A stretch of 64,000 nucleotides of DNA, from positions 17,363-81,362 of the IMG/VR virus record IMGVR_UViG_3300037010_002253, one strand, 5' to 3'. The position numbers and the translations under genes were made by a program. How positions within the stretch are numbered: the stretch's first letter is position 1; each line of letters begins with the position of its first letter. Shown in pieces: positions 1 to 64,000 of this stretch. The notes under the pieces are model-generated. The model was not told the origin of the DNA and did no database searches. It worked only from the letters and a program-made list of their open reading frames with translations. This stretch comes from a virus.

Positions 1-129
1 AAACCGACGCCCTTGAGCACACGCCGAAGCGTTTACCAGTTCTTGCTTCGCCTCCACCGATCCGCCCGCCAAGGTGAGCCGGCCGCGTGATTGGTAGGGG
101 CTACGCCATAAGAATCACCTCGCTTTCTT

Positions 130-204
130 TGGGCGAGGGGGGTGGACTTGAACCACCATCCCGGGCGATTCCCTCCCGGTGTCCTGACTTGGACGACCCG
201 TCGC
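130..204 (-). tRNA. tRNA-like element with non-canonical 9-nt anticodon loop (pseudo-tRNA)
   Basis: Minus strand folds as cloverleaf: acceptor (G)CGACGGG/CCCCTCG(C) with one mismatch, D-stem GTCC/GGAC, anticodon stem CCGGG/CCCGG, T-arm GGTGG-TTCAAGT-CCACC, encoded 3' CCA. Confidence 0.6.
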
Positions 205-248
205 AGATGGGGAACGGGACCAGCCCGTTCCCCGAGTCGCCGATGCGA

Positions 249-1316
249 CTACGACTTCTTGACGACGCGCTTCTTCGGCTCCGCCGACTTCACGCGCATC
301 TCGCTCCACTCGGCCTCACACTCCTCGCCGTCGTCGAGCGTTACGTCGCACTTGCCCTCGACGTCGTCGATGGTCTGGATCGCGCCGGGCTGCCATCCGC
401 CATCCTCGCCGAAGTTGACCTCGACCTTTGCGCCGAGGCGGAACCCCTCAGGGACCTCGAGCGTCTTCTTCTGGGGGATCTGGCCCGTCTTCTTCGACTT
501 CGGGTCCTCGGTCGTGACGACCTCGGCGTTCTTGTTGAGGAAGTCGCGGATGGCGTCGCGCATGATGCGGGCCGACTTGACGATCTTGATCTCGCCCTTG
601 CCGCTCTCGTTGATCGCCGTCGCGATCTCGGTGAGCCGCTCCACGGTTGCGCTCTCCAGCTCCTCCGAAGAGATGTCGAGGGTCTCCTCGTCCTCCTCCT
701 CCTCCTCGTCGTCCTCGTCCTCTTCCTCGTCCTCCTCCTCCTCGTCCTTGGACTTGGCAGCCTTCTTCGCAGGAGGCGCCTCATCGGTCTCCTCCGCGCC
801 GTCCGCGTCCGTGAGGTCGAGGAGCGGCTTGATCTCCTCCGGGACCTCCATCCCGATCTCGGAGGCCAGCGACGCCGCGAACTTCGCGAGGATGATGATG
901 AAGGTGTCGTGTGCCTCGACCGTGTCGTTCAGCTCGACGATCTTCTCGTTCGCCGCCGCGAGGGCAGCGACGATCTCAGAGGATACCGCGGAGGACTCTT
1001 CGTCGTCGCGCGGCTTCGCGGCGCTCCTCGCTACGCGCTTCTCCTTCGCGGGGGGCGCCTCCTCCTCCGCGGCCTCCTCCTCCTCCTCCTCGCGCGGCTT
1101 CGCTGGGGCCGACGCGACGCCCGTCTCGCTCCGCCGCACACCGGCCTTCTTCCCCGCGTTCGGGTCCGCCGGGGTGCCCTTGCCCGCCTTGACCTTCTGC
1201 GCCCTCTCGATCTCGCGCACGAGGTTGTTGAGGTCCAGGCCGCTCGGGTTGATGCCGAGCGACTTCGCGAAAACACGGAGATCCTTGAAGCCCATCTTGG
1301 AGAGGTCGGTTGCCAT
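249..1316 (-). CDS. Acidic multidomain protein: Rho-N/SAP-like N-terminus, D/E tracts, C-terminal Tudor-like domain
   Basis: LSKMGFKDLRVFAKSLGI helix-extension-helix pattern; poly-D/E; GAKVEVNFGEDGGWQPGAI...VTLDDGEECE Tudor-like pattern. Confidence 0.6.
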   Translation of the reverse strand: MATDLSKMGFKDLRVFAKSLGINPSGLDLNNLVREIERAQKVKAGKGTPADPNAGKKAGVRRSETGVASAPAKPREEEEEEAAEEEAPPAKEKRVARSAAKPRDDEESSAVSSEIVAALAAANEKIVELNDTVEAHDTFIIILAKFAASLASEIGMEVPEEIKPLLDLTDADGAEETDEAPPAKKAAKSKDEEEEDEEEDEDDEEEEEDEETLDISSEELESATVERLTEIATAINESGKGEIKIVKSARIMRDAIRDFLNKNAEVVTTEDPKSKKTGQIPQKKTLEVPEGFRLGAKVEVNFGEDGGWQPGAIQTIDDVEGKCDVTLDDGEECEAEWSEMRVKSAEPKKRVVKKS

Positions 1317-1417
1317 GACGATTCAGTTCCCTTTCATTTCCGTTTCGTGACTCCCCGAAACTACCGCGCCCCGGAGAAGAAGTAAAGAGATTTCTTTCCG
1401 CTATTCCGCCGGCCACC

Positions 1418-1768
1418 CTACGCGATAGTGAGCCGGAACTTCTTGAAGCCGCGGACCGTGTCCGCCTTGAGGGTGTGGGTCTGCTCCTCGCGGAAGCCCT
1501 CGTTGAGGGGGCAGCTCGCGCAGGACTCGAAAGAGAGCTCGCTCTCTTTGACGTGACACCATCCGCCGGGGTTGCTCTCAGTCGGAGGAGAGAACCTCTC
1601 CGCGCCTACGGGCTCGAGGCGGAGCCGCTCCCGCTCCTCAGGAGAAAGTCCCGTCACGCAGAAGACGATCCGGCGCGAGTACATCTGGACCCCCTGCTGG
1701 TTCGTCACCAGCCGTACGACCCGGTCTCGCGCCGTCGCCCAGCGCTGGCCCCGTGACCCTGTGGTCAC
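1418..1768 (-). CDS. Hypothetical protein with Cys cluster (CxxC)
   Basis: ORF overlaps upstream stop (ATGA); WCH...CASCP. Confidence 0.55.
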   Translation of the reverse strand: MTTGSRGQRWATARDRVVRLVTNQQGVQMYSRRIVFCVTGLSPEERERLRLEPVGAERFSPPTESNPGGWCHVKESELSFESCASCPLNEGFREEQTHTLKADTVRGFKKFRLTIA

Positions 1769-2250
1769 GCCGCCTTCGTCGAAGCCTTCTCCGCCGGCTT
1801 CGCCGCCTTCTTGTCACCGTTCCCCCTCCGACCGACCGGCTTGACGCGCCAGTACATGAGCTCGCCCCGCGTCATCACGGTCATCGGGCCGAGCTTCGGG
1901 TGAACGAAGGTCGTGGCGCCACCGAGGGACTCGAGCAGGTCGCTGAGGAACGCCTGGTTCTCCTCCTCCATCAGCTTGATCCCAGCGAAGTTCTTGTCGA
2001 GCTTCTCGATGAGCCTCGCCTGGGCCGAGGTGGGGTCCGTGACGACGCGCGGGCGCGCCTCGCCCTTCGGTGCGCGCGCCTTCTTCTCCTTCGGGGGCGC
2101 CGCCTTGGCCGCCGCGGCCGGCTTCTTGGTGGTCGAAGTGATGGGGACCTTCTTCTTGATGACGGGCATTTTCTTCCCAGTCTTGGGGGCGGCCTTCTTG
2201 GTCGACTTCACCGAGAGCTTGCCCACCTTCTTTTTGGTATTGATCTTCAT
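1765..2250 (-). CDS. Lys/Ala/Pro-rich histone H1-like basic protein
   Basis: N-terminal KKAAPK/KKPAAAAKAAP repeats followed by a globular segment. Confidence 0.6.
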   Translation of the reverse strand: MKINTKKKVGKLSVKSTKKAAPKTGKKMPVIKKKVPITSTTKKPAAAAKAAPPKEKKARAPKGEARPRVVTDPTSAQARLIEKLDKNFAGIKLMEEENQAFLSDLLESLGGATTFVHPKLGPMTVMTRGELMYWRVKPVGRRGNGDKKAAKPAEKASTKAA

Positions 2251-2265
2251 GCGAGCCTTCTTCTT

Positions 2266-2787
2266 TCAGTCCTCGAGTTCGAGAAGATGGCGGTCGAGGT
2301 CGAGGCCCTCAACCACCGCCGTGAGACACGCGACGACCTGTGCCCTCACTCCGGGATGCTCCGTCGCCTCCGGATTCGGACACGAGTAGCAGTTCCCCCG
2401 GCAGCCGAGGTTGTCGATCGACTGGTGGAGGGAACTGTAATGCGAGTCGATGACTTCCACAAGACGATCTTGCAAAACGAGGAGCTTTTTCTTCTCCTTC
2501 TCCTCCTCGTCACCACCGCCGGCAGCCACGGTAGGTGGAACGCTCCCCTTCCGCCCGAAAAGCTGGATGACCTGCGCCCCGCCCACCATGTCACTAGTCG
2601 TCGAGCTGGTCGTCGTCGTCTCGAACGACGAGATCGTAGGCCGGTTCCGGTTCACCACGTCCGCGAGAGCCTCGGCCAGCAGAAGAACGACCAGTTCGTC
2701 TGTCTTGACGTGCAGGCCGCGCGCTTCCGCGACCGCTACCGCCGCCGCCAGCACTGTCTCGCGCTCGTTCTGTGTCCAGTCGAACAT
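2266..2787 (-). CDS. Hypothetical protein, Cys motif CRGNCYSC
   Basis: ORF in gene-dense minus-strand run. Confidence 0.55.
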   Translation of the reverse strand: MFDWTQNERETVLAAAVAVAEARGLHVKTDELVVLLLAEALADVVNRNRPTISSFETTTTSSTTSDMVGGAQVIQLFGRKGSVPPTVAAGGGDEEEKEKKKLLVLQDRLVEVIDSHYSSLHQSIDNLGCRGNCYSCPNPEATEHPGVRAQVVACLTAVVEGLDLDRHLLELED

Positions 2788-3042
2788 TGTATAGCGTCCT
2801 CTTGATCTGGTTTGCTTGTCTGGTGGAAATCGAGAGCTTGTACTTGATCGCTCCTGGGATGTTGCACACCTTACACTCTCGGTATCGAGCGAGGGCGCAC
2901 ACCTCGCGGGACTTCTGGTGTTCGTACGCCCAGCACCACAAGTACAGGGGCAGGCGGAACTCCTTCGCCTTTACCTCTTCGACCATGTCGCCTCCGTCGT
3001 CCGTAAGTGACTCCAAGATATTACCCCGGGACGGACCGACAA

Positions 3043-3693
3043 TCAAGAGGTTTTCTTTACCCTCGCGAGGTGCTGGTTGAACTCAGACTTCACGTCGGGC
3101 CGTGTCGCGACGCCTCGGAGGGCGGCCGTGGAAGTGATGGAACCCGCTTTCTGCACGCCGCGCATGATCATGCAGTAGTGGGACGCCTCCATCACCACAA
3201 AGACCCCCGCCGGATCCACGAGGTCAACGAAGAAGTCAGCGACCTCTAGCGTCAGCCGCTCCTGAGTCTGGAGCTTGTGTGAGAAGAAGTCGACGATCCG
3301 CGGGATCTTCGACAGCCCGACGATCCGCTTCCTGGGGATGTACCCGACGTGTGCCACGCCGACGAAGGGGAGCATGTGGTGGGCGCAGAGAGACGCGAAG
3401 GGCACGTCCGCCACCATCACGATCTCGTTGTACCCGTCGGCGTCGAAGGTGGTCAGCTTCGCAAGGAACTCCGCTCGCTTATCGTCGCGGTACGACGAGA
3501 GCAGCTCGTCGTAGTACATACGAGCCACCCGCATCGGGGTGTTGGCGAGGTCGAGGTGAGCGGACTCTAGGATGGGAAGCCCATCGAGGACCTTCTCCAA
3601 CGACTCTGATAGCCGGTTCAGTGTCTCGTCGCGGTCGTCGGAACCTGCATCTCGCGTCGAAGGCTGCTTCGCGCGTCGCCGAGTAGCTCGCAT
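3043..3693 (-). CDS. folE: GTP cyclohydrolase I
   Basis: TPMRVARMY, SLCAHHMLPF, GLSKIPRIV, QERLT, HYCMIMRGV motifs; start approximate. Confidence 0.95.
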   Translation of the reverse strand: MRATRRRAKQPSTRDAGSDDRDETLNRLSESLEKVLDGLPILESAHLDLANTPMRVARMYYDELLSSYRDDKRAEFLAKLTTFDADGYNEIVMVADVPFASLCAHHMLPFVGVAHVGYIPRKRIVGLSKIPRIVDFFSHKLQTQERLTLEVADFFVDLVDPAGVFVVMEASHYCMIMRGVQKAGSITSTAALRGVATRPDVKSEFNQHLARVKKTS

Positions 3694-3848
3694 GTCGTCC
3701 CAGTCTCCTGGATACCCGCCGTGTGGATGTCGCACTCCGACCCATCGGCGTCGTCACGCTCGACGACGATGACGAGACGATGGCCCGTCAGGGTCTCAAC
3801 CCTTCCCGTCCGCTCGTCCGTCACCATCACCGAGAACATGGCGTTCAC
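3618..3848 (-). CDS. Small hypothetical protein
   Basis: GTG start overlaps queE stop; sits between queE and folE. Confidence 0.4.
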   Translation of the reverse strand: MNAMFSVMVTDERTGRVETLTGHRLVIVVERDDADGSECDIHTAGIQETGTTCELLGDARSSLRREMQVPTTATRH

Positions 3849-4546
3849 CTCAAGGAGTAAAGGAGCTTGTGTGCTTGGGGGAGTACACGCACATCTGGTG
3901 CACTTGTCAACCCAACCCGCCGCAGGCTGACGAAGTATTCGGTGACTTCTAGAAGAAACTCCCGCCCCTTGCTGTACTCGGGCTGCACGACGAAGTGAGG
4001 GGGGTTTCCTGCGCTACCCCACAAATCCTTCACGTCCTTGAACAGCTCGTTCGCATCGTGAACTTCCTCCCGAGTCGAGACGACGATCTTGATCTGCGTC
4101 TCCCGCTTCCGTCCGTGGTCCCGCTGGGTCACGAGAAAGCGGTACAGGTCCGCCACCATCCGCGGATGGTGCAGCTTCGGGGAGATGGAGAGGAGGTCCG
4201 CCGCGAAGCAAAGCTCCTGGTGGAAGAGGCTCCCCTGGGTTTCGACGGTGACGTGTCGCCCGGTGAGCCCGAGCCGGTACGCCAGCGTCGTGCACTCCTC
4301 GGCCTGTAGGAACGGGTTCCCTCCTGTGATGACGACGTGACGGATCCCGTAGGACTTCACGTCCTGCACGACTTCATCGACCGTCCTCTCGGCGCCGGCC
4401 TTCGCGTCCCACGACCCCTTGGTGTCGCACCAGGAGCAAGTGAACTCGCACCCTTGCAGGCGCACGAAGACGCTGGGCATCCCGACCAGGACGCCCTCGC
4501 CCTGGACCGTGGGCCAGCAGTACCCCTCGAAATCTACGACGCGCAT
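3845..4546 (-). CDS. queE: 7-carboxy-7-deazaguanine synthase (radical SAM)
   Basis: TVQGEG...FVRLQGCEFTCSWCDT (CxxxCxxC), VITGGNP, ETQG, SISPK, PQAHK; TGATG coupling to queD. Confidence 0.93.
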   Translation of the reverse strand: MRVVDFEGYCWPTVQGEGVLVGMPSVFVRLQGCEFTCSWCDTKGSWDAKAGAERTVDEVVQDVKSYGIRHVVITGGNPFLQAEECTTLAYRLGLTGRHVTVETQGSLFHQELCFAADLLSISPKLHHPRMVADLYRFLVTQRDHGRKRETQIKIVVSTREEVHDANELFKDVKDLWGSAGNPPHFVVQPEYSKGREFLLEVTEYFVSLRRVGLTSAPDVRVLPQAHKLLYSLR

Positions 4547-4947
4547 CAGGCCAGCTCCTTCGTGGGAAGGACGATCTGCGCCCACGAGGTCTCCGTCTCG
4601 AAGACGGTGACGGATTCAAGGCCCACCTCCGCGTCCGCATCCATCGCCAGGAGAAGGCCGCAGACCTTGTCCACGATCCACGCCGCGATGTTCTCGGCGC
4701 TGGGGTTCTTCGCCTTGAACTCCGGCAGGTCGTTCAGGGTCTTGTGGTCGAGGGCGTTCCGCACGGCCTTGAGCACGTTGAAATCGAGGAGGAACCCGGT
4801 CTCGTCGAGCTTCTCCCCGTACAGGACGATCTCCGCCTTGTAGCTGTGCCCATGTAGGTTTCCGCAGGGGTGGTCGTTGGGCAGGCCCTTGAGGACGTGG
4901 GCGGCTTCCCACCTGATCGTCTTCCCGATTCTGTAGAGAGCGTTCAC
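4546..4947 (-). CDS. queD: 6-carboxytetrahydropterin synthase
   Basis: EAAHVL, CGNLHGHSY, LDHKTLND, NPSAENIA, VFETETS motifs. Confidence 0.95.
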   Translation of the reverse strand: MNALYRIGKTIRWEAAHVLKGLPNDHPCGNLHGHSYKAEIVLYGEKLDETGFLLDFNVLKAVRNALDHKTLNDLPEFKAKNPSAENIAAWIVDKVCGLLLAMDADAEVGLESVTVFETETSWAQIVLPTKELA

Positions 4948-5537
4948 TTGTCTTGCTCCTGTTCCCCATCCGGGAACGGCAGCTTCTCGATGTTGACGAT
5001 CTCCCGCACCATGCGGTGAATCGTCCCGTGTTCATCCCAGAGCACGCCGAAAGAATAGAACCAGCGGTGCTCGGATTCCAGGATGATCTCATTCCCTTCC
5101 GCGTCCCGCTGCCCGCCTTCGATGACGCGCACCTTCCAGCAGGCGGACTCCTTGTCCTTCGTGACCTCTTCGACGAGGAAAACGTGTTCATCCCCACCGC
5201 CATCCGAACCACCGCCGACGCGAACCCAATCACCAGGCTCCGGGAAGTCGTACCGCTCTCGAACCGCGTTGCTCGCTCGCGCGATGGTGGACAGGTTCGC
5301 CATCGCGAACCCCATGGTGTAGTAGCGGAGGACAGGGGACTGGAGTCCCATGAGCCGCAGGAACCCCGCGATGACGAGGGCGCAGCCGGAGGTCTTCTTG
5401 CCGGCGTAGTAGTCACGCATCCTCGGAGGGTCTTCCGGGGCCATCAGGAGGTCGACGTACCTCTCGCGTTGCTCCGTGACCCCGCAACCGATGAACAGCC
5501 GTGCTACCTCGACGATTCTTTCCCTGATGGTCGGCAT
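4944..5537 (-). CDS. Putative CHAP/NlpC-P60-like cysteine amidase (endolysin candidate)
   Basis: SGCALVI (Cys), PEPGDWV, EHVFLVE (His), VIEGG arrangement typical of CHAP. Confidence 0.5.
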   Translation of the reverse strand: MPTIRERIVEVARLFIGCGVTEQRERYVDLLMAPEDPPRMRDYYAGKKTSGCALVIAGFLRLMGLQSPVLRYYTMGFAMANLSTIARASNAVRERYDFPEPGDWVRVGGGSDGGGDEHVFLVEEVTKDKESACWKVRVIEGGQRDAEGNEIILESEHRWFYSFGVLWDEHGTIHRMVREIVNIEKLPFPDGEQEQDK

Positions 5538-5588
5538 CTCGCTACCCTTTCCTCACCCCGGCACTCCGGTGGAACAGGAGACACTCTA

Positions 5589-6281
5589 ATGCAAATCGCC
5601 TTGCTCAGCACCTCGAAGAAGGTACCGCTCGCGCTTCTCAGCAAGATCGCTTACGCGACCACCAAGCAGCTCAAGGAGTTCTGCGCGGATTGGGATCTCG
5701 CCGCGTCGTCCGTCATCCCCTGGGATGCGTCCGACCGCGCCTCCGCGCCGCCCACCCGCATCTGGATCGTCGACAGCGCGGCGGACCTACAGAACGCCCT
5801 CGGCGCCCACTGGATCGACCCCGACACGGGTCTCCCGACCGGCAAGGTCCTGGTGGACGTCATCCTCGCAAACGGGGGCACCCTCACCGATGGGCCCGTC
5901 TCCGTCTCCGCGATCGCGTCCCACGAGATCCTCGAGCTACGCGCCGACCCTTCCGCGAATATCAACGTCGCGATGCCCGACGGGAGAATGGTCGCCTACG
6001 AGTCGGCCGACCCTGTCGAAGACGGGGGGTACCCAGTCATCCTGCACGACCGCTCGCTCGTCTGGGTCTCGAACTACGTGCTCCCCGACTGGTTCAACGT
6101 GGGAAGCAAGACTCGTCGCTTCGACAAGATGGGGCTGCTCAAGGCGCCGTTCACAATGACCGACGGCGGCTACATGATCATCGACAACCAACCCGTCTTC
6201 GGCTTCGGGGTCCCAGAATGGAAGAAGGAGGCGAAGCTCACCCCCTTCTCCCGTACCGGACGCCGTCTCGTGACGGCCTAG
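5589..6281 (+). CDS. Putative zincin-like metallopeptidase (HExxE type); the only confident plus-strand gene
   Basis: AGGAG RBS upstream; ALGAHW, SHEILELRADP, YESADPVE, VSNYVLPDWF motifs. Confidence 0.65.
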   Translation: MQIALLSTSKKVPLALLSKIAYATTKQLKEFCADWDLAASSVIPWDASDRASAPPTRIWIVDSAADLQNALGAHWIDPDTGLPTGKVLVDVILANGGTLTDGPVSVSAIASHEILELRADPSANINVAMPDGRMVAYESADPVEDGGYPVILHDRSLVWVSNYVLPDWFNVGSKTRRFDKMGLLKAPFTMTDGGYMIIDNQPVFGFGVPEWKKEAKLTPFSRTGRRLVTA

Positions 6282-6517
6282 AAGAGCGACTCGTTCGCAA
6301 CCTTGTAGGCGAACTGGGCGACCTGCCCAAGGCGATGCTGGATGATCGTCAACTCCTCCTGGGCGTCATGCAGGTCCTCGGACAGCTCCAGGTACGCCGC
6401 CTGGAGCTGTTTGAGGTCCAGGCCGGCGATCTCCGCCGCGGCCTTCGCCTTGTTGAACTTGTTGAACTTGATCTCGGGGGCCGTGAAGAACGCCTTCTTG
6501 CTTGCCACGTGAATCAC
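6278..6517 (-). CDS. Small coiled-coil hypothetical protein
   Basis: ORF; GTGA overlap with upstream micro-ORF. Confidence 0.55.
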   Translation of the reverse strand: MIHVASKKAFFTAPEIKFNKFNKAKAAAEIAGLDLKQLQAAYLELSEDLHDAQEELTIIQHRLGQVAQFAYKVANESLF

Positions 6518-6606
6518 TTGCCTTTCTTTGTCTTCTTCTTCTTCTTCGCTTCGGGCTTGTCACAGCCCTTCTTCCCGCAGTTCGTCTTACCCTTGCAGCA
6601 ACACAT
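6514..6606 (-). CDS. 30-aa Cys/Lys-rich micropeptide (MCCCKGKTNCGKKGCDKPEAKKKKKTKKGK)
   Basis: GGAG RBS, ATG at 6606, stop overlaps next start; fills the gap; below ORF-track cutoff. Confidence 0.55.
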   Translation of the reverse strand: MCCCKGKTNCGKKGCDKPEAKKKKKTKKGK

Positions 6607-6618
6607 CGCGTTCTCCAC

Positions 6619-7059
6619 CTAGCCGGCGCTCATCGCGATCGAGAGGCATCCGAGGTGGTAGACCCCGGGGCTCACCTTCGCGCCATCCGCCACGGGAACC
6701 GCCGACCCGTCCACCGGCAGCCCGCAGATCACGCACGTCTGTGGGGGAGGGCCCTGCTCCTCCTCGGGGACGTCGAGGGTCGTGACGAGGGCGCTGTCCG
6801 CCGCGAGCTGCTCCTGGTTCCTCGCCGCATCGAGGAAAGCGATCTTGTTCTCCTCTCGTGTCAGATCGTTCGCGATGCTCTGGTAGACCGACGCGAGACC
6901 CGCATGACCGTGGGAAAGCATCTTGCTCAGCTTCGCCACGAGGGAGAGACGGTCCGTCACCGGACCACAGCAGCCCGGTTCCTTCTCATGAACGTGGAGG
7001 AGTGGGGGGGCCGGCTGGGTGTCCGGGGGATGGGGGATGGTGCCGTCGAACGTCTTCAT
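6619..7059 (-). CDS. Hypothetical protein with C-terminal CxxC...HxxC zinc finger
   Basis: CVICGLPV...YHLGC. Confidence 0.55.
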   Translation of the reverse strand: MKTFDGTIPHPPDTQPAPPLLHVHEKEPGCCGPVTDRLSLVAKLSKMLSHGHAGLASVYQSIANDLTREENKIAFLDAARNQEQLAADSALVTTLDVPEEEQGPPPQTCVICGLPVDGSAVPVADGAKVSPGVYHLGCLSIAMSAG

Positions 7060-7322
7060 CAGTTGCTCACCTCCGCGAGGACCGCGCTGGCCGCCCTCGC
7101 CTTCTTGTACGCCGTCTCCGCCGCGGCCTGCGCCGCTTCCTTGGTCGCCCCCTCCCCCTGCATCTGGATGACGCAGAGGTGGCTGCCGTTCTCACGCGTG
7201 GAGACGACGAGCCAACCGAACCCGCCATCGTCCGTCGCCTCGATGAAGCACTCGTCACTCGCTGGGATGCCTTCCATCTCGACGCGCGCGAACTTCTTTT
7301 CCTGCCACTCAGGCAAAGCCAT
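7059..7322 (-). CDS. Hypothetical protein
   Basis: RBS AGGAG; TGATG coupling to next gene. Confidence 0.6.
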   Translation of the reverse strand: MALPEWQEKKFARVEMEGIPASDECFIEATDDGGFGWLVVSTRENGSHLCVIQMQGEGATKEAAQAAAETAYKKARAASAVLAEVSN

Positions 7323-7331
7323 TCTCTTCTC

Positions 7332-7811
7332 CTAGGTGATGGTGCCGGTGATGGTGACCGGGGACGCGGGGGGATCGGTCGGATTCCCCGCCGCCGTGGA
7401 CTTCTGGAGACCCCCCAACGCCACCTGGACGGTCACCAGCGCGTTCGCGGTGAAGTAGTCGACCATCGCCGTCGCGAGGATGTTCGCCTCGTCGGCAGCC
7501 GCCTTGAGACGCGAGTAGTTCGACTTGTTGGCCGTCCACCTCCACCTGTCAGCGGTCTGACCCCCGAGAGGGTGAAGGTGCAGCGGGTCCACCGGGGGGT
7601 GCCCCTGATCGTCGTACTCCGCCCAGTCGGGGGGCACCGTGAGGGGGTCCTTGAGAGGCGGGTCCATCGCCGCCTTCTTCGCGGTGTAGAGGGCCTGCGC
7701 GAGACCACCGCCGAGGACCTCCGCGTAGCTGGCGATGACGGGGACCGGGGGCGTGGAGTCGTCGTCCTCCATCGCCTTCGTGACCGTGACGCTGCCGGCG
7801 AGGAGAGTCAC
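7332..7811 (-). CDS. Hypothetical (possibly virion) protein
   Basis: C-terminus AMVDYFTANALVTV...ITGTIT resembles small tail-associated proteins. Confidence 0.5.
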   Translation of the reverse strand: MTLLAGSVTVTKAMEDDDSTPPVPVIASYAEVLGGGLAQALYTAKKAAMDPPLKDPLTVPPDWAEYDDQGHPPVDPLHLHPLGGQTADRWRWTANKSNYSRLKAAADEANILATAMVDYFTANALVTVQVALGGLQKSTAAGNPTDPPASPVTITGTIT

Positions 7812-8488
7812 GAGGCTTCCTCCGCGCTCGAGCGCGTGTCGGTGACGGTGTACCCGTCCTTCTGCTCCACCTTCGCGCCCTCGGGGACGCCCGCCGACTG
7901 CACGGTGTTCCCCTCGCCGTACCCCTTCTCTAGGCAGACGATGGTCCCGTCCGGCCTCGTCCCGACCTCGCCCTTGAAGACCTGACGAAGCTGACGCCCT
8001 CCCTTCGTCACGAGCTTGTGTCCGTAGAGGGAGAACGGGATGAAGTCGAGCTGGCTCTGTGGGGTCCCCGACTGGACCGCCCTTTGCGCCGCCAGCATCA
8101 GCTCGGTCGCGACCTCGTCCTTCACGATCTCGAACTTGTAGCCGCCACCGCCAGGGGCAGCACGCTCCTCCGAGACAGCCAGCGCGAACTTCTGAGAGAG
8201 CTGGTCAACGCTCCGCATCCGCTGCCTCGCCTTCTGGGGGTCCATGTGGTCCGGGTCGAGACCGAAGAACGCCTTGTGGCTCGTCTCCTCACGCTGGCGC
8301 GCATACTCCGCGCGGTCGCGCACGGCGCGGTACCGCCCGGTCGCCATGCCATGCGCGTCCATCAGCGCGACGAACTCCTGGATCTCAGGGTCGGCGGGAA
8401 TGTACTCGCAGGTGCCATCGGGTCCCTCCACCTCCAGGTAGAACTTCCCCTCGGCTCCGCGAACGTAGTCCGGTTCCTGCTTCGACAT
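7808..8488 (-). CDS. Hypothetical protein
   Basis: Long ORF with typical codon usage. Confidence 0.6.
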   Translation of the reverse strand: MSKQEPDYVRGAEGKFYLEVEGPDGTCEYIPADPEIQEFVALMDAHGMATGRYRAVRDRAEYARQREETSHKAFFGLDPDHMDPQKARQRMRSVDQLSQKFALAVSEERAAPGGGGYKFEIVKDEVATELMLAAQRAVQSGTPQSQLDFIPFSLYGHKLVTKGGRQLRQVFKGEVGTRPDGTIVCLEKGYGEGNTVQSAGVPEGAKVEQKDGYTVTDTRSSAEEAS

Positions 8489-8819
8489 CTTTCACTCTCC
8501 TCAGTAGTTGCAACAGGTGTTTCCACGATATTACCGCGAACGGCCGCTTCCGGTCGTCGCGGATGACAGCAAAGGGAATCGTTCCCTTCTTCGCATCCCC
8601 CTCCGCTTGGAGGAGTGCAGCCCGGGGGTTGGGCTGCTTCCCGTGTTTCACCTCGACGTGGTACCCGACGAGGCCAACGACGTCAGGTTCGTCATCGCCA
8701 CGCCGGGTCTGCCACCCGCGCCGAATGTCATCGGCCAGCTCGGGGAAGACCTCGCGGATCTCGGTCGCCGTGGCCCGCTCGCCCCTTTTGCCTTTGTTTC
8801 TACTCAGCCGGCCGCCCAC
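8385..8819 (-). CDS. Holliday junction resolvase (Hjc-like PD-(D/E)xK)
   Basis: SRNKGKRGER, EPDVV, VEVKHG motifs. Confidence 0.75.
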   Translation of the reverse strand: MGGRLSRNKGKRGERATATEIREVFPELADDIRRGWQTRRGDDEPDVVGLVGYHVEVKHGKQPNPRAALLQAEGDAKKGTIPFAVIRDDRKRPFAVISWKHLLQLLRRVKDVEAGTGLRSRSRGEVLPGGGGTRWHLRVHSRRP

Positions 8820-8820
8820 G

Positions 8821-9129
8821 TCACGACCCTAGGGAGTACTTGATGACCTGGAGCTTGAGGACCGTCCGCTCGACCATCTCCTGCGTCTGATTGTCGCGGA
8901 AGTGAGTCATGTCGAATGCGGGAAGGAGGAGGTAGATGAACCCCGCAGGGGCCACCTTCCCGTTCGCGATGGCCGTCGCCTTCACCCCCTGGGAGATCGA
9001 GTGGACGCCGATACAGGACAAGTGAACCTTGCTGCCTTCGTCGTTGTATCGCACGATCGCCGTCGCGAGGTGCTGAACGTCCGTATCCGCCGCTACACGC
9101 AGCTCCTTCGTGTCCTCAGAGTTGTCCAT
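8821..9129 (-). CDS. spoVS: SpoVS-family (Alba-like) nucleic-acid-binding protein
   Basis: LRVAADTDVQHLATAI...CIGVHSISQGVKATAIANG matches SpoVS pattern (IGAGAxNQAVKAxAIARG). Confidence 0.75.
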   Translation of the reverse strand: MDNSEDTKELRVAADTDVQHLATAIVRYNDEGSKVHLSCIGVHSISQGVKATAIANGKVAPAGFIYLLLPAFDMTHFRDNQTQEMVERTVLKLQVIKYSLGS

Positions 9130-9140
9130 GGTCGTTTACC

Positions 9141-9662
9141 TCAGACGTTGCGCTGTCGTTCGAGACCCATCCGCCGCGTCATCTCCCGGCTGATCGCGTC
9201 CCGCCCGATGAGGTACCCCTGGAGCGCCGCTTCCGTCAGAGTGCAGGTACTTTCGCCGACCAGAACATCGAAGCCGATGGTCCGAACACGAGGATCGACC
9301 TCGACCTTAGCCTCCTTGTCAGGGTTCGTTCCAGTTTTCTCCAGCCGAACCTTCGCCCGCGTGATCTTGTCGGCCTTCTTTGTCGCCGCCGCGACAACGC
9401 CCAGGATGGCGAGGTGGAGGGTCGCGTACTGGGCCATCAGCGCGAACTCGCCGTGGATCTTCCCGATGGCGATGTCCGAGAGGGCAGTCAGGTCTCGCGG
9501 AAGTTGGGGGTCCAGGGGCTCCCCCTTCTCGTTGAGGGGACGCCGAGGAGCGCGGAGTTGAAGCGACCTCATTCGCTCCTTCACCGCCGCCTGGGCTGCG
9601 TTGACGTCGAAGAGAGGTCCCTGTGCCTCCTCCCGCTTTGGGAGCCGGAACTTGAACCTCAC
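9141..9662 (-). CDS. Helical protein, possible UvsY-like recombination mediator
   Basis: All-helical, ends ISREMTRR; in recombination module; weak. Confidence 0.4.
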   Translation of the reverse strand: MRFKFRLPKREEAQGPLFDVNAAQAAVKERMRSLQLRAPRRPLNEKGEPLDPQLPRDLTALSDIAIGKIHGEFALMAQYATLHLAILGVVAAATKKADKITRAKVRLEKTGTNPDKEAKVEVDPRVRTIGFDVLVGESTCTLTEAALQGYLIGRDAISREMTRRMGLERQRNV

Positions 9663-10042
9663 GGCTTCGCCACGCCGACCGCGACGATGACCTCGGCGCC
9701 CTGGTTGTCGGTGAGGGTCTTGAGGAGATCGGCGTAGAGGGTGGCCGCCTCGTCCTTGGTCTTGACGCGGAAGGGCAGGCTCGCCGCCACGAGGGTCTCC
9801 ACATCGCCGAAGACGCGCAGCGAGGTCTCGTGCTCTTTCGCCGCCTGGACGTACTGCTTGGTCGATTGGAGGTCCACCATCATCGCCGCGAACTCGTGAA
9901 GCTGGAGTCCGGTGAGGTACTTCCGCTCGCGGCTGTTGTGGTGGAAGAAGAAGTCGAGCACTTCGAGAAACTCTCCCACGGACAAGCCGCTGAGGGGCTT
10001 GCCCATGGGAGAGGTGATGGTCGGCTGCTTGTCGGAAGACAT
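9659..10042 (-). CDS. Hypothetical protein
   Basis: AAGGAG RBS before MSSDKQ. Confidence 0.55.
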   Translation of the reverse strand: MSSDKQPTITSPMGKPLSGLSVGEFLEVLDFFFHHNSRERKYLTGLQLHEFAAMMVDLQSTKQYVQAAKEHETSLRVFGDVETLVAASLPFRVKTKDEAATLYADLLKTLTDNQGAEVIVAVGVAKP

Positions 10043-10065
10043 GTCGTTCTCCTTGTCAGTGGTGG

Positions 10066-10404
10066 CTACTTCGTGGTGTTGGTCTGAACCGGGGAGCAGG
10101 CGTAGACGACCGACGGTGCCGCAGAGGACCGCGCGCCGCCATCCGCCGACTGCGGCTTCGTCCGCATGACGACCTCGACGACCTTGGGAACCACGGGGGA
10201 GACGGCGTGCTCGATGTCGCAGACGAGGCGCACGTTGGGGTCGTTCTCGCTCAAGAGAGGGGCGAGAGCGCACGCGGCATCACCGAGACCAGTCGCAGCG
10301 GTGACGACCTTCTTGTTCGCTTCCGCAGAACACGAAGCGAGGATCGCCATCGTCACCATCCCGACCGTGAACGTGGCGGACAACTGGAGTGGCCTTGCAT
10401 TCAT
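10066..10404 (-). CDS. Putative lipoprotein
   Basis: Hydrophobic signal ending in lipobox LASC. Confidence 0.55.
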   Translation of the reverse strand: MNARPLQLSATFTVGMVTMAILASCSAEANKKVVTAATGLGDAACALAPLLSENDPNVRLVCDIEHAVSPVVPKVVEVVMRTKPQSADGGARSSAAPSVVYACSPVQTNTTK

Positions 10405-10416
10405 ATGGGTTTCCTT

Positions 10417-11349
10417 TCAGACGGGCGCGCCCTTCGCGCGACAGTAGACAACGTACCGGCAGAAGCTGGTGTCGCAGGTGTCCTGATCGTACGCCGGGAG
10501 CTTGTTCTGGTCGACGTACTGCTGGAGGTGGATGACGCGCCGGTTGACAGCGTTCTCCATCTCGCCCGCAACCTCGACCGGGTACTCGGCGAGCTTCTGG
10601 TTGTTCTTGTTCCAGTAGACGATCGTGACCCAGCCGAGCTTGTGTAGGAGTCCGTACACGCACGCCTGGAAGGCGTGCTTCTGGAAGGTCCGCAACCCGC
10701 GAAGCCGGTTCTCCGCCGCCGAGTTGGACTTGTGCGGGCCGTCGACTCGGTTGCCACGACTCGAGATCCAGAACCCATCGGGCGCCTTCTCGATGGTGTC
10801 GTCGAGCGTGTTGATCTCATTCATCGGAGGAAGCGGACGCTCTGTGATGTTGCGGAAGCCGTCGTCGTTGATGGTTTTCAACTCGAGGCCCCACCTGTAC
10901 CCGTCGCCCCTGCGGATGAGGACGCCATCGCATGACCCGCGGATGAGGCCCCCGCCGGGGACCTCGTGGTGGACCCTCGACTCCGGCGCGAAGTAGATCC
11001 CCGGGTGGTCCGCGAGGTAGTTCTGCACGACCTTGTGGATCGCCGTCCCCTCGTCGAGGATGCGCTGCAACTGGTTCCCGATGTCTGGGAGGTTGGCGGG
11101 CGCATCGCACGCATGGAAAACGTTCGCCCTGTCACACCCGAAGAGGCCCGACGGTCGGAAGAACTTGTGCCGAACCTTCGCGCTGTCGAGGACCTGCTCG
11201 ATGAGTCCGATGATGGAAGGAGGCGAAGGGATCTTCTTCTCCTCGCGGGGCGCTTCGCTCTCGTCCGGGGTCGCGGAGGGTGGCCGCGGCGCCTCGGTCC
11301 CCGCCATCTTAGCCGCCTTCGCGCGCTGCAACTTGTCGGTCAAACTCAT
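10417..11349 (-). CDS. Cas4/RecB-like PD-(D/E)xK exonuclease with Fe-S-type Cys ligands
   Basis: RPSGLFGCDR, GTAIH, GSCDGVL, LELKT, QACVY, C-terminal C..C...C. Confidence 0.8.
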   Translation of the reverse strand: MSLTDKLQRAKAAKMAGTEAPRPPSATPDESEAPREEKKIPSPPSIIGLIEQVLDSAKVRHKFFRPSGLFGCDRANVFHACDAPANLPDIGNQLQRILDEGTAIHKVVQNYLADHPGIYFAPESRVHHEVPGGGLIRGSCDGVLIRRGDGYRWGLELKTINDDGFRNITERPLPPMNEINTLDDTIEKAPDGFWISSRGNRVDGPHKSNSAAENRLRGLRTFQKHAFQACVYGLLHKLGWVTIVYWNKNNQKLAEYPVEVAGEMENAVNRRVIHLQQYVDQNKLPAYDQDTCDTSFCRYVVYCRAKGAPV

Positions 11350-11687
11350 GTTGGTTCCTTGTCTGCGTGCGTCAACTGGAGGAAGAGATACCAAGGTATT
11401 ACTGCCATGTCCATCTTCCCTATCTGGACATGCATCACGGGTTCCCTACCCTCCGCCATCGCCTCGAACATGATCTTCGTCAGCTCGTCCGCCTTGAGGT
11501 GGTAGGACTTGGCGTCGGTCCGCTTCGCTTCGACGAGGTACTCGGGCGTCTTCCCATCCCCCTTCGCGTTCCAGCGGTTACCGCTACCTGGGGTCACCTT
11601 GCCGCCGAGGTCCCGCATCGCAGACACTTCCTGCGCGCGGGACCTTGTCAGGCGAGGCGACTTATTTGGTCGCCGGAGGAGGGGCAT
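11346..11687 (-). CDS. Second resolvase-like PD-(D/E)xK nuclease
   Basis: QE...GGKVTPGSGN...KGDG...LVEAKRT. Confidence 0.7.
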   Translation of the reverse strand: MPLLRRPNKSPRLTRSRAQEVSAMRDLGGKVTPGSGNRWNAKGDGKTPEYLVEAKRTDAKSYHLKADELTKIMFEAMAEGREPVMHVQIGKMDMAVIPWYLFLQLTHADKEPT

Positions 11688-11871
11688 TGAACGACTCGGG
11701 TGCGAGTTCGAGCTCGAGTGTGTTGATCATGGGGTACTCGGTGTGTGCTCTCGCCCTCGCCTCGAACCACGTCCGAGCGTAAATGTACGTCAAGTACGCG
11801 CGCTTCCCGGGCCGGTTGTCGTAGATGCACCACCGAACGGGTTCAGAGGGCGGAGAAGAAAGCTCTTTCAT
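11662..11871 (-). CDS. Small hypothetical protein
   Basis: ORF directly after recA stop. Confidence 0.45.
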   Translation of the reverse strand: MKELSSPPSEPVRWCIYDNRPGKRAYLTYIYARTWFEARARAHTEYPMINTLELELAPESFNAPPPATK

Positions 11872-12987
11872 CTACCTCTCCACCAGCGCCTCACGGATGT
11901 CCGCGCGGATCGCCTCTTGGATGTCCTCGTGTTCGCGCAGAATCGCAAGAAACTGCGCGGCGCTCGACGCCTCGATGCCATACCCCTCTAGGTTCGCCCC
12001 CCGCTGCTCGAGGAGGTCGTACCCACGCGCGAGGTTGAACAACATGTCGGGGACGTCGAGGCCGGGCTCGATCTCGCTCGACCACGCGCCCTTGCCGCTC
12101 CCGCCGCTCTCCGCCCACGGTAGGAAGTAGAACGAGAACTTCCCCACCCGCTCCGGCGTCGCGGTCTTGTTCTTCACGCAGCGCACGTTGAAGGTCCGCG
12201 AGACGATCTTGCGGTGCTCGGACTTGTCCTTCTCGGTGTACCGCAACTCCCCTTTCTTGAACTGAAGGGCGATGCTTTTCCAGTGAAGGATGCTACGCGC
12301 CTGGATCGGTTCCGGTTCGGGGGTTCCAGTCGGGGACCACTTCCCGATCGCGCTGCGCACCTGAGAGATCCCGAGGATGGCCGTGTTCGACCCGCCCTGG
12401 TTCATCGCCGCGTAGGCCCGCCGCATGACACGCCCCCACATCTGCGAGGACCCGCCGCCGCCGTACGCCTGCTTCTCGATCCCCGCCGACGCCTCCGTCG
12501 CCGTGCCGAAGCTCTGGAACGAGTCGAGAGCCAGCAGGTCGATGAGACCAGACTCGAACATGGTCATGGCCACCTCCATCGAGGTGTCTCCCATCCCCAC
12601 GTCGACCATGATGAGCTTGTCTACGTTCACACCGAGCTTCCTCGCCCAGGCTGCGTCGAACCCCTCGCGGAAGAACCCAGCGGCGAGGCCGCCGTTCCTC
12701 TGGGTCTCCGCAATCGCGAGAAGCATAGCGAGAGACTTCCCGCTCGACTCCTCGCCGTGCAACTCCGTGAGCATCCCCTTCGGGTACCCGCCGCCCGTCA
12801 GGACGTCGAGCGTGTCGATCCCCGTGGGGATTCGCTGGACGGGCGGGTGGTCGGTCCCGAGGTAGACGTGACCGTCCTCGAGCTCCCTGTTGATGGTCCC
12901 CATCATCGCCTTGAGCTGCTCCATCCTCGAGGGGACCCTCTCGGTGGCGGCGACCTTCTTCGTCTTCGTGACCTTCTTCTTCGGCAT
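11872..12987 (-). CDS. recA: RecA/UvsX-like recombinase
   Basis: IPTGIDTLDVLTGGGYPKG, Walker A GEESSGKS, LALDS, ISQVR, VKNK. Confidence 0.9.
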   Translation of the reverse strand: MPKKKVTKTKKVAATERVPSRMEQLKAMMGTINRELEDGHVYLGTDHPPVQRIPTGIDTLDVLTGGGYPKGMLTELHGEESSGKSLAMLLAIAETQRNGGLAAGFFREGFDAAWARKLGVNVDKLIMVDVGMGDTSMEVAMTMFESGLIDLLALDSFQSFGTATEASAGIEKQAYGGGGSSQMWGRVMRRAYAAMNQGGSNTAILGISQVRSAIGKWSPTGTPEPEPIQARSILHWKSIALQFKKGELRYTEKDKSEHRKIVSRTFNVRCVKNKTATPERVGKFSFYFLPWAESGGSGKGAWSSEIEPGLDVPDMLFNLARGYDLLEQRGANLEGYGIEASSAAQFLAILREHEDIQEAIRADIREALVER

Positions 12988-12995
12988 GGTGACTC

Positions 12996-15869
12996 CTACT
13001 GCTTCGCCTTACCCCAGGACTCCCCGAACCCGATCTCCGCTGGCGTGTCGACGCGGAGGTCCTTGAAGCCGTACACGCGGTACGGGTGGCTGACGTACTC
13101 CTCGATGATCGGCCGGCACTCCTCCTCCGCGCCCTTCGGGACGTTGAACAGCAGCTCGTCGTGAATCTGAAGGGTCATCTCGACGCCCAGCTCCTCAAGT
13201 CGCTTGTCCGCGTCGATGAGCAGCATCGACATCTTCAATAGGTCGGCTGCACTTCCCTGGATGACGTAGTTGAACGCCTGCCGCTCCGCCCGCCTGCGCA
13301 ATCCCATCTCGTCGGAGTTGATGAAGGGGATGGCCACCCGACGCCGGAGGATGGTCCTCACGAACCCGTCCTGGCGAGCTCTGCGCTGGATCCGGTCGAT
13401 GCCCGACCTCATCCCCGCGTAGAGGTTGAAGAAGCCCTGCACCGCTTCCTTCCCTGCCTGCTCGCTGACGCCCGCCATCTGCGCGTACGTGCTCGGACCC
13501 ATCCCGTACAGGGTGTTCCCGACGACGCGACCCTCAACCGTGAAGCGATGCCGAGGACCTGCGTTCACGATGTCGTAGACCCGGGCGACCTGTTTCGGTT
13601 GTTGATAGAATAAGTGGTCAGCCTCAGATTCTGCGGCGAGTAGTGTCCATCGTTGTCGATCCGATCGAACACCAAGCCTTTGAAGGTAGAGTCCGACCAC
13701 TTCTTCAACGCCCAGCGTACGAAGTGCTCCCTCGACCGAAACAAGACCTTGATGCCCCTCCCCTTGTACCGGGGGGACGAGACATGCGTGTCCCTCTCGC
13801 ACCTCTGTACCATCGCGGCGTACCGACGACCGAGCATCGCCGCCCGGGAATCGTGGTACTTCTGCCCGCGCTGGCATCGGCAGTTCGTAGTTTTCCTCGC
13901 GCGAACGTTGTCCACTAGAAGCCAATGCTTCTTTTCGCACGCGGAGCACTCCGCCTCTACGTACCTTCTCGCCCTCGACCCCGGCCTCGCGCGCCGCTCG
14001 ACCTCGCCGGTCAAACGCATCGTACCCAACGGCAGCTTCCCCAGCTCCGCCAACAGCAAGTCGTCCGAAACGAACCGTGGATGCTGCGAGCCCGAACGGA
14101 ATCTTGTGTCCTTCATCGGTGTAGACCTCGTGGCCGAGAGTTGCGGTGAGACCATCGTAAGTGAGGACGGCCTTTTCACCCTTGAACACCACCCCCTCAT
14201 GGTGGACCCACTCTACCCCGTCCCATAGAAGATCGGAATCCTGAACTCGCTCGATTGGGACGAGGCCACGCTTCGTGAGAACCCGCTGGCCCTCCGCGAT
14301 GCAGCCGAAGTTGATCGTCTTGCTGCGCCGTCGCGCCTCGGGGAACTTCGCCTTGACCTCGTGCAGCAGGTCCCCGTCCACAGTCCGCGCTCCGACCCAG
14401 CGACGGACCTCCGAATCGATCTCGGTCGCCGTCAGGGAGTGCAAGTCCCACCCCCGGTTGATGGCGTTCAGCATCACCGCGTCGTTCGTGAAATGCGCCG
14501 CAAGACGCAACTCGATCTGGCTCAGGTCGATGTCCCCGACCACGCATCCATCGGGCGCGATGAACGCCTCGCGAATGTGGAAGGCGTCGTTCTCCATGGA
14601 CGGGATGTTCTGGAGGTTGTGCGCGGAGGACGACAAGCGAAGGGTCGCAGTTCCCGTCTGCTTGAGGTTGGTGTGGACCTTCCCGCCGTACTCACCGGCC
14701 GAGTGGATGAACGGCTCCACGTACGTTCCGCGCAACTTGTCCAGCTCGCGGTACGCCAGGATGATGTCCGCGATCTGCTTCGCCACTGGGTCCTTGAAGC
14801 TGGTCAGGGAATCGTCATCTGTCGACGGGAGGCCCGTGGGGGTTCGCTTCGCGATGGGCGTTCGGAGGTGGACCTCGAAGAGGTTCGCTACCTGCTTGGA
14901 CGACCCGAGGTTGAAGTCGGCGAGCACGTCATTAGAGACGCCGTACTTCTGGCAGGTGCGGAGGAACTCACTGACCGTATCCTCGATCTTCGCGTCGACC
15001 TGAAGCTTCATCTCCTCGAGCCGCACCGTGTCCACCCGACACCCGCGCCGCTCCATGCGGTAGAGGACCTGGGTGTAAGGTAGGTCGAACTGCTTGTAGT
15101 AGTCCCAGTAGGATTTGCCGTTGACCCACTCCTCCGCCTCCAGGGCGGCCCTAAGGACCTCGAACCCCATCAGGGAGAAGAGCGGGTCTTTGCAGGCGTA
15201 CGTGATGAGACGGTGGACGCCCACAGGGTCCTGCACCACCTCGTCGAGGTGGGGGACCTCAAACGTCTTGCTAGGTGTCCCGTCTCGCTTGAGCTTCGGC
15301 CGCTTGAACGTCTCGCTGTACTCGCGGATGGCACCCCACGTCTCGCCGAAGAGGGTGATGAGCTTGTACCCGAAGTACCTCTCCATGATGTGTTTCAGGC
15401 CGTGGTACATCTCGCCGCTCGCGGACAGCGTGTCCATGACCTGCGTGTCCCCCGCGAACCCATCGAGCGTGATCCCGTGGTTCCCGCAGACGTGCATGTC
15501 GTACTTGAGGTTCGACCCGACCTTGCCGATGTCGGGGTCCTCCAAGACGCCCTTGAAGTGGCGCAGGGTCCCTTCCCACGGCCCCCAGTTCGGGACGAAG
15601 ATCCGCGAGCCAGGAGCGCCTGGGTCGTACCCGCACGAGAACTGTGCGCAGATCGCGCGCGCCTTTCCTTTCGCGTGCTCCTTCCTCGGGTCGCATCCGA
15701 CCGTCTCGGTATCGAAGCCGACGACTTCCGCGTCCCGGATCATCCGAAGGGCTTGCCCAACCTTCTCCGGGGTATCAGTGATGAACGCCCCATCGACCTC
15801 GGGCAGCGTCGGTCCGCTGTAGTCGCGCCGCTTCTTGCGGCCGAGGTTCAAGTGCCACTGGTTTCCCAC
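12996..15869 (-). CDS. polA: Family A DNA polymerase with 3'-5' exonuclease, intein-containing
   Basis: FDTET exo I, TATLRLSSSAHNLQNIP, DLSQIELR motif A, RRRSKTINFG/TLYG motif B split by intein, QIHDELL motif C. Confidence 0.95.
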   Translation of the reverse strand: MGNQWHLNLGRKKRRDYSGPTLPEVDGAFITDTPEKVGQALRMIRDAEVVGFDTETVGCDPRKEHAKGKARAICAQFSCGYDPGAPGSRIFVPNWGPWEGTLRHFKGVLEDPDIGKVGSNLKYDMHVCGNHGITLDGFAGDTQVMDTLSASGEMYHGLKHIMERYFGYKLITLFGETWGAIREYSETFKRPKLKRDGTPSKTFEVPHLDEVVQDPVGVHRLITYACKDPLFSLMGFEVLRAALEAEEWVNGKSYWDYYKQFDLPYTQVLYRMERRGCRVDTVRLEEMKLQVDAKIEDTVSEFLRTCQKYGVSNDVLADFNLGSSKQVANLFEVHLRTPIAKRTPTGLPSTDDDSLTSFKDPVAKQIADIILAYRELDKLRGTYVEPFIHSAGEYGGKVHTNLKQTGTATLRLSSSAHNLQNIPSMENDAFHIREAFIAPDGCVVGDIDLSQIELRLAAHFTNDAVMLNAINRGWDLHSLTATEIDSEVRRWVGARTVDGDLLHEVKAKFPEARRRSKTINFGCIAEGQRVLTKRGLVPIERVQDSDLLWDGVEWVHHEGVVFKGEKAVLTYDGLTATLGHEVYTDEGHKIPFGLAASTVRFGRLAVGGAGEAAVGYDAFDRRGRAAREAGVEGEKVRRGGVLRVRKEALASSGQRSREENYELPMPARAEVPRFPGGDARSSVRRDGTEVREGHACLVPPVQGEGHQGLVSVEGALRTLGVEEVVGLYLQRLGVRSDRQRWTLLAAESEADHLFYQQPKQVARVYDIVNAGPRHRFTVEGRVVGNTLYGMGPSTYAQMAGVSEQAGKEAVQGFFNLYAGMRSGIDRIQRRARQDGFVRTILRRRVAIPFINSDEMGLRRRAERQAFNYVIQGSAADLLKMSMLLIDADKRLEELGVEMTLQIHDELLFNVPKGAEEECRPIIEEYVSHPYRVYGFKDLRVDTPAEIGFGESWGKAKQ
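13515..14303 (-). mobile_element. Intein (263 aa) in PolA motif B
   Basis: Starts CIAEGQRVLTKRGLVPIE (block A), TATLGHEV (block B), VYDIVNAGPRHRFTVEGRVVGN/T (blocks F/G; +1 Thr); removal restores KTINFG-TLYGMG. Confidence 0.92.
13565..14116 (-). CDS. HNH-type homing endonuclease nested in the intein, +1 frame
   Basis: CSAC...NCRC, YAAMVQRC, YKGRGIKV, DRIDNDGHYSPQNLRLTT...NNRNR phage HNH signature; GAGGT RBS 8 nt before ATG 14116. Confidence 0.85.
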   Translation of the reverse strand: MKDTRFRSGSQHPRFVSDDLLLAELGKLPLGTMRLTGEVERRARPGSRARRYVEAECSACEKKHWLLVDNVRARKTTNCRCQRGQKYHDSRAAMLGRRYAAMVQRCERDTHVSSPRYKGRGIKVLFRSREHFVRWALKKWSDSTFKGLVFDRIDNDGHYSPQNLRLTTYSINNRNRSPGSTTS

Positions 15870-15896
15870 GAAATGACTCCTTTTGCTTATCCGACG

Positions 15897-15925
15897 AAAA
15901 GAGGGGAACCCGTGGGTTCCCCTCT
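15897..15925 (-). terminator. Rho-independent terminator after SSB gene
   Basis: GAGGGGAACCC/GGGTTCCCCTC inverted repeat followed by TTTT on minus strand. Confidence 0.65.
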
Positions 15926-15942
15926 CCTCACCGCGCTACGTC

Positions 15943-16887
15943 TCAGCCCATGATCGTGTCGTCGTCCATGTCCTCCGTGTAGCTAGAGGTCGACGCGGCA
16001 TCCGGTCCGCCCGCGAACGGGTTGTCGATGCCGAGCTTCTCCGCCTGGGTCTTCGCCGACATCGGCTTGCAGACCGCGGGAAGATCCCACGGTTCAAGGT
16101 CGTCGAGCCAGTCGGGCTGCTCGCCGAACTCGTCCATGATGGGGTTGAAGGAGTAGGCCGTGGACTTCCCGCCGCCGGTCCGCTTCACGAGGATGGGCAC
16201 GTCGAAGATCGACCCGCGCTCGGGGCTCTTGCAGCCCGAACACGCGAGGATCTCGGTCACGCCTTCCGGCAGGTCCGTGGGGTCGTCCACGTCGACCTCG
16301 CGGCCCTTCGCGTCCTTGTAGCCGAGGACCTTGATCTTCCCCTTCTTGCAGGAGCGGCACCGCTTCGCCGCGATGTCGTTCGCGCCGGAGAGGGCCTGCG
16401 CCCACATCATCGACATCGAGTACTTCTTCTGGCCACCGCGCGACCGCTCCAGCTTCTTCTTGCAGCCGTCGCAGGTGTTCTTCCCGCCGACCTCCTCGTC
16501 GTACGTGCAGGCGGTCCAGGAGGTCTTCTCCGAATCCTGGCCGCGGAACTTGACCGTGGTCGTCTCCTTGTGGAACCAGCGGGAGTCCGCGACGTTGAAC
16601 GTCGCCTTCGGCGTCGGCTTCCCGACCCGCTTGTCGTTCCGCTGGTAGGCGAAGCAGGGAACGCACCCGAGATGACCCTCGTGGCCCTGTGCGCAGGTCA
16701 GGGTCAGGAACTTGTTCCCGCCGAGGCTGATGGTGTGATCGTGGTTGAGGTACGGCTCGGACGCCGTACCGTTGAAGTACAGCTTCGCTTCCTCGCCGTC
16801 GTAGAGGAAGAAGTTCGGTGCGTATTGCATCCGGTCACGCTTCATCTCGTCCGCGACCTTGGCTACCTGTCGAAAGTTGGGAGGCAT
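15943..16887 (-). CDS. Single-stranded DNA-binding protein (gp32-like) with several CxxC motifs
   Basis: Between primase and polymerase; VKRTGGGKSTAYSF; acidic C-terminal tail. Confidence 0.65.
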   Translation of the reverse strand: MPPNFRQVAKVADEMKRDRMQYAPNFFLYDGEEAKLYFNGTASEPYLNHDHTISLGGNKFLTLTCAQGHEGHLGCVPCFAYQRNDKRVGKPTPKATFNVADSRWFHKETTTVKFRGQDSEKTSWTACTYDEEVGGKNTCDGCKKKLERSRGGQKKYSMSMMWAQALSGANDIAAKRCRSCKKGKIKVLGYKDAKGREVDVDDPTDLPEGVTEILACSGCKSPERGSIFDVPILVKRTGGGKSTAYSFNPIMDEFGEQPDWLDDLEPWDLPAVCKPMSAKTQAEKLGIDNPFAGGPDAASTSSYTEDMDDDTIMG

Positions 16888-16972
16888 GTTGCTTTACTTT
16901 CTTTGTTCGCTGTCCGCTATTCGGACCAGTCGATTCCACCACAGTTTTAGGGGAAACACTAGGGAAAAACAG

Positions 16973-18052
16973 TCACTTCTTTCGTCGGCCACCTCGTTCC
17001 ATGACCATGTTGTCGATGCGCCACTCGTCGTACGGCACGACCCCGTGGATCGCGTCACGGAGCTGCTTCGCTCCATCAGAGACCTCGACAAGCGAACCCA
17101 TGTCCTTCACGCCCTCAGGGTACTTGAGCACGTAGACCGACCCCGGTCCCATTTTCTCAAGAAGCTGGTCCCCGACGAAGAACGTGGTGAGCTGCCCATC
17201 CCGGTCGCTGTCGAACGCGAGGAAGACAAGCGAGTAGGTTCGCATCACATCGATCTGGTGCGTCGTCACCCGCGATCCCATCGTCGACACCGGGAGGTAC
17301 GGCGCGACCTGGGTCGGGTGGTCCCCGGGTCGACCGGCAAGGTGGACGTAGTTGGGGAGGTCGCCCAGGTCGAGCTGGTCGAACGCAATAGCGTCGAGCT
17401 GCCCCTCCGTGACGACCAAGGTCTTCACCCCGTGGGGGCGCCTGTGCTCCCCGTAGAGGTGTTGGCCCTTGGAGAACCCGAGATGGAGGTACTTGGGGTT
17501 CTGCTCCTCCCACACAGCGCGTTTCGAGAACCCAACCAGCAGCCCGCTCCCCGACCGAACGGGGATGGTGGCGCGCTGTGCTTCCGTGTCGAACCCGATC
17601 TCCCACTCCTTGAGCACGTCCTTCGTGAACCCACGGTCCAGCAAGTACTTCGGGCAGCGATCGTAGAGGGTCAGGAGACGGGGGTTCGGAGCAGCGTGGA
17701 TCACGTCCCCTGACGCCTTCGCGCCATGCGTGCGCCTCGCATCGTAGTCGGGGAGGATGGTGTCAGCCTCCTCCTCGGGGTCAAGTCCGCGGGCGAACGA
17801 CGCGGTCTCGCCGATCGCCTTCTGCGGGGACCATCCGCACGCTTCCACAAGGAAGGTGTAGATATTACCCTGCGCGCCACACCGCGACGAGTAGCAGACG
17901 TACAGACCCGTCTCCGCGTGCATAGCGAACTGGGTCCCGTCCTTGACGGCGTGGTACGGACAAGTACTTGTAAAGTTCCCGCTCGCAGAGAGCCGGATGC
18001 GCTCGCACCCGGCCTCCTTCATCCACCTCTCGACCTTCGCCGCGTTGCTCAC
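16973..18052 (-). CDS. DnaG-like DNA primase
   Basis: CPYH...CYSSRC zinc finger; PKYLH; TEGQLDA and AFDSDRDG TOPRIM motifs. Confidence 0.9.
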   Translation of the reverse strand: MSNAAKVERWMKEAGCERIRLSASGNFTSTCPYHAVKDGTQFAMHAETGLYVCYSSRCGAQGNIYTFLVEACGWSPQKAIGETASFARGLDPEEEADTILPDYDARRTHGAKASGDVIHAAPNPRLLTLYDRCPKYLLDRGFTKDVLKEWEIGFDTEAQRATIPVRSGSGLLVGFSKRAVWEEQNPKYLHLGFSKGQHLYGEHRRPHGVKTLVVTEGQLDAIAFDQLDLGDLPNYVHLAGRPGDHPTQVAPYLPVSTMGSRVTTHQIDVMRTYSLVFLAFDSDRDGQLTTFFVGDQLLEKMGPGSVYVLKYPEGVKDMGSLVEVSDGAKQLRDAIHGVVPYDEWRIDNMVMERGGRRKK

Positions 18053-19305
18053 AGGATTCCTCCGTCCTCGTCGTCGATTCCTTCCGCCGCCGCGTCATCC
18101 CCCGTGATCTCGCGCTTCTGGGCGAAGCTGACGCCGGGTCTCGCGTCGATCACAATGCGGCACGGTCGCCCGTCGTTGATCTTCTTGGTCCAAAGGATCA
18201 GCTCGTTCTGCTCCCTGTGGACGGGTTCGCAGATCACCCGCGTCAGGACCGTGCAGGACTGCGCGTAGGACTTCCCGTACCCGACGTCTGACACCGGGCC
18301 GGCATTCCCCCGCGCAGGGGTGTTGTTCGTCTGGTTGCTCGTCACGATCCCGATGTCGAGATCCTTCGAGAGTTGCCTCACCCCCATCGACACGATGCCG
18401 AAGTTCCGCCACTCCAGGTCCTCGGCCAGGTAATAGAGGTTGTCGATGAAGGCTGCCTTCGCCTTGTACTGGATGCACTTCGCCCTCACTTCCGCGAGTG
18501 CATGGACGCCTTGGGACATGACCTCGACGATGTGAAATGGCGGGTCCTCCTCGAAGGAGTCGATGATGGAGAAGAAGCGCTTCTCGTCGTCTGGAGGGAG
18601 AGCCCCAGACTGGACCTGCTCCCAGTCCGCCCCAGCGCGCTGTGCGGCGTACCTGTAGAGGATGTCGTCGGGGGGCGTCTCCTTCGTAAAGAAAACGGGA
18701 GTAATCCCCACGTTCTCGTGCAGATGGGTCGCGCACGCGATGAGCAGCCACGTCTTGTACGTCCCGGTATCGCCGTACAAGCCGACGTGTTGACCTCCGC
18801 GTAGGCCCTTCATCATCTGGGTGTACCGGGGCCACGGCATCGGGTACCCAAGAAGTCCATCGTGGTCCTTCGCGTGTTGGTACCTCGCCCGCACGCTGGC
18901 GGCCGACTTCGAGGTGTCGAGGTCGTTGTCCTCGGAATGCGCGAGGACGAGGGACATGGCGATCTTCTGGAACTCCTCCAGGCCCCCCTTCACGCTACCC
19001 CTGGTCGCTACTGTGACCTTCTTGAGGCCCGCCTGGATGTCCGCGTATAGCTTGCGCTCCTTGAGACCATCGAGCAGGACGCCCAGATCGTCCGCGCTCT
19101 GCTCGAACGCGAACTCGGGGAACTCGGCCCGCGCCAGGCCCAGGGACGGCAACGCGCCTCGCTTGAGGTACCGCTGCTCCGCCCACAGGAAGACCTCTCG
19201 CGTCTCAGAATCCAGGAAGAAGCTTGAGTCGACCTTCGCCTTGATCGACCCGAGCATGTCCCCCGTCTCCAGGAGACGGGTAAGAGATGCCTTTTCGATG
19301 TCCAT
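18049..19305 (-). CDS. DnaB-like replicative helicase
   Basis: Walker A GDTGTYKT, FFTKE, FIDNLY, SNQ; adjacent to primase. Confidence 0.85.
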   Translation of the reverse strand: MDIEKASLTRLLETGDMLGSIKAKVDSSFFLDSETREVFLWAEQRYLKRGALPSLGLARAEFPEFAFEQSADDLGVLLDGLKERKLYADIQAGLKKVTVATRGSVKGGLEEFQKIAMSLVLAHSEDNDLDTSKSAASVRARYQHAKDHDGLLGYPMPWPRYTQMMKGLRGGQHVGLYGDTGTYKTWLLIACATHLHENVGITPVFFTKETPPDDILYRYAAQRAGADWEQVQSGALPPDDEKRFFSIIDSFEEDPPFHIVEVMSQGVHALAEVRAKCIQYKAKAAFIDNLYYLAEDLEWRNFGIVSMGVRQLSKDLDIGIVTSNQTNNTPARGNAGPVSDVGYGKSYAQSCTVLTRVICEPVHREQNELILWTKKINDGRPCRIVIDARPGVSFAQKREITGDDAAAEGIDDEDGGIL

Positions 19306-19841
19306 TAGACGCTGCCTCTGGTCAAGGAAAGCTGCCACCTACGCGGTAGCCCGCGCCGCCACACCACGACCACGCTAGCGAAAAATCCAGAAGCCCTGTA
19401 GGCACCTCCAGTTAGGAAGCGAACTCTGCCCCTTATGTACCTAACCTCCGCCAGACCCACTACATCATCATGCCACCACGCGAGATCAGTGGACGCGGGA
19501 AGTAAACCGACGACTAACGCCCCAGCGCAAGAAGCTATGCGCGCCTTACGGGTCCACGCGTACACTTCCCTCCCATACGGCGGGTTCATCCACACGGTCT
19601 CTGTACCCCAGTCCTGTACGAGCCCATCCGCGCGCTCGTCAAAGTACCTGGCGCACTTCGCCGAGTCAGCGCTAGCGCACGCATCCAGCGTAAAGTTGAA
19701 CTCGGCGTTTAGTGGCTCGAATACCTCAGGGGGTGTCTCCCACAGCCGCCCGTTACCGTTATATCTTCCATTGTTCTTTGCTTGCAGCCCACGAAGTAAA
19801 CCGGGGTTGTTCGACGCCCCAATCGTTCTACGGCCTTTCAT
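19305..19841 (-). CDS. Phage DNA N6-adenine methyltransferase (Dam family)
   Basis: WETPPEVF, FTLDACA, DGLVQDW, WMNPPYG, PASTD, RGRVRF. Confidence 0.9.
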   Translation of the reverse strand: MKGRRTIGASNNPGLLRGLQAKNNGRYNGNGRLWETPPEVFEPLNAEFNFTLDACASADSAKCARYFDERADGLVQDWGTETVWMNPPYGREVYAWTRKARIASCAGALVVGLLPASTDLAWWHDDVVGLAEVRYIRGRVRFLTGGAYRASGFFASVVVVWRRGLPRRWQLSLTRGSV

Positions 19842-20269
19842 CAGGACACCGTGATGATGACGGCCCGTGGGTCGCGCATGAGGGACCGGATGAGGCTCTC
19901 CAGGTCAACAGGCTGAACCAGCCGTGGTGTCTTGAGGTAGTGGGTCGCCACATTCGCCGCGAGGGAGTAGGTCGGCGCCTTGACGAGAACGAGGTGTCCT
20001 TCCGGGGTCCGCACGGTCTCGTCGTCCCCCCACGTCTCGTGGAGGGTCCAGAAGACCGGCAGCGGTTCCGGGTCGAACCGAACGCAGTTGACCAAGTCAC
20101 CCGCGCCAGAATGACACCTGCCCGTCCTACCGCACCGGGAGCAGGTGTGAAACCAGTCCTCCGGGGTCGTCACCCCGCGCGCTTTCCGCACGAGGTCGCT
20201 GATGGCTACACTGAGAAGAGAACGAAGTCGATTGAGCATGGTCATCTCCAAAGGCAAAGCCGCCCCCAT
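19841..20269 (-). CDS. Hypothetical protein with CxxC motif
   Basis: CSRCGRTGRC; TGATG coupling to MTase; start uncertain. Confidence 0.5.
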   Translation of the reverse strand: MGAALPLEMTMLNRLRSLLSVAISDLVRKARGVTTPEDWFHTCSRCGRTGRCHSGAGDLVNCVRFDPEPLPVFWTLHETWGDDETVRTPEGHLVLVKAPTYSLAANVATHYLKTPRLVQPVDLESLIRSLMRDPRAVIITVS

Positions 20270-20301
20270 CCCACGCGGGGACGAGGGCGGCTCGGGGGAT
20301 A

Positions 20302-21408
20302 CTACGCCGCGAGGAGGAGCTTGCCCGCCGCCTCTTCCATCTGGACACGCGCGTCCGTCGGGAGAGCCTGCGCCGCTCGCGTGATCGCCTGGATGATGCC
20401 GAAGCGCGTGTTATTGGGTTCCCGCTGGAACGCCTTCTCGGCCATCTCGAGGAACTCCTCAGTGGCGCGGTTCGCGGCGAGGAACTGACGCAGCTCCCGC
20501 TCGGGGTTCGCGATGGTGACGTCGCGAGCGAGCTGGAGACGCCCGATGATCTCGTCATGGCGGTCGAGCACCGTGTCCCGCACCGACGCAACACTCATGC
20601 GGAGCTGGTGACGGTCGATGTTGATGTGGCGGATGTCGATGAGGTGTTCGCGGTTGATCAGCGCGATCACCCCGTTGGTGCAGATCTGACGGAAGATGAG
20701 GAAGTCCTCTTGAAGATTGCACGCGCCGACCTCCGAGTTTCGGAGGTGCGTCCCGAACTGATGAAAGTCCGGAACCTCGTTCGTCCCCGCATTCACCACG
20801 TCGGGGAACAGCATACGAACGTGGAACATCTTGTCGGAAACGTAACCGACCTGGAGCTTGGGTTCGTACTGCCGGATGAAGTCGCGGTGGAGGTTGAGCA
20901 GCTCGAGGTTGTCGAGGACCGCGTACCGCGTGGTGAGGAACCCGCGCATGAACCCGGTGGCGCCTGTCTCCACGTCCTTCTGGTTCATGTGGCGGATCCG
21001 CACGAAGAACTCGTTGTCGGCCACCCGCTCCTTCCAGAAGTCGATGATCGCCTTCTTCGACGCCGGGGGGACCTTCCCCTCCCAATCCAGACCGCTAGGG
21101 GAGCGGCGGATGAAGTCCGCGGGGACCTTGAGCTTCGCGCAGAACTGCGAGAAGGACAAGTCGGTCCACGACAAGCGAGGCCCACTCGCGATGTCGAGAG
21201 TCCCATCTGGATTGAACGTGAGGTCACGGCCCTTGACCGTGAAGTCCTCGTTCCGCTGCGCGAAGAGACCGAGTCGGTTCGACAGCTCGTCGAATCCGAT
21301 CGCCCGCATGGGCGCCGACCTCGCCAGCCGCGACGCGTTGTTCTGCTGCATCCCGACCCCAACCTGGGGGGTGGAGGTAACTGCGCTGGGGGTAACGCTG
21401 AGAGGCAT
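20302..21408 (-). CDS. DUF932-family protein
   Basis: SQFCAKLKVP, RGFLTTRY, NSEVG, FRQICTNG, QAITRAAQ motifs. Confidence 0.7.
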   Translation of the reverse strand: MPLSVTPSAVTSTPQVGVGMQQNNASRLARSAPMRAIGFDELSNRLGLFAQRNEDFTVKGRDLTFNPDGTLDIASGPRLSWTDLSFSQFCAKLKVPADFIRRSPSGLDWEGKVPPASKKAIIDFWKERVADNEFFVRIRHMNQKDVETGATGFMRGFLTTRYAVLDNLELLNLHRDFIRQYEPKLQVGYVSDKMFHVRMLFPDVVNAGTNEVPDFHQFGTHLRNSEVGACNLQEDFLIFRQICTNGVIALINREHLIDIRHINIDRHQLRMSVASVRDTVLDRHDEIIGRLQLARDVTIANPERELRQFLAANRATEEFLEMAEKAFQREPNNTRFGIIQAITRAAQALPTDARVQMEEAAGKLLLAA

Positions 21409-21438
21409 GTGACTTTCCTTGACTGTAGGAGGTGCTGT

Positions 21439-22011
21439 TCACCGACGCGCGGATTTCCGCTGGTCGGAGCCTTGAACCTCGAACAAACGCACCATCTCGC
21501 TCAGAAGCGACGTGATTGACGACCCGTACACGGTAGATAGCGTCTCGTCTTCTCCGGTTCCTTTCAGCTTGAGGTTGGTGGTGATGTGGGTGAGAAGCTC
21601 TCGTTCACTTCTCGCCCGCAAGATCCTGCCGAGCTTGTACGCCGCCTGTTCGTGCAGCTTCCCACCGCGGTACTCCTTCCCGAGATCGTTGATGACGAGC
21701 CAGGGGGTCGTCTCGAACGTCTTGTTGTAGGAGTAGCCGCGAAAGGGGTCGCGCAGGGGTGCAGCGCCGACCACGTACCTATCGAACATGTCCGGTGCCG
21801 TGATGAACTCGTAGTCCTGGCCGTGGTGTTCCTTCCACCACCTAGTGAGCGCAGCCATCGCCCACGTCTTCCCGATCCCCGGTGGACCTGCGAGGAGGAG
21901 TCCCTTGTCTTGGGGGCTCCCCGCGAAGTCCACCACCATCCTGAACTGGTCCTCGTCGAGGCCGTCCAGTTTCGCCCCGCGGAATCGCTGGGGCACGCGC
22001 AGGATCATCAC
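21439..22011 (-). CDS. DnaC/IstB-like AAA+ helicase loader
   Basis: VPQRF, GPPGIGKT, LVINDLGKE, ITTNL, GSDQR. Confidence 0.85.
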   Translation of the reverse strand: MMILRVPQRFRGAKLDGLDEDQFRMVVDFAGSPQDKGLLLAGPPGIGKTWAMAALTRWWKEHHGQDYEFITAPDMFDRYVVGAAPLRDPFRGYSYNKTFETTPWLVINDLGKEYRGGKLHEQAAYKLGRILRARSERELLTHITTNLKLKGTGEDETLSTVYGSSITSLLSEMVRLFEVQGSDQRKSARR

Positions 22012-22505
22012 AGGATGATCTCCTCGTAAGCGCTGGTCTCGCTACGCGGACCAGACCACTCGGACTGCTCCCCCGCCTGCTTGCGCCGCGTCTCCTCAAC
22101 GCGAGACATCGCGGGGATGACGAAGCGAACGTAGTTCGTTTCGTGCAGCAGGAACCCGAGAAGGTCGCCGTTCACCCACCGAAGGTGCTGCGAGAACACC
22201 GCGTCGATGGCTGCACACGCCGTCTCCGCCCCCTCGCGCTGTACCAGGGACGCGACCCCCCGCAACGCGCTTTGGAGGGCCACGGGTCCAGCAGGCCACG
22301 CCCGCTTGAACCTGTTCTCGTAGCCCCCGATGTACCGACCGAGGACCGCCACCGTGGGCCAGTCCTTCGTCGGCGTCGCCGCCATCTCCGCCGCGATCCG
22401 CTTCGCGTTCCCCGCGGTGGGCTTGGAGAAGAAAACGTCCGACCAATCAGAGTCGGACGGCTTCACTTCCGCGGTCTGCTTGGGTCGCCGAAACTTCCAC
22501 CTCAT
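22008..22505 (-). CDS. Hypothetical protein (possible initiator-associated)
   Basis: Coupled to DnaC-like gene. Confidence 0.5.
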   Translation of the reverse strand: MRWKFRRPKQTAEVKPSDSDWSDVFFSKPTAGNAKRIAAEMAATPTKDWPTVAVLGRYIGGYENRFKRAWPAGPVALQSALRGVASLVQREGAETACAAIDAVFSQHLRWVNGDLLGFLLHETNYVRFVIPAMSRVEETRRKQAGEQSEWSGPRSETSAYEEIIL

Positions 22506-22541
22506 GCGTGCCTCCGTCTCCCGGATTCTACACGCAGTAGG

Positions 22542-22910
22542 TCAGCTCTTGGTCGACGCCGCGAGGGTCTTGAGAAGCTCCTGCAACTCCACGGACTTGT
22601 CGACGAGCAGCGTCGTCGACATGTCGTAGACCTTCTCGAACTCGGCCTTGTTCGCCTCAGGATCGTTGAGCTTGCACACGACCGGGTACTCGCTGAACCC
22701 GATCTCGATGCCGACGCTCTGGAAGTTCTTGCTGAGTTTCACGCTGGGGATGCAGCGGATGGATCCGTACCGCTCACCCTCCTTGAGGTCGGGCAGCTCC
22801 ACCGGGATCTGTGTCTCCTTTTCCTCCTCGTGGACGGGCACGGTCGCGCCATCCACCCGCTTCGTGATGGTCGCCTTGGTCGTCTGCGTCGCGATCTTCT
22901 TGACGGGCAT
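22542..22910 (-). CDS. Hypothetical protein
   Basis: AGGAG RBS before MPVKK; LSKNFQSVGIEIG motif. Confidence 0.6.
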   Translation of the reverse strand: MPVKKIATQTTKATITKRVDGATVPVHEEEKETQIPVELPDLKEGERYGSIRCIPSVKLSKNFQSVGIEIGFSEYPVVCKLNDPEANKAEFEKVYDMSTTLLVDKSVELQELLKTLAASTKS

Positions 22911-23057
22911 CTTCTTCTCCTGCGAAGGGAACCGTTTCCCTTCCACTCAATCGTCCACCCTACTACAGGAAACGACCGACTAGAACAACAAAACGAAGAG
23001 GCTCACTTGTTCCATGTCGTTTTCATCCGCCGCAAATCGGGTGTTGAGCCCGGCCAC

Positions 23058-23131
23058 CCTCGCGCGCGCGCGTCAGAGTCTCTCCGGATCCGGATCTGAG
23101 AACTCTGACGCCTGCGCGTCCGCGCGCGAGG
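23058..23131. repeat. Nested inverted repeat/palindrome, possible replication origin element
   Basis: Arms CCTCGCGCGCG/CGCGCGCGAGG and CGTCAGAGT/ACTCTGACG around palindrome TCCGGATCCGGA. Confidence 0.6.
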
Positions 23132-23132
23132 C

Positions 23133-23540
23133 TCACCCGTCCTTGTACTGGCGGGAGAGGACCTCGATGGGTGTGGGAATGAGATCGGCTTCCTTGACAC
23201 GCTCCTGCTTGGCCGTCGCGTCCTTCACCGCTTGATGGTTCGCTTTCGCTTCGCGGGCCAGCTCCTCGCCCGCGCGCTTCACGTCCTCCTCGCTGAGCAG
23301 CCCCTTGTTTTGGAGCACGCGCACGACGACGTTCATGGTGTTCCAGGAGGCGATGATCTGGTGCTGCCACGCCACGAGGTCCGACTTGAACGAGTTGAGG
23401 TGGCGCTCGAGGCCGGTGTTGAGGTGGTTCCCGAAGGCCCACAGGTCCGAGACGAGGATGGCGGCGTGGGGGTTCTTGAACTTCGAGGGGAGGTTGTTGT
23501 GGGCTTCGGAGTCAGTCTTGTCGATCGTGTGCGGGGGCAT
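23133..23540 (-). CDS. Hypothetical protein
   Basis: AAGGAG RBS; helical. Confidence 0.6.
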   Translation of the reverse strand: MPPHTIDKTDSEAHNNLPSKFKNPHAAILVSDLWAFGNHLNTGLERHLNSFKSDLVAWQHQIIASWNTMNVVVRVLQNKGLLSEEDVKRAGEELAREAKANHQAVKDATAKQERVKEADLIPTPIEVLSRQYKDG

Positions 23541-23958
23541 CGAACTCTCCTTGGTCGTTGATGACGATGGTGCTGGCGTACCAGACGGAGCGGATCTCTT
23601 CGCAATACTTCTCGAATACTTCTGTGTTCTGGAAGAACTTCTGCCCCTTCCATCGGAGGAAAATGAGGCGATTGATGTTGACGATCTGAGTCCCGGAGTA
23701 GTGGCGCTTGTTGTTCCCGAGGTCGAAGAGGGGCGGAGGGATCTTCTTATCCCGCTCCAGCTCCCTCACCGTCACGACCGCGCGATCCATCGCCTCCGCG
23801 AGGACGCCGATCTTGAATAGCTCCACTTGTTTGTCCGCGACTTGGTACACCTTGCCGACCCGCTGGACGGAGACCAAGGGCACCTTCTTGTTGTGGTAGT
23901 ACGCAGAGGGTGTGCCCTCCGCGAACTTGTTTCTGTCCTTTTTGATGAGCTGGATCAT
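23512..23958 (-). CDS. MerR-like HTH DNA-binding protein
   Basis: FKIGVLAEAMDRAVVTVRELERDKKIPPP...RHYS; ATGA overlap with helicase stop. Confidence 0.65.
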   Translation of the reverse strand: MIQLIKKDRNKFAEGTPSAYYHNKKVPLVSVQRVGKVYQVADKQVELFKIGVLAEAMDRAVVTVRELERDKKIPPPLFDLGNNKRHYSGTQIVNINRLIFLRWKGQKFFQNTEVFEKYCEEIRSVWYASTIVINDQGEFDAPAHDRQD

Positions 23959-25382
23959 CGCTGCGCTTGTCCTTTCCTGATCTCGTTGACCTCGAAGTTG
24001 TCCTGCCGAAGCAGGCGCCGCATCTTCCGCCCGAGTCCGCGGATGATGCCGATGTCGTCCTCGAACACGAAGACGAGAGGATCCTTCTTCCCTTCCGCCT
24101 CGCGGAGGATGCGGCCAAGCGACTGGCGAAGCCGCCCTTCCCCAGTGAACGGGACGAGGATGAACAGCGTGTCGAGCGCGACACGGTCCAGCCCTTCCTT
24201 CGCGAGGTGTTGGGTCGCGAAAACGACCTGCTTCTTGAGGGCGTTGCGCCGCTCGTCCTGGTCCATCGCCCCGACGTGCAGCGCCTTGGAGGCCGCGCGA
24301 CAGTTGTCGTTCAACCAGTGAAGCTGTGTGAGCCGCTCGCCAAGGACGAGGATGGTGCGCCCCTTCGCAATCGCCCTGTCCAGCCACTCGAGGATCAGCT
24401 CGTTCCGCGCCTCCACGTCGCAAAGCCAGGTCGTCAACTTCGCGAGGTTGACGTTCCCCCGGTAAGTGAACTTGCTCTGATCCACGCGGATGCCCGTCTC
24501 CACGAAGTAGACGGTGGGGACGAGGGCCTGCGACAGGTCCTCGAAGACGACCTCGCCAAGGTGCAGGCGGAACATCCGGTCGTTCCCATCCTCGCGCTTC
24601 ACGGTGGCGCTGAGTCCCCACCGCTCCGCAGGGAAGAGGGGCGCGGCGCGGGAGAAGAGGTCAGACCCGAGGCGATGGGTCTCATCAAAGATGACGAGGC
24701 GCCAGTAGTTGTAGAACTCCTCGCTGTACTCCTTCATGCAGATGGAGTGCAGCATCCCGACCGCGATGGGGCAGCCTCGCCACTTCTCGGTCGCCGCCTG
24801 GACGTGCCCGATCTCGTCGTCGCGAAGTCCGTAGAACTGCTTGATCCGCTCCCGCCACTGGTCCATCAGCGCGTTCGTGTGGACGATGATGAGGATGGGG
24901 AAGCGATCTCCTTCGTGCGCAGCGCACAGGGAAACGATCGTCTTTCCTTTCCCACAGGACAGCGCCAGAATCTTGTCTTCCTCGTCCTTGAGGAGCGCCG
25001 CGACCGCGTCGGCTTGGATCTGGTCGCGCAGGACGACGTGGTGGGGGAAGCGGGCTCGACGCTCCATCCGCCGGAGTCGACCCGTCCGGTCAACGAACGC
25101 GCCCGGGTGTGGGCGCGTGTCGTACACGGGAGGGGGCAGGTCAGTGGTGAGGGAGATCTTGTAGTGACGGGGGACCAGCAGCGCGCCGGGGACCTCGCGG
25201 TACATCTCGACGGCGGCCACCATCCCCGCCGACCCGTACCCGGCGTGCTGACGCGCGAAGAACGCGCCGTTCGAGACCGTCAGCTCGGTCTTGGTCTGAT
25301 GCGGGTCGATGTACTGGACCGGAACCCTCGTCAGGGCTCCGATCTGGATGCCAGCGTCACCTACACGGAATCGGAGTTTCAT
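23955..25382 (-). CDS. Superfamily 2 (UvsW/XPB-like) helicase
   Basis: LRDQIQ, CGKGKT, IFDETH, GLSAT, EGLD, QSLGRILR. Confidence 0.9.
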   Translation of the reverse strand: MKLRFRVGDAGIQIGALTRVPVQYIDPHQTKTELTVSNGAFFARQHAGYGSAGMVAAVEMYREVPGALLVPRHYKISLTTDLPPPVYDTRPHPGAFVDRTGRLRRMERRARFPHHVVLRDQIQADAVAALLKDEEDKILALSCGKGKTIVSLCAAHEGDRFPILIIVHTNALMDQWRERIKQFYGLRDDEIGHVQAATEKWRGCPIAVGMLHSICMKEYSEEFYNYWRLVIFDETHRLGSDLFSRAAPLFPAERWGLSATVKREDGNDRMFRLHLGEVVFEDLSQALVPTVYFVETGIRVDQSKFTYRGNVNLAKLTTWLCDVEARNELILEWLDRAIAKGRTILVLGERLTQLHWLNDNCRAASKALHVGAMDQDERRNALKKQVVFATQHLAKEGLDRVALDTLFILVPFTGEGRLRQSLGRILREAEGKKDPLVFVFEDDIGIIRGLGRKMRRLLRQDNFEVNEIRKGQAQR

Positions 25383-25443
25383 GGTCCCTTGTACTCCTCG
25401 GCCGCTTCGAGTAACCCCTATCGGTTACTCGAAACGTCGTCAA

Positions 25444-25472
25444 GGGTTACAGGGGACCACGGACGGAGTCAA
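25444..25472 (-). promoter_or_regulatory. Sigma70-like promoter for the replication module
   Basis: TTGACT-17 nt-TAACCC with T-rich upstream tract; followed by hairpin TTCGAGTAACC/GGTTACTCGAA (25406-25433). Confidence 0.45.
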
Positions 25473-25492
25473 TAGAAAAAGTTCACTTCTGC

Positions 25493-25708
25493 TCAGGTCT
25501 TCACGGGGGTCTCCGGCGCCTGGATCTGAGGGTCCTCGCGCTTCACCCCGGCGGCGAAGTACCCGGTCCCACCCGACCCGATCGCGGTGAGGAGGCCGGC
25601 GAGGGTGAGGAGCCACGCGGGTCCACCCGTCATCTGGGCGATGAGGGAGAGGATCGTGCCGAGGGCAGCGATCCCGCCGAAGAGGGTCGTCCTGTTGTCG
25701 TTCTTCAT
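25493..25708 (-). CDS. Holin-like two-TM membrane protein
   Basis: MKNDNRTTLFGG..., two hydrophobic segments, end of late module. Confidence 0.55.
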   Translation of the reverse strand: MKNDNRTTLFGGIAALGTILSLIAQMTGGPAWLLTLAGLLTAIGSGGTGYFAAGVKREDPQIQAPETPVKT

Positions 25709-25721
25709 GGAAAAGAGACTC

Positions 25722-26324
25722 CTATTGCTTCTCCCCCAGCCAGCGCCGGAGGTCGGTGATGTTGAGGTTCGCCTGTGCAGGGACACGGAACCGCCGGTCC
25801 AGCATCACGCTGGGAAGGAAGATCCGCACCATCGCTCCTTGGGGTAGCTCGAGTTGCCAGGCCCCGGTGTCGGGGTCCACCTGAACCTGGCTCTTCTCGT
25901 TCCGCACCATCGCCCCGCCCAGGATCGCGGAGGACTCCTGGCCGATGGTCTCGACGATGATGGTGTCGGAGGTGGGCTGTCCACCCACGTCGCGCATGTA
26001 CCCGCTGACCATGCAGGTCAGGATGGAGGGCCCGGCAGGACGCTCCAGGGGGGTCAGGACGGCCGTGCCGATCATGGGGGTGACGGGAGGGTCTCCGAGG
26101 TCTGCGACGACGTCCAGGGTGCCCCGGCGCTCCTGGTAGCCGGCCTTCGTCGCCAGGTACGCGACCACGCCCGCGGGAACGGTCCCCGTGAAGGTCGCGA
26201 CCCCGTCGGAGCCGGTCATCTTCGCCCCGTACAGCGCCCCGTCGAGGGGGTCGTGTAGGGTGACGATCGCGCCACGCATGGGGTCGCCGTTCGGGTCCAG
26301 CACCGTCAAGACAACGGATTCCAT
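25722..26324 (-). CDS. Ig/prealbumin-like fold structural protein
   Basis: VLDPNGDPMRGAIV...TGSDGVATF...TKAGY pattern. Confidence 0.6.
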   Translation of the reverse strand: MESVVLTVLDPNGDPMRGAIVTLHDPLDGALYGAKMTGSDGVATFTGTVPAGVVAYLATKAGYQERRGTLDVVADLGDPPVTPMIGTAVLTPLERPAGPSILTCMVSGYMRDVGGQPTSDTIIVETIGQESSAILGGAMVRNEKSQVQVDPDTGAWQLELPQGAMVRIFLPSVMLDRRFRVPAQANLNITDLRRWLGEKQ

Positions 26325-26334
26325 TGCGGCCTCC

Positions 26335-29300
26335 TCAGATGTCGAGCACGCCGACGTTGTGGATCATCTTCTCGGCGCTGGTGAACTCTCGGTTCGCCTG
26401 TCCGATGGTAGACGGAGGCGCGCCGGTGACGACGTACCCCGTCTCTGCCCCCCTCGGTCCGTTGACGCCCCAGGACGTGAGCGTGATGGACAGCTTCCCG
26501 CTGACCCCGAGGTCGTTGCCGTGGAAGACGCCCGTGTACGCCTCCGCGCCCGCCTGGCCGAGCTGGACCTCGTACGTCCCGTTCCCCTTGCACACGTTTC
26601 CGATGAGGGTGGGGCCCTCCTCAGACGACGTCCATGTCGCCGGCTGGTAGTTGATCCCGACGCCGGTATTGCCCTCGCACACGTTCCCCTGAAGCAGAAC
26701 GCTCCCCATCACCTTCGGGTGTGCTCCGCTGTGGTCCCCACGGATGTTGATCCCATTGCCCGCGTTGTCGCAGAAGCGGCTACCGCGGATGACGAGACGG
26801 TCGAGCGCCACGGTCCCGACATTCGCGCCACCATCATAGAAGTGGAAGCCGTCACCTCCCATGTCGCTCGCCTCGCACCTGTCGAGGGTGATGCCAGAGG
26901 TGAGGAAGGTGGGGGAGTCGGCGGTCGCGTCGAGAACGTAGAACCCGCGGTGCGTGGCGGTCGTGGTGAACCCGCGCGCGGTGCAGTCGACCAAGGTCAG
27001 TTTCCCGTTGGGTCGCAAGAGGAAGACACCCCAGTCACAGGCCACGCCGCCAGCACCCGGGGTCTTCTCGAAGACGACATTACGGATGCTTCCCTTGTAC
27101 GTCTTCGCGGCCGCCCACAGCGCCGATTGGAACGCGACGCGGTAGTGGGGTGTGGCGATGTTCGTGGTGTAGACCCAGTCGAGGGCGTACACCCCGTTCA
27201 CGTCAAACGTCTCCGCCGCGCAGAGCATCTCACCGGACCGCCCGTTCATCACGCACGTCGGGAAGTGAACGTTTCGCATGACGAGGTGGGGCGTACTCAG
27301 GATGAACAGCGCGCCGCTCGTCCCGTTCCATCCGGTAACCGCAGGCCCCTCGCCGTAGTCGACGGAGGAGGTCCCTTCGTACCCTAGGAGCACATCGTCG
27401 AGAACGATTTGGCGCACTCGGGGCGCCGCGGACGCCGCAGAGGGGAGGCCGAGCGTGAAGGGAGTGATCGACGACGAGGCCGTCACCTTCCACTGGCCAC
27501 CACGGATGGCGAGCGTACCGATGTCGATATAGTCACCTGTGCCGTTCTGGGGGAGGAAGAGGAGCGTACCCACGCCGCCCATCGCATTCGCCGTCACGAA
27601 GCAGTGCGCGAACGTGATGTCGTGCAGGAGGGTGTTCCCAGCATGGCCGGTCCAGGGGTACAGACCGAGCACGCCGACGTTCGTCGTCGGGTTGCCCGCG
27701 GTCGCTGTCGTTGTCCCGAGGAGGAACTTGCACTGCTCGAACCTCACGCCGCGGAGGACCGCCGGATTCGTGGCGAGGACCGTCTCGCGCACCTCGACAG
27801 GAGCGCAGGACGCTCCAGACGTGTCGAAGAGACAGTCGCGGAAAACGTAGCCGAACGCTTCCGCATTCGCGTAGATGCAGTTGTTCTCTAGGCAGACGCA
27901 CGCGCTACTCGAGGTCGCCACGAAGGACGACCGCCACGCCGACACGCGGCCGGAAGAGAAGTCCACCCCCACCACGGAGATAGATGGCATGACGGTCTGG
28001 TCGACGAAGATGCAGTCCTCCAGCACCACACGCCCGGACGTGTACACCCCCACGGTGCCTGTGGAGCCCCTGGTGACGCGCACGCCCTTGAGGTGAATGC
28101 AGCACAGGTGGTCCGACGTGATGCCGGGGCCGCTCGTGTTGTTTCGCAGGGTCACGTCAAGCCCACCAGTCCCTTCAATGGTGAGCGTCGCCTCCCCAGC
28201 GAACCCGAGCCCCTGCACAGCTAGGTCGAGGTTGTAAGTACCCGCCTTCACTTGGATAACGCACGATGCCTGCGTAGCCACGGTCAGGTAGTTCTTCCAC
28301 CACGCGACCGCAGCGATGAGCCCGTCCGCGCCGTTGAAGTCGCCGAACGTCTTGTTGCCATCACCGACGGTGATGCACCAGCGCCCGTTGATCATCTTGA
28401 AGATGGAAGGTGGGCGCGTCTCCGTCGTGTTCTTGATCCCGATACCACCGAGGCGAAGGTACTGGTCACCTTCCGCCATCCCTGGGCCAGTCAGAGGCAC
28501 GTACGCTTCGCCGCTCACGCTCTCCGTGCCCGCGATCCCGTAGTCGCGAAACTGCATCGGGCTGAGGGGAGACTCCAGGCGCGTGTCGCCGTCACCCAGG
28601 TGGTTGACGGCGAGGGCAACTTCCGAGTGGTCGCCGTCTCGGTTGAAGCGCACCTGGAACACACCGTCGGGGCCGAGAGACCCGTCGGGGTCGACGTCTA
28701 CGGTGAGCAGCTTCGCTTTCGGAAGCAGCACCCCATCCGGGGTTTCGAGGATGGTAGAGACGAGAGCCTTCACTTTGAAGTCGACCTGGCGGGTGACCTC
28801 CGCCATCAGGGACGCGGGGAGGAGCTTGCGCTCGTCCACGATGTCACCATCCGCCACCACGTTGGAGGTGCGGGTGATGGTCGCGAGGAGGTAGGTCTTC
28901 GTGCCGCCCGCCCACAACTCATCCGAACTGCTCACCGGGATCGCCGCGTTGACCGTGTTCCCGATCGTCCACTGAAGCACACGCCTTCGCGTCGTCTCGC
29001 CCAACTGGGGGAGCTGCGCCGGGTCCGCGATCTCGGTTTCCTGGACGGCGAGGAAGACGCGCACGGTCTCGGTCCCCGCCACCCACGCAGGGCTCAGGGT
29101 GTACGCCGCCGAGGCGTCGGCCTGGCGGATGCTGTGACCGTCCGCGAGGAGGAAGCCGGTACCGATCTGAACGACTTCACCACCGGCGGCCGTGATCTTG
29201 AACCCGTCGTCGCTCGAACCGGGGGACAGGTTCCCGGTCGCCGCCACGGTCTGCTGCGCCGCCGTGAAGATCGCGCGAACGGCGAGTACTCGCAGGACGT

Positions 29301-29406
29301 CTTGGAACTCGTTCAGCTCGAAGTCGCAGACATCCCGGCCACGCTGGAAGATGACCTTGACGTGGTTGGCTGCCTCATTGAAAGAGTCCTTGATCGTATC
29401 CGCCAT
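26335..29406 (-). CDS. Tail fibre/tailspike with parallel beta-helix repeats
   Basis: N-terminal FQRGRDVCDFELNEFQ baseplate-anchor motif; GN..CxGN right-handed beta-helix repeats at C-terminus. Confidence 0.75.
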   Translation of the reverse strand: MADTIKDSFNEAANHVKVIFQRGRDVCDFELNEFQDVLRVLAVRAIFTAAQQTVAATGNLSPGSSDDGFKITAAGGEVVQIGTGFLLADGHSIRQADASAAYTLSPAWVAGTETVRVFLAVQETEIADPAQLPQLGETTRRRVLQWTIGNTVNAAIPVSSSDELWAGGTKTYLLATITRTSNVVADGDIVDERKLLPASLMAEVTRQVDFKVKALVSTILETPDGVLLPKAKLLTVDVDPDGSLGPDGVFQVRFNRDGDHSEVALAVNHLGDGDTRLESPLSPMQFRDYGIAGTESVSGEAYVPLTGPGMAEGDQYLRLGGIGIKNTTETRPPSIFKMINGRWCITVGDGNKTFGDFNGADGLIAAVAWWKNYLTVATQASCVIQVKAGTYNLDLAVQGLGFAGEATLTIEGTGGLDVTLRNNTSGPGITSDHLCCIHLKGVRVTRGSTGTVGVYTSGRVVLEDCIFVDQTVMPSISVVGVDFSSGRVSAWRSSFVATSSSACVCLENNCIYANAEAFGYVFRDCLFDTSGASCAPVEVRETVLATNPAVLRGVRFEQCKFLLGTTTATAGNPTTNVGVLGLYPWTGHAGNTLLHDITFAHCFVTANAMGGVGTLLFLPQNGTGDYIDIGTLAIRGGQWKVTASSSITPFTLGLPSAASAAPRVRQIVLDDVLLGYEGTSSVDYGEGPAVTGWNGTSGALFILSTPHLVMRNVHFPTCVMNGRSGEMLCAAETFDVNGVYALDWVYTTNIATPHYRVAFQSALWAAAKTYKGSIRNVVFEKTPGAGGVACDWGVFLLRPNGKLTLVDCTARGFTTTATHRGFYVLDATADSPTFLTSGITLDRCEASDMGGDGFHFYDGGANVGTVALDRLVIRGSRFCDNAGNGINIRGDHSGAHPKVMGSVLLQGNVCEGNTGVGINYQPATWTSSEEGPTLIGNVCKGNGTYEVQLGQAGAEAYTGVFHGNDLGVSGKLSITLTSWGVNGPRGAETGYVVTGAPPSTIGQANREFTSAEKMIHNVGVLDI

Positions 29407-29418
29407 TTTGCTCTCCGT

Positions 29419-31674
29419 TCAGGTGAAGAAGATGTGAGGCTTCGCGTCCGCGTCAGTGAACTCCGTGCGGAGCCGCTTGTCGAGTCGCTGGTACCTCATG
29501 GCGTCCCGCTTCTTCAGGACGTAGTACCGCTGTCCCGGGATGCAGAGGCTCGTGATGTCCCCGGCGACGGTGACCGTCGTCGCCGTGTTCGCCACGATCC
29601 GAAAGAGCTGCTTTTGGTTCTGGTTCGGGTTCAGGTACATGCCGACCCAGCCGTCGACCCCAGGGGGATCCTGGTTCGGGTCGAGCTGGAAGACGTTCAG
29701 CACCACGCCCGCGGTCTCCCCCATCGTCACGGGGATGCCCTTGGTAGTGATGTAGACGCCGACGTCGTTCGGTCCCCAGGCGCCAACGAGGTTCGCCCCG
29801 GGACCGAAATACATGCGGCTGTAGAAGTCGTACCGCGATCCGCGCGCCTGGAAGTCGAGCAACGGGTTGTAGATGGTCGAGTGGTACCCGCTGGACAGCT
29901 TGTACTTGTAGTGGGGGATCCGATGCTCGAAATCCACGCCCACCGTGTAGTCGAAGGCGATGCCGTACTTGATCGCCCCGATCGCGAAGCCACTTCCGAA
30001 GAAGAGTTCCGTTTTGCTATTCCCTGTGATGAGGTACTTCCCGTTCCCCTCGGGGCACAGGTAGTGGCCCTTCCATTGGTTCTCCTCCCACTCCGCAGTG
30101 GTATCGGTGATGGTCGTCTGTCCGCCGAGAGAGGTCACGGCCACACCCGCCTCGGAGTAGTACTCCGCGCGGAGGAAGCTCTTGCCGACGCTTACTGTCG
30201 CGCCGGAGGGGAAGTTGTGGGTCGACGGCGACACGAGGACGACGGTCTTGCCTGCGTAGTCGACGCTCGCCACCTCGGAGATGTGGCCGGCCGCGTTCGT
30301 ACGGATCTCGATCGCGATCCCCTTTTTGATACCGAGCACGCTGTTCAGGGACACATGCGTCCCACCGAACGCGAGGTCCGAGGTCAGCTCCAGGTCCTTC
30401 GGGGAAAGGTAGAGCTTCGCCTCCGTGAGGGTGTTGTCCTCCACGCAGGCGACGTCGCCGACCCAACCGAGCAGCTTCCCGCCCGCCCAATCGCTCGCCG
30501 CGCCGAGGCCGCTCGGGTCGGTCATCTTGGCGAAGGGGGAGGTGATGTCGCTTCCTTCCCCGTAGAGCAGGGCGCTGGTCCCATCGTAGGTCTTGAGGCC
30601 GACCGCGCCGCTGGGGCAGCCATCACCGTTCCCGAGATCGACGCACGCCGAATCCCAGAGGGTCAGCATCTTCACCGCGTCCACGATGCCGGCGCACGAT
30701 CCACGGATCTGGTACTGGGCCACGAGACCAAGAGCCATCCGCCTCGTCGTCAGGAAATCGTACGAGTCTCCTTCCGGTAGCGCGCCGAGGGACCGGACGC
30801 GCGCGGCGGTGACGTGGAGGGGTGCGCGGTCGTCGTCCGTGTTGTTCTCGAGAGCCTTCGTCCACCCGCGCAGGGTGTCGAGCCAGCACCCCATGATGGT
30901 GAACCACCGCTCCAGGAAGCCTGCTCCGCCGCCCTCGGAGACGGGAAGGGCGTCGAGGTGTCGCTCGTCCCGGGTGGCCTGCCGCCAGAAGAACGTGTCC
31001 TTCGAGTTGAGCGACTCGATGGACAGACCCATGACACGGCTGTCCTTCGTGATCTTCACGAGGTCGACGCCAGTGGCGTACGACGGGTTGTTCGTGGCGA
31101 CCACGAGGTAGTAGTAGAACGTGTTCCCTTCGAGGCCCGTGTCGAGGAACGTCTCGATCGAGGGGCCGTTGTAGACCTCGGTGGCCGCGTCCGTGAGGTC
31201 GAAGGGGTACCCCTTCGAGCGTCGGTGGATGGTGATCGCGATGGTCGAGGCAGGGTTCTTCCAGGTGAGGTGGATCTGGTTCCCTTCGCAGCGCGGTCGC
31301 GCCTTGAGGTTCTTCACCACGAACGGTGGGTACCCTACCGACGCCGTGTAGGCGCCCCACCTGTTCGTGAGGGGGATGAACGCAACGGCGCCCCGCAGGT
31401 CGCCCACCACATTCAGTGTGTACTTCTTCCCCGAGGCTTGTGGGGACGTGCGAAGCCGCACGACCGTGTCGCTGATGGGAGCTGCGCCGTAGACCTTCAC
31501 CCCGGGGATCGAGTAGCTCCCGAGGGAGAAGACCGCAGAGGAACGGAGCACCTTCTCGGAGAAAGTAAGGTCCACCGTTTCCGTATCGACCGGCGCGACG
31601 GAAACGAGATCGAAGGTAGGCCCCGACCCGCCGAACCCATCGACGCCGTACTTGAGGAAACCGTAGCCGCTCAC
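29419..31674 (-). CDS. Baseplate wedge/tail protein (P2 gpI-like) with Ig/FN3 domains
   Basis: FN3-like LTWKNP...YYY; FLERWF...YQIRGS gpI-like segment. Confidence 0.65.
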   Translation of the reverse strand: MSGYGFLKYGVDGFGGSGPTFDLVSVAPVDTETVDLTFSEKVLRSSAVFSLGSYSIPGVKVYGAAPISDTVVRLRTSPQASGKKYTLNVVGDLRGAVAFIPLTNRWGAYTASVGYPPFVVKNLKARPRCEGNQIHLTWKNPASTIAITIHRRSKGYPFDLTDAATEVYNGPSIETFLDTGLEGNTFYYYLVVATNNPSYATGVDLVKITKDSRVMGLSIESLNSKDTFFWRQATRDERHLDALPVSEGGGAGFLERWFTIMGCWLDTLRGWTKALENNTDDDRAPLHVTAARVRSLGALPEGDSYDFLTTRRMALGLVAQYQIRGSCAGIVDAVKMLTLWDSACVDLGNGDGCPSGAVGLKTYDGTSALLYGEGSDITSPFAKMTDPSGLGAASDWAGGKLLGWVGDVACVEDNTLTEAKLYLSPKDLELTSDLAFGGTHVSLNSVLGIKKGIAIEIRTNAAGHISEVASVDYAGKTVVLVSPSTHNFPSGATVSVGKSFLRAEYYSEAGVAVTSLGGQTTITDTTAEWEENQWKGHYLCPEGNGKYLITGNSKTELFFGSGFAIGAIKYGIAFDYTVGVDFEHRIPHYKYKLSSGYHSTIYNPLLDFQARGSRYDFYSRMYFGPGANLVGAWGPNDVGVYITTKGIPVTMGETAGVVLNVFQLDPNQDPPGVDGWVGMYLNPNQNQKQLFRIVANTATTVTVAGDITSLCIPGQRYYVLKKRDAMRYQRLDKRLRTEFTDADAKPHIFFT

Positions 31675-31675
31675 T

Positions 31676-32434
31676 TTACGGCACCGGGATCAGCTCGACG
31701 AGGACGCTGTCGCAGTCCGTCGCCACGCCGGCAGGGGTGAACACGTAGATGCGTGCGTGGGTCGCATCGACCCGGTACCCCATCCCCGCGAGGGCCTGCG
31801 GGGAGGCGACGGGGTTCGGGGTAACCCGCACGGCGAAATCCTCGGGGAGGAGTCCCAAGGCCCAGGAGATGACCCCCTCCCCCGCGCCGCCGGCCGTGTA
31901 GGTGAAGTCCACGCCCGTCGGGAGGATGGTGCGGCTACCACTCCGCGCCGCGCGGACCTGCTTGGGGATGTTCACCTGGTCCACGCGCAGGGACACGTAG
32001 CTGGCGCTCGCCTGGACGTACCGGGCGATGGCGTCCTCTAGGTACTTCCATCCGCGGTCCTGGCCGAGGAAGTTGCACTGGTCCGCCGTCGCCGCAAAGG
32101 GAGGCGTAGCCAGTCCCCTCTCGTCCCCGGACGCGAAAACGCGCACGTCGGCGGCCTGGACCCCCGCCGCGTCCGTCGTGGTGAGCATGACCGTGTAGCA
32201 GCCGACCACGTCTTCCGTGAACGTGGACGACGCCGTGGTCCCGAAGACGCCGGGGGTCTGCGCACTCCCCTCCGGGACCGCGAGGAGCTTGTACTCCCAC
32301 GCGACGACGCCCGCGTCGTTGACGTTCTGGCAGACGACGACGCCCGCGTTGGTTCCGCGCTTCCCAAGAAGCGCCTGACCGTTCCCGCCGATGAAGGCAC
32401 CCTGGGAGAACTTGAGCGAAGCCGAGATGGTCAC
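31676..32434 (-). CDS. Putative tail/baseplate structural protein
   Basis: PKD-like beta-rich N-terminus; context. Confidence 0.5.
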   Translation of the reverse strand: MTISASLKFSQGAFIGGNGQALLGKRGTNAGVVVCQNVNDAGVVAWEYKLLAVPEGSAQTPGVFGTTASSTFTEDVVGCYTVMLTTTDAAGVQAADVRVFASGDERGLATPPFAATADQCNFLGQDRGWKYLEDAIARYVQASASYVSLRVDQVNIPKQVRAARSGSRTILPTGVDFTYTAGGAGEGVISWALGLLPEDFAVRVTPNPVASPQALAGMGYRVDATHARIYVFTPAGVATDCDSVLVELIPVP

Positions 32435-34632
32435 TTCACACCTCCGACGGCGTTGACCGTGATGTCGTCCTTCGTGAACAGCATGAAGTCCTCCTTGCGG
32501 AGCGCGAGGTCGCCCGCGGTCGCGTACGTGTCCACGTAGGACTCGTCACCGATAGCCCAAGGGACCGTTCCGTCTGGCAGCGCGAACTCGACCATCCCGT
32601 CCTCCGACCGCCAGAGGTAGTGCAGCTTCGCGCCCGCGGAAAGCGTGACGGGGTCCGCGAGGGTGAGGGTGCCTGCGCCGACGTGAACGACCACGCTTCG
32701 CAGGATCTCCACCCCGCCCTGCATGACGAGTACGGGGTCGCCCGCAGCCCAGCTTGTCGAGGAGACCACGGGAACCGTGGCCGCGGATGCGACCGCGGAC
32801 GCGACGCTCGCCATGAGCACCTTCCCGACTCGCGGCTCGAGACGCTCGATGACGTACGGGTCGTCGGGAGCGCCGATGGTGAGGAGGCCATGGACGCTCG
32901 TCGCAACCGACTGCTGCGACCACGCCACCACGGGGAAGGAGTTGGGGACGTCGAGCGGGCGCACGCGCAGGGTCCAGTTCCCGTTGGAGAACTGCTCGGC
33001 GGAGAAGTTCGCCCGCTCGTCCACGAGCGACGTGTCGGTCAGGTACGAGGCCACGCCAATGTGGCGTTTCCGCACCTCGAACCGCCGACACACGACCGGC
33101 GCGAGAGACGCGACGACGCGGATGTTCCACTCCTGCCGCTGTACGGTGTTCGGGTTGACTTTGAGGCCCAGCGTCGTGCCGTCGCCCGTCGTCGGGGTCG
33201 CCAGGTACCTCGAGTGGTGCGGCTCGATGGTGAACGTCTTCACGAAGACCCGCTTGAGACCCTCGATTTGGGCCGGGCTCAAGGACTTGTAGAGGTCCTG
33301 AAGGTCGGCCTGCTCCGCGAAATCCATCACGTCGAATCCGTACTTGCTCAGGACGACGTCGGAGACCGCCGCCGCTCCGAGGGCCGCGACGTAGTTGTCC
33401 TCAATGAAAGCGTCGACCGACACTTTCAGGGTGACGTAGTTCGCGGCGATGGGGATGACCCGCTTGTTCGCGGACTTCTTGCTGCGCAACGCGATGATGA
33501 TCGCGTTGTAGAGGGAGGCCGTCATCGGTCCCCCGCCACCAGGCACGGTCACGACGTAGACCGGGACGGTCCCTGCGCTGCTCCGCCCAGGGACGCCCTT
33601 CGCGCGGTAGACCGCCGCGACGTTCGCTTGGGCAAGCGCGCCGTAGTCCTCCAGGGTCAGACCGCGATCGTTGGCCTTGATCGCAAGGGGGAGGGACTGC
33701 TTCGCGCTGTCGAGGCTCTGCTCCGGTCCCGCGCCCGTGGTGGGGTCGGGGTTCACGCAGAACGCGCCACGCAATGCAGATGGGGTCTTGGACCCGTCCG
33801 TCGTCCCGAGGATGGCGTTGACCGCTCCCGCGGGGAGGATGGCGTCCACCCCAGTCCCCGTCTTGTAGGAGCCGAGGACCTGTTGGTTCGAGGGAGGCAG
33901 CTTCCCGAAGATCCCATCGCCGAACTTGAGGGAGACGGTGCCGTCCTCCGCCACGTTCTTCACGTAGACGGCGTCGTTGGGACCGAACGGAAGGAAGCTT
34001 TGGACTTCGACGTACAGCTCCGCCGCGATCGTGGCCACGAGGGTCCCGTCCAAGACCGGCCTCTTCGCCAGGGTCACCACTTGGCCGAGCGCGCCGCTCG
34101 TGACCCCAAGGACCTCCTGGTAGACCTCGGTGCCGCTCTCGACGTCCACGTCCACGTACGTGCCGTAGGTCCCGTCGATGGAGAGCCCTGCGGAGTCGAT
34201 GAGGGTGTCCACCTTCGGCTGGAAGGTGACGCTCCCATCGCTCACGCCGAACTGCTGGTGTCGCGAGAGGGTGAACGAGTACGCCCCGTCCGAGTGCAGG
34301 GGGAGGTTGTAGATCCGAAGCTTCGTCGTTCCCTGGGTCGCCGACTTGAGGCGGAACGTGTACGCCTTCGCGAGATTGATGAAGTTCTGCCTCCTTCTCG
34401 TGAGGACGGGGATGGTTTCCAGGAAGCGCGCGTTCTGGGAATAGAAGACCATCTCCCCAGCGATCGCCATCAGCTCGAGGAACCGCGTACCAGGGTTGGC
34501 CGGGCCGAAGTCGGTCCACTGTTCGCTAGCGTACGAGGTCCTCTTGGCGTACGCCTCCAGGTCCGCGCGAAGTGAAGCAAAGTCCTCCGACGTGAAGTCG
34601 ACGACCGGGGTGTCGGGTCCGCCAGCGCTCAT
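32431..34632 (-). CDS. Baseplate wedge protein (gpJ/T4 gp6-like)
   Basis: DFTSEDFASL, WTDFGPANPG, FGDGIFGKLP, RGLTLEDY. Confidence 0.88.
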   Translation of the reverse strand: MSAGGPDTPVVDFTSEDFASLRADLEAYAKRTSYASEQWTDFGPANPGTRFLELMAIAGEMVFYSQNARFLETIPVLTRRRQNFINLAKAYTFRLKSATQGTTKLRIYNLPLHSDGAYSFTLSRHQQFGVSDGSVTFQPKVDTLIDSAGLSIDGTYGTYVDVDVESGTEVYQEVLGVTSGALGQVVTLAKRPVLDGTLVATIAAELYVEVQSFLPFGPNDAVYVKNVAEDGTVSLKFGDGIFGKLPPSNQQVLGSYKTGTGVDAILPAGAVNAILGTTDGSKTPSALRGAFCVNPDPTTGAGPEQSLDSAKQSLPLAIKANDRGLTLEDYGALAQANVAAVYRAKGVPGRSSAGTVPVYVVTVPGGGGPMTASLYNAIIIALRSKKSANKRVIPIAANYVTLKVSVDAFIEDNYVAALGAAAVSDVVLSKYGFDVMDFAEQADLQDLYKSLSPAQIEGLKRVFVKTFTIEPHHSRYLATPTTGDGTTLGLKVNPNTVQRQEWNIRVVASLAPVVCRRFEVRKRHIGVASYLTDTSLVDERANFSAEQFSNGNWTLRVRPLDVPNSFPVVAWSQQSVATSVHGLLTIGAPDDPYVIERLEPRVGKVLMASVASAVASAATVPVVSSTSWAAGDPVLVMQGGVEILRSVVVHVGAGTLTLADPVTLSAGAKLHYLWRSEDGMVEFALPDGTVPWAIGDESYVDTYATAGDLALRKEDFMLFTKDDITVNAVGGVK

Positions 34633-35057
34633 CAGGTCCTCCGAACAGTGAAAGGCTGCGTGTAGGTGTCCGCGAGCCCGGTCGAACGGTAGCGGAAGGG
34701 GATCCTCACGACCACCTTGAGCCCGGCCTCAGTCTCCACGCTGGAGACGCTGATGTGCGGGGACACGACGATCCTCGGTTCCCACAGGTCGAGAGCGCGC
34801 TTCGCTTCGTACGGGATCATGTCCCGGGCCGTCTCCTCGCTCTGGAAGAGACCGTCTGACAGCATCGTCCCGAAGGGAATCCCGTTCCTTACCAGCTCCG
34901 GTCGTTCCCCGATCCGCGTCATCAGGATGCACCGGATGCTACGCTTCACGAGGTCCTCCTCGCTCGTCAGGACCGGGCCCCTCCCACTCACGTTCGCCTG
35001 GATCGGGTAGGCGTACCCGATCCCGTACATCGAAACGGGCTGCTTGTTGGTGATCAT
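34632..35057 (-). CDS. Baseplate gp25/gpW-like protein
   Basis: SIRCILMTRIGER...FG...WEPRI. Confidence 0.85.
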   Translation of the reverse strand: MITNKQPVSMYGIGYAYPIQANVSGRGPVLTSEEDLVKRSIRCILMTRIGERPELVRNGIPFGTMLSDGLFQSEETARDMIPYEAKRALDLWEPRIVVSPHISVSSVETEAGLKVVVRIPFRYRSTGLADTYTQPFTVRRT

Positions 35058-35917
35058 GTCACGTCTCCCATGCAGGGCCCCGTCTTGAGTAGGTCGGTGA
35101 TGACGCCGACGACGGCGTCGATGGTGTCCTTCACGTCCTGGATCGGCTTGAGCATGTGACCGGGGTCCATGTCCGGTGCCGACAGGGTGGCGTGCAGGTT
35201 CGAGAAATCCCCGATCACGCCCGACAGATCAGGCATCCCAGGGAACGCGCTGACGATCTCGAGGATGGCGCCAAGGAGATCGAAGATGTTCTGTACGCTT
35301 CCCAGCTTGTCGAGGAGATGGTCCATCAGCGACACCCTGTAGTTGTCGAGGCACTTCCCTACCTCCTGGACCGACGGATTAGAGTCGCTGAGCTTGATGG
35401 AGACCTGGAGGCTCAGCGACAGGAGGTGGGTGACGAGACTCAGGATGCAGCCGAGGAGAACCGACAGGATTCGCAGCACGTCGAGGACGGGGAGGATGAA
35501 CTTGCAGAGCCCCAACGCGGGGATGAACAAGTCAAGGAGACACTTGCACTTGACCGGAACCATCGCGATGTCTTTTAGGAGCTTGACGACATCGGGGACC
35601 GGGAGGCTCTGCATCACGTCCTTGAGGTCCATCACGACCTTGAGAACCTGGGCCAGACACCCAAGGGCGCAGAGGGGGATCCCCAACGCCTCCAAGGACG
35701 GCTGCAACGCCAGGAGCAGCTTCGCCGCGACGTCGCACCCATCGCACCCGACCTTGAAGCTGAACTCAGGGACCGCCGAGATCCCTCCCCCACCGAGGGG
35801 CAGCCGGAACTTGAGGGGAGGGAGATCCGCGAAAACGGGAGGGCACGGGTTGACGCAGACCAACCTCGCGATGGGCTCTGTGGTGTGAGCGAAGGGGTCG
35901 ATCTTGTTCTGCGCCAC
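35054..35917 (-). CDS. Hydrophobic Cys-rich helical protein in baseplate module
   Basis: ORF between spike and gp25. Confidence 0.55.
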   Translation of the reverse strand: MAQNKIDPFAHTTEPIARLVCVNPCPPVFADLPPLKFRLPLGGGGISAVPEFSFKVGCDGCDVAAKLLLALQPSLEALGIPLCALGCLAQVLKVVMDLKDVMQSLPVPDVVKLLKDIAMVPVKCKCLLDLFIPALGLCKFILPVLDVLRILSVLLGCILSLVTHLLSLSLQVSIKLSDSNPSVQEVGKCLDNYRVSLMDHLLDKLGSVQNIFDLLGAILEIVSAFPGMPDLSGVIGDFSNLHATLSAPDMDPGHMLKPIQDVKDTIDAVVGVITDLLKTGPCMGDVT

Positions 35918-35923
35918 GCTGTC

Positions 35924-36544
35924 CTACCCGTTGATGATGTTGAGGCTCGCGTCGATGGTCCGACCGTTCGCCCGCACGAACGGGCCGACCAGTTGTACCC
36001 CCGAGGGGCCGATCACGATAGCTCCGCCTTCCCTAGACCCGATGATGATATCACGCCCTTTCTTTACCCAGATGGCCGTTTCCTTGACGCCTGGCCGCCC
36101 CTTGGGCGGGTTGATCGCGTCCACCGACGCGCCAGGTACGTTCCCCGCGCCCGCGACCAGGCTGCCCCCAGGGGACGCCGCCTGGAGGTCCTGCGGAGAG
36201 AGTCGGTCGTGACGTCCGTCCTTCCTGGGGGCGACGGTGAAGCAGCCGGTCCAGATCGGATGGTCGACGTGGCCTGCCTCGAACTCGACCCACACCCCGA
36301 TCTCCTCCCCCGCCTCCTTGGCCGTGGGAGGCACGCCGAAATCCATCGAGTTGATTCCGCCCATCCAAGGGAAGTTGGGCTCCGCCCACCCGAGCCAGCC
36401 GTCCTCGTGGTCGCTGTCGATCCCCATCACCTGCGGGCAGTACAGGCGAAGCCGCCCCCGTCCCTCGTCGTCGTTGTTGTCGCGAACGAAGCCCTTGTAT
36501 TTCCCGTAGTACGTGGCCTGGTGGTCATTCTCTTCGTAAAGCAT
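35924..36544 (-). CDS. Baseplate spike (gpV/gp5 OB-fold, Vgr-like)
   Basis: YYGKYKGFV..NDDEGRGRLR, WAEP, VWVEFEAGHVDHPIWTG. Confidence 0.88.
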   Translation of the reverse strand: MLYEENDHQATYYGKYKGFVRDNNDDEGRGRLRLYCPQVMGIDSDHEDGWLGWAEPNFPWMGGINSMDFGVPPTAKEAGEEIGVWVEFEAGHVDHPIWTGCFTVAPRKDGRHDRLSPQDLQAASPGGSLVAGAGNVPGASVDAINPPKGRPGVKETAIWVKKGRDIIIGSREGGAIVIGPSGVQLVGPFVRANGRTIDASLNIING

Positions 36545-36550
36545 AGTCCC

Positions 36551-37876
36551 TCACTTGATCTGGAACTTCGCAGGGAACGGCATAAACCCGCCGCCCGGTT
36601 CGATCGGAGGCTGCTTCGGAACGAAGACGGGTGACTCGCCGGGCTTGGCGAGGTCGAGGAAGTGCGTGCCCGCGTGCGGGTCATTTCCATCGCCGTTCTT
36701 GGGCTTGTCGTTCGTCTTGGCTTTGGTCTTCCCCTTGTCGAGGGCGTTCCTGGTGAGCTTCGCTGTCACGACGTACCCGGTCGTGTCGATGGCGTGCTTG
36801 GAGGACTTCACGCGCCACTCACCGGAGTACGTCTTCGACACGTTCTCGAGCTTGATGATGGCCCTCGCCTTCACCTTCGGGCTCCCGATGACCTTGATGC
36901 TCGCCTCCACGCAGCTCATGTCGATCTTCTGGGTGACCGCGTCGGCGTGCTTCTGGATGATCGTAGTGTCCTTCTCCGGGGTCGGAGAAGTGAGCGCGCC
37001 TCCTTCGATGTAGAAGCCAAACTTCCCGAACGGGTTGTAGTGCTTGTCCGCAAAGAGGTCGTTCTTGGGGGCGACCCCAACCTGGCCATGCAGCACGTCC
37101 ATGTTGGTAAAGAAGCGGCCCATCTTCCGCTCGGACTCCTTGTCGCCCTTCGCGTCCTTGCCCTTACCGTCCTTCGTGTCCGCGCCCGCCTTCTTGTTAT
37201 TGTTGGGCTTCCCCATGCTCACCTCGGGGGTGAACTCGATGAGAGTGCCGAGAGGGTCGTTGAAGTACGAGAACGTCAGGCTGGGCGCCGCGTCGAGACG
37301 CTTCTTGTGGAAGTGAAGCCGGTTCCCTTCGATGAAGCAGTCCCAGTTGAGGGGGGTGGCGAGCGAATAGAGGTACTGGATGTCGGAGACGCTCGCCGGC
37401 TGAACTCTCGCGGAGGACTCGCGGGCGTCGTTCGACTCCTCGATGTCCGCCTCTAGCGAGTACCTCTCCGCGATCTTCCTTGCGATGTCGCTCGAAGACA
37501 CCTTCCCCCAATGCAGCGCGTGCGCCTCGCGGTTCATCGAGTACTGGATGTCCCAGGCCACCATCTCGATCGTAGGGACCTGGCCAGGCGCGGGGTACCT
37601 CGGCTTCGCCTTCGCGATGACAACGCCGTACACCGGGGACAGGTCGTTGGCGTACCCCCACCGCACCCGGAACGTCACCCCCTGGATGAAGCGGGGGTCG
37701 TCCGTGTACTTCCCGCCCATGTTGTTGATGGTGAGCTTGATCTCGTTCGGCTTCTTCTCGTCGTCGTCGTACTCGAACTTGACGATGTCCTCGGCGATGT
37801 CTTCCGCCAGCTTCCCATCCGCCTCGACGAAGAACCGGGGGGCGTAGGTGTCGAGGTAGCTCGCGACGGTAGACAT
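36551..37876 (-). CDS. Baseplate hub (late control gpD-like)
   Basis: VRWGY, SDIARKIA, SDIQYL, IGSPKVKA, YSGEWRV..HAI..GY. Confidence 0.82.
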   Translation of the reverse strand: MSTVASYLDTYAPRFFVEADGKLAEDIAEDIVKFEYDDDEKKPNEIKLTINNMGGKYTDDPRFIQGVTFRVRWGYANDLSPVYGVVIAKAKPRYPAPGQVPTIEMVAWDIQYSMNREAHALHWGKVSSSDIARKIAERYSLEADIEESNDARESSARVQPASVSDIQYLYSLATPLNWDCFIEGNRLHFHKKRLDAAPSLTFSYFNDPLGTLIEFTPEVSMGKPNNNKKAGADTKDGKGKDAKGDKESERKMGRFFTNMDVLHGQVGVAPKNDLFADKHYNPFGKFGFYIEGGALTSPTPEKDTTIIQKHADAVTQKIDMSCVEASIKVIGSPKVKARAIIKLENVSKTYSGEWRVKSSKHAIDTTGYVVTAKLTRNALDKGKTKAKTNDKPKNGDGNDPHAGTHFLDLAKPGESPVFVPKQPPIEPGGGFMPFPAKFQIK

Positions 37877-37879
37877 GTC

Positions 37880-38212
37880 TCAGTAGTCCCCGGGCAGGAT
37901 GTCGAAGAAGAACCGCGACTGGTTCGGGCAGCGGAGGGTGGTGTCCAGCTCGAGCTCCTCGAAGGGGTCCACCACGTCCGACAGATCCGCGATGACCCAC
38001 CAGTAGCTCGCGCTCGTGAGGTACCGCAGTCCCAGCCGCCCCCACGTCTCGCCCCGCGAAGTGGTCCGGATGAAAACGTCGTTGCTTGCTGTCTCCGTGA
38101 CCCGTGGACGCAGGTCGATGAACGGCGGCTGGGTCGCCCTACCGCGCGAGTCGATGGGAGCGATGACGTCGGTGAGACGGTACATGCTGTAGACGCCGAG
38201 GCTCATGTTCAC
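37880..38212 (-). CDS. LysM/tail X-like baseplate protein
   Basis: GETWGRLGLRYL...WWVIADLS..DP...LRCP. Confidence 0.75.
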   Translation of the reverse strand: MNMSLGVYSMYRLTDVIAPIDSRGRATQPPFIDLRPRVTETASNDVFIRTTSRGETWGRLGLRYLTSASYWWVIADLSDVVDPFEELELDTTLRCPNQSRFFFDILPGDY

Positions 38213-38781
38213 CCCACGATGGCGGGCCCGAGGGCGGCCGGGGTCAGGAAGTCCGCGGGACCATCATCCACGAGGCCACCATCCTCGTCGGGGAAGATGT
38301 CGCGAGCCGTCTTCGATTTGTCAACGATCTCGGTCAGGTGCATCGAAATCTTCGCGATCTGGGGTTCGAGCTTGGGGGTCCACTGGATGACCTTGACGCC
38401 GGCCGTCCTGACGAGACATGGGACGCGCTGATACAGCTCACCGAAAGTGAACAGGACGAGATAGGGGAACACGGCCTGCATCCCCGCCTTGTGGTACTCG
38501 CCGGGGTACTCGAGGCTCTGGTAGAAATGGATCTCATTTGCGATGGAGAGGGTGCTGTGCCCTCTCGCCACCTTCCCGCGGTCCCCGTCCAAGTGCAGCT
38601 CGAACTTGATGTTCCGCTCCGACCCCGCGCCGAACTGCGCGACGGGGTGGGAGATGCCAGGTACCTCGTTCGACCCAGCCTTGATGCCCTTCGTGTCGTT
38701 GATCTCGTTCGGGTTGAACATGAAGGCACGAGTGATTCCACGCCCGACGATGGTCAGCCTGCCCCTGGTAATAGACGCCAT
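38209..38781 (-). CDS. Tail tube initiator/baseplate-tube junction protein
   Basis: FMFNPNEI, VPGISHPVAQF, LFTFG pattern. Confidence 0.7.
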   Translation of the reverse strand: MASITRGRLTIVGRGITRAFMFNPNEINDTKGIKAGSNEVPGISHPVAQFGAGSERNIKFELHLDGDRGKVARGHSTLSIANEIHFYQSLEYPGEYHKAGMQAVFPYLVLFTFGELYQRVPCLVRTAGVKVIQWTPKLEPQIAKISMHLTEIVDKSKTARDIFPDEDGGLVDDGPADFLTPAALGPAIVG

Positions 38782-38784
38782 GAC

Positions 38785-41370
38785 TTAGAACCTCCCCGGC
38801 ATCATCGCGCGCGCGGACGGCTTGATCTCCAGGATCTTCGTGGCGACCGTCTCCCCATCGATGTCTAGGTGGACAATCGTGGGGGCCTGGCTGACCTGAG
38901 GCCCTCCGCTGACGTCCGGGTTGTTGAGGCGTGCCTCCGCCGCAGCCGCAGCCGCTTCCATCGCTCGCCGCTTCACCAGCTCGGGGTCCTCCTGGTACTC
39001 CCCGCCAGTGGCCGCGGACGTACCCGCAGGCGCCTCCAGTGGGGTGGGGATGACCGGACCGTAGTTGTGCTTCTCGACGCGAGGACCGGCCTTAGCGGTG
39101 TCGCCCCACATGTCGTCCTTGAACCCCCCGCCAATCCAAGAGTTGTCGACTACTTCTGGGGGTGCGTACCGCCCCTGGCTGGTCTTGTAAGCGTGCTCGA
39201 TTGTCCTCCCCGCGCCGACGATCGTGTCGTGCCACGCCTTCTTCTGGGCCTCGAGGCCCTCCGTGTTCCAGAGGTCCTTTGCTGCCGTGTCTCCACTGTC
39301 CGCAATGCCCCGCAGGGACAGCGACCTCGCCCTGTCATCGTCCACCGCCTTGCGGTGCTCGCCCATCTCGTACCTGACGCGGTCGCCGAAGGACATGTCA
39401 CCCCAGAAACGTCCGTTCGACACGCGCTCGTCGTCTGCGTGAACCTGGCGCCCCGTGAGGATCCCGAGCAGCTTCAACGCCGTGTCGAGGGACGACACCA
39501 TGAAGTGAATCATGCTATAGACGTTGTTGACGATCAGCCCAACAGAGGCAAACGCCGCTCCTACCTGGACCACGATCGCGAGGAGCTTGGACGTGGCGAT
39601 GATCGTGGTGAAGATCGCGTCCGTGATGCCGGCGATAGTCTCGGCAGTCGCCTCGCCGCTCTCCGCGATCTCTCCGATCTTGTCCACGAAGCGGATCGCC
39701 CGGCTCACGGCGCCCTCGAGTGCCCACGCCATCGCGTACCCGAATCGCTCCGCGCCCCCAGCAATCTCGTTGATGGCTTCTCCTCCTCCCTCGAAGATGT
39801 TGAAAACTGCCGTAAGCAACGCCCACAGCTTCTCCATCGCCCGCAGAAGGGAGTCCTTGAGGGGCTGTGTCACCTGGTCCAGGCCGTGCGTGAACCCGTG
39901 CCAGAACTGATCGAACATGATCTTGGCGTCGCGGATGACGCCGATGATCTGGTAGAAGATTGGGAGAAGACCCTTGCTTTCGAGCTTGTCGTACGTCTCG
40001 TCACTCACACCGGCGGCGTAGTTGTTCCAGTTCTTGAGGGTCTCGTAGACGGCGGAGACGACAATCTGCACGTTCTCCCACGACCCGATGGAGTCGCTCA
40101 CCCCGGTCGAGAACATCGACCACAGGCTGTACCCGATCATGATCGCCGCCCCGAGGCCGGCGAACGCCGCTGTCAACGCGCCAACGGTGAGGACCGCGCC
40201 GAAGATCGCCATCGGGAGACCGACCATCATCACCCCGACCACCGCGAGCAGCGCCGTCATGGCAGCGCCGACCACCGCGACCGCCAGGACACCGAATGCA
40301 ACGGCGAGGACGCCCAGGTACGCTGCCACCTTCGGGAGCCAGGGGAACGCCTCCACGAGATTCGCAAGGAACTCGGATATCTTGGTCCCTGCCTTCACCC
40401 CGACCACGGCGATGTCGGTGAAGACCTTGAACCCGTCCGAGAGGCCCTTGATGACCGTGGCGGACTGCGGGATCTGGGAAGTGACGCCGACGAACTCCTT
40501 GAGGGCGATGGTGACATCGCGCAGGCCGTCCTTCGCCGCACCGCCCTTCAACTGCTGAACCATGTCCGGGATCTGTGCGTAGACCTTGTTGAAGTTCAGG
40601 TCCTTGAGCTGCCCCGCCCCACCGAAAAGTAGCGCGCTCTCCTTGAGGATGATGTTGTACTTCTCTTGCGCCGTCTTCGCCCCGTTGACGGCCTTCTTGA
40701 TCCTGTCGAGCACCGCCGGGGTCTGGTCGATGGCGTCCTTGAATACCATCCACTGTCCGCCGACAGCGTTCTTGATGCCCAGGCTCATGTGGTTGACGTC
40801 GCGCCCCGTCGCGTCCGCCATGTCCTGCAAGACCTCAAGCGCGCGGATCTTCTTCCCAGTCTTCGCCATGAAAAGCTGGTCTTCCGCGTTCTCTCCTCCG
40901 AACGGGTTGACGCCCATGCGCCCCATCGAGTTCGTGAGCTGCGCCGTCTCCTGGAGGGTGAAGGTCAGGTTGAGGGCGTCCTTCTTTACTTCCTTGTAGA
41001 CGTCCTGCCACTTGCTCTTGAACGCGAACTGAAGGCCGGACTCGATGTCCTCGAAGGTGGCGGCCTCCTTTGTGAAGTCCTTGAACGCGCCGACGAGCCC
41101 ATCCTTTAGGTCCCCCGCCATCGCGGAGAGACGCCCCAAGGACTGCTCGGCAGACGAGAGACCTGTGTGGAGGTTCCCGAGGTTGATGCCCTCGACGATG
41201 TTCTTGAGCTGTTCCGCGGCCGTGGAGGTCTTCTCCATCTCCGCGGACGCTCCACCCGCGCCGCCCTTCGCCGCGGCAGCCGCAATCGCCTCGAAGCCGG
41301 CCTGGATCTGCTTGAGCTGACCCTGGCCGGCTCCTTCGATGCTGAAACCAACGACGAACTTCTCATCCAT
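38785..41370 (-). CDS. Tape measure protein
   Basis: Long helical Ala/Gly-rich protein with central hydrophobic segments; follows chaperone genes. Confidence 0.8.
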   Translation of the reverse strand: MDEKFVVGFSIEGAGQGQLKQIQAGFEAIAAAAAKGGAGGASAEMEKTSTAAEQLKNIVEGINLGNLHTGLSSAEQSLGRLSAMAGDLKDGLVGAFKDFTKEAATFEDIESGLQFAFKSKWQDVYKEVKKDALNLTFTLQETAQLTNSMGRMGVNPFGGENAEDQLFMAKTGKKIRALEVLQDMADATGRDVNHMSLGIKNAVGGQWMVFKDAIDQTPAVLDRIKKAVNGAKTAQEKYNIILKESALLFGGAGQLKDLNFNKVYAQIPDMVQQLKGGAAKDGLRDVTIALKEFVGVTSQIPQSATVIKGLSDGFKVFTDIAVVGVKAGTKISEFLANLVEAFPWLPKVAAYLGVLAVAFGVLAVAVVGAAMTALLAVVGVMMVGLPMAIFGAVLTVGALTAAFAGLGAAIMIGYSLWSMFSTGVSDSIGSWENVQIVVSAVYETLKNWNNYAAGVSDETYDKLESKGLLPIFYQIIGVIRDAKIMFDQFWHGFTHGLDQVTQPLKDSLLRAMEKLWALLTAVFNIFEGGGEAINEIAGGAERFGYAMAWALEGAVSRAIRFVDKIGEIAESGEATAETIAGITDAIFTTIIATSKLLAIVVQVGAAFASVGLIVNNVYSMIHFMVSSLDTALKLLGILTGRQVHADDERVSNGRFWGDMSFGDRVRYEMGEHRKAVDDDRARSLSLRGIADSGDTAAKDLWNTEGLEAQKKAWHDTIVGAGRTIEHAYKTSQGRYAPPEVVDNSWIGGGFKDDMWGDTAKAGPRVEKHNYGPVIPTPLEAPAGTSAATGGEYQEDPELVKRRAMEAAAAAAEARLNNPDVSGGPQVSQAPTIVHLDIDGETVATKILEIKPSARAMMPGRF

Positions 41371-41376
41371 GGCGGC

Positions 41377-41631
41377 TCACTCCTCGGGGAATGGTACTGC
41401 GCCCCTCCCCCAGATGTAAGCGATGTCGTCCAGGGAGAAGCTAATAGAACTGTCGTCCTTGCTGCGCGCCCTCGCCGCTTGCAGTTCGGCGAGCCTTCCC
41501 TTGTACCTGACCGCCCGGAGTCTCCTCCCACACGGCATCCGACTGACCTCGGAGGACCCCCACCCCCAGCATTCCGCCAGGTAGAAGAGGTCCCCTTCGA
41601 GACTCAGTGGGCTGCCGAGGGGAAGAAAAAA
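41377..41631 (-). CDS. Frameshift extension of tail assembly chaperone (GT-like, -1 frame)
   Basis: Slippery T-TTT-TTC at 41631-41625; -1 frame reads LPLGSPLSLEGDLFYLAECWGWGSSEVSRMP...PFPEE* ending just before the TMP start. Confidence 0.7.
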   Translation of the reverse strand, partial: FFLPLGSPLSLEGDLFYLAECWGWGSSEVSRMPCGRRLRAVRYKGRLAELQAARARSKDDSSISFSLDDIAYIWGRGAVPFPEE

Positions 41632-42401
41632 CCACTGCTACCCACGTTCACGCGCGACGCGAACTGGCGCCCGCACGAGGGGTTGTCGCATGTGATGGGG
41701 CTCACGAGCGTGTCGATTCCGCCCTCGACCTCTTGGTACGCCGCCGCGATGGCACGGCGGTCCTTCGTGGTCAGCCTGGCTAGGGACTGGACGGTCCGGG
41801 GTTCCCCGTCCAGGGAGACGACGCGGAGCTGCTGGAGGGCCGTCACGAGGTCCGCCTTCCGCTCTTCCATCACCTCTTCGAGCATGTCCTCGTCCACGCC
41901 GCGGAGCATCTTCCACACGCAGACCTTCCCGCTCGGGAGGGTAAGCGTGTGGGTCTCCTTCGAGACCAGCTCGACCGGCTTGCTCGTGACCTCGAGCGTA
42001 CTCAGGTCGACGCTGACGCCCTCCACCTCCCGCGAGCACGTCGGGCACACCGCCGTGAAGGTGTAGTCCGACCCGAGGGACATCTCGCGGAGGCGGATGA
42101 CCGCGAACCCTCGGTCGTTCACGTACGCCTGCTTCCACGACTGGAGAAAATGGTTCGGTGCCGAGAACCGATCCTTCCCATCCGGCCGTGTCGCAGTCCC
42201 GATCCGGACGGTGCAGCGCGAGAGGATCTCGCTCATCCGCATCGGTCCGGTCTTGAGCATCTTCCCCTTCCCGCCTGGGGCGGTGCGACGATCGGCGAGG
42301 ATGTCTTCGTCCTCGCCGATCATCTCCTCCAGCTCGATTTCCTTCGTCCACGTCCCATCGGGCTGCTGAATCGCGTTCGGAAGCTGGTGTACGGTCGTCA
42401 T
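41604..42401 (-). CDS. Tail assembly chaperone (T4 gp26-like, two CxxC motifs)
   Basis: EMIGEDEDIL, CPTC, LPSG, CDNPSC, GFFFP end; between tube and TMP. Confidence 0.75.
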   Translation of the reverse strand: MTTVHQLPNAIQQPDGTWTKEIELEEMIGEDEDILADRRTAPGGKGKMLKTGPMRMSEILSRCTVRIGTATRPDGKDRFSAPNHFLQSWKQAYVNDRGFAVIRLREMSLGSDYTFTAVCPTCSREVEGVSVDLSTLEVTSKPVELVSKETHTLTLPSGKVCVWKMLRGVDEDMLEEVMEERKADLVTALQQLRVVSLDGEPRTVQSLARLTTKDRRAIAAAYQEVEGGIDTLVSPITCDNPSCGRQFASRVNVGSSGFFFPSAAH

Positions 42402-42441
42402 GGAAGTCGTGTCCTTTGCTTGTTAGATACGGGTGGTGCGG

Positions 42442-42912
42442 TCAGCCCTTGATCTTCTCGAAGCCCTCGTGGGAGAGGACGATCTCCTCGTACGAATCGG
42501 CCGACGAGTCACCCTTGAGGTCGCTCATGGGCTTGAACTTCTTCGGCCACGCATCCGAGATGCGCCAGGTGCAGGCCACGGTGTTGAGGAAGTTGAGCTG
42601 CTGGATCTCGATGTCCTTCCGGTACTTGACGGCGTTGCCCTTCTGGATCGAGTGGACCTGCTCCACCCAGTTGATCATGTCGTCGCCACCGAGGCCGGGG
42701 AAAACCTGGCCACGCTTGAGGGTGATGTCGCCGAAGTGGGAGAGGCCGGCGGACTTCCGCTCGGTCTCGTTCATGCCGCCTTCGCGGTACTTGACCTCGT
42801 CGGTGTCCTTCTCGAGGCCCGTGACCTCGGAGAAGCCGGCGCGCTGGAAGCCGTCGATGACGACCTTGAAACGGAACGCCTTGAGGGGGTCCATCAGGGT
42901 GGGACGTGCCAT
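42442..42912 (-). CDS. Tail tube protein (T4 gp19-like)
   Basis: DPLKAFRFKVVIDG, FSEVTGL, YREGG, ITLKRG, AWPKK. Confidence 0.93.
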   Translation of the reverse strand: MARPTLMDPLKAFRFKVVIDGFQRAGFSEVTGLEKDTDEVKYREGGMNETERKSAGLSHFGDITLKRGQVFPGLGGDDMINWVEQVHSIQKGNAVKYRKDIEIQQLNFLNTVACTWRISDAWPKKFKPMSDLKGDSSADSYEEIVLSHEGFEKIKG

Positions 42913-42951
42913 GGGAATCTATCTCCTTTCCTTGTAGCTACCGACCCACGG

Positions 42952-45342
42952 TCAGGTCGTCGAGGCGAGCGCCGCGTCGAGGGCGCGCGTGTCCGTCTCC
43001 AGGGAGTACTCTTGGAACTCGGCGGGCTTGGAGTCCGCGAGACCGATGCGGCAGACGAACCGACCCGCGTTCGTCACGAAGGGGCCGTTGTTCGTCTCGT
43101 CGCAGACGATGAAGAAGGCTTCATCGTCCACTGCGCCCGAGAGGATGGGTGGCTCCGCCTGGCGCCACTCGCGGAAGACCGCCGTCAGGTTGCGCACGAC
43201 CGTCCCGCGCGTCGTCGGGTTGTTGCCCTTGAACGCCACATCGCGCGACAGCTCGCGGATCTTCCGCTTCGCGGCATTGAAGATCGTCCGCTTCGTGCGG
43301 AGGCGGTACTCGCCGACCGGGTCGAGGGTGACGCACCCCCAAACCGCAATCCCCTCGCCAGGCGTGTTGAGGATGAAGTTGACGCCGTGCTTGTAGACGA
43401 CGTCGTACTCCTCCTGCGTGAACTCGTACTGGAGGCCGAGCCATCCGTTGATCTTCCCCTCCGTCTTGCCGGCCGCCGCTGCTCCGATGTTGAGGTTGTT
43501 GTGCGTGCGCGCCGTTACGCCCTGGACCACGCCGCACGGGGGAACGAGCTTGAGTCCGCCCGTCACCTTGTCCCGCTTGTACCCGTGAGGCGCGAAGAGG
43601 GACCCGTGGGACGTCGCGATGTTGGCCGTCTCCGTGACCCAGGTCTTGAGCGCGGCCTCGTCCATCGAGGGAGGGGCGTCGTAGATCATCTCGACGTCCT
43701 GGTCCCGACGGTCCTCGCCGTACAGCTCCATCCCCTTGACGATGTCGACGTCCAGGTAGCAGCCCGGGATCGAGATCATGTTGACGTCCGCGGCCTTGTT
43801 GAACGTCCAGAGGCCGGTCTTCGACGCCTTGTCGCCGACGTAGTCCGCCGCGACCGGCTCCGCGCCATCCGACCCGCCCGCGAGGTACGTGGCGGCCGTG
43901 GTGAGGGGACGCGGGTCCAGAGCGGCGCTGGACGCCACCGTGACGGTGATGGGGCAGCGGCTCGTGTTGTTGACCCGGTTCGCGACGTACAGCTCGCCCG
44001 CGAGGCTCGACATCCGGAGGTCCGCGAAGGTCCCGCTCGGGACGAGCGCCCCGTCCTTGTCGTACGTGGTGAGCGAGAACGTTTCGCTAGTGACGTCGGT
44101 CGTCGTGTCCCAGCCCAGGCCCATCAGCGGGACCGTGACCGAAGCGACGAAGGTGACGAGGTTTCCGTCGATCTGCTTCACGACCCCGCGCACGGTACCG
44201 TTGTTGAACGAGAGGGTGTCGCCGACGCGGATGCGGCTCACCGACGCGACCGTGATGGCCAGCAGGACCGTTCCCGCCGCGTAGGACAAAGCGAGCTTCG
44301 TCACCTTCGTGTCCACGCGCGTCGCAGCCACCTGGTACTTGTTCGCCCACGCGCCGGGACTGGACGCCGTGACGGTGAGCGTCAGGACCGGGGTCGACCC
44401 GAGGCCGTAGTGAACATCCGTGTCCGCGCCGATCTTCGCGACGATGGAACCCGAAGCGAACTGGACGCTTCCGAGGGTGCCCGAGGTCGCCGTGGTGACC
44501 CGAACCTTGGTTGCGCTGACGGTCACGTTCGCCGACAGGCCGACCGACGTCGCGAGGAGGGAGCCGAGCTCCGCCCAGGTGACCTTCGAGGCGTCCGCCA
44601 CATTCGAGAACCCGCCCGAGGAGAACGCCACGACGGAGAGGCCGAGGGTCGTGAGGACCTTGGCGGAACCAGACACGACCTCGCCCGACGACGAGGAACC
44701 GGCGACGTCGCACAGGATCTTGAGCTTGCCCGTCCCGTCGTCGAACGCGCGCGCGCCGGTGAGCTGGCTGTTGATCGTCGCGAGGAACGCCAGCTCCGAG
44801 TTGTCGACGTTGTTGAAGACGATGGTCTGTTGCACACCCTGGATGTCGAGGACGAGCGTGTCGCCATCGTCCACGGGGGTCGTCCACGCAGCGGCGCCAC
44901 CGACGACGTACGCGCGCTTGGCGTGGATCACCACGGCCGCCTTCGTGCTGCCGTCGATCTTCGGGATGATGTTGTCGCCATCCGCGAGGGCCACGGTCGC
45001 CGTCGAAAGACCCGACTCCGCGTAGCCGCTCGTCGCGCCATCGACGGTGGACTTGAGGGCGAGCGACGACGCGAGATACCCCGCCCCGAGGACGCGCGAC
45101 AGGTAGCAAGCCCCGCCGCCGTTGTTCCAGAAGTCCTCGAGCACGTCCTCCATCGGGGAGTCGCCGATCGGCGTGTCACCGAACAGCTCCTTCTTGTCCT
45201 CGGGGGACGTGACCAGGGTCGCCGTGAGCGGCCCCTTCTCCAGGCGCCCGCGGAACCCACCGATGGTGGTGGTGTTGCCGTTCAGGGTGTAGGCGCTCTT
45301 CCGCTTCTCCGTGATGGTGGTGTCAGGGCTCTGTCCGGACAT
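42952..45342 (-). CDS. Contractile tail sheath protein
   Basis: FWNNGGGACYLSRV, PPCGVVQG, VWGCVTL, CDETNN, KPAEF. Confidence 0.92.
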   Translation of the reverse strand: MSGQSPDTTITEKRKSAYTLNGNTTTIGGFRGRLEKGPLTATLVTSPEDKKELFGDTPIGDSPMEDVLEDFWNNGGGACYLSRVLGAGYLASSLALKSTVDGATSGYAESGLSTATVALADGDNIIPKIDGSTKAAVVIHAKRAYVVGGAAAWTTPVDDGDTLVLDIQGVQQTIVFNNVDNSELAFLATINSQLTGARAFDDGTGKLKILCDVAGSSSSGEVVSGSAKVLTTLGLSVVAFSSGGFSNVADASKVTWAELGSLLATSVGLSANVTVSATKVRVTTATSGTLGSVQFASGSIVAKIGADTDVHYGLGSTPVLTLTVTASSPGAWANKYQVAATRVDTKVTKLALSYAAGTVLLAITVASVSRIRVGDTLSFNNGTVRGVVKQIDGNLVTFVASVTVPLMGLGWDTTTDVTSETFSLTTYDKDGALVPSGTFADLRMSSLAGELYVANRVNNTSRCPITVTVASSAALDPRPLTTAATYLAGGSDGAEPVAADYVGDKASKTGLWTFNKAADVNMISIPGCYLDVDIVKGMELYGEDRRDQDVEMIYDAPPSMDEAALKTWVTETANIATSHGSLFAPHGYKRDKVTGGLKLVPPCGVVQGVTARTHNNLNIGAAAAGKTEGKINGWLGLQYEFTQEEYDVVYKHGVNFILNTPGEGIAVWGCVTLDPVGEYRLRTKRTIFNAAKRKIRELSRDVAFKGNNPTTRGTVVRNLTAVFREWRQAEPPILSGAVDDEAFFIVCDETNNGPFVTNAGRFVCRIGLADSKPAEFQEYSLETDTRALDAALASTT

Positions 45343-45381
45343 CTTGGTCTCCTTGCTTCCTCTTGGAAGTGAATAACTTCG

Positions 45382-46266
45382 TTAGACGGTAAGGGTGCTC
45401 CAGTCCAGAGTCCCTTGAATGTCTTCCAGCTCGAGGATCTGCTGCACGATGGCAGTACGTGCCCGCAGAGTCCTCGACGTGTCCATCACGCCGAACTCGT
45501 TGCGCGAGTTGTCGGCGTACGCCTCCACGGTGTACTTGAAGGCCATCGCGAAGAACCTGTCCCCCTCCAGGGCCGGTAACTCGTCGGAACCGACCGAGGT
45601 GATCTCCCCGGGTAGCAAGTCGAACGTGCAGACCTCGCCGCTCATCTGCTCGACATCAATCCCGCCGCCGGTCTGGAGGATGAGGTGGATCTGCTCGCAC
45701 ATGAACCCGAGGTCGATCTTGTTCTTGGCGTAGCATGTGACGACATAAGTGACGTCGTACGGATCGGGATGCGCGCGCTCGAGGTACGAGGTCTTCCCGG
45801 TGTATGTGCTCCCATCCGGTTCCGTGATGGTGACCTCGGTGGCGCTGGAGTCCTCCTCCTGGATGACGCTGCCCGGCTCGTAGTTCGACGAACGGTATTT
45901 GAGGCCCGTCATCGACCGCACGACCACGCACGGCCAAATGTCGGAGAAGTCTCTTCCGCTAAACCCGTCGAAGAAGACTGGCACCTGACGGAACGCATGG
46001 GGCTCGAACCCTCGGGAGTACAAACGCACCGTCTCCGGGGTCAGCGTGGACAGGTCCCCCTGACCCTTCTGCGGCGACTTGAGGAGTGGGATTCGGATCC
46101 CGTACGAAGGCAAGCGAACAACTTCGCCCTGATCGTTCGGTGCGCCGATGATCGACGTGTTCACAGGCTTCCCCGTCGCCGGGTCAATGACCGGGTTCCC
46201 CTTGTTGTCGAGGGGGGCACCCGTCAACCGACGGTAGATCGCGAGGTCACAGGCCAAGAACAGCAT
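45382..46266 (-). CDS. Tail terminator/neck protein
   Basis: Position upstream of sheath; PDPYDVTY pattern. Confidence 0.55.
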   Translation of the reverse strand: MLFLACDLAIYRRLTGAPLDNKGNPVIDPATGKPVNTSIIGAPNDQGEVVRLPSYGIRIPLLKSPQKGQGDLSTLTPETVRLYSRGFEPHAFRQVPVFFDGFSGRDFSDIWPCVVVRSMTGLKYRSSNYEPGSVIQEEDSSATEVTITEPDGSTYTGKTSYLERAHPDPYDVTYVVTCYAKNKIDLGFMCEQIHLILQTGGGIDVEQMSGEVCTFDLLPGEITSVGSDELPALEGDRFFAMAFKYTVEAYADNSRNEFGVMDTSRTLRARTAIVQQILELEDIQGTLDWSTLTV

Positions 46267-46696
46267 GGAACGCCCTCCTCCCAACCTGGCTGCGCTTCAC
46301 ACCATCGCGCGCAGGTCCGACGTGGGGTCGGGCGGGCATGTTCCTCGTCCCGAACTCGTGGAACTTGTAGAGACGAGCATCACTTTCCACAGTGAACTGG
46401 CCCGTCCCTACCTTCCGCACCGCGAAGCTCTGGAGGTAGTTTCCCGTCGCAATGAGCGTGCGAGAGTCGTACCCCATCCGCGCCTTCCGCGCCGACCACG
46501 CTGGGGTCAGAGGAGCCATGGGGAACATCTGCATCCGGACCCCATCCGTCACCCGCGCGAGGTAATCATTCGCGATTGCTTCCGCCGCCGCGTCGGTCGC
46601 CGCAGGGTACTTGCGCACCGCGTTCCGCACACGCGCGATGACCCCGTGCGCGGACGGGGTCAAGGTGAACCGAGGCTGAGGAACCGGGAGCATCAC
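46247..46696 (-). CDS. HK97 gp10-like/virion morphogenesis neck protein
   Basis: APLTPAW..RK, LIATG, HEFGTRNMPARP. Confidence 0.75.
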   Translation of the reverse strand: MMLPVPQPRFTLTPSAHGVIARVRNAVRKYPAATDAAAEAIANDYLARVTDGVRMQMFPMAPLTPAWSARKARMGYDSRTLIATGNYLQSFAVRKVGTGQFTVESDARLYKFHEFGTRNMPARPHVGPARDGVKRSQVGRRAFHAVLGL

Positions 46697-48135
46697 GTCA
46701 CCTTGAAGACGGTGTTCTTCACGTCGAAGAGGCCCGACGGGGAGATGATGGTGACGTCCTTAGCGTCCGCCTTCTGGGTGAAGCTCGGGACGGTGACACG
46801 CGCCGTCCAGTCGTCCACGACAGTCAAGGCGACTTCCTTCCCACCGAACAAGACCTTGTGGCCGGCGGTGACCGCGCCCTTCGTCCGGTCGAAGCGCAGG
46901 GTGACCACCGTCCCGGGAGGTCCGTACGCAGGCGTGCCCCACACCACGGGGTCAAACTTCGCGCGCAACGGCTTGGTCCGGTACGACCGCACCTCCGACG
47001 CCGCCTGTTCGTAGTTAAGGTCCGCCACGTACAGGCGGAAGAAGTACTCCGTCTCGGGCTCGAGGTCCGCAACGATGTACCCGCTGATCGACTCACCGAG
47101 CTGCTCCACGAACGCGGAGCGGGCACGGAAGAACGAGTGGGTGTTCGGTCCGAGCGAGCGGAACACCATCTTCGAGGTGACGGGACGCTCGCGCAAAGCG
47201 ACCATCGTCGCATCGCCGACCAGCTCTCCGCTCCGCACCACCTCTGGGCGCGTGTCCATCCACAACTCGTAGCTGTAGAAGTCGCGCTCGCGGCTGCGCT
47301 CCCAGGTGATCTTGAGGTTGTCGTCCTCGATGTCGATGTCGCTCGGCTCGAGAAGCTCCGACGCCTCGGGTTTCGGATTCGAGGAGAGTGGGGTCATATA
47401 TCCCGTCCGCGCGCTCATCCGAGTCAGCGTGCCGAGGACGACGTCGCCGGTACCGATCCGATTCGGAGCAGCTTCCTTCGGGGACTGAATCGCCCGGCGG
47501 AGGCGAAGCGTGTCGGTCTGGTACGCCCTCTCGTACGAGTCGGCGAGCTGGAGGAGGGACGAGACGTCCGCATCCAAGCCGCGTCGCTTCGCCGCATCCG
47601 CCGCCTGCTCCCGCAGAACGGACGCATGGGCGAGCTGGAACGCGAAGACGGTCTCTTGCTGCGGGATGGAGATGAGGTCCAGGGACGGGTTGTGCCGCTG
47701 GATCGCCTGACGGAGGATGTCCTCCAGCTCCATGTCCGAGAAGAGGTGGTGGCAGAGCACCACGCCCGTCCCGACGATGTTCGTGGGGCCGAAGCCCTCG
47801 AGATCCATCGACGGGTGGTCGGGGTTGGCGCCCTCCGTGAGGGTCGCCCTGTACCCCTTGGTCCGCGAAAGCACGTCGCAGAGCTTCCCAACCGTGTCGT
47901 AGTGGGGGTGGCTCAGGTCGACGTTCAGGTCGGGGACGCCCGGGGGGACGTTCGAGACCGTGACGAGCAAGCGCCCCCGCCCGACCTCAGCGATGGCGCT
48001 GGGAACGAGAACGGGGGGCGTGAGGACGGGGATTTCGGGGTTCGGGTCCAGAAGCGCGAGGGTGAATGCCCGCTGCGCGTACCGAACGTCCCGGATCCGC
48101 CGTCGGAACTCCGCGAGCAGCGACGTAGCAGGCAT
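46693..48135 (-). CDS. Head-tail connector-like protein with FN3 and IPT/TIG domains
   Basis: RRRIRD N-terminus; LEPETEYFFRL FN3; GPPGTVVTL..VLFGG IPT. Confidence 0.6.
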   Translation of the reverse strand: MPATSLLAEFRRRIRDVRYAQRAFTLALLDPNPEIPVLTPPVLVPSAIAEVGRGRLLVTVSNVPPGVPDLNVDLSHPHYDTVGKLCDVLSRTKGYRATLTEGANPDHPSMDLEGFGPTNIVGTGVVLCHHLFSDMELEDILRQAIQRHNPSLDLISIPQQETVFAFQLAHASVLREQAADAAKRRGLDADVSSLLQLADSYERAYQTDTLRLRRAIQSPKEAAPNRIGTGDVVLGTLTRMSARTGYMTPLSSNPKPEASELLEPSDIDIEDDNLKITWERSRERDFYSYELWMDTRPEVVRSGELVGDATMVALRERPVTSKMVFRSLGPNTHSFFRARSAFVEQLGESISGYIVADLEPETEYFFRLYVADLNYEQAASEVRSYRTKPLRAKFDPVVWGTPAYGPPGTVVTLRFDRTKGAVTAGHKVLFGGKEVALTVVDDWTARVTVPSFTQKADAKDVTIISPSGLFDVKNTVFKVT

Positions 48136-48156
48136 TAGAACTCCCTCACTTCCCTC

Positions 48157-48492
48157 TCAGAGCAGCCCCTTCTCCTCCAGGAGACGCTCGACGTGCTTGG
48201 GGACGATGCACTCCTTCCCCGCGATGAACGAGTACCAGTCCGGGCCGACGCGCATCCGCAGGATGGTCTGACGCGGCTTGACCTTCGTCGGCTTCATCGC
48301 ATCGTCGGTCCGCACCGCCTCCGGGGTGACCTTCACCACGGGGACGACGGCGGGCTGCGGCGGGGTGTCGTCGATGACCACCCGCGCCGCCTCCGCCGCC
48401 TTCTCCTCGGCCTCCTCCGACTGGAACCCGCCGGGTACCTTGCTGCTGATCATCCCCCTGCCGGGGACGAACTTCTGGTTGTCCTGTGCCAT
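48157..48492 (-). CDS. Small protein downstream of capsid genes
   Basis: VGPDWYSFIAGKECIVPKHVERLLEEKG. Confidence 0.6.
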   Translation of the reverse strand: MAQDNQKFVPGRGMISSKVPGGFQSEEAEEKAAEAARVVIDDTPPQPAVVPVVKVTPEAVRTDDAMKPTKVKPRQTILRMRVGPDWYSFIAGKECIVPKHVERLLEEKGLL

Positions 48493-48521
48493 GTCTGGTT
48501 CTCCTTAGCCGAGGTTCTACG

Positions 48522-48839
48522 TCACGACCCGCAGAAGCCGAGCAGGACGCTCGCGCCCGCAGGGACCGCGCCGCCCGCCGTGAGCGTCGTGACGCCCGTC
48601 GTCGGGTTGTGGTTCGTGATGGTGAGGGCGCTGTTGAGGGCGCGCACGCCCCCGCCCACCGGGTCGAACGTGGTGATCGAGACCGGGAGCGCGTCCGGGT
48701 CGACGCCATCTGGGAGGGTGACGAGCAGCGTGTCCGCGTTCGCCATCGTCACCGGGGCCTCGAGTCGGCAGTAGAAGTGAATGACGTCGTTCACGCCCTT
48801 GGGGACGTACTTGGACTTGCAAGAGGTGGCAGTCGGCAT
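48522..48839 (-). CDS. Putative capsid decoration protein
   Basis: Beta-rich small protein directly after MCP. Confidence 0.5.
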   Translation of the reverse strand: MPTATSCKSKYVPKGVNDVIHFYCRLEAPVTMANADTLLVTLPDGVDPDALPVSITTFDPVGGGVRALNSALTITNHNPTTGVTTLTAGGAVPAGASVLLGFCGS

Positions 48840-48884
48840 GTCGAAGTTCTCCTGTTTCCTTGTGAGTTGTGGTGCCGACCGAGG

Positions 48885-49868
48885 TCAGGCCGTCTCGATC
48901 GAGACCAGATTCGGATTCTCGAGGACGTTCTGGCCCCAGATCGCGTACCACGCGATGCCGTGCTCGCGGCCGAAGTCCTCCGCGCCGTTGTCGCGCAGCT
49001 CGACCGGCATCGCCGTGGCGTGGCCGAACGAGTACTCGCCGAACATGACCGCCTGGTAGATGTGAACCTGGTTGCTCGCGTAGCCGGCGCGCAGGTAGTC
49101 CTTGAAGCCGACGTCCACGTAGTCGCCCGTCTCCGGGTTGACGTTGTTGTTCGCGCCGTTCGGCATGACGGTCGTCGCGACGAACCGCACGTCCTCGAAG
49201 CGACCGATCTCGCCCGTGTAGATCTGGCCCGACCCCGCGTAGAGCGCGGCGTTGACCCAGTCGTTGTCCTCGCGCAGGCCGCGCGCCTGGTGAGGGTGAA
49301 CGAAGCAGATGTAGTGGTCGCCACCCCACTTCGGAACGTTGCCCGTCTCGAGCGTCTCGACGCCGTCGCGGATCGTGATCGTCGAGAAGATGTCGCCGGC
49401 CGTGATCTGCGAGCGCGCCGCCTTCTGACCGCCGTAGATCGTGTTCGTCGCGAGCATCGCCGTGTCGCGGATCTGGCCGTCGAGGACGAGGGCCATGTCG
49501 CGACCGAGGAGGATAGACGCCGCCGAGAGCTGGTCGAAGAACGACGTCTGGAGGAGGTACTCCGAGAAGCCGATCGCGTTCCCGTTCTCGAAGACGGTGA
49601 TGGACTGCATCGACATGCTCATCCCACGCGTCTTCATGCGGACGCCCTCGGTGAGCCGGCCGCCGCGCTTGATGTTCCCGTACCTCGGGAGCTGGATCGT
49701 GCGACCAGGCTGCACACCCAGCTCGGTCTTCTTCGTGGAGAACTGGTCGAACTTGAGAACCGGCAGAGCCGCGAACCAGATTTCCGCCGAGAAGACGTCA
49801 CGCACCGCATTCGCCTGCTGCGAGAAGCCGGTGCCCGTCTGGGCCGCCGTGTTGAGGACGCTGGACAT
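48885..49868 (-). CDS. Major capsid protein (N4-gp56 family)
   Basis: PVLKFDQF, GRTIQLPRY, LTEGV, YICFVHPHQARGL, GEIGRFEDVRFV, DFGREHGIAWY. Confidence 0.92.
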   Translation of the reverse strand: MSSVLNTAAQTGTGFSQQANAVRDVFSAEIWFAALPVLKFDQFSTKKTELGVQPGRTIQLPRYGNIKRGGRLTEGVRMKTRGMSMSMQSITVFENGNAIGFSEYLLQTSFFDQLSAASILLGRDMALVLDGQIRDTAMLATNTIYGGQKAARSQITAGDIFSTITIRDGVETLETGNVPKWGGDHYICFVHPHQARGLREDNDWVNAALYAGSGQIYTGEIGRFEDVRFVATTVMPNGANNNVNPETGDYVDVGFKDYLRAGYASNQVHIYQAVMFGEYSFGHATAMPVELRDNGAEDFGREHGIAWYAIWGQNVLENPNLVSIETA

Positions 49869-49910
49869 GGGGCAATATCTCCTTTCGTTTCTTCTAGAAG
49901 CCCGCCGCCC

Positions 49911-51191
49911 TCAGTTCGTGGGGATGGGAGGCGTGTGGGTGAACCGCTGTTGGAACGCAGCCTGCGCTCCGTTGACCCCGTTCGCGCGAGCGAACGCCTG
50001 GGACGCAGCCACGGCGTCCGCCGCGCCCGCGTTCGAGGGATCGCTCATCACCGGGTTCTGGCCTGCATGAGTCCGCTGAACCGCCGCGAGGGCCTGCGCC
50101 CTCAGACCTGCGTCGCCGCCTTGGGAGACCTGAGGAACCTGGGGGGCCTGAGGGACGTACATCTGGGGCTGGGCCGCCGCCTGATACTGGGGCGGCTGTT
50201 GGTACCCCTGGGGGACGCCCTGGGGGACGCCCTGGGGGTACTGCTGCTGGTACTGGGGGGGAACCACCTGGGGGGTGGGAAGTCCCTGGGGCTGCATCAC
50301 GCCGTTGGGCATGGTGACGTACTGGACCGCGCCGAGCTGTCGAGGTTGAACGCCGAGGGGTCCAGGGGGCGCCCCGCTCCCCTGGCGCATCTGGCGCATG
50401 AGCTGGTCGCGAACCGCGCCACCGTACTTCCCCGACCTCACGGCCTCCTCCGTCGTCACGTCGGAGACGCTGACCGTCGCGTCCGTCATCGGGACCGGCT
50501 GGAACGCCGCCGGGGCCGTGGGGTACCCGCCCCCCGGAGGCGGCTGGGGGACGTACGCCGGGTTCTGAGGGGGCTGCTGGTAGACCGGGACCTGCTGCTG
50601 AACGACCATCGGAGGAGGCTGCGGAGTCGACGCCTGCTGCGCCGCGATCTGGCTCTGGTACCGCGCCGCGACCGACTGCTCGACCGTGGAATAGATGCGC
50701 GAGTATTCCGCCTTCGCGACCTCGATGGAGGCATCGATCTCCTCCTCCGACGACCCGCCGACCAGGGACTCGATGAGGCCCGCGCCGTGGGAGATCGCCT
50801 CCTTGAGCGCCGTCGTCCGGTACAGGGCGAGCTCGCTGTACCGGATCCGCTGGTTGAGACCCTGGATCTGTTCCGCCGCCTGTTCCTGGATCCGCCGCTG
50901 GTTCGCCTCCAGCTCCGCCATCCGCGCCTGGTACTGCTGGTCGGGAGGAAGCGTCGCGGTTCGCATCCGCGTCATCTCCGCGTCCCGGTCGTTCAGGCGC
51001 TTCTCGAAGTCCTCACGCTCCGAAGCGAGGCGCGCCGCTTCCGCTCGGGCCGCCGCCGCGTCCCGCCGCGCCTCCGCGAGGGCGAGGGCGCTCGAGTCCT
51101 GGGCGACGGGCGCCTCGGAGGGGGGAGAGGTCGTCTCCCTCACCTCCAAGAGCGCGCTTTCACTTCGGGGGTACATCCTGGTCATCCGCAT
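49911..51191 (-). CDS. Capsid scaffolding protein (coiled coil plus Q/P-rich tail)
   Basis: Directly upstream of MCP; coiled-coil N-half; low-complexity QPY C-half; start approximate. Confidence 0.65.
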   Translation of the reverse strand: MRMTRMYPRSESALLEVRETTSPPSEAPVAQDSSALALAEARRDAAAARAEAARLASEREDFEKRLNDRDAEMTRMRTATLPPDQQYQARMAELEANQRRIQEQAAEQIQGLNQRIRYSELALYRTTALKEAISHGAGLIESLVGGSSEEEIDASIEVAKAEYSRIYSTVEQSVAARYQSQIAAQQASTPQPPPMVVQQQVPVYQQPPQNPAYVPQPPPGGGYPTAPAAFQPVPMTDATVSVSDVTTEEAVRSGKYGGAVRDQLMRQMRQGSGAPPGPLGVQPRQLGAVQYVTMPNGVMQPQGLPTPQVVPPQYQQQYPQGVPQGVPQGYQQPPQYQAAAQPQMYVPQAPQVPQVSQGGDAGLRAQALAAVQRTHAGQNPVMSDPSNAGAADAVAASQAFARANGVNGAQAAFQQRFTHTPPIPTN

Positions 51192-51229
51192 GGTCTGTTG
51201 CTCCGTCGGTGTGGAGGGGGTTCGCTGGG

Positions 51230-51466
51230 TCAGCCGATGCGCCGCGTCTCCCGGACCGCCGACGTGAGGATCGGCATCGACGGGATCGACGCGCTCTCCG
51301 CACGGTCGGGGCCGAGGTTCCGCGTCTGGGCGAGGTTCGGACGCTCCGTGAGGATGGCGCTGTAGGTCGAGCCGACGCCATCCGTCTCGCCCTGGCTGCG
51401 ATCCGTGGAGGTGTACCCCGGGGCGTGGCCGGGGATCGTCGCGTTGACCGTCTTGGGCTGGTACAT
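51230..51466 (-). CDS. Small hypothetical protein
   Basis: AAGGAG RBS. Confidence 0.55.
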   Translation of the reverse strand: MYQPKTVNATIPGHAPGYTSTDRSQGETDGVGSTYSAILTERPNLAQTRNLGPDRAESASIPSMPILTSAVRETRRIG

Positions 51467-51565
51467 GTGGGAAATCTCCTTGTTCTATTCCGGGCAAGTC
51501 CCGGTCCCGCGATTCAAGCAATACCACCTGGTAGGGGTACTACGCGAAAAAGTTAGTCGGCGTGC

Positions 51566-52597
51566 CTACGACGAAGGCCACGCCCCGAACATGTTGTACA
51601 CGCCGTTCTTCCTAGGACCCCACAGCGTTCCGGTCGTCAACTCGTGGTAGTAGTCGCCGTCGAGGCCCACGCTGACGGGCGCCACCTTCGGGGTGATCGC
51701 GAGGGCGAAGAACGCCGCGCTGAAGATGCTTCCGGCCCGTAGGGTGAACTCCAGGTTCGTGGTGCCTGGGGCATTCGCTACCATGTGGAACGCAGCGGAG
51801 GAATCGCCGTCTCCAGCCTGTGTGTCGATCGCGAACCCTGTGGGAACGACGAAAGTACAGTTGGAGCTATAGGTGCCCACGAGACCGACGAGGAGTGCCC
51901 CGTACTCACCCGCTGTGACAGGGGTAGGCCCAGACGAGCCGATGATCTGCGACTGGCTTTCGACCACAGCCCTTGCGTTCGAGTACTCGGCGAAGCTCGT
52001 GCGCGGCCACACCGCCTGGTGTGTTCCCGAAATCGTAGCGATGCCTGTGGCACCAGCCTCGCCGATCCACACCTGCGCTTGGAGAGACCCGGCCTCCTGC
52101 GCGGCCACCTTCGTGTACACGGTTCCCAGGTTGTCGGTTACCGCCGCCGCCGCGATGCTTGCCTCGCACTGGATGAGCACCATCAGAAGATTGCCTGCCG
52201 TGACGGGGCTGGCCGTCGTGACAGACAGAGTGTTGACACTTCTCGCCTGAACATTGTGCGTGTTGTTCGGGTCACCGAAGCCAGAATGGATCGATGGACT
52301 TGTCCTTGGAGATGGAACCCAGCGTGTTCCATCGAACACAGGGACATCCCCGGTCGTCGGTATGCCCACGGGAGCACCTCCACTGGTCCACGTGTACCCG
52401 CGGGTCTCGTTGGGTACGCAGAAGTAGAGCGTCTGTTCATCCGTCGCCCAGTACAGTTTGCCTGCCTGGCCCGACGACGCTGCGGGTCTCGCCGAAAGAA
52501 GTCCGATCTGCACTTTCTCCTCCTCCTCCTCGCCCGCGGGTGGGCCACTCGTACCGCCGATGCTGTCGAACCCCATGAACGAGCCGAAGTCGCGCAT
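51566..52597 (-). CDS. Putative head fibre/virion protein
   Basis: RPAAS..GKLYWATD, GDVPVFDGTRWVP, GDYY..TTG.LWGP fibre-like motifs. Confidence 0.6.
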   Translation of the reverse strand: MRDFGSFMGFDSIGGTSGPPAGEEEEEKVQIGLLSARPAASSGQAGKLYWATDEQTLYFCVPNETRGYTWTSGGAPVGIPTTGDVPVFDGTRWVPSPRTSPSIHSGFGDPNNTHNVQARSVNTLSVTTASPVTAGNLLMVLIQCEASIAAAAVTDNLGTVYTKVAAQEAGSLQAQVWIGEAGATGIATISGTHQAVWPRTSFAEYSNARAVVESQSQIIGSSGPTPVTAGEYGALLVGLVGTYSSNCTFVVPTGFAIDTQAGDGDSSAAFHMVANAPGTTNLEFTLRAGSIFSAAFFALAITPKVAPVSVGLDGDYYHELTTGTLWGPRKNGVYNMFGAWPSS

Positions 52598-52609
52598 AGC
52601 AGACGCCGT

Positions 52610-52876
52610 TCAGTTGATGGCGAGCATGTCCGCCGCAGTCGACGCGGTCTTGATGATCGCGAAAGCGTACGGAAGACGGGTGCCGCTGCTGACGTTCTTC
52701 CACGTCCGATCCGCACCATCGGGGTCGTCCCCGATGAGCTTCCCCACGATGTCCCCCCCGGTCCCCACGTACAGCTCGCGCATCACGGGCTGTGCGATCG
52801 TGTCGCTGGTGATGACCTCCGCGCACGTCTTCCCAACGGTGCGGCGGTTCGCGAAAGATGCTCCATTGTCACTCAT
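52610..52876 (-). CDS. Head spike base protein (RcGTA Rcc01079-like)
   Basis: ITSDT...RELYVGTGGDI...TWKNVSSGTRLP...TA pattern. Confidence 0.65.
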   Translation of the reverse strand: MSDNGASFANRRTVGKTCAEVITSDTIAQPVMRELYVGTGGDIVGKLIGDDPDGADRTWKNVSSGTRLPYAFAIIKTASTAADMLAIN

Positions 52877-54993
52877 TAGAATCGACCACCTTCCTTGCCG
52901 GGTTCAGGAGGTCGACCCCCCATCGGTCCCGGGACGCTGCCCATGACGTTGTTGACGCCTCCCCACGGTTTCTGCTGCTGGGGAGGAGGACTTACGGGGG
53001 GAGCCGCCTCCGCCTGCGCGCGCTTCATTCGCTTCGCGATGGCGGTCGCGTCTTTCGCGATCTCGGGGATCCTCTCCCGACACCACTCCGCGTCCACCAA
53101 CCCGTTCTGAAGGTAGAGGCCGAAGAGGGTGGCCTGGATCATCTCGTCCTTCGGGAGAGGATCCGGAAGATCCACCGTCGTTTCGAACGGGTTCAGGTAT
53201 GCAGGACGAGTGCACCCCGTGGGGACAAGGAACTTGCTCTCCTTCTCCTCCGCCACGACCTCGCCCGTCGTGGGGTGCAGGAACTTCTTCACGATGAAGA
53301 CGTCCTCGGGCTCCTCCGGGACCTCGATCTCGTCCATGTCGAGCTGATGGACCCTCATCCCGAGGGGTAGTACGCCATCGCCGCCCGACTCCGGACTCTG
53401 CTGCGCCGCCTCCTCGCCCGATGGCGAGGTCTCCTCTTCGCCCTCCGGGGTCTTCGTCGCGCTCTCCTCCGTGAACCGCGCAGCGAGCGCCTCCTGGATG
53501 ACCGAGTAGTCCCAGAAGGACCGCTGCTGGGTCATCAACTCCCGCGCGATCTGATCGTAAGGAGCCTCTCTCACTTCCCCGCCGAACCCGTACTGGCGCC
53601 AGAACTTGATGCGCAGCTTGACAGGGTCCTCGAAGTCGCCGGTCTGCTTGTCGATGTGGTAGCAGCGGCGCTGACGCAGGGGGACGTCATTGTACTGCTG
53701 CGCCTCGTTGTCCCACACCTTCGTGGTCTTGCCGGGCACCTCCACCTCCACGATCCGCCCGCCACACGTCTTGCACAGGTCAAAGGGGAGATTGATGAGG
53801 CCCTGCTGGTGACCGATGCGCAGGATGAAGTAGTTGATCCGCTCCAGGCCCGGCTTGAACTCGATCGCCTTCCGGCGCGTCTTCTCGATGAGTGGTTGGT
53901 ACTGGAGGTGAAGCGCCACGCCTGACGTGTTCGAGATAGGCTGCATCTTCCCGAGGGATCCCTCGGGGATGTCCGCCAGCTCGTGCATGGTCGTCTTGAC
54001 CCGGTCCAAGTAGTGCTGGGTCGCCATCATGTCGGTGTCGAGCTTGAGGGTCTCGACGCGCGAATCCGTCGGCAGGCCGCTCCACACCGCGCGCGGTCCG
54101 CGCTCAAGCGCCTTCGCCTTCACGCCGAACAGCATCGTGACCGGGGCCGCCTGGTAGTTGATCACGTCGCTGACGTCCGTGGTCTTCTCGTTCAACTCCC
54201 GCTGGAGGTCGAAGATGTCCTGCCCATCGCTCAACCCGTAGTACTCGCGGGGCACGGCGATGTTGGGGATGTGGACGAGGGGGATCTCCCCGAGCGCGTT
54301 CGGTCGGATGACCGGGGGGCCGCCGTGGACCTGCTCTACGATCACGTCGGCGGTGATGATCTGGGAGAACCGCTTCGTGTTGAGCTGCCTCCCCGCCCGG
54401 TTCCGCGCCGACATGTCCGCGCTGGCGGGCTCGGAGTAGTAGATGGTCTCGATTCGCACCGAGAGGAGCTTGCGGATGTCGAGGGGGTCCCACGTCGGGA
54501 AGACCTGCTCCGACCCGAGGAGCTGGAGACGAACCTGGCCCTGCGCGTACGGGTTGACCCGCTTCTGGAGAGGCGTGGGCTCATCCTTCGTGATGAGAAC
54601 GAACCCATCTCCAGTGACGCCGGCAGTCACCCCGAGGTTCGTGGTGAACTGCTCCTTGTGGTTGTACTCCCAGACCTCCTCCAGGAAGGGTAGGGTGATC
54701 TCCTCAACCGCCTTCGGGGTTCGCAGCACGAACTCTTTCCCGCAAAGGAAGGCGACGGACTTGTCGATGAACTTGCGAACGTAGTTGAAGGTGACGAGAG
54801 GCTCACCATCCTCTCGCTTGAACCCCCACTGGCGGCCCAGGTAGAACCGCCACCCCTCGTTGTACCGCTGGATCCGCATCAGCTCGGCCTGCTCCAGGTC
54901 GAGGTACACGCCGAGCTGCGCGGGTTCGATGCCCCTCTGGAACGGAATCGCCGTACCGGAACTACCAGAGGCCGAAAAGAAGGAGAGGGGCAT
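52876..54993 (-). CDS. Portal protein (SPP1 gp6-like) with internal insertion
   Basis: WRFYLGRQ, FNYVRKFIDK, NALGEIPLVHIPN, YGLSD, SNTSGVALHLQYQPL, DPLPKD. Confidence 0.88.
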   Translation of the reverse strand: MPLSFFSASGSSGTAIPFQRGIEPAQLGVYLDLEQAELMRIQRYNEGWRFYLGRQWGFKREDGEPLVTFNYVRKFIDKSVAFLCGKEFVLRTPKAVEEITLPFLEEVWEYNHKEQFTTNLGVTAGVTGDGFVLITKDEPTPLQKRVNPYAQGQVRLQLLGSEQVFPTWDPLDIRKLLSVRIETIYYSEPASADMSARNRAGRQLNTKRFSQIITADVIVEQVHGGPPVIRPNALGEIPLVHIPNIAVPREYYGLSDGQDIFDLQRELNEKTTDVSDVINYQAAPVTMLFGVKAKALERGPRAVWSGLPTDSRVETLKLDTDMMATQHYLDRVKTTMHELADIPEGSLGKMQPISNTSGVALHLQYQPLIEKTRRKAIEFKPGLERINYFILRIGHQQGLINLPFDLCKTCGGRIVEVEVPGKTTKVWDNEAQQYNDVPLRQRRCYHIDKQTGDFEDPVKLRIKFWRQYGFGGEVREAPYDQIARELMTQQRSFWDYSVIQEALAARFTEESATKTPEGEEETSPSGEEAAQQSPESGGDGVLPLGMRVHQLDMDEIEVPEEPEDVFIVKKFLHPTTGEVVAEEKESKFLVPTGCTRPAYLNPFETTVDLPDPLPKDEMIQATLFGLYLQNGLVDAEWCRERIPEIAKDATAIAKRMKRAQAEAAPPVSPPPQQQKPWGGVNNVMGSVPGPMGGRPPEPGKEGGRF

Positions 54994-55016
54994 GATTGTC
55001 TCTTACTTGTTGGGGG

Positions 55017-55484
55017 TCAGGCAGCGCCGAAGTTGTAGACGGTGACGTCGCTCAGGTCGAGCACCTCGATTCCAGTCCCGCCCACCCAGGCGTTGACGGT
55101 GACCGTCGTCGCGTCCTTCCGCACGACGGACAGCTCGCCCTCGGTCCCGCGCGAAGCGCTTCGCACGACGCAGAGACGGTCGGTCGCCGCGCTGGCGAGC
55201 GCGATGTCCTTCGTCCCGAGGACGAGCGTGCCGCGTGCAGAGGTCGGATCGACCTTGAGGTCCGGGATCGCAAGCGTCTCGGGGGCGAGGCGCATCGTAC
55301 GGAACGGGGGACCGTTCTCGTACTGGGCCACGTCCACCGCCACGCCGTTCCCGTCGCGGCAGTCGATGGTGACGCGCAGCCCCGGCGACTTCTGAAAGTC
55401 GTACGAGAGGCCGAGCATGTCGAAGATCCGCCCGAAGAGATTCCGAACGGGCGCAACCGTGTTTGGGCTGAACTGGGAAGTCAT
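55017..55484 (-). CDS. Hypothetical virion protein (paralogue A)
   Basis: Aligns by eye with the adjacent gene (RDG, GTLV.G.KDI, VVRKD..TVTV). Confidence 0.6.
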   Translation of the reverse strand: MTSQFSPNTVAPVRNLFGRIFDMLGLSYDFQKSPGLRVTIDCRDGNGVAVDVAQYENGPPFRTMRLAPETLAIPDLKVDPTSARGTLVLGTKDIALASAATDRLCVVRSASRGTEGELSVVRKDATTVTVNAWVGGTGIEVLDLSDVTVYNFGAA

Positions 55485-55494
55485 CGCGCTTCCC

Positions 55495-55968
55495 TCACGC
55501 CTGACCGAGGTTGAACGCCTCGACGACCGACGTGTCCAGCGTCTCGACCGTCGTGCCGTTCTTCCGGTACGAGGTCACGGTGACGGTGCTGTTGTCCTTC
55601 CGGACCACCGCGAGGTTCACGCCGGGCACGCCATCCGGGGTCACGAGGCGCACCGCGAGGGTGTCCCCCTCCACGTTGGCGAGCGTGATGTCTTTCACCC
55701 CCGCGACGAGGGTGCCCGCGACCGGGATCTTCGTGTTGACCGGGATCGTCACGGAGCCGACGAGGGGGTTCGGGTTGAGAGACGCAGGAAGACCCTTATC
55801 GAACCCCTCCACCCTCGCCGAAATGCTGTCGCCATCCCTCGACTCGATCGTGAGGCGGAAGCCGGCCGAGGACGAGAGGTCCACGTTCAGGCCGAACGAC
55901 TTGAGGACGATGGTGAGGAACCGCTGGAGCCGGACCGACGTGCCGGCGTTGAACTTCGAGTGAATCAT
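55495..55968 (-). CDS. Hypothetical virion protein (paralogue B)
   Basis: AAGGAG RBS before MIHSKF; paralogue of 55017-55484. Confidence 0.6.
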   Translation of the reverse strand: MIHSKFNAGTSVRLQRFLTIVLKSFGLNVDLSSSAGFRLTIESRDGDSISARVEGFDKGLPASLNPNPLVGSVTIPVNTKIPVAGTLVAGVKDITLANVEGDTLAVRLVTPDGVPGVNLAVVRKDNSTVTVTSYRKNGTTVETLDTSVVEAFNLGQA

Positions 55969-55981
55969 TTGAGACTCCTTC

Positions 55982-56404
55982 CTAGTGCTTCTTGTTGGTG
56001 AACCAGCCCCAGATGAGGGTGCCGACCGTGAGGATGACCGCGATGGCTCGCTCCCATCCCCACTTCTTCCACGCGCCGCGCGATTCGTTGGCCCGCTCGA
56101 TCGCCGCGTTGCGCTGCCTGACCTCCGCCTCGTGGGCGTCTTCGAGGCGGCGCACACGCTCCCCAAGAGGACCGATCACGGGGCACCTGTTCGTGTGGTC
56201 GTCGTCACGCTCCTCGAGCCTGGTCACGCGCTCCTCGAGAGAGGCTTGGGAGACCTTGATCCCCTCGACGGCTACCCTCGTGGCTACGACTTCCTTTCCC
56301 TGCGCTTCCACGCGACGGTCGAGACCTTGAAGGAGTAGCTCCCGGTTCGCCCCACTCGCGTGTACCTCCCGAAGGAGGCGCAGTACCTCCGCTTCATTCG
56401 ACAT
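55982..56404 (-). CDS. Coiled-coil protein with C-terminal TM (XhlA/holin-like)
   Basis: ERVTRLEE/ERVRRLE repeats and C-terminal hydrophobic helix. Confidence 0.55.
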   Translation of the reverse strand: MSNEAEVLRLLREVHASGANRELLLQGLDRRVEAQGKEVVATRVAVEGIKVSQASLEERVTRLEERDDDHTNRCPVIGPLGERVRRLEDAHEAEVRQRNAAIERANESRGAWKKWGWERAIAVILTVGTLIWGWFTNKKH

Positions 56405-56882
56405 GCTGGTCGCTCCCCTTCGCCAACGGCTCGAAGTCATCCGAATCGTTGGTGACGGTGTACCTGCGACCCCTCGCGTACCGCCGCGCGCGAGGGGCTT
56501 GAGCGTACCGGGACGCTAGGTCATCGAGAGGAACAGGGCGCTGCGGGGTAGTGTCCTCGCTCGCTTCCTTCTCCAGCTCAGACCTGAACGTAGACAAGTA
56601 ACGGTCTGCTCTTTCCGTTACCTGGGGAGGTGCCTCGACCTCCGCGCGCTCTTTCTCGAGCTGTTCCAGCCTGACGTCCGCGTGGAACGCGCGAAGAACG
56701 CCTTGCTTCTCTTCAGAGGAGAACCCACCGCGAGAAGCAAGGACACTCACGACGAAACGCTGGACGAGGACCTCCAGCTTCCACCGAACCCAGTTCAGTG
56801 CGCGCACGGCGACGCCTCTCCATCCCGCGCCCTTGAACCGGGCCGGGTGGATGAGGAGATCGTAGTGCCGCACACGGTACAT
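56394..56882 (-). CDS. Hypothetical protein
   Basis: Coupled ORF. Confidence 0.5.
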   Translation of the reverse strand: MYRVRHYDLLIHPARFKGAGWRGVAVRALNWVRWKLEVLVQRFVVSVLASRGGFSSEEKQGVLRAFHADVRLEQLEKERAEVEAPPQVTERADRYLSTFRSELEKEASEDTTPQRPVPLDDLASRYAQAPRARRYARGRRYTVTNDSDDFEPLAKGSDQHVE

Positions 56883-57190
56883 CAGCGCCCCTGGGATCTG
56901 CTCACGACGGCGAACTCCGCCTGGGCCGAAGCGAGCTGCGCCATCTCCGCGCGCGCCTTGTCCTCGTACGACTGCGACCGGACGGTGTCCGGGTGCGCGA
57001 GATCCTTGTAGTGATTCCGCCCGTCGAGCTGCGCGGGGTTGACCTGACCCTGGGAGGTCGACGCCGCAGCCGCGGCTCCCACCGTGAGGAGGGTGTCGAG
57101 GTAGAAGGGAGCGTTTCCCTTGTTCACCAGGACCGACGCGACCGTCGGTGCCCCGGGTACAGGCTGGTAGCTGCTGCCACCGTCAGACAT
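56882..57190 (-). CDS. Hypothetical protein
   Basis: Coupled ORF. Confidence 0.55.
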   Translation of the reverse strand: MSDGGSSYQPVPGAPTVASVLVNKGNAPFYLDTLLTVGAAAAASTSQGQVNPAQLDGRNHYKDLAHPDTVRSQSYEDKARAEMAQLASAQAEFAVVSRSQGR

Positions 57191-57197
57191 GACGCCC

Positions 57198-57647
57198 TCA
57201 CCCGTTCCCGACGATGTTGGCCCACTCCGCCTGGACCAGCGTCGCCGTCATCGGGGTGGCCGCGCCGCCCGCGGTGTAGTCGCGCGTCGTGGTCAGGACG
57301 TCACCGATGGCGATGTCGACGTTCGGATCCGCGAGGAGCCCCATCAGGTCGACGTGCTCCTTGATCGGGGTCGTCGGTCCGATGGAGTACGGCGCGGTGA
57401 GAATCGAGACGCCGTTCTTGAGGACATCGACCGTCATGCTCTCTCCAGCCCCGCACACGACCGACGTGATGAGGTAGAGGCTGTTGAGCTTGCCCGAGTG
57501 TCGCGCGATCCCACCCGACATGAGGACGCCCGCCGCGTCCGCCGGAGCAAGCTGCTCGGAACGTGCCGCGTGGAACTGACCGAGGAGTCGGGTGACGGTC
57601 GTGCTGTTGAACGGGGTGTGGAAGTCCCTGCGGCTGATCTTCGACAT
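57198..57647 (-). CDS. Putative structural protein
   Basis: TVDVLKNGVSILT motif common in phage virion beta-sandwich proteins. Confidence 0.55.
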   Translation of the reverse strand: MSKISRRDFHTPFNSTTVTRLLGQFHAARSEQLAPADAAGVLMSGGIARHSGKLNSLYLITSVVCGAGESMTVDVLKNGVSILTAPYSIGPTTPIKEHVDLMGLLADPNVDIAIGDVLTTTRDYTAGGAATPMTATLVQAEWANIVGNG

Positions 57648-57739
57648 GGGAGCTATTCTCCTTCTCGGACCCTATGCGCGCGAGAACCCCAGGACCGGAA
57701 TGGCCCTGGGGTCGCTCACGGATTCTTCGGGGATTCGTC

Positions 57740-59455
57740 CTACCATCGGCGAGCGTACCGACCGGCACGCCCGCTTGGCGACGAGGATCCGAGGGCACCT
57801 GCGCCCATGACCCCGCCGCCTCGCCTTTGCGAGCCGCCGCCCCCGAGAAGGGGCGCCGAGGAAACTTCCAGGTCCGGCATCACGGATGATTCTGCCATCT
57901 TCTCCGCCCAGGTGGCAAGACACGCGCTCGACGGATAGTCGTCGTGACCTCCCTCTGCGCCCTCGTACACCACCAAACCGCCAGAGAACATGCGGTCCAA
58001 GTCGAGATGTTCCTGGACGAAGCGAGTGTACTCGATTCGCTGTCGGGTCACTGGACCCGAGGCGTACTTGATGCGGCCCGCGTTCAACTCCTGCATGTAG
58101 TACTTCTGACAGATGTGTTTCGCGGTCGCTCCGGTGAAGCGGTAGGGGATGACGTTCACGCTTCCGCCGATCATGGCGTCGATGCGCTCATAGACAGGGT
58201 CTCCCATCGCCGTCGCATCGACCACCAGCACCGTGACGCCGGTCATCGAGAGGTAGCGCACGAGGGTCCTGTACTGCCCCTCGTCGCCCTCGAAGGTGCC
58301 CTCCATCTCCATCCAGTCCCAGATGGTCTTGTTGTAGTACATCTGGCGGTCGTCATCCGACTCCGGCAGGCGGTACTTGTTGATGATGGGCGTGTCCCTG
58401 TGGACCTCCATCAAGGTGAGGACGGTGCGGTCGTGGGACTTCGCCACGTCCAGACCCGCGACGAGTAGACCAGTGAGACGAGGCCCAGCCTCCGCAAGTC
58501 CTCGCCCTTCCTTCCCGTCGAGAGCGGCGCGCTCCATGAGGGCCGGCGTGATCGCGATGACCCGCGACTCCTGCCACAGGCACCGGAAGTTCATTTTGAA
58601 CTCCTCGGTGTCCACCCCGCCCAAGCGCATGATCTCCGACTGGACGAAGCGGTCGTAGTTCATGTGGAAGGGGTTCTTGTCCCGTGCATATGCGCGCTTC
58701 TTCTCTTCGCAGACGATACCGTATGGGAACTCGAAGTGGTTGCGCGGCCCGCCCTTCTCCTGGGCCTCGACGTTCTGTTGGATGGAGTGGTGGAAGCCCC
58801 CGCGAGACTCCCAGGCCGTTCCGATCTTCACCATCGTCCCGTTGGTCGAGGCGAGCATCGGTCGGATCTCCTTCTCCACCTTCGACCGCAGGAGCTTCTG
58901 TGCTTCCTCCGCCACGACCAAGTGATGCGTTTCGCCTTCGACCTGAGACATGGGAGACGCCGTGCGGGCGATGATCACGCTCCCGTTCGAGAACGCGATG
59001 GTGTCGCCGCGGCTCGCGACGACGACGATGTTCAGCTCGGGGTCCGAGAGGATCTCCGCGCAGTGCGGCCCCTCGACCCACTTCCGCATCCGGTTGAACG
59101 ACAGAAGTGACTGCCGTTCAATCGGAGCGTAGACCCCGACGAGGAACCCCTTATGGAACGGCATGAACCGCGGATCGTCCGGGAACGACCTTGCCAACTC
59201 GGGAAGAAGGACGGAGATGCCGAGGCAGACCGCCGCGATCGTCTCCGTCTTCCCGCTCTGCCGGCACCACAGACCTGTGATGGTCGCGCCGTCGTTGTTG
59301 AGCACCGACTCGATGATTCGCCGCGCGAAGAGAGCCTGGTACGTGTAGAGCGTCGTCTTCGAGAACTTCTCCAAGAAGAGAAGCACTCTATCTACCACCT
59401 CACGGGTCGTGAGCGGGCAGACCGCCTTGATCGCCTCAGGCTCCTTCGGTCGCAC
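57740..59455 (-). CDS. terL: Terminase large subunit
   Basis: YTYQ, CRQSGKTE Walker A, VAEEAQ Walker B, IGT, AGLDVAK, VDATAMGD, HDDYPSS. Confidence 0.93.
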   Translation of the reverse strand: MRPKEPEAIKAVCPLTTREVVDRVLLFLEKFSKTTLYTYQALFARRIIESVLNNDGATITGLWCRQSGKTETIAAVCLGISVLLPELARSFPDDPRFMPFHKGFLVGVYAPIERQSLLSFNRMRKWVEGPHCAEILSDPELNIVVVASRGDTIAFSNGSVIIARTASPMSQVEGETHHLVVAEEAQKLLRSKVEKEIRPMLASTNGTMVKIGTAWESRGGFHHSIQQNVEAQEKGGPRNHFEFPYGIVCEEKKRAYARDKNPFHMNYDRFVQSEIMRLGGVDTEEFKMNFRCLWQESRVIAITPALMERAALDGKEGRGLAEAGPRLTGLLVAGLDVAKSHDRTVLTLMEVHRDTPIINKYRLPESDDDRQMYYNKTIWDWMEMEGTFEGDEGQYRTLVRYLSMTGVTVLVVDATAMGDPVYERIDAMIGGSVNVIPYRFTGATAKHICQKYYMQELNAGRIKYASGPVTRQRIEYTRFVQEHLDLDRMFSGGLVVYEGAEGGHDDYPSSACLATWAEKMAESSVMPDLEVSSAPLLGGGGSQRRGGGVMGAGALGSSSPSGRAGRYARRW

Positions 59456-59463
59456 GAGTCACC

Positions 59464-59895
59464 TCAGGGAAGGAGAACGCATTGCTTGAACCGCGCCGGG
59501 ACCATCCCGTGAGTGCAGAGCACCTTCTCGTAGATCCCTCCCCGCACGCCGAACTCCCCGAGGGTCTGCATCCACTGGGGACTCAGCGCGGCTCGGATCG
59601 CTTCGTGGATCTCCTGCGTCACCGCCTCATGGAAGACGCCACGATCGCGGAAGCTCCAGAGGTAGAGCTTGAGCGATTTCGACTCCACGCACCAGTCCTT
59701 CGGGACATAGCGGATTCGGAAGGTCGCGAAGTCGGGCTGCCCCGTCTTCGGACAGAGGCAGGTGAACTCGGGGATGTAGAGGTCCACGAGGTTGCCGTGG
59801 ATCGGGTTCGTGAACCGCTCGAGACCATCCGCTCCGTGGGGGTGGTTCTTGTGCTCGCCGAGCTTGGTGATGTTGTCCGTCACGGCGTCCCCCAC
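59464..59895 (-). CDS. queF: NADPH-dependent preQ0 reductase (type I)
   Basis: PEFTCLCPKTGQPDFAT, QueF motif VESKSLKLYL, FHE, RGGI. Confidence 0.93.
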   Translation of the reverse strand: MGDAVTDNITKLGEHKNHPHGADGLERFTNPIHGNLVDLYIPEFTCLCPKTGQPDFATFRIRYVPKDWCVESKSLKLYLWSFRDRGVFHEAVTQEIHEAIRAALSPQWMQTLGEFGVRGGIYEKVLCTHGMVPARFKQCVLLP

Positions 59896-60587
59896 TTGAT
59901 ACCGTTTCGGACCGCCCTCTTGAGCGCTGGGTCCTCCGCGTTCGCCTCCGCGAACCCCTTCTCACGGAGAAGGCACGACGGGCACTTCCCGCACCCTGGG
60001 ACGTGTCCCTGGTAGCAGGTGACAGAAAGACCGACCGCCTCCCACGCCAGGGGACCGAGCTCCAGGGCCATCTTCACCGTCGCCGCCTTCGAGAGGTACA
60101 TGAGAGGCGTGGCGATGCAGAACTCCTCCAGTCCGTTTCCGAGACGGATGGACTCCGACAGCGCGTCCATCGTCGCCTTGCGGCAGTCCGGGTACCCGGA
60201 GTAGTCCGTCTCGCAGACGCCGAGCACGATCTCGCACCATCCGCGCGAGACCGCGATCCCGCCCGCGATGGCGCCGAAGACGACGTTGCGCCCCGGGACG
60301 AAGGTCGACGGGAGCCCCTGATGTCCCCCGTCCGCCTTGACCTCGATGTCCTTGCTCGTGAGGGCGCTGCGCACGCTCGTCCCGAACCCGGTCAGGTCGA
60401 TGATCATGTGCTCGACCTCAGCCAGCTCCGCGATCTTCAACGCCGCGCGCACCTCCGTCGCGTGACGCTGCCCGTAGTCGAAGGTGACCGCGAGGAGGTT
60501 CTCGTAGTGCTCCTTCGCCCAGAACAGGCAGGTCGTGGAGTCCTGACCGCCAGAGAAAACGACAACTGCTCCGGTTCTCTTACTCAT
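59880..60587 (-). CDS. queC: 7-cyano-7-deazaguanine synthase
   Basis: FSGGQDSTTC, FDYGQRH, STFVPGRN, YSGYPDCR, TPLMYLSK, TCY...CGKCPSC. Confidence 0.95.
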   Translation of the reverse strand: MSKRTGAVVVFSGGQDSTTCLFWAKEHYENLLAVTFDYGQRHATEVRAALKIAELAEVEHMIIDLTGFGTSVRSALTSKDIEVKADGGHQGLPSTFVPGRNVVFGAIAGGIAVSRGWCEIVLGVCETDYSGYPDCRKATMDALSESIRLGNGLEEFCIATPLMYLSKAATVKMALELGPLAWEAVGLSVTCYQGHVPGCGKCPSCLLREKGFAEANAEDPALKRAVRNGIKWGTP

Positions 60588-61308
60588 ATTTCACCCCAAG
60601 GTAGCGAAACGCCTTCTGTCGGTTGAGACACTGACAGCAGATGCCGCAGTTCACTTTCCACCCACGAATGCACGAGCTGGTCAGCTCGAGCGGCGCGCCC
60701 ACCTCCAAGCCCATCTGGACGATCTGGGTCCTGTCCATCCGCGCGTCGAGGAACGGCGCGTGGAAGGTCATCTCGGGCTCTTTCAGTCCCGCCGCGATCT
60801 CGTTGAGCTTGCCCACGAACCACGGGGACACGTCGTTCAGGGGAAGCTGCCCCTCGTCGTGCGCTCGCCACATGGGTCCGTCGCACTGGAACCCGAAGAA
60901 CGCCTTCGGCGGGGACATGCTCGGCGGTCGGTCCCGGAAGAAGACCATGTTCATTGCGATACTCGCCATCCAGAGGTGGAGGGCAGGCGTGTACGGGAAC
61001 GAGTTGAGGTCGGGCTCGTACCTCGTCACCGCAGGGACCAGGGACATCATCCCTCCCGCCTGCGGCGGCGCCTCGGGGCGCGGGTGTAGAACGTCCGAAG
61101 ACACGACCCGGACCACGGGACGCATCGTCGTGACCTTCTCCAGCGCGGCCAGGATGGGCCGAAGCGCGCGCTTCTTCTTCTCGTCGCCCACCGTCAACAG
61201 GAGAAGCTCGTCGCTTTTGGCGTCGATTCCGTACCTGTACGGGTGCTGCGCGAGGTCGAACGTGAGAACCGTGGAGTCGATTCCTCCACTGAAAAAGACT
61301 AGCGGCAT
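60580..61308 (-). CDS. Divergent QueC-like PP-loop ATP pyrophosphatase
   Basis: FFSGGIDS PP-loop and TSSC...CGICCQC zinc site, but YGQRH, VPGRN and YPDC motifs are missing. Confidence 0.8.
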   Translation of the reverse strand: MPLVFFSGGIDSTVLTFDLAQHPYRYGIDAKSDELLLLTVGDEKKKRALRPILAALEKVTTMRPVVRVVSSDVLHPRPEAPPQAGGMMSLVPAVTRYEPDLNSFPYTPALHLWMASIAMNMVFFRDRPPSMSPPKAFFGFQCDGPMWRAHDEGQLPLNDVSPWFVGKLNEIAAGLKEPEMTFHAPFLDARMDRTQIVQMGLEVGAPLELTSSCIRGWKVNCGICCQCLNRQKAFRYLGVKYE

Positions 61309-61309
61309 T

Positions 61310-61433
61310 CGGAGAGGCTACGCCGCTCGCTGGCGTAGGACAACCCTCCGCTGAATCGACCGGGCCCCCTTCGGTTAGGGTTTCGAGGGGCCGCTGGTCG
61401 GTCTCCTACGACGACCGCATCACGTCGTAGGAG
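61310..61433 (-). promoter_or_regulatory. Three-hairpin structured leader upstream of the queC-like gene
   Basis: Stems CTCCTACGACG/CGTCGTAGGAG; CGACC..GGCCCC/GGGGCC..GGTCG; CGGAG(A/G)GG..CTACGCC/GGCGTAG..CTCCG. Confidence 0.4.
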
Positions 61434-61439
61434 GGGCGG

Positions 61440-61721
61440 TCAGTTCCCGCCCTTGCTGAGCTGGAAATGGCGGACGCCGCCCTTGCCAGGCGCCCACGCC
61501 TCCGATCGCTCCGGAGGACCTGCGGGCAGGTCGGTGGGGGTCCAGGGCATACCGCCGCCCTTGCCCTTCTGGGACTCACGGACGAGCGCGGCGAGGTGCT
61601 GCAAGCGGGTCTGGACGGTCGCGCCGCTCTTGGTGCCGTGGTTCTCGTGTGCCATGTGCGCGCCGGTCACGCGCTTCGGGGTGAAGTTACCGGCCCGGAT
61701 CGGCTTCAGCGCTCGTGCCAT
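61440..61721 (-). CDS. Small basic hypothetical protein
   Basis: AGGAGG RBS before MARALK. Confidence 0.6.
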   Translation of the reverse strand: MARALKPIRAGNFTPKRVTGAHMAHENHGTKSGATVQTRLQHLAALVRESQKGKGGGMPWTPTDLPAGPPERSEAWAPGKGGVRHFQLSKGGN

Positions 61722-61772
61722 GTGAGACCTCCTTGTGGTCCCGGTGGGCGCCACGCCCACCTTGCAAGGAAA

Positions 61773-61800
61773 AGTCTACGAGTGCGGGAAGTTACGTCAA
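61773..61800 (-). promoter_or_regulatory. Sigma70-like promoter
   Basis: TTGACG-16 nt-TAGACT in an intergenic gap, A-rich upstream. Confidence 0.55.
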
Positions 61801-61828
61801 CTTTTCTCCACTACCTGAACGCCGTTGC

Positions 61829-62101
61829 TCACGTCTTCTCAGGCTCCCGCCCTGACGTGTCGATGGTAAATCGACCGGGCTTGCTTCCCTTGACCACGCC
61901 ACCCCTCCGCTCGTTGTAGGCGTTCGCGAAGTTCTGCTGCTCTGGGGTCATGTTCTCCACAGAGGTTCCGAGGGCAGCCGCGATCCTCCCGGTTGACTCC
62001 GCGCGGAGCTGCTCGCGCGCGGTGGTCGCGTTCCGCGCCGCGTCGGCCTGCTCCACCTCCACCATCAGGTCGATGAAGCCGCTGGGTCCGGTGTTGCTCA
62101 C
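61829..62101 (-). CDS. Hypothetical protein
   Basis: GTGA overlap with ART stop. Confidence 0.55.
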   Translation of the reverse strand: MSNTGPSGFIDLMVEVEQADAARNATTAREQLRAESTGRIAAALGTSVENMTPEQQNFANAYNERRGGVVKGSKPGRFTIDTSGREPEKT

Positions 62102-63084
62102 TTCGTCACCCGCTCCAGCTCGAGGACCATCAGGTTTCTGTCGATCTTGCCGTTGGTGGTTCCGTAGTACCGCCCCCTCACGCGGAAGGAGTCACCCTTC
62201 GGGAGCAGCACCTCTCGCTCCGCCGCGTACAAAGAGAGATGTTCCACAGCTACACCACGCGCACCGCGGAGCTCTAGCAAGACGCTGTACGGTCTGTCCG
62301 AGGTACTTGTGATGAACTGCTCCATGACCCGCGTGTCCCTCGTTGCTGACGTGATGGCTCCCAGACGCAGTCGATTACGGCCAGCAAGGTCAACGAACTG
62401 GTCCCGGGTCAAGTTCTTGAGCCCGCGTAGTAGGACGCCCGTGACTGGTTTCGCTTGCTCGGCAAGGACAGTGGAGACATCCGCGTGGTGGTTCATCACG
62501 TAGGAGGCGACGAGCTTCGCGGACACGTCCCTACCGAAGTGCTCCGCGTTGAATGTCTGACGGATCGACGCGTCGCCGCCCCAGAGGCGCTTCTCGATGT
62601 ACTCCTGGAGCTTCTCTCCACTCGCCCCACGGTCCACCATGCGGATCATCCGACACCAGTCGTCGTCCGTATACCTCTTCAGCGCAAGCTTCTCGTGAGG
62701 GAGTAGCTCGGGGTTTACGGGTCGCTTCGCGGTAAGGTGACCCTTCCAGACCCAGGACGTCTCCTCGGTGAGGTGCTTGTTCTCTTGTCTCATCCAAGAG
62801 GGAGAAGCGGTGGCCGGTATGTCCTTGTTCCTCGCAAAGAACCCAGGGTCAGCCTTCATGCTGGCGAGGTTTTGTTCCCCCCGCGCGCGCACCTGCTCCT
62901 TCGTCACGCGAAGTTTCGCAGGAGTGATCCCAAGTGCTTTCTGAATACGACCTACCGCTTCCTTGCGAGCCCCATCCGACAATGGAGAACCCAGGCTGCT
63001 GGGAGGGGTCCCGTAGACCTTCGCCCCCGACTTCGAGAAGTAGAAGCGTCCACCTCGGGGACCGATCTGGATGCCGCTGCTCAT
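62098..63084 (-). CDS. ADP-ribosyltransferase (VIP2/Alt-like R-S-E) with N-terminal GPRGG basic adaptor motif
   Basis: ALKRYT, LLRGL (R), ITSAT (S), AEREVLLPKG (ExE); IGPRGGRFYFSKSGAKVY N-terminus. Confidence 0.8.
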   Translation of the reverse strand: MSSGIQIGPRGGRFYFSKSGAKVYGTPPSSLGSPLSDGARKEAVGRIQKALGITPAKLRVTKEQVRARGEQNLASMKADPGFFARNKDIPATASPSWMRQENKHLTEETSWVWKGHLTAKRPVNPELLPHEKLALKRYTDDDWCRMIRMVDRGASGEKLQEYIEKRLWGGDASIRQTFNAEHFGRDVSAKLVASYVMNHHADVSTVLAEQAKPVTGVLLRGLKNLTRDQFVDLAGRNRLRLGAITSATRDTRVMEQFITSTSDRPYSVLLELRGARGVAVEHLSLYAAEREVLLPKGDSFRVRGRYYGTTNGKIDRNLMVLELERVTK

Positions 63085-63203
63085 ACTTCCAGCTCCTCAT
63101 CCACGTCTTCGTCTTCATCTTCGCCTGCGTACTCGTCGAGATCCTCCCCATCCGTGTTGAAGCGGTCCTGAAGCGCCTTTAGGTCTCGCTTGGGCGTGCT
63201 CAT
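63081..63203 (-). CDS. 40-aa highly acidic micropeptide
   Basis: MSTPKRDLKALQDRFNTDGEDLDEYAGEDEDEDVDEELEV; ATGA overlaps at both ends; GGAGG RBS. Confidence 0.65.
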   Translation of the reverse strand: MSTPKRDLKALQDRFNTDGEDLDEYAGEDEDEDVDEELEV

Positions 63204-63550
63204 GTTCGCCTCCAATATACCACGCTCCCTAGACGGAAATGAACCACTCGCTTACCGTTCTCGAGCCACGAGAGCAGCTCGGAGAGGAGGGACCTCCCGA
63301 TGAAGGGCTTGTTGTTCCGCCCCCACTCCTGGACGTCGCGATGAGCTCGGGTCTCGCTCAAGAAGTCGTAGACGGGCCTGGCCCAGTCTTCCCACCGGGG
63401 GTCGAGACCGGGGGGGAACTTCCCTCCGGTAGGGAAGCCGTCGCTTTTCTTTCGTCGCTGGCAGCTCTTGTGAACCACGCCCGCATTGTTGCCTCGATCT
63501 CGTCCCCGAGGTCGTTGAGCTTTCGCTTTCTTTCGAGACAGGCATCGCAT
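63200..63550 (-). CDS. Hypothetical protein (true start probably downstream of 63550)
   Basis: Stop coupled to acidic micro-ORF. Confidence 0.45.
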   Translation of the reverse strand: MRCLSRKKAKAQRPRGRDRGNNAGVVHKSCQRRKKSDGFPTGGKFPPGLDPRWEDWARPVYDFLSETRAHRDVQEWGRNNKPFIGRSLLSELLSWLENGKRVVHFRLGSVVYWRRT

Positions 63551-63603
63551 GGTTCGATCCCTACCGCCGCTGTGAGTTTCGCGATCCCATCGCCGATCTT
63601 CAC
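63358..63603 (-). CDS. Small Cys-motif protein (GIEPCDAC..RKRKLN)
   Basis: GTGA-coupled ORF; motif recalled from small phage proteins. Confidence 0.5.
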   Translation of the reverse strand: MKIGDGIAKLTAAVGIEPCDACLERKRKLNDLGDEIEATMRAWFTRAASDERKATASLPEGSSPPVSTPGGKTGPGPSTTS

Positions 63604-63818
63604 CGCTTGATCTCAGGCGAATAGAACTGGATGGTCTCGATCAGTCTGCCAAAAGCGTTCGGGTACGCTTCTGCCGCCGCATGGATCGTACGCGCCTGCT
63701 CGTCGTACTCCGCTCGGGTCAGGCCGCCCCTCTTCGCGAGGTTCTGAACGCGCGTGAGGGCAGCGGTCACCTTCGTCTCCCATTCCTGCTGCTTAGCGGA
63801 GCTGTTACGAGTTTCCAT
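63600..63818 (-). CDS. Small helical protein
   Basis: GGAG RBS before METRNS. Confidence 0.5.
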   Translation of the reverse strand: METRNSSAKQQEWETKVTAALTRVQNLAKRGGLTRAEYDEQARTIHAAAEAYPNAFGRLIETIQFYSPEIKR

Positions 63819-63999
63819 TGTGGATGTTCTCCATTCCGAAGTGCTGTCGAACGCTCGCCACCAGGTCCGCCGCCGCCGGGTTGCGCTCCCTGAACCACAG
63901 CGGGTCCGTGTGGTACGCAAGCCACGACTCCGCGAAGAACTCATGTGGGTCCTTCGCAGCGTACTTGGAGATGAGGCCCGTCTTCTTGTAGAGAGACTC
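63805..63999 (-). CDS. C-terminal fragment of anthrax-lethal-factor-like zincin metallopeptidase (truncated by window edge)
   Basis: Reads ...ISKYAAKDPHEFFAESWLAY..DP...ERNP; SxYA...ExFAE motif. Confidence 0.65.
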   Translation of the reverse strand, partial: ESLYKKTGLISKYAAKDPHEFFAESWLAYHTDPLWFRERNPAAADLVASVRQHFGMENIHNGNS

Positions 64000-64000
64000 T

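Follow-up and report, generated by a model that had tools for sequence, protein, structure and literature searches.

A class-1 intein in a phage DNA polymerase gene whose DNA also carries an HNH-like reading frame

The family-A DNA polymerase gene (polA) of this phage is interrupted by a class-1 intein, and the DNA of that intein holds a second, HNH-like reading frame in the +1 frame. Both frames are real and selected, the embedded one under purifying selection. We consider it probable that the element is a dual-coded mobile intein, which would be spliced out in the polymerase frame and would also give rise to a separately translated +1 homing factor, allowing it to home to intein-less polA. 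All coordinates are positions in the window, the whole 64,000-nt stretch of DNA that was analysed, and the features lie on its minus strand. The polymerase gene and its splicing parts are as follows.

12996 to 15869, minus strand: polA precursor gene (ORF, 957 codons, 957 aa)
14304 to 15869, minus strand: N-extein, PolA residues 1-522, ending in K-T-I-N-F-G, part of motif B (translation; Pfam profile 28-218)
12996 to 13514, minus strand: C-extein, starting with T-L-Y-G-M-G, the rest of motif B (Pfam profile 217-380)
13515 to 14303, minus strand: class-1 intein, 263 codons, PolA residues 523-785, Cys1 to Gly262-Asn263 (alignment of 29 relatives)
14064 to 14303, minus strand: N-terminal Hint splicing region, blocks A and B (alignments; PDB profile match)
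13515 to 13604, minus strand: C-terminal Hint splicing region, blocks F and G, ending in V-V-G-N (alignment of relatives)

The PolA ORF matches Pfam DNA_pol_A at E 3.7e-87, together with the 3'-5' exonuclease domain DNA_pol_A_exo1, and Klenow/Taq at E 2.4e-64. The DNA_pol_A profile is continuous over the insert (28-218 on one side, 217-380 on the other), and the Klenow alignment picks up again at T786, the first residue of the C-extein. The in-frame insertion thus interrupts a conserved host motif, motif B, exactly, and its removal restores the host protein. ORF, Pfam and Klenow alignment agree with the preliminary description, which had reported a PolA frame free of stops across a 263-residue motif-B intein bounded by Cys1 and Gly-Asn/Thr. 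This is the one family-A DNA polymerase gene of the complete 81-kb phage genome, so splicing would have to work.

The intein starts with Cys (14301-14303) and ends in Gly-Asn, followed by Thr. Ten residues are invariant in 29/29 aligned relatives: C1, T10, G13, D28, G29, T55, H58, D244, G249 and N263. They include the N-terminal nucleophile, the Thr-x-x-His of block B (T55 and H58, at 14130-14141) and the C-terminal Asn; the +1 nucleophile of the C-extein is Thr here (codon 13512-13514) and Cys, Ser or Thr in relatives. The penultimate residue, commonly though not universally His in inteins, is Gly262. As noted earlier, this Gly is present, and it is found solely in the window copy among the 29 aligned inteins (H, S, G or L at this position); the absence of His is common to many relatives. 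Inteins are able to splice without a penultimate His.

Profile matches in the PDB were inteins in 20 of 22 cases for the whole intein and in 19 of 19 for its N-terminal part. The best match of the N-terminal Hint region, the DnaE intein 7qil, reaches E 1.5e-3 over residues 5 to 86; the match is specific but weak, and suggests homology to solved inteins. Pfam Hint_2 matches 3/29 family members and Vint 1/29, the window member not being among them, and the whole intein read in the polA frame has no match in Pfam or NCBIfam. Its middle, described at the outset as R/G/A/V-rich and devoid of a recognisable domain, indeed consists to 62% of R, G, A, V and E. The alignments confirm a true class-1 intein in PolA motif B, for which splicing is predicted.

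The embedded reading frame and its two conserved regions are located within the same DNA.

13565 to 14116, minus strand: HNH-like ORF in the +1 frame, 183 codons plus TGA (PHROG HNH families; codon-position variation)
13874 to 13948, minus strand: four-Cys zinc-ribbon-like module, C57, C60, C79 and C81 (alignment of 35 ORFs)
13589 to 13669, minus strand: HNH_3-like motif, F150-R176 (alignment of 35 ORFs; hhalign)

The +1 frame is open over 13565-14200. The ATG at 14116 gives a protein of 183 aa and an ORF that overlaps 70% of the 263-codon intein; further in-frame ATGs lie upstream at 14155 and 14200. The ORF matches the PHROG 'HNH endonuclease' families phrog_374 (E 2.4e-23), phrog_3377 (E 4.2e-18) and phrog_2081 (E 1.8e-10). 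It has no direct match to Pfam HNH or HNH_3 and none in NCBIfam, and a Pfam domain is found in none of its 55 database homologues. The four-Cys module is nearly invariant in the 35 aligned ORFs and recurs in a free-standing HNH_3 ORF that this genome also encodes. Conservation across the 35-ORF alignment is highest in the HNH_3-like motif, in which R152, N155, G157, Y159 and N163 are invariant and D151, D154, D156 and H158 are conserved in at least 90%. Aligning the family by hhalign to an ORF bearing the Pfam HNH_3 domain yielded a probability of 92.4% (E 5.3e-7), and the motif has a weak match to I-HmuI (1u3e; E 1). In the HNH_3 alignment, the first His pairs with D151, the second His with N163 and the Asn with N172. 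The motif retains conserved Asn residues, the invariant N163 and N172; the first His, the general base, is replaced by Asp151, with the nearly invariant His158 nearby.

The ORF had previously been called a complete phage HNH endonuclease. All motifs quoted for it are present and the PHROG matches bear out the family name; the first catalytic His, however, is Asp. Profile searches of both frames returned PHROG HNH families and PDB inteins, and no direct Pfam HNH or Hint match for the window. With Asp at the position of the first catalytic His, we infer a divergent HNH_3 relative with putative nuclease activity. The same Asp invites another reading, in which the embedded protein is no nuclease: it could be a DNA-binding or helper protein, a degenerate HNH that targets a site or recruits a nuclease, or serve some other phage function, and the intein would spread otherwise. 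Pfam HNH_3 touches just 2/35 family members, at E 0.0027 or worse, and the genome has its separate canonical HNH_3 ORF with the same zinc-ribbon module, both of which fit that reading. We nevertheless judge it improbable, given that the HNH_3-like motif is the part of the protein that is conserved most, that the PHROG relatives are all labelled HNH endonuclease and that the nearly invariant H158, four residues off, could serve as base. Moreover, the module resembles homing elements in occupying conserved motifs of more than one replication gene and in having precise presence/absence alleles.

Both reading frames bear marks of selection. Across the HNH-like ORF, the polA frame holds 0 stops compared with a mean of 6.3 in 1000 synonymous shuffles, of which 0 were stop-free; the third frame has 9 stops (shuffle mean 7.6). 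The host frame had 0 stops in all 28 loci tested, at shuffle means of 4.5-15 and with 0-3 stop-free shuffles per 1000. Searches for closer relatives of the HNH-like ORF reached a best identity of only 63% among metagenome contigs and 66% in the protein database, which made classical dN/dS infeasible for the window's clade. We therefore used codon-position variation in 16 sequences, the window included, and substitution counts in Jerseyvirus alleles. For the N-terminal Hint region in the polA frame, codon positions 1/2/3 differed by 0.347/0.238/0.640. The HNH core gave a comparable pattern in its own frame (0.385/0.287/0.587), the overlap read in the polA frame gave 0.582/0.469/0.457, and past the HNH stop the polA-frame pattern was back (0.382/0.270/0.668). 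Across the overlap, changes among 8 Jerseyvirus alleles are mostly non-synonymous when read in the polA frame (22 synonymous, 79 non-synonymous) and mostly synonymous when read in the HNH frame (69 synonymous, 32 non-synonymous); their exteins show 169/22 and 156/26 synonymous/non-synonymous changes. The purifying selection expected of a genuine +1 gene is thus seen in both data sets.

These data also bear on whether the layout could be an artefact, either of two compensating indels that hide an in-frame HNH intein or of an intron or split gene with a polA frame open by chance. We regard this as scarcely conceivable, and nothing was found that speaks for it. Independent contigs match both junctions without differences, as the check for compensating indels called for: contigs of sample X2 match 13400-13703, 13805-14111 and 14103-14400 with 0 differences and 0 gaps. 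The same offset recurs in the genomes of cultured phages and in dozens of further contigs that are independent of this one. On these grounds, together with the avoidance of stops (stop-free shuffles 0/1000) and the invariant Hint blocks, an indel artefact, an intron or split gene and a chance open frame were rejected.

The signals that could allow the embedded ORF to be translated on its own are built from codons of the splicing domain.

14126 to 14129, minus strand: GAGG Shine-Dalgarno-like core (sequence; 9 nt upstream of the ATG at 14116)
13565 to 13567, minus strand: TGA stop of the HNH-like ORF (Val246-Asn247 codons of intein block F)

As the preliminary description had it, the GAGG is formed by the His-Glu-Val codons of intein block B and the stop lies within block F. 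Most aligned embedded ORFs share this stop point, right after a conserved S-T-T-like tail. A Shine-Dalgarno (SD) sequence with a start in the HNH frame was observed at 21 of 26 loci against 8.6 expected; with such sites enriched inside Hint codons, it is plausible that the HNH-like ORF is translated independently. Taken alone, the SD site of the window does not reach significance, as 66% of shuffles have one.

Programmed +1 ribosomal frameshifting, which would make the HNH-like domain as a fusion to the N-extein and the N-terminal Hint region, could be suspected from the position of the ORF, which most lineages have in the +1 frame of the same strand, and from the individually unremarkable SD of the window. 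SD-start pairs are, however, enriched family-wide, and f18SE, L035 and L053-57 carry the ORF in the other offset, so that a single shift mechanism would not serve all; we consider frameshifting very unlikely. Somewhat less remote, though still unlikely, is that the family is functional and the window copy a decaying relic, its HNH ORF unexpressed or its intein immobile and kept since splicing is needed. The start common to relatives (14155) is without its strong SD in the window, the penultimate Gly is unique to this copy, and for this phage neither near-identical copies nor empty sites were found: near-identical DNA was missing from the phage collection, and relatives of the N-extein that would represent an intein-less allele of this polA were missing from the viral contigs. 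Against decay, the window ORF is intact and has lost none of the residues that are invariant or nearly so in the 35-sequence alignment, 14116 offers a second SD-ATG pair, and the host frame is still stop-free where 6.3 stops would be expected.

The preferred reading, a mobile intein with two coding frames, gains from its distribution. Counting loci at which the whole HNH match is spanned by a long same-strand ORF in a different frame, we found the two-frame layout in 30/80 viral loci and 33/80 metagenome loci, and in 6/6 loci found with the intein as query. The GC content of two-frame loci ranges from 0.39 to 0.65. Hosts of the module comprise several PolA types and ResIII helicases, and the layout is present in the polA genes of the cultured Salmonella phage f18SE and of Salmonella Jerseyviruses; it occurs in 150/401 Jerseyvirus/Kagunavirus-type records. 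The suggestion of a rare architecture does not hold in view of this large family in the PolA and helicase genes of many phages. The HNH-like ORF of the window is 54-66% identical to the embedded ORFs of closer relatives and 39-66% identical over all nine compared, Hint parts are 55-81% identical among the compared loci, and exteins 28-38% over most pairs; Hint and HNH (the latter among closer relatives) are therefore about twice as similar as the exteins. Phage dunkel has a precise intein-less Jerseyvirus allele, lacking exactly the 897-nt intein. The similarity contrast, the varied hosts and this empty site may reflect mobility. The module is thus conserved and shared among unrelated host genes, with precise intein-less alleles in a sister system. 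As an account of origin, the earlier proposal of a mini-intein invaded by a free-standing HNH is reasonable, but the event would be old if it happened: throughout the family Hint and HNH have been passed on jointly, and there is thus no sign that the invasion took place in this phage.

The Jerseyvirus 'intein-containing DNA polymerase precursor' (GenBank: BPS11Q3, vB_SalS-S10, PIZ SAE-01E2, fmb-p1) is a homologous PolA motif-B intein whose embedded HNH-like ORF is homologous as well. It differs in lying 4 codons upstream, after K-A, whereas the window's follows N-F-G; its ORF has the other frame offset, and it ends in His-Asn followed by Cys. In the Jerseyvirus GenBank records examined, the embedded ORF is not annotated.

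Out-of-frame endonucleases in inteins have already been described (Gosselin 2025; Phillips 2026; Gorbalenya 1998 as cited there). Gosselin 2025 likewise presents a self-splicing intein with an endonuclease in another frame of its DNA and an in-frame middle lacking a recognisable fold, and proposes as origin a free-standing homing endonuclease entering the intein. Its inteins reside in genes for Pol III alpha, minor capsid, terminase and thymidylate synthase, not in PolA or helicase genes, and the endonuclease families differ from the HNH-like one here. In that account the second ORF 'typically lies outside the bounds of the splicing domain'; in the present intein, ribosome-binding site, start and stop come from block B and F codons; the layout called rare there is frequent here. 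The cyanobacterial DnaX intein (Phillips, DeSimone & Gogarten, bioRxiv 10.64898/2026.09.14.751524) also has an overlapping ORF, and there, as in the present data, the overlap shows low values for the endonuclease frame and relaxed selection for the intein frame, but it is a LAGLIDADG system in another host gene of a bacterial chromosome, not an HNH-like one in a phage. The ShiLan 'hidden HNH' of phage DNA methylases (Arsenault, Gosselin & Gogarten, Genes 2025, PMC11855218) is out of frame with the host frame open and raises the same question of how a hidden ORF gets translated. It is described without splicing domains and without a detectable RBS, in contrast to the flanking Hint blocks and enriched SD-start pairs found here. 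Fractured genes (Dassa et al. 2009, PMC2677866) have a separately translated homing endonuclease gene between intein halves in environmental phage replication genes; there the host gene is divided into two trans-splicing ORFs, while here the frame is continuous and selected to be stop-free. In a literature search, no published PolA intein with an HNH gene out of frame came up, although the supplementary tables of two preprints may list such cases. The layout is accordingly of a known kind, and what is new is the host gene and the different endonuclease family.

We propose the following mechanism. The polA mRNA, read in the polymerase frame, would yield a precursor with the 263-residue intein, whose N- and C-terminal Hint blocks would fold together, splice the polymerase and discard a poorly conserved linker of about 150 residues, which would be the HNH gene in the wrong frame. 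From the same DNA, an internal Shine-Dalgarno sequence and ATG (14116 or 14155) would direct translation, in the +1 frame, of a separate protein of about 183 residues that contains the zinc ribbon and the HNH_3-like motif and stops in block F. As the homing factor, this protein would recognise and most likely nick or cut intein-less polA around the motif-B codons, and repair from the intein-bearing copy would then spread the whole module. Internal initiation, protein splicing, DNA cleavage and homing are all steps that we infer.

A broader reading is possible, and we put it forward tentatively. It holds that these loci form one large, old and unrecognised family of inteins, in which splicing domain and overlapping endonuclease gene have merged into one dual-coded unit that has moved among PolA and helicase genes of very different phages, that its protein is an Asp-for-His HNH_3 derivative which may cut or nick DNA by an undescribed variant mechanism, and that out-of-frame endonucleases are common and stable in phage inteins, overlooked by annotation and no rare accident. 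As part of this reading, Hint codons would double as the RBS and start of the endonuclease, as K-E-V ... Y-D in 7/26 lineages tested and H-E-V here, and the stop would come from block F codons.

The finding extends the short list of inteins with an out-of-frame homing enzyme by PolA, with helicases among the relatives, and by an endonuclease family new to it. It also shows that phages often have this layout, even well-studied Salmonella phages annotated just as 'DNA polymerase'. Gene callers will keep missing such genes unless overlapping ORFs inside inteins are searched for. The Asp-for-His motif poses a concrete enzymological question. Pairs of Jerseyviruses with and without the intein offer a tractable system for asking whether splicing and homing are genetically separable, as changes silent in the intein frame can disable the endonuclease. 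The arrangement is relevant, too, to how inteins arose, for which there is a 'splicing first, endonuclease later' view.

The source virus record is complete, at 81,362 bp with direct terminal repeats, and polA is its sole gene for a family-A polymerase. A 789-nt insert splits the Pfam DNA_pol_A match, one flank covering profile positions 28-218 and the other 217-380, and the Klenow fragment alignment picks up again at PolA T786, opposite the L-I-Y-G-M-S segment. Together, the profile split and the Klenow alignment locate the insert at 13515-14303, within motif B, after N-F-G and before T-L-Y-G. Just downstream of polA lies a minus-strand ORF of 371 codons (11872-12987) with a Walker-A-like G-E-E-S-S-G-K-S motif, which looks RecA/RadA-like by eye.

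Features of the polA module and of a related gene in the same genome
12996-15869, minus strand: polA ORF, 957 codons, with Pfam DNA_pol_A (E 3.7e-87) and a 3'-5' exonuclease domain
13515-14303, minus strand: predicted intein, 789 nt, PolA residues 523-785; Cys first, Gly-Asn last, then Thr
9 nt 5' of the ATG at 14116, minus strand: SD-like GAGG, built from the block-B His-Glu-Val codons
13565-13567, minus strand: TGA stop of the HNH-like ORF, built from the block-F Val-Asn codons
About 16462-17220 of contig C1 of the complete phage genome G000 (1051-1809 of L170, a piece of that genome), just outside the window, minus strand: free-standing HNH_3 ORF, 252 residues (Pfam HNH_3 E 1.1e-6, above the cut-off)

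Aligning the insert with 28 relatives drawn from viral and metagenome contigs revealed 13 residues invariant in all 29 sequences: C1, T10, G13, D28, G29, V33, G37, G42, T55, H58, D244, G249 and N263. T55 and H58 form the block-B T-x-x-H motif, and conservation in the middle of the intein is essentially nil. A profile of the whole alignment matched 22 chains of solved structure (E up to 1), 20 of them inteins. With residues 1-95, all 19 matches at E up to 0.1 were inteins or intein-like domains, the best being the DnaE intein 7qil (E 1.5e-3), spanning the first residues to block B. Pfam Hint_2 or Vint was matched by four of the 29 members, and neither was matched by the window intein. The assignment of the insert as a Hint-type intein thus rests on invariant hallmarks, the logic of the insertion and a homology to solved inteins that is specific but weak.

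The +1 frame of the intein is stop-free from 14200 to 13565. From ATG 14116 it contains an ORF of 183 residues, with all the motifs quoted in the preliminary description, occupying 552 of the 789 nt. The ORF matches PHROG 'HNH endonuclease' families (phrog_374, E 2.4e-23; phrog_3377, 4.2e-18; phrog_2081, 1.8e-10), and it has no match in Pfam or NCBIfam. The 55 database proteins that resemble it, most of them 46-73% identical, all lack Pfam domains and are either unnamed or called 'hypothetical protein'.

Across 35 aligned relatives, both embedded and free-standing, the conserved features are four Cys of a zinc ribbon, Y-x-G-R-G-I and D-R-I-D-N-D-G-H-Y ... N ... N. Direct similarity to canonical HNH proteins is weak: Pfam HNH_3 was matched by two of the 35, and the match to I-HmuI (E 1) is limited to the N-L-R-x-V-T ... 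N segment. The phage genome has a second, ordinary homing-endonuclease-like gene, the free-standing 252-codon ORF with a canonical HNH_3 domain. The two proteins have the zinc-ribbon N-terminal module in common, and the family profile aligns with the free-standing ORF over 146 columns (probability 92.4%, E 5.3e-7). Since the profile alignment to HNH_3 sets Asp151 opposite the first His, with Asn163 facing the second His and Asn172 the Asn, we regard the embedded protein as derived from HNH_3 and lacking the His that is the canonical general base; it might cut, nick or merely bind DNA. A nearly invariant His158 lies close to Asp151. The protein is HNH-like, and calling it a complete HNH, as was done at first, overstated the case.

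A two-frame layout could be produced by compensating indel errors. Three public sequencing runs contain the stretch: X1, which may be the source of the window DNA, X2, an independent microbial-mat sample, and X3, from sediment. X2 contigs, rather than raw reads, cover 13400-13703, 13805-14111 and 14103-14400, including both frame junctions, with 0 differing letters and 0 gaps. X3 contigs, likewise not raw reads, match parts of the stretch without differences. An indel artefact is ruled out by the X2 contigs at both junctions and, as the stronger argument, by the recurrence of the layout.

With the HNH-like ORF as query, 30 of 80 viral-contig loci had a same-strand ORF, in a different frame and 470 codons or longer, that extended over the complete HNH match. 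Among 80 metagenome loci the layout was present in 33, absent in 46 and ambiguous in one, and it was found in 6/6 loci recovered with the intein as query. The architecture is thus not rare, contrary to the initial view. Because several loci duplicate each other or represent the same contig in both collections, these amount to about two dozen distinct lineages; GC content ranges from 0.39 to 0.65. In the cultured Salmonella phage f18SE, a Jerseyvirus, a 1032-codon PolA ORF is open through the intein, and a homologous ORF of 247 codons lies in another frame. In f18SE (L001), L008, L035 and L053-L057 the embedded ORF stands at a different frame offset to its host than in the window; therefore, either the frame relation changed in evolution or the ORF entered repeatedly. 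In L022, L026 and L034, the module sits in host ORFs without a Pfam match. Moreover, tblastn with the HNH-like ORF found matches beneath features annotated as dUTPase or DNA polymerase in cultured phage records, e.g. Staphylococcus phages PT94 and vB_SauM-V1SA15, Streptococcus phage Javan104, EBPR siphovirus 2, Caulobacter phage RW and APSE-2 P45, which suggests further unannotated embedded copies.

Both frames are under selection. Shuffling the synonymous codons of the HNH-like ORF 1000 times at each of 28 loci gave means of 4.5-15 host-frame stops, with 0-3 stop-free shuffles per 1000, compared with 0 stops observed at all 28 loci. For the window, 0 stops were observed, the shuffle mean was 6.3 and none of the 1000 shuffles was stop-free. 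The third, unused frame resembled the shuffles (window: 9 stops versus a mean of 7.6). Mean pairwise differences at codon positions 1/2/3, measured in 16 sequences, were 0.347/0.238/0.640 for Hint N in the polA frame, 0.385/0.287/0.587 for the HNH core in the HNH frame, and 0.382/0.270/0.668 downstream of the HNH stop in the polA frame. In the polA frame, the overlap gave 0.582/0.469/0.457, a non-coding pattern, so that within the overlap the codon-position signal follows the HNH frame. Read as HNH protein, the window's overlap shares 54-66% identity with that of its closer relatives across about 170 residues (39-66% for all nine compared), versus 32-49% over 66-126 residues as polA-frame protein. 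Counts from a Jerseyvirus sister system agree. Here, eight intein-bearing alleles have diverged little enough for changes to be counted, with 169/22 and 156/26 synonymous/non-synonymous changes for the exteins; for the overlap the values are 22/79 (polA frame) and 69/32 (HNH frame). The original observation is thus confirmed, and its interpretation as an intein with an HNH-like gene in a separate frame holds at its core.

For the translation of the embedded ORF, we looked for a start codon (ATG, GTG or TTG) in the HNH frame that precedes the conserved domain and follows a GGAG, GAGG or AGGA core at a distance of 5-13 nt. Such a pair occurs in 21 of 26 lineages, versus 8.6 expected from synonymous shuffling of the host codons. 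A AAGGAGGT-type sequence is common to seven lineages, together with an ATG located at nt 145 or 148 of the intein; the two are made up of Lys/Glu-Glu-Val and Tyr-Asp codons. In the window this shared SD is lost (Lys-Ala-Val) and its ATG is retained at 14155; a GAGG-ATG pair is present at 14116. Internal initiation is thus the best-supported, though inferred, route of translation.

Several features are signs that the module is mobile. It resides in several PolA types and in ResIII/Helicase_C helicases (L028, L067, L078). Two PolA-type hosts, L004 (913-5391) and L045 (1674-5138), appear to have two inteins of the family each, because the N-terminal intein block of the window matches two separate places. 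Within motif B of PolA, the insertion point differs between lineages: it follows N-F-G here, is shifted one residue downstream in L009 and L010, and lies four codons further upstream in f18SE. Extein identity between the window and most relatives is 28-38% (two short local alignments give 36% and 48%); with the closer relatives the Hint ends are 55-81% and the HNH parts 54-66% identical. Pairwise identities of Hint N and HNH correlate (Spearman 0.395; reached by 0/2000 permutations), thus both parts travel together, and the invasion of a mini-intein by a free-standing HNH gene, proposed earlier, is unsupported as a recent event.

The f18SE polA piece matches 401 phage records, 150 of them with coverage of at least 80%. 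Among the 40 matches listed, 15 have 99-100% coverage and 10 have 58-60%, in two pieces. One of the latter, phage dunkel, is missing precisely 897 nt, which equals the predicted intein to the base, and its motif B is intact. Comparing f18SE (L001 2157-2186) with dunkel (L180), many differences occur in the 30 nt that precede the insertion point and the 30 nt that follow it are identical; the upstream differences may mark a co-conversion tract or reflect changes for target-site immunity. Among viral and metagenome contigs, neither an empty site nor a near-identical copy was found for the window's own lineage.

Inteins with the endonuclease in another frame or on the opposite strand are already in print (Gorbalenya 1998, as cited in both recent preprints on the subject; Gosselin et al. 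2025; Phillips et al. 2026). The second preprint concerns a cyanobacterial DnaX intein with an out-of-frame endonuclease under frame-specific selection, like that of the window module (Phillips et al. 2026, bioRxiv 10.64898/2026.09.14.751524). The ShiLan hidden HNH in phage methylases (PMC11855218) differs in being without splicing domains. In the split inteins described by Dassa et al. 2009 (PMC2677866), an endonuclease gene stands free between the two halves. Some Jerseyvirus GenBank records name an 'intein-containing DNA polymerase precursor', and annotation of the embedded ORF is absent from every such record examined. In the literature searched, which did not extend to the supplementary tables of both preprints, no PolA intein was described as having an out-of-frame HNH. 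The window module belongs to this recently described kind of intein with an out-of-frame endonuclease, to which it adds the breadth of the family, translation signals built from Hint codons and the Asp-for-His motif.

Follow-up and report, generated by a model that had tools for sequence, protein, structure and literature searches.

Why should a phage that already encodes a canonical QueC carry, directly upstream of that gene, a second and divergent gene of the same fold? The question is raised by a locus in a 64,000-nucleotide stretch of viral DNA (the window), which is part of the complete 81-kb, myophage-like genome of an uncultured phage. On the minus strand, a gene for a divergent QueC-fold PP-loop protein of 242 aa (60580-61308; hereafter, the paralogue) is followed by a canonical queC (59880-60587, 235 aa), by a unimodular queF for a preQ0 reductase (59464-59895, 143 aa) and by terL, the gene for the large terminase subunit (57740-59455; phrog_2, E 1.6e-17), which is the conserved downstream neighbour of this cassette. 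The three cassette genes overlap or abut: the stop of the paralogue and the start of queC share 8 nt (60580-60587, minus strand; ATGAGTAA), queC and queF overlap by 16 nt, and 8 nt separate the end of queF from the start of terL. The overlap between the paralogue and queC suggests translational coupling of the two genes. No terminator-like site was found on the minus strand within positions 57000-64000, no tRNA was found in the window, and Rfam gave no match in the window at the gathering score, hence no preQ1 riboswitch.

The QueC of the window scored 230.2 bits against PF06508 in Pfam (residues 7-215) and 211.7 bits against TIGR00364 in NCBIfam (cut-off 150.3), and it carries all of the canonical motifs, namely FSGGQDS, YGQRHATE, VPGRN, YPDC and C-x7-C-x2-C-x2-C. 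QueF scored 135.8 bits against TIGR03139 (cut-off 86.9) and 104.5 bits against PF14489, and its translation contains CPKTGQPD and ESKSLKLY. The paralogue matched the QueC models in part: with PF06508 it gave 53.9 bits (E 2.2e-14) over residues 159-236 only, and with TIGR00364 it gave 38.2 bits over residues 159-230 only, which is below the cut-off and fails the full-length equivalog test. The E-values of these family-model matches of the cassette genes reflect true homology and not chance.

What the paralogue has kept and what it has lost was read from the translations and from a multiple alignment of 131 sequences. It retains the PP-loop (FSGGIDS) and the Cys4 site (C213/C221/C224/C227), the latter with the same C-x7-C-x2-C-x2-C spacing as in the window's own QueC. 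At the position of YGQRHxxE it has TVGD--EK; at that of VPGRN it has TPALH, the Arg-Asn of VPxRN being gone; at that of YPDC it has LNDV, in which the Tyr and the Cys are gone and the Asp (D159) is retained; and C-I is present where QueC has a Tyr after the first zinc Cys. The first-pass annotation had described a canonical queC and queF preceded by a second QueC-fold gene that keeps the SGGxDS loop and the four cysteines and lacks YGQRH, VPGRN and YPDC. The open reading frames coincide exactly with the three genes that it delimited, the family scores and motifs agree with its gene assignments, and the translation and the alignment confirm the motif losses. In E. coli QueC, mutagenesis identified Y35, R99, Y131 and Y189 as essential for preQ0 synthesis, according to Libby 2026 (PMC13329287). 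As three of these four residues have no counterpart in the paralogue, simple redundancy with QueC is unlikely.

The AF2 model of the paralogue (pLDDT 77, pTM 0.80) gave structural Z-scores of 15.6 with QueC (3bl5), 15.1 with Cap9 and 14.9 with QatC, differences within 1 by which no nearest neighbour among the three can be named. YcfA, LarE, ThiI and the argininosuccinate and GMP synthases ranked next (Z 10-13.7), and no other PP-loop family comes as near to the paralogue family, in structure and in sequence, as the QueC/Cap9/QatC proteins do. The model has a pLDDT below 50 for residues 82-106, which lie near the putative pocket. Pfam found no domain other than PF06508 in the 242-aa protein, and a search for longer relatives returned no fused family members. 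This low-confidence loop and the lack of a fused form or extra domain as a hint have been counted against the tailoring reading set out below.

Is the paralogue conserved in its own right? Among 1.84 billion, 26 cluster representatives were found at E<=1e-30, and the ESM Atlas returned viral QueC-family clusters only. In the family alignment (A2, 29 sequences), SGGxDS and the four cysteines are invariant, as is the Asp at the YPDC position (29/29 in each case); the Arg of VPxRN is missing from all 29 members, and a Tyr at the YPDC position is found in a single one (P0018). In addition, the family has invariant or near-invariant positions of its own: P23, Y26, G27, N120, W147, D151, D159, N169, P185, R190 and P206. 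The reading frame is intact in every copy seen. Between the paralogue and its closest orthologue, in the related locus L004, the sole unsaturated pair (88% amino acid identity), dN/dS was 0.23. Compared with the same relative, the paralogue is more similar than QueC (68%) and QueF (59%), and in distant pairs it is more diverged (44%) than QueC (50-61%).

The family forms one branch in trees of 88 and 44 rows (SH-aLRT 95 and 97, respectively), and the branch between it and canonical QueC has 98-99% support. A clade uniting the paralogues with the phages' own QueCs was rejected by an AU test (44 rows, LG+G4; lnL difference 63.5, p=0.0065), the tested clade having been named after the first tree was seen. 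A recent origin of the paralogue by duplication of queC within this phage is rejected by this test; the paralogue is under purifying selection and belongs to a distinct clade that has invariant residues of its own.

The genomic context of the family was scanned with an alignment (A1) as the query. The order paralogue-queC-queF-terL was found in the phage's own genome and in L004, L005, L006 and L029, which are all five of the lineages having the paralogue with its flanks; L028 has the same arrangement as L029, looks like the same virus and was not counted separately. The synteny is fixed: in all five lineages, the paralogue lies directly upstream of queC and never occurs without queC and queF alongside. 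QueF was above the Pfam cut-off in the three relative records covered (G002, G003 and G004), and in L004 its identification is based on a tblastn match of 63% identity. The five contexts are also the closest TerL relatives (54-86% identity), which were found with a four-sequence TerL alignment, a single-protein TerL scan having found none. As the five contexts probably represent one inherited arrangement, the association with queF does not amount to independent events.

In L031 and L034, other, different QueC-family variants occupy the same position upstream of terL, a slot that seems to collect PP-loop genes. No conserved paralogue-specific partner besides queC and queF was found in the contexts of the relatives; an upstream gene, orf90, is present in L004, L005 and L029, is not present in L006, and is also present in L031, which has no paralogue. 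Of the 16 viral loci found, 13 (L007-L019) turned out to hold QueCs of the canonical type within ordinary clusters. When the single proteins P0035, P0017 and P0028 were used to scan viral contigs, no further contexts were found; metagenomes yielded only L021, a contig of 1,062 bp, and one canonical QueC; and a species-genome scan, made with one peptide pattern only, gave one canonical-type QueC of 26% identity. The absence of the family from cellular genomes is weakly supported.

Other genes of 7-deazaguanine synthesis lie on the minus strand near the start of the window: folE for GTP cyclohydrolase I (3043-3735; PF01227, E 3.6e-57), queD for CPH4 synthase (4546-4947; PF01242, E 1.4e-31) and, between these two, a queE-like gene for a radical SAM enzyme, the CDG synthase (3845-4585; PF04055, E 2e-11; PF13353, E 4.7e-11). 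Outside the window, at genome positions 15336-16505, is the gene for a DpdA-like protein of 389 aa (phrog_887, E 3.5e-27). This protein gave no match to the Pfam TGT family; it has distant homologues in Bacillus phage BCD7 and in Streptomyces phage BRock, both of which bear the annotation queuine tRNA-ribosyltransferase. FolE, QueD, QueE, QueC, QueF and a DpdA-like protein are found together in one genome, the combination that marks a phage system for 7-deazaguanine DNA modification (Hutinet 2019; Cui 2023). In support of the first-pass annotation, a full preQ1 pathway is present, along with a DpdA-like gene.

A second TGT-like protein, of 316 aa, was rejected as a candidate for a partner of the Cap10 kind. 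It matches only positions 351-482 of phrog_887, which is the C-terminal extension and not the barrel, and it has no similarity to the DpdA-like protein. The DpdM-type motif CxxxCxxCC is absent from all ORFs of at least 60 aa in the genome, and Pfam gave no formyltransferase match in the scanned ORFs; in respect of these two enzyme types, the tailoring reading set out below fits without a competitor.

How does the paralogue compare with the known QueC-fold systems? It resembles canonical QueC (TIGR00364; 3BL5, 2PG3) in its fold (Z 15.6 and 15.2, respectively), in its SGGxDS PP-loop and in its length of about 240 aa, and it shares the deazaguanine gene set with the window's own QueC. It differs from canonical QueC in having neither YxQxHxxE nor the Arg-Asn pair of VPxRN, in the loss of both Tyr and Cys from YPDC, and in having no Tyr behind the first zinc Cys. 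Cap9 of type IV CBASS (9NTO) is, like the paralogue, a small stand-alone QueC fold; it is both the best PDB sequence match of the family profile (9nto_B, E 4.8e-11) and the best Foldseek match (E 1.8e-07). As described in a preprint (10.1101/2025.04.06.647259), Cap9 passes adenylated CDG to another amine and not to ammonia. It retains the Y/FxQ, RN and YxDC motifs (PMC13329287), whereas the paralogue family is without them. The Cap9-type model PDLC00911 of PADLOC gave 43.6 bits with the paralogue, over residues 158-232 only (the zinc region), versus 48.3 bits with the window QueC, and in the scanned ORFs of the 81-kb genome neither CD-NTase nor Cap10 had a Pfam or PHROG match.

QatC of the QatABCD system (9Y01/9Y02; Z 14.9) is also alike in having the QueC fold, in keeping the PP-loop and the cysteine site, and in its remodelled substrate motifs; Libby 2026 (PMC13329287) has QatC losing the canonical motifs and still being proposed to use CDG. 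According to that source, it differs from the 242-aa paralogue in being approximately 400 aa long, in being extended at both the N and the C terminus and in having a distinct set of motifs. The QatC profile PDLC02214 (PADLOC) did not match the paralogue, only marginal zinc-motif matches of 16-19 bits being seen in two of the ten scanned proteins, and no qatA-, qatB- or qatD-like neighbours were found among the ORFs scanned. RoyL, a deazapurine amide-bond synthetase from the roseomycin A pathway of Streptomyces, is a divergent QueC homologue reported to couple adenylated CDG to the amine of an amino acid or dipeptide, with an amine pocket of Tyr41/His45/Glu48 and AMP-CDG contacts by Arg104/Asn105/Asp132/Cys139 (preprint 10.64898/2026.04.15.718813). 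When these residues are read as the canonical motifs, in a comparison by description only, the Asp alone is kept in the paralogue family; moreover, RoyL belongs to a bacterial secondary-metabolite cluster, whereas the paralogue is found in a phage. For a ligase that tailors small molecules, RoyL is the closest precedent.

Two phage-encoded variants, QueC* of Campylobacter phage CP220 (for which ADG synthase activity is proposed) and the Gat-QueC found in phage 9g, are linked to DNA bases that differ from dPreQ0. In BLASTP, QueC* (CPT_0114) matched the window QueC with 96.7 bits and 35% identity and the paralogue with 30.4 bits over 65 residues, in the zinc region alone; QueC* looks like an ordinary QueC, and the paralogue is no closer to it than to ordinary QueC. 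Gat-QueC has a fused glutamine amidotransferase domain, and the paralogue has no such domain. By these tests, the paralogue falls outside canonical QueC, Cap9, QatC, Gat-QueC and CP220 QueC*.

We propose that the paralogue is a working PP-loop ATP pyrophosphatase from an old branch that stands apart within the QueC superfamily. The gene would be transcribed together with queC and queF, and is probably coupled to them in translation, as part of a late operon running into the terminase gene. The enzyme would not make preQ0; it would use ATP to adenylate an intermediate of the 7-deazaguanine pathway, or an acid destined for joining to one, and the activated group would then be passed to a nucleophile other than free ammonia. 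Precedents for such a transfer, of adenylated CDG to other amines, are Cap9, QatC and RoyL. This tailoring step would take the base past dPreQ1 to a more highly modified form, for insertion into phage DNA by the DpdA-like transglycosylase. Such an ATP-dependent tailoring ligase of the 7-deazaguanine pathway is the most likely reading, and a tentative one, in which we infer the catalysis, the deazaguanine link, the substrate and the product. N-acylated preQ1 and N-substituted 7-amido-7-deazaguanine are candidate products. Since all members of the family are without the VPxRN Arg, a residue that E. coli QueC cannot do without and that is given as an AMP-CDG contact in RoyL, CDG may not be the substrate. 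The first-pass annotation had inferred that the paralogue adenylates a different substrate, with a novel preQ1 derivative in DNA or a protein-bound deazaguanine as the outcome; the motif loss makes a different substrate a possibility only, QatC having lost these motifs too while being proposed to use CDG. The further claim, that with the paralogue a new class of DNA tailoring in phages begins, in which a QueC-derived, ATP-dependent ligase makes an undescribed 7-deazaguanine base for installation by DpdA, is possible, if somewhat unlikely.

Other explanations have to be weighed against this tailoring ligase. The chance that the gene is a decaying or redundant queC duplicate without a function of its own, the outcome that the first-pass annotation had set against its own proposal, is negligible. 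Although the match to QueC models is weak and partial and distant pairs of paralogues are more diverged than those of QueC, the frames are intact, the 26 representatives share family-specific invariant residues, dN/dS is low, and the AU test speaks against such an origin; that the gene is a conserved, enzyme-like paralogue of the QueC fold is upheld by the same representatives, residues and dN/dS. It is also conceivable, though on balance unlikely, that the paralogue is a partner of QueC, either in a hetero-oligomer or by carrying out one ATP step only (CDG to ADG, or ADG to preQ0), tuning preQ0/preQ1 flux with no new product. The paralogue is always directly upstream of queC, and the 8-nt overlap favours equimolar synthesis of the two proteins. 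QueC acts as a homodimer (3BL5). A homodimer is likewise reported for the Cap9 core (10.1101/2025.04.06.647259), and, from the alignment, the lost carboxylate-side Arg would fit a carboxylate-free substrate such as the amide ADG. However, the adjacent QueC has the full signature and should manage both steps alone, three of the four essential E. coli residues are not kept in the family, and the strictly invariant PP-loop speaks against a purely structural subunit.

The loss of the canonical substrate motifs could also point to a PP-loop enzyme outside deazaguanine chemistry, for example one that adenylates the carbonyl group of a base, be it in a nucleotide, in tRNA or in DNA, in the manner of TilS, ThiI, GMP synthase or YcfA, its link to queC being one of ancestry and operon history. 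The Z-scores of 10-13.7 with YcfA, LarE, ThiI and the argininosuccinate and GMP synthases, and the differing variants in the terL-upstream slot of L031 and L034, are consistent with this. Such an enzyme is nonetheless decidedly unlikely, the family being closest to QueC/Cap9/QatC in structure and sequence, keeping the QueC-type Cys4 site and the YPDC Asp, and having queC and queF alongside in five of five lineages. Very unlikely, finally, is protein deazaguanylation as for Cap9 and QatC, in which a protein of the phage or its host would receive CDG at the N-terminal amine, for instance so that a phage protein is primed or so that host systems relying on this mark are disturbed. The phage itself makes CDG, Cap9 is the best PDB sequence and Foldseek match, and QatC is a precedent for CDG use after loss of the canonical motifs (PMC13329287). 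But the PADLOC Cap9 model does no better on the paralogue than on the window QueC, and there is no QatC match; no CD-NTase, QatA, QatB or QatD-like neighbour, no paralogue-specific conserved partner besides queC and queF and no protein target was found, and the second TGT-like match covers only the C-terminal extension of the profile and not the barrel.

In phage DNA, 7-deazaguanine modifications protect against restriction enzymes and, in vitro, against Cas9; Cui/Hutinet 2023 describe eight derivatives. Table DS1 of that work gives one QueC entry per phage for every phage, and no description of a phage QueC paralogue beside queC and queF was found in the literature covered, which took in this table and the text of Libby 2026. 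In each case known so far in which the QueC fold has been put to another use (Cap9, QatC and RoyL), new chemistry came to light. The paralogue family adds a fourth remodelled branch, one with a fixed place next to queC and queF in phages of a lineage without a known dPreQ1-tailoring enzyme. It provides a specific candidate, amenable to cloning, for a new base or adduct and a test case for a specificity change of the QueC pocket, and it may add an undescribed step to preQ1 DNA chemistry. If the paralogue does represent a new tailoring class, its product would be the ninth or a later natural deazaguanine DNA base; if it is a helper of QueC only, it would be part of the first two-subunit form of QueC.

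The cassette lies on the minus strand and has the gene order that the first-pass annotation had described: a 242-aa QueC-fold gene (the paralogue; 60580-61308) precedes queC (59880-60587) and queF (59464-59895). The open reading frames were recovered at these positions, and QueC (211.7 bits) and QueF (135.8 bits) exceed their NCBI equivalog cut-offs (150.3 and 86.9, respectively), whereas the paralogue falls below the QueC cut-off, with 38.2 bits over the C-terminal third only. The paralogue and queC overlap by 8 nt (ATGAGTAA) and queC and queF by 16 nt, 8 nt separate the queF end from the terminase start, and no terminator-like site was found on the minus strand within 57000-64000. As read from the sequence, the paralogue is probably co-translated with QueC and QueF. 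The 131-nt gap 5' of the paralogue (61309-61440, minus strand) carries two GC-rich hairpins: CCTACGACG/CGTCGTAGG follows directly on the stop of the gene before, and CTACGCC/GGCGTAG separates a GGAGG from the paralogue ATG; this start is without a Shine-Dalgarno sequence at the usual distance. Three genes upstream, near the genome end, a 328-aa protein (62098-63084, minus strand) resembles ADP-ribosyltransferases at its C-terminal end (PF01129, 26.3 bits), and its residues 203-326 match the related viral locus L004 at 36% identity.

The window covers bases 17363-81362 of a complete viral record (81,362 bp; 100% by CheckV estimate), in which an exact terminal repeat of 127 bp is present. GC content is about 64%, and almost every gene is encoded on the minus strand. 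By its Pfam and PHROG matches this is a phage with a contractile tail (portal, terminase, sheath, gp19-type tube and gp25-type baseplate) that encodes its own DNA polymerase (family A), primase, DnaB-like helicase and RecA. The folE, queE and queD genes (3043-4947, minus strand) lie 55 kb from the cassette, and a 389-aa DpdA-like protein is encoded outside the window (genome 15336-16505); it matches phrog_887, "queuine tRNA-ribosyltransferase" (E 3.5e-27), has no Pfam TGT match, and is 23-26% identical to its closest cultured-phage homologues. With folE, queE, queD, queC, queF and a DpdA-like gene, the phage thus carries the genes that dPreQ1-containing DNA would be expected to require. No DpdM-type Cys motif was found in ORFs of at least 60 aa across the whole genome, and no scanned ORF had a Pfam formyltransferase match. 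Also outside the window, a 316-aa Cys-rich protein (genome 12203-13153, minus strand; locus L003) matches a queuine tRNA-ribosyltransferase PHROG at the C-terminal extension only (positions 351-482 of 509) and is not similar to the DpdA-like protein; its homologue in the related genome G002 sits in a 522-aa frame. A SpoVS-like protein (PF04232, E 2.1e-12; 8821-9129, minus strand) is encoded amid early or replication genes.

In an alignment of the paralogue with 130 other QueC-family sequences, the earlier reading that it keeps the PP-loop and Cys4 site without the substrate motifs held: FSGGIDS and C-x7-C-x2-C-x2-C are retained, while VGD--EK stands at the YGQRHxxE position, TPALH at VPGRN, LNDV at YPDC, and Ile at the Tyr following the first zinc Cys. 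The family consensus is TPGLH at the VPxRN position and xNDT(S) at the YPDC position. According to Libby et al. 2026 (PMC13329287), Y35, R99, Y131 and Y189 are each essential in E. coli QueC; the family has a different residue at three of the four, the first position being variable.

When 1.84 billion cluster representatives were searched exhaustively with phmmer, 839 matched at E<=0.001 and 26 of these reached E<=1e-30; the full-length ones are 35-50% identical to the paralogue, and one, a 78-aa fragment, has exactly the query's sequence. Below a score gap, the next, ordinary QueC-like matches begin at E 1e-15 and worse. A word-indexed search gave ten members (P0001-P0010), all from metagenome-type sources and none bearing a name; no match above 26% identity was found in 50,697 cultured-phage records, none in species genomes scanned by one pattern, and a search for longer relatives found no fused members. 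Fifteen residues are invariant in the 29-sequence family alignment (S7, G8, G9, D11, S12, P23, D159, P185, P206, S212, C213, C221, G222, C224 and C227), and L15, D18, Y26, G27, L37, N120, W147, D151, N169, R190 and T210 are conserved in 27-28. Against the closest orthologue (L004, 88% amino acid identity), dN/dS is 0.23, a value from this pair only, as dS is saturated in the others. The paralogue belongs to a distinct family; that it is a decaying duplicate, the objection raised in the first-pass annotation, is contradicted by the 26 representatives, the invariant residues and the dN/dS, and is very hard to credit. For the same pair, QueC is 68% and QueF 59-63% identical, although they lie between paralogue and TerL genes that are far more alike (88% and 86%); recombination, or a higher rate of change in the canonical pair, may be behind this.

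Trees were built with FastTree (141 rows) and IQ-TREE (quick, 88 rows, LG+C20, omitting P0016, identical to the L005 copy, and fragments P0026 and P0033), and with LG+G4 (44 rows). The family falls on a single branch (SH-aLRT 95 and 97 in two IQ-TREE trees) and groups with two other divergent sets, "CVWS" and "CEF", the latter including a gene from the relative L034, beyond a 99% branch. The QueCs of the five phages make up a separate clade (support 99), nested in the canonical side (support 98). A tree constrained to unite the family with these phage QueCs, a group chosen after the first tree was seen, is worse by 63.5 log-likelihood units (p-AU 0.0065, 44 rows); the paralogue is therefore not a recent copy of the adjacent queC.

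Pattern scans of IMG/VR yielded three further members with flanks (L004, L005 and L006; 89%, 42% and 43% identity), and a TerL-alignment scan added L029, of whose virus L028 is apparently a partial record. The order paralogue, queC, queF, terL holds in all five lineages, window genome included; QueF is bona fide in the relatives' genomes G002, G003 and G004, and G002 (92% complete) also has the DpdA-like gene (62% identity). Four remoter TerL relatives (L031-L034; TerL 47-53% identity) lack the family; L026, cut inside queC, is left out of this comparison. The association with queF is consistent, yet probably represents one inherited arrangement. Other QueC variants flank terL upstream in L031 (3194-3979) and on both sides in L034 (3834-4532 and 7126-7794), and in one of them, of a "CEF..CGxCxQC" type, GQ and RN are retained and YPDC is not; PP-loop genes seem to accumulate in the slot beside the terminase. 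In L005 (7481-9910; genome G002), QueF and the large terminase share one 809-aa frame with no stop between, which may be a natural fusion or an assembly error; the window genes are separate. The L033 terminase matches in two pieces (3771-3956 and 5001-6404) about 1 kb apart, suggesting an intron, intein or inserted endonuclease gene.

The AF2 model of the paralogue (pLDDT 77, pTM 0.80; residues 82-106 unmodelled) matches QueC (3bl5 and 2pg3, Z 15.6 and 15.2), Cap9 (15.1) and QatC (14.9) as tied closest structures, followed by YcfA (13.7) and LarE (11.8); Cap9 is the top match in both Foldseek (E 1.8e-07) and a profile-to-PDB sequence search (E 4.8e-11). The PADLOC models for Cap9 and QatC match the zinc region only, no better than they match normal QueC; Gat-QueC has an amidotransferase domain, which the paralogue lacks; and CP220 QueC* scores 30 bits to the paralogue versus 96.7 to the window's QueC. 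RoyL amide synthetases retain the canonical pocket residues (preprint 10.64898/2026.04.15.718813), of which, by RoyL's published description, the family has the Asp only. The paralogue lies outside every named QueC branch compared by model, domain or sequence; the comparison with RoyL, made by description, is indirect. A 2026 survey divides PF06508 into ten clusters, none of which matches the family as the text describes them (PMC13329287), and neither the literature searched nor table DS1 of Cui/Hutinet 2023 gave a phage in which queC and queF are accompanied by another QueC-type gene.

The paralogue combines a QueC fold and an invariant PP-loop and zinc site with a pocket that has been remodelled and is kept under purifying selection. 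Enzymes of the PP-loop type activate a carboxylate or carbonyl oxygen by adenylation, after which AMP gives way to a nucleophile. This nucleophile is ammonia in QueC. It is a protein N-terminus for Cap9 (preprint 10.1101/2025.04.06.647259) and QatC (PMC13329287), and an amino acid or dipeptide for RoyL (preprint 10.64898/2026.04.15.718813). A protein deazaguanylation enzyme like Cap9 and QatC is improbable here, and an unrelated PP-loop activity only marginally less so; a partner of QueC, or an enzyme of a half-reaction, is unlikely, if somewhat easier to entertain than either. We tentatively favour, at rather less than even odds, a ligase that acts in deazaguanine tailoring, whose product would be a base further modified than dPreQ1. 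The Asp that is kept may point to a guanine-like ligand, and the loss of the Arg to an activated group, or a mode of binding it, unlike that of CDG in QueC. The paralogue family is a good candidate for new chemistry.
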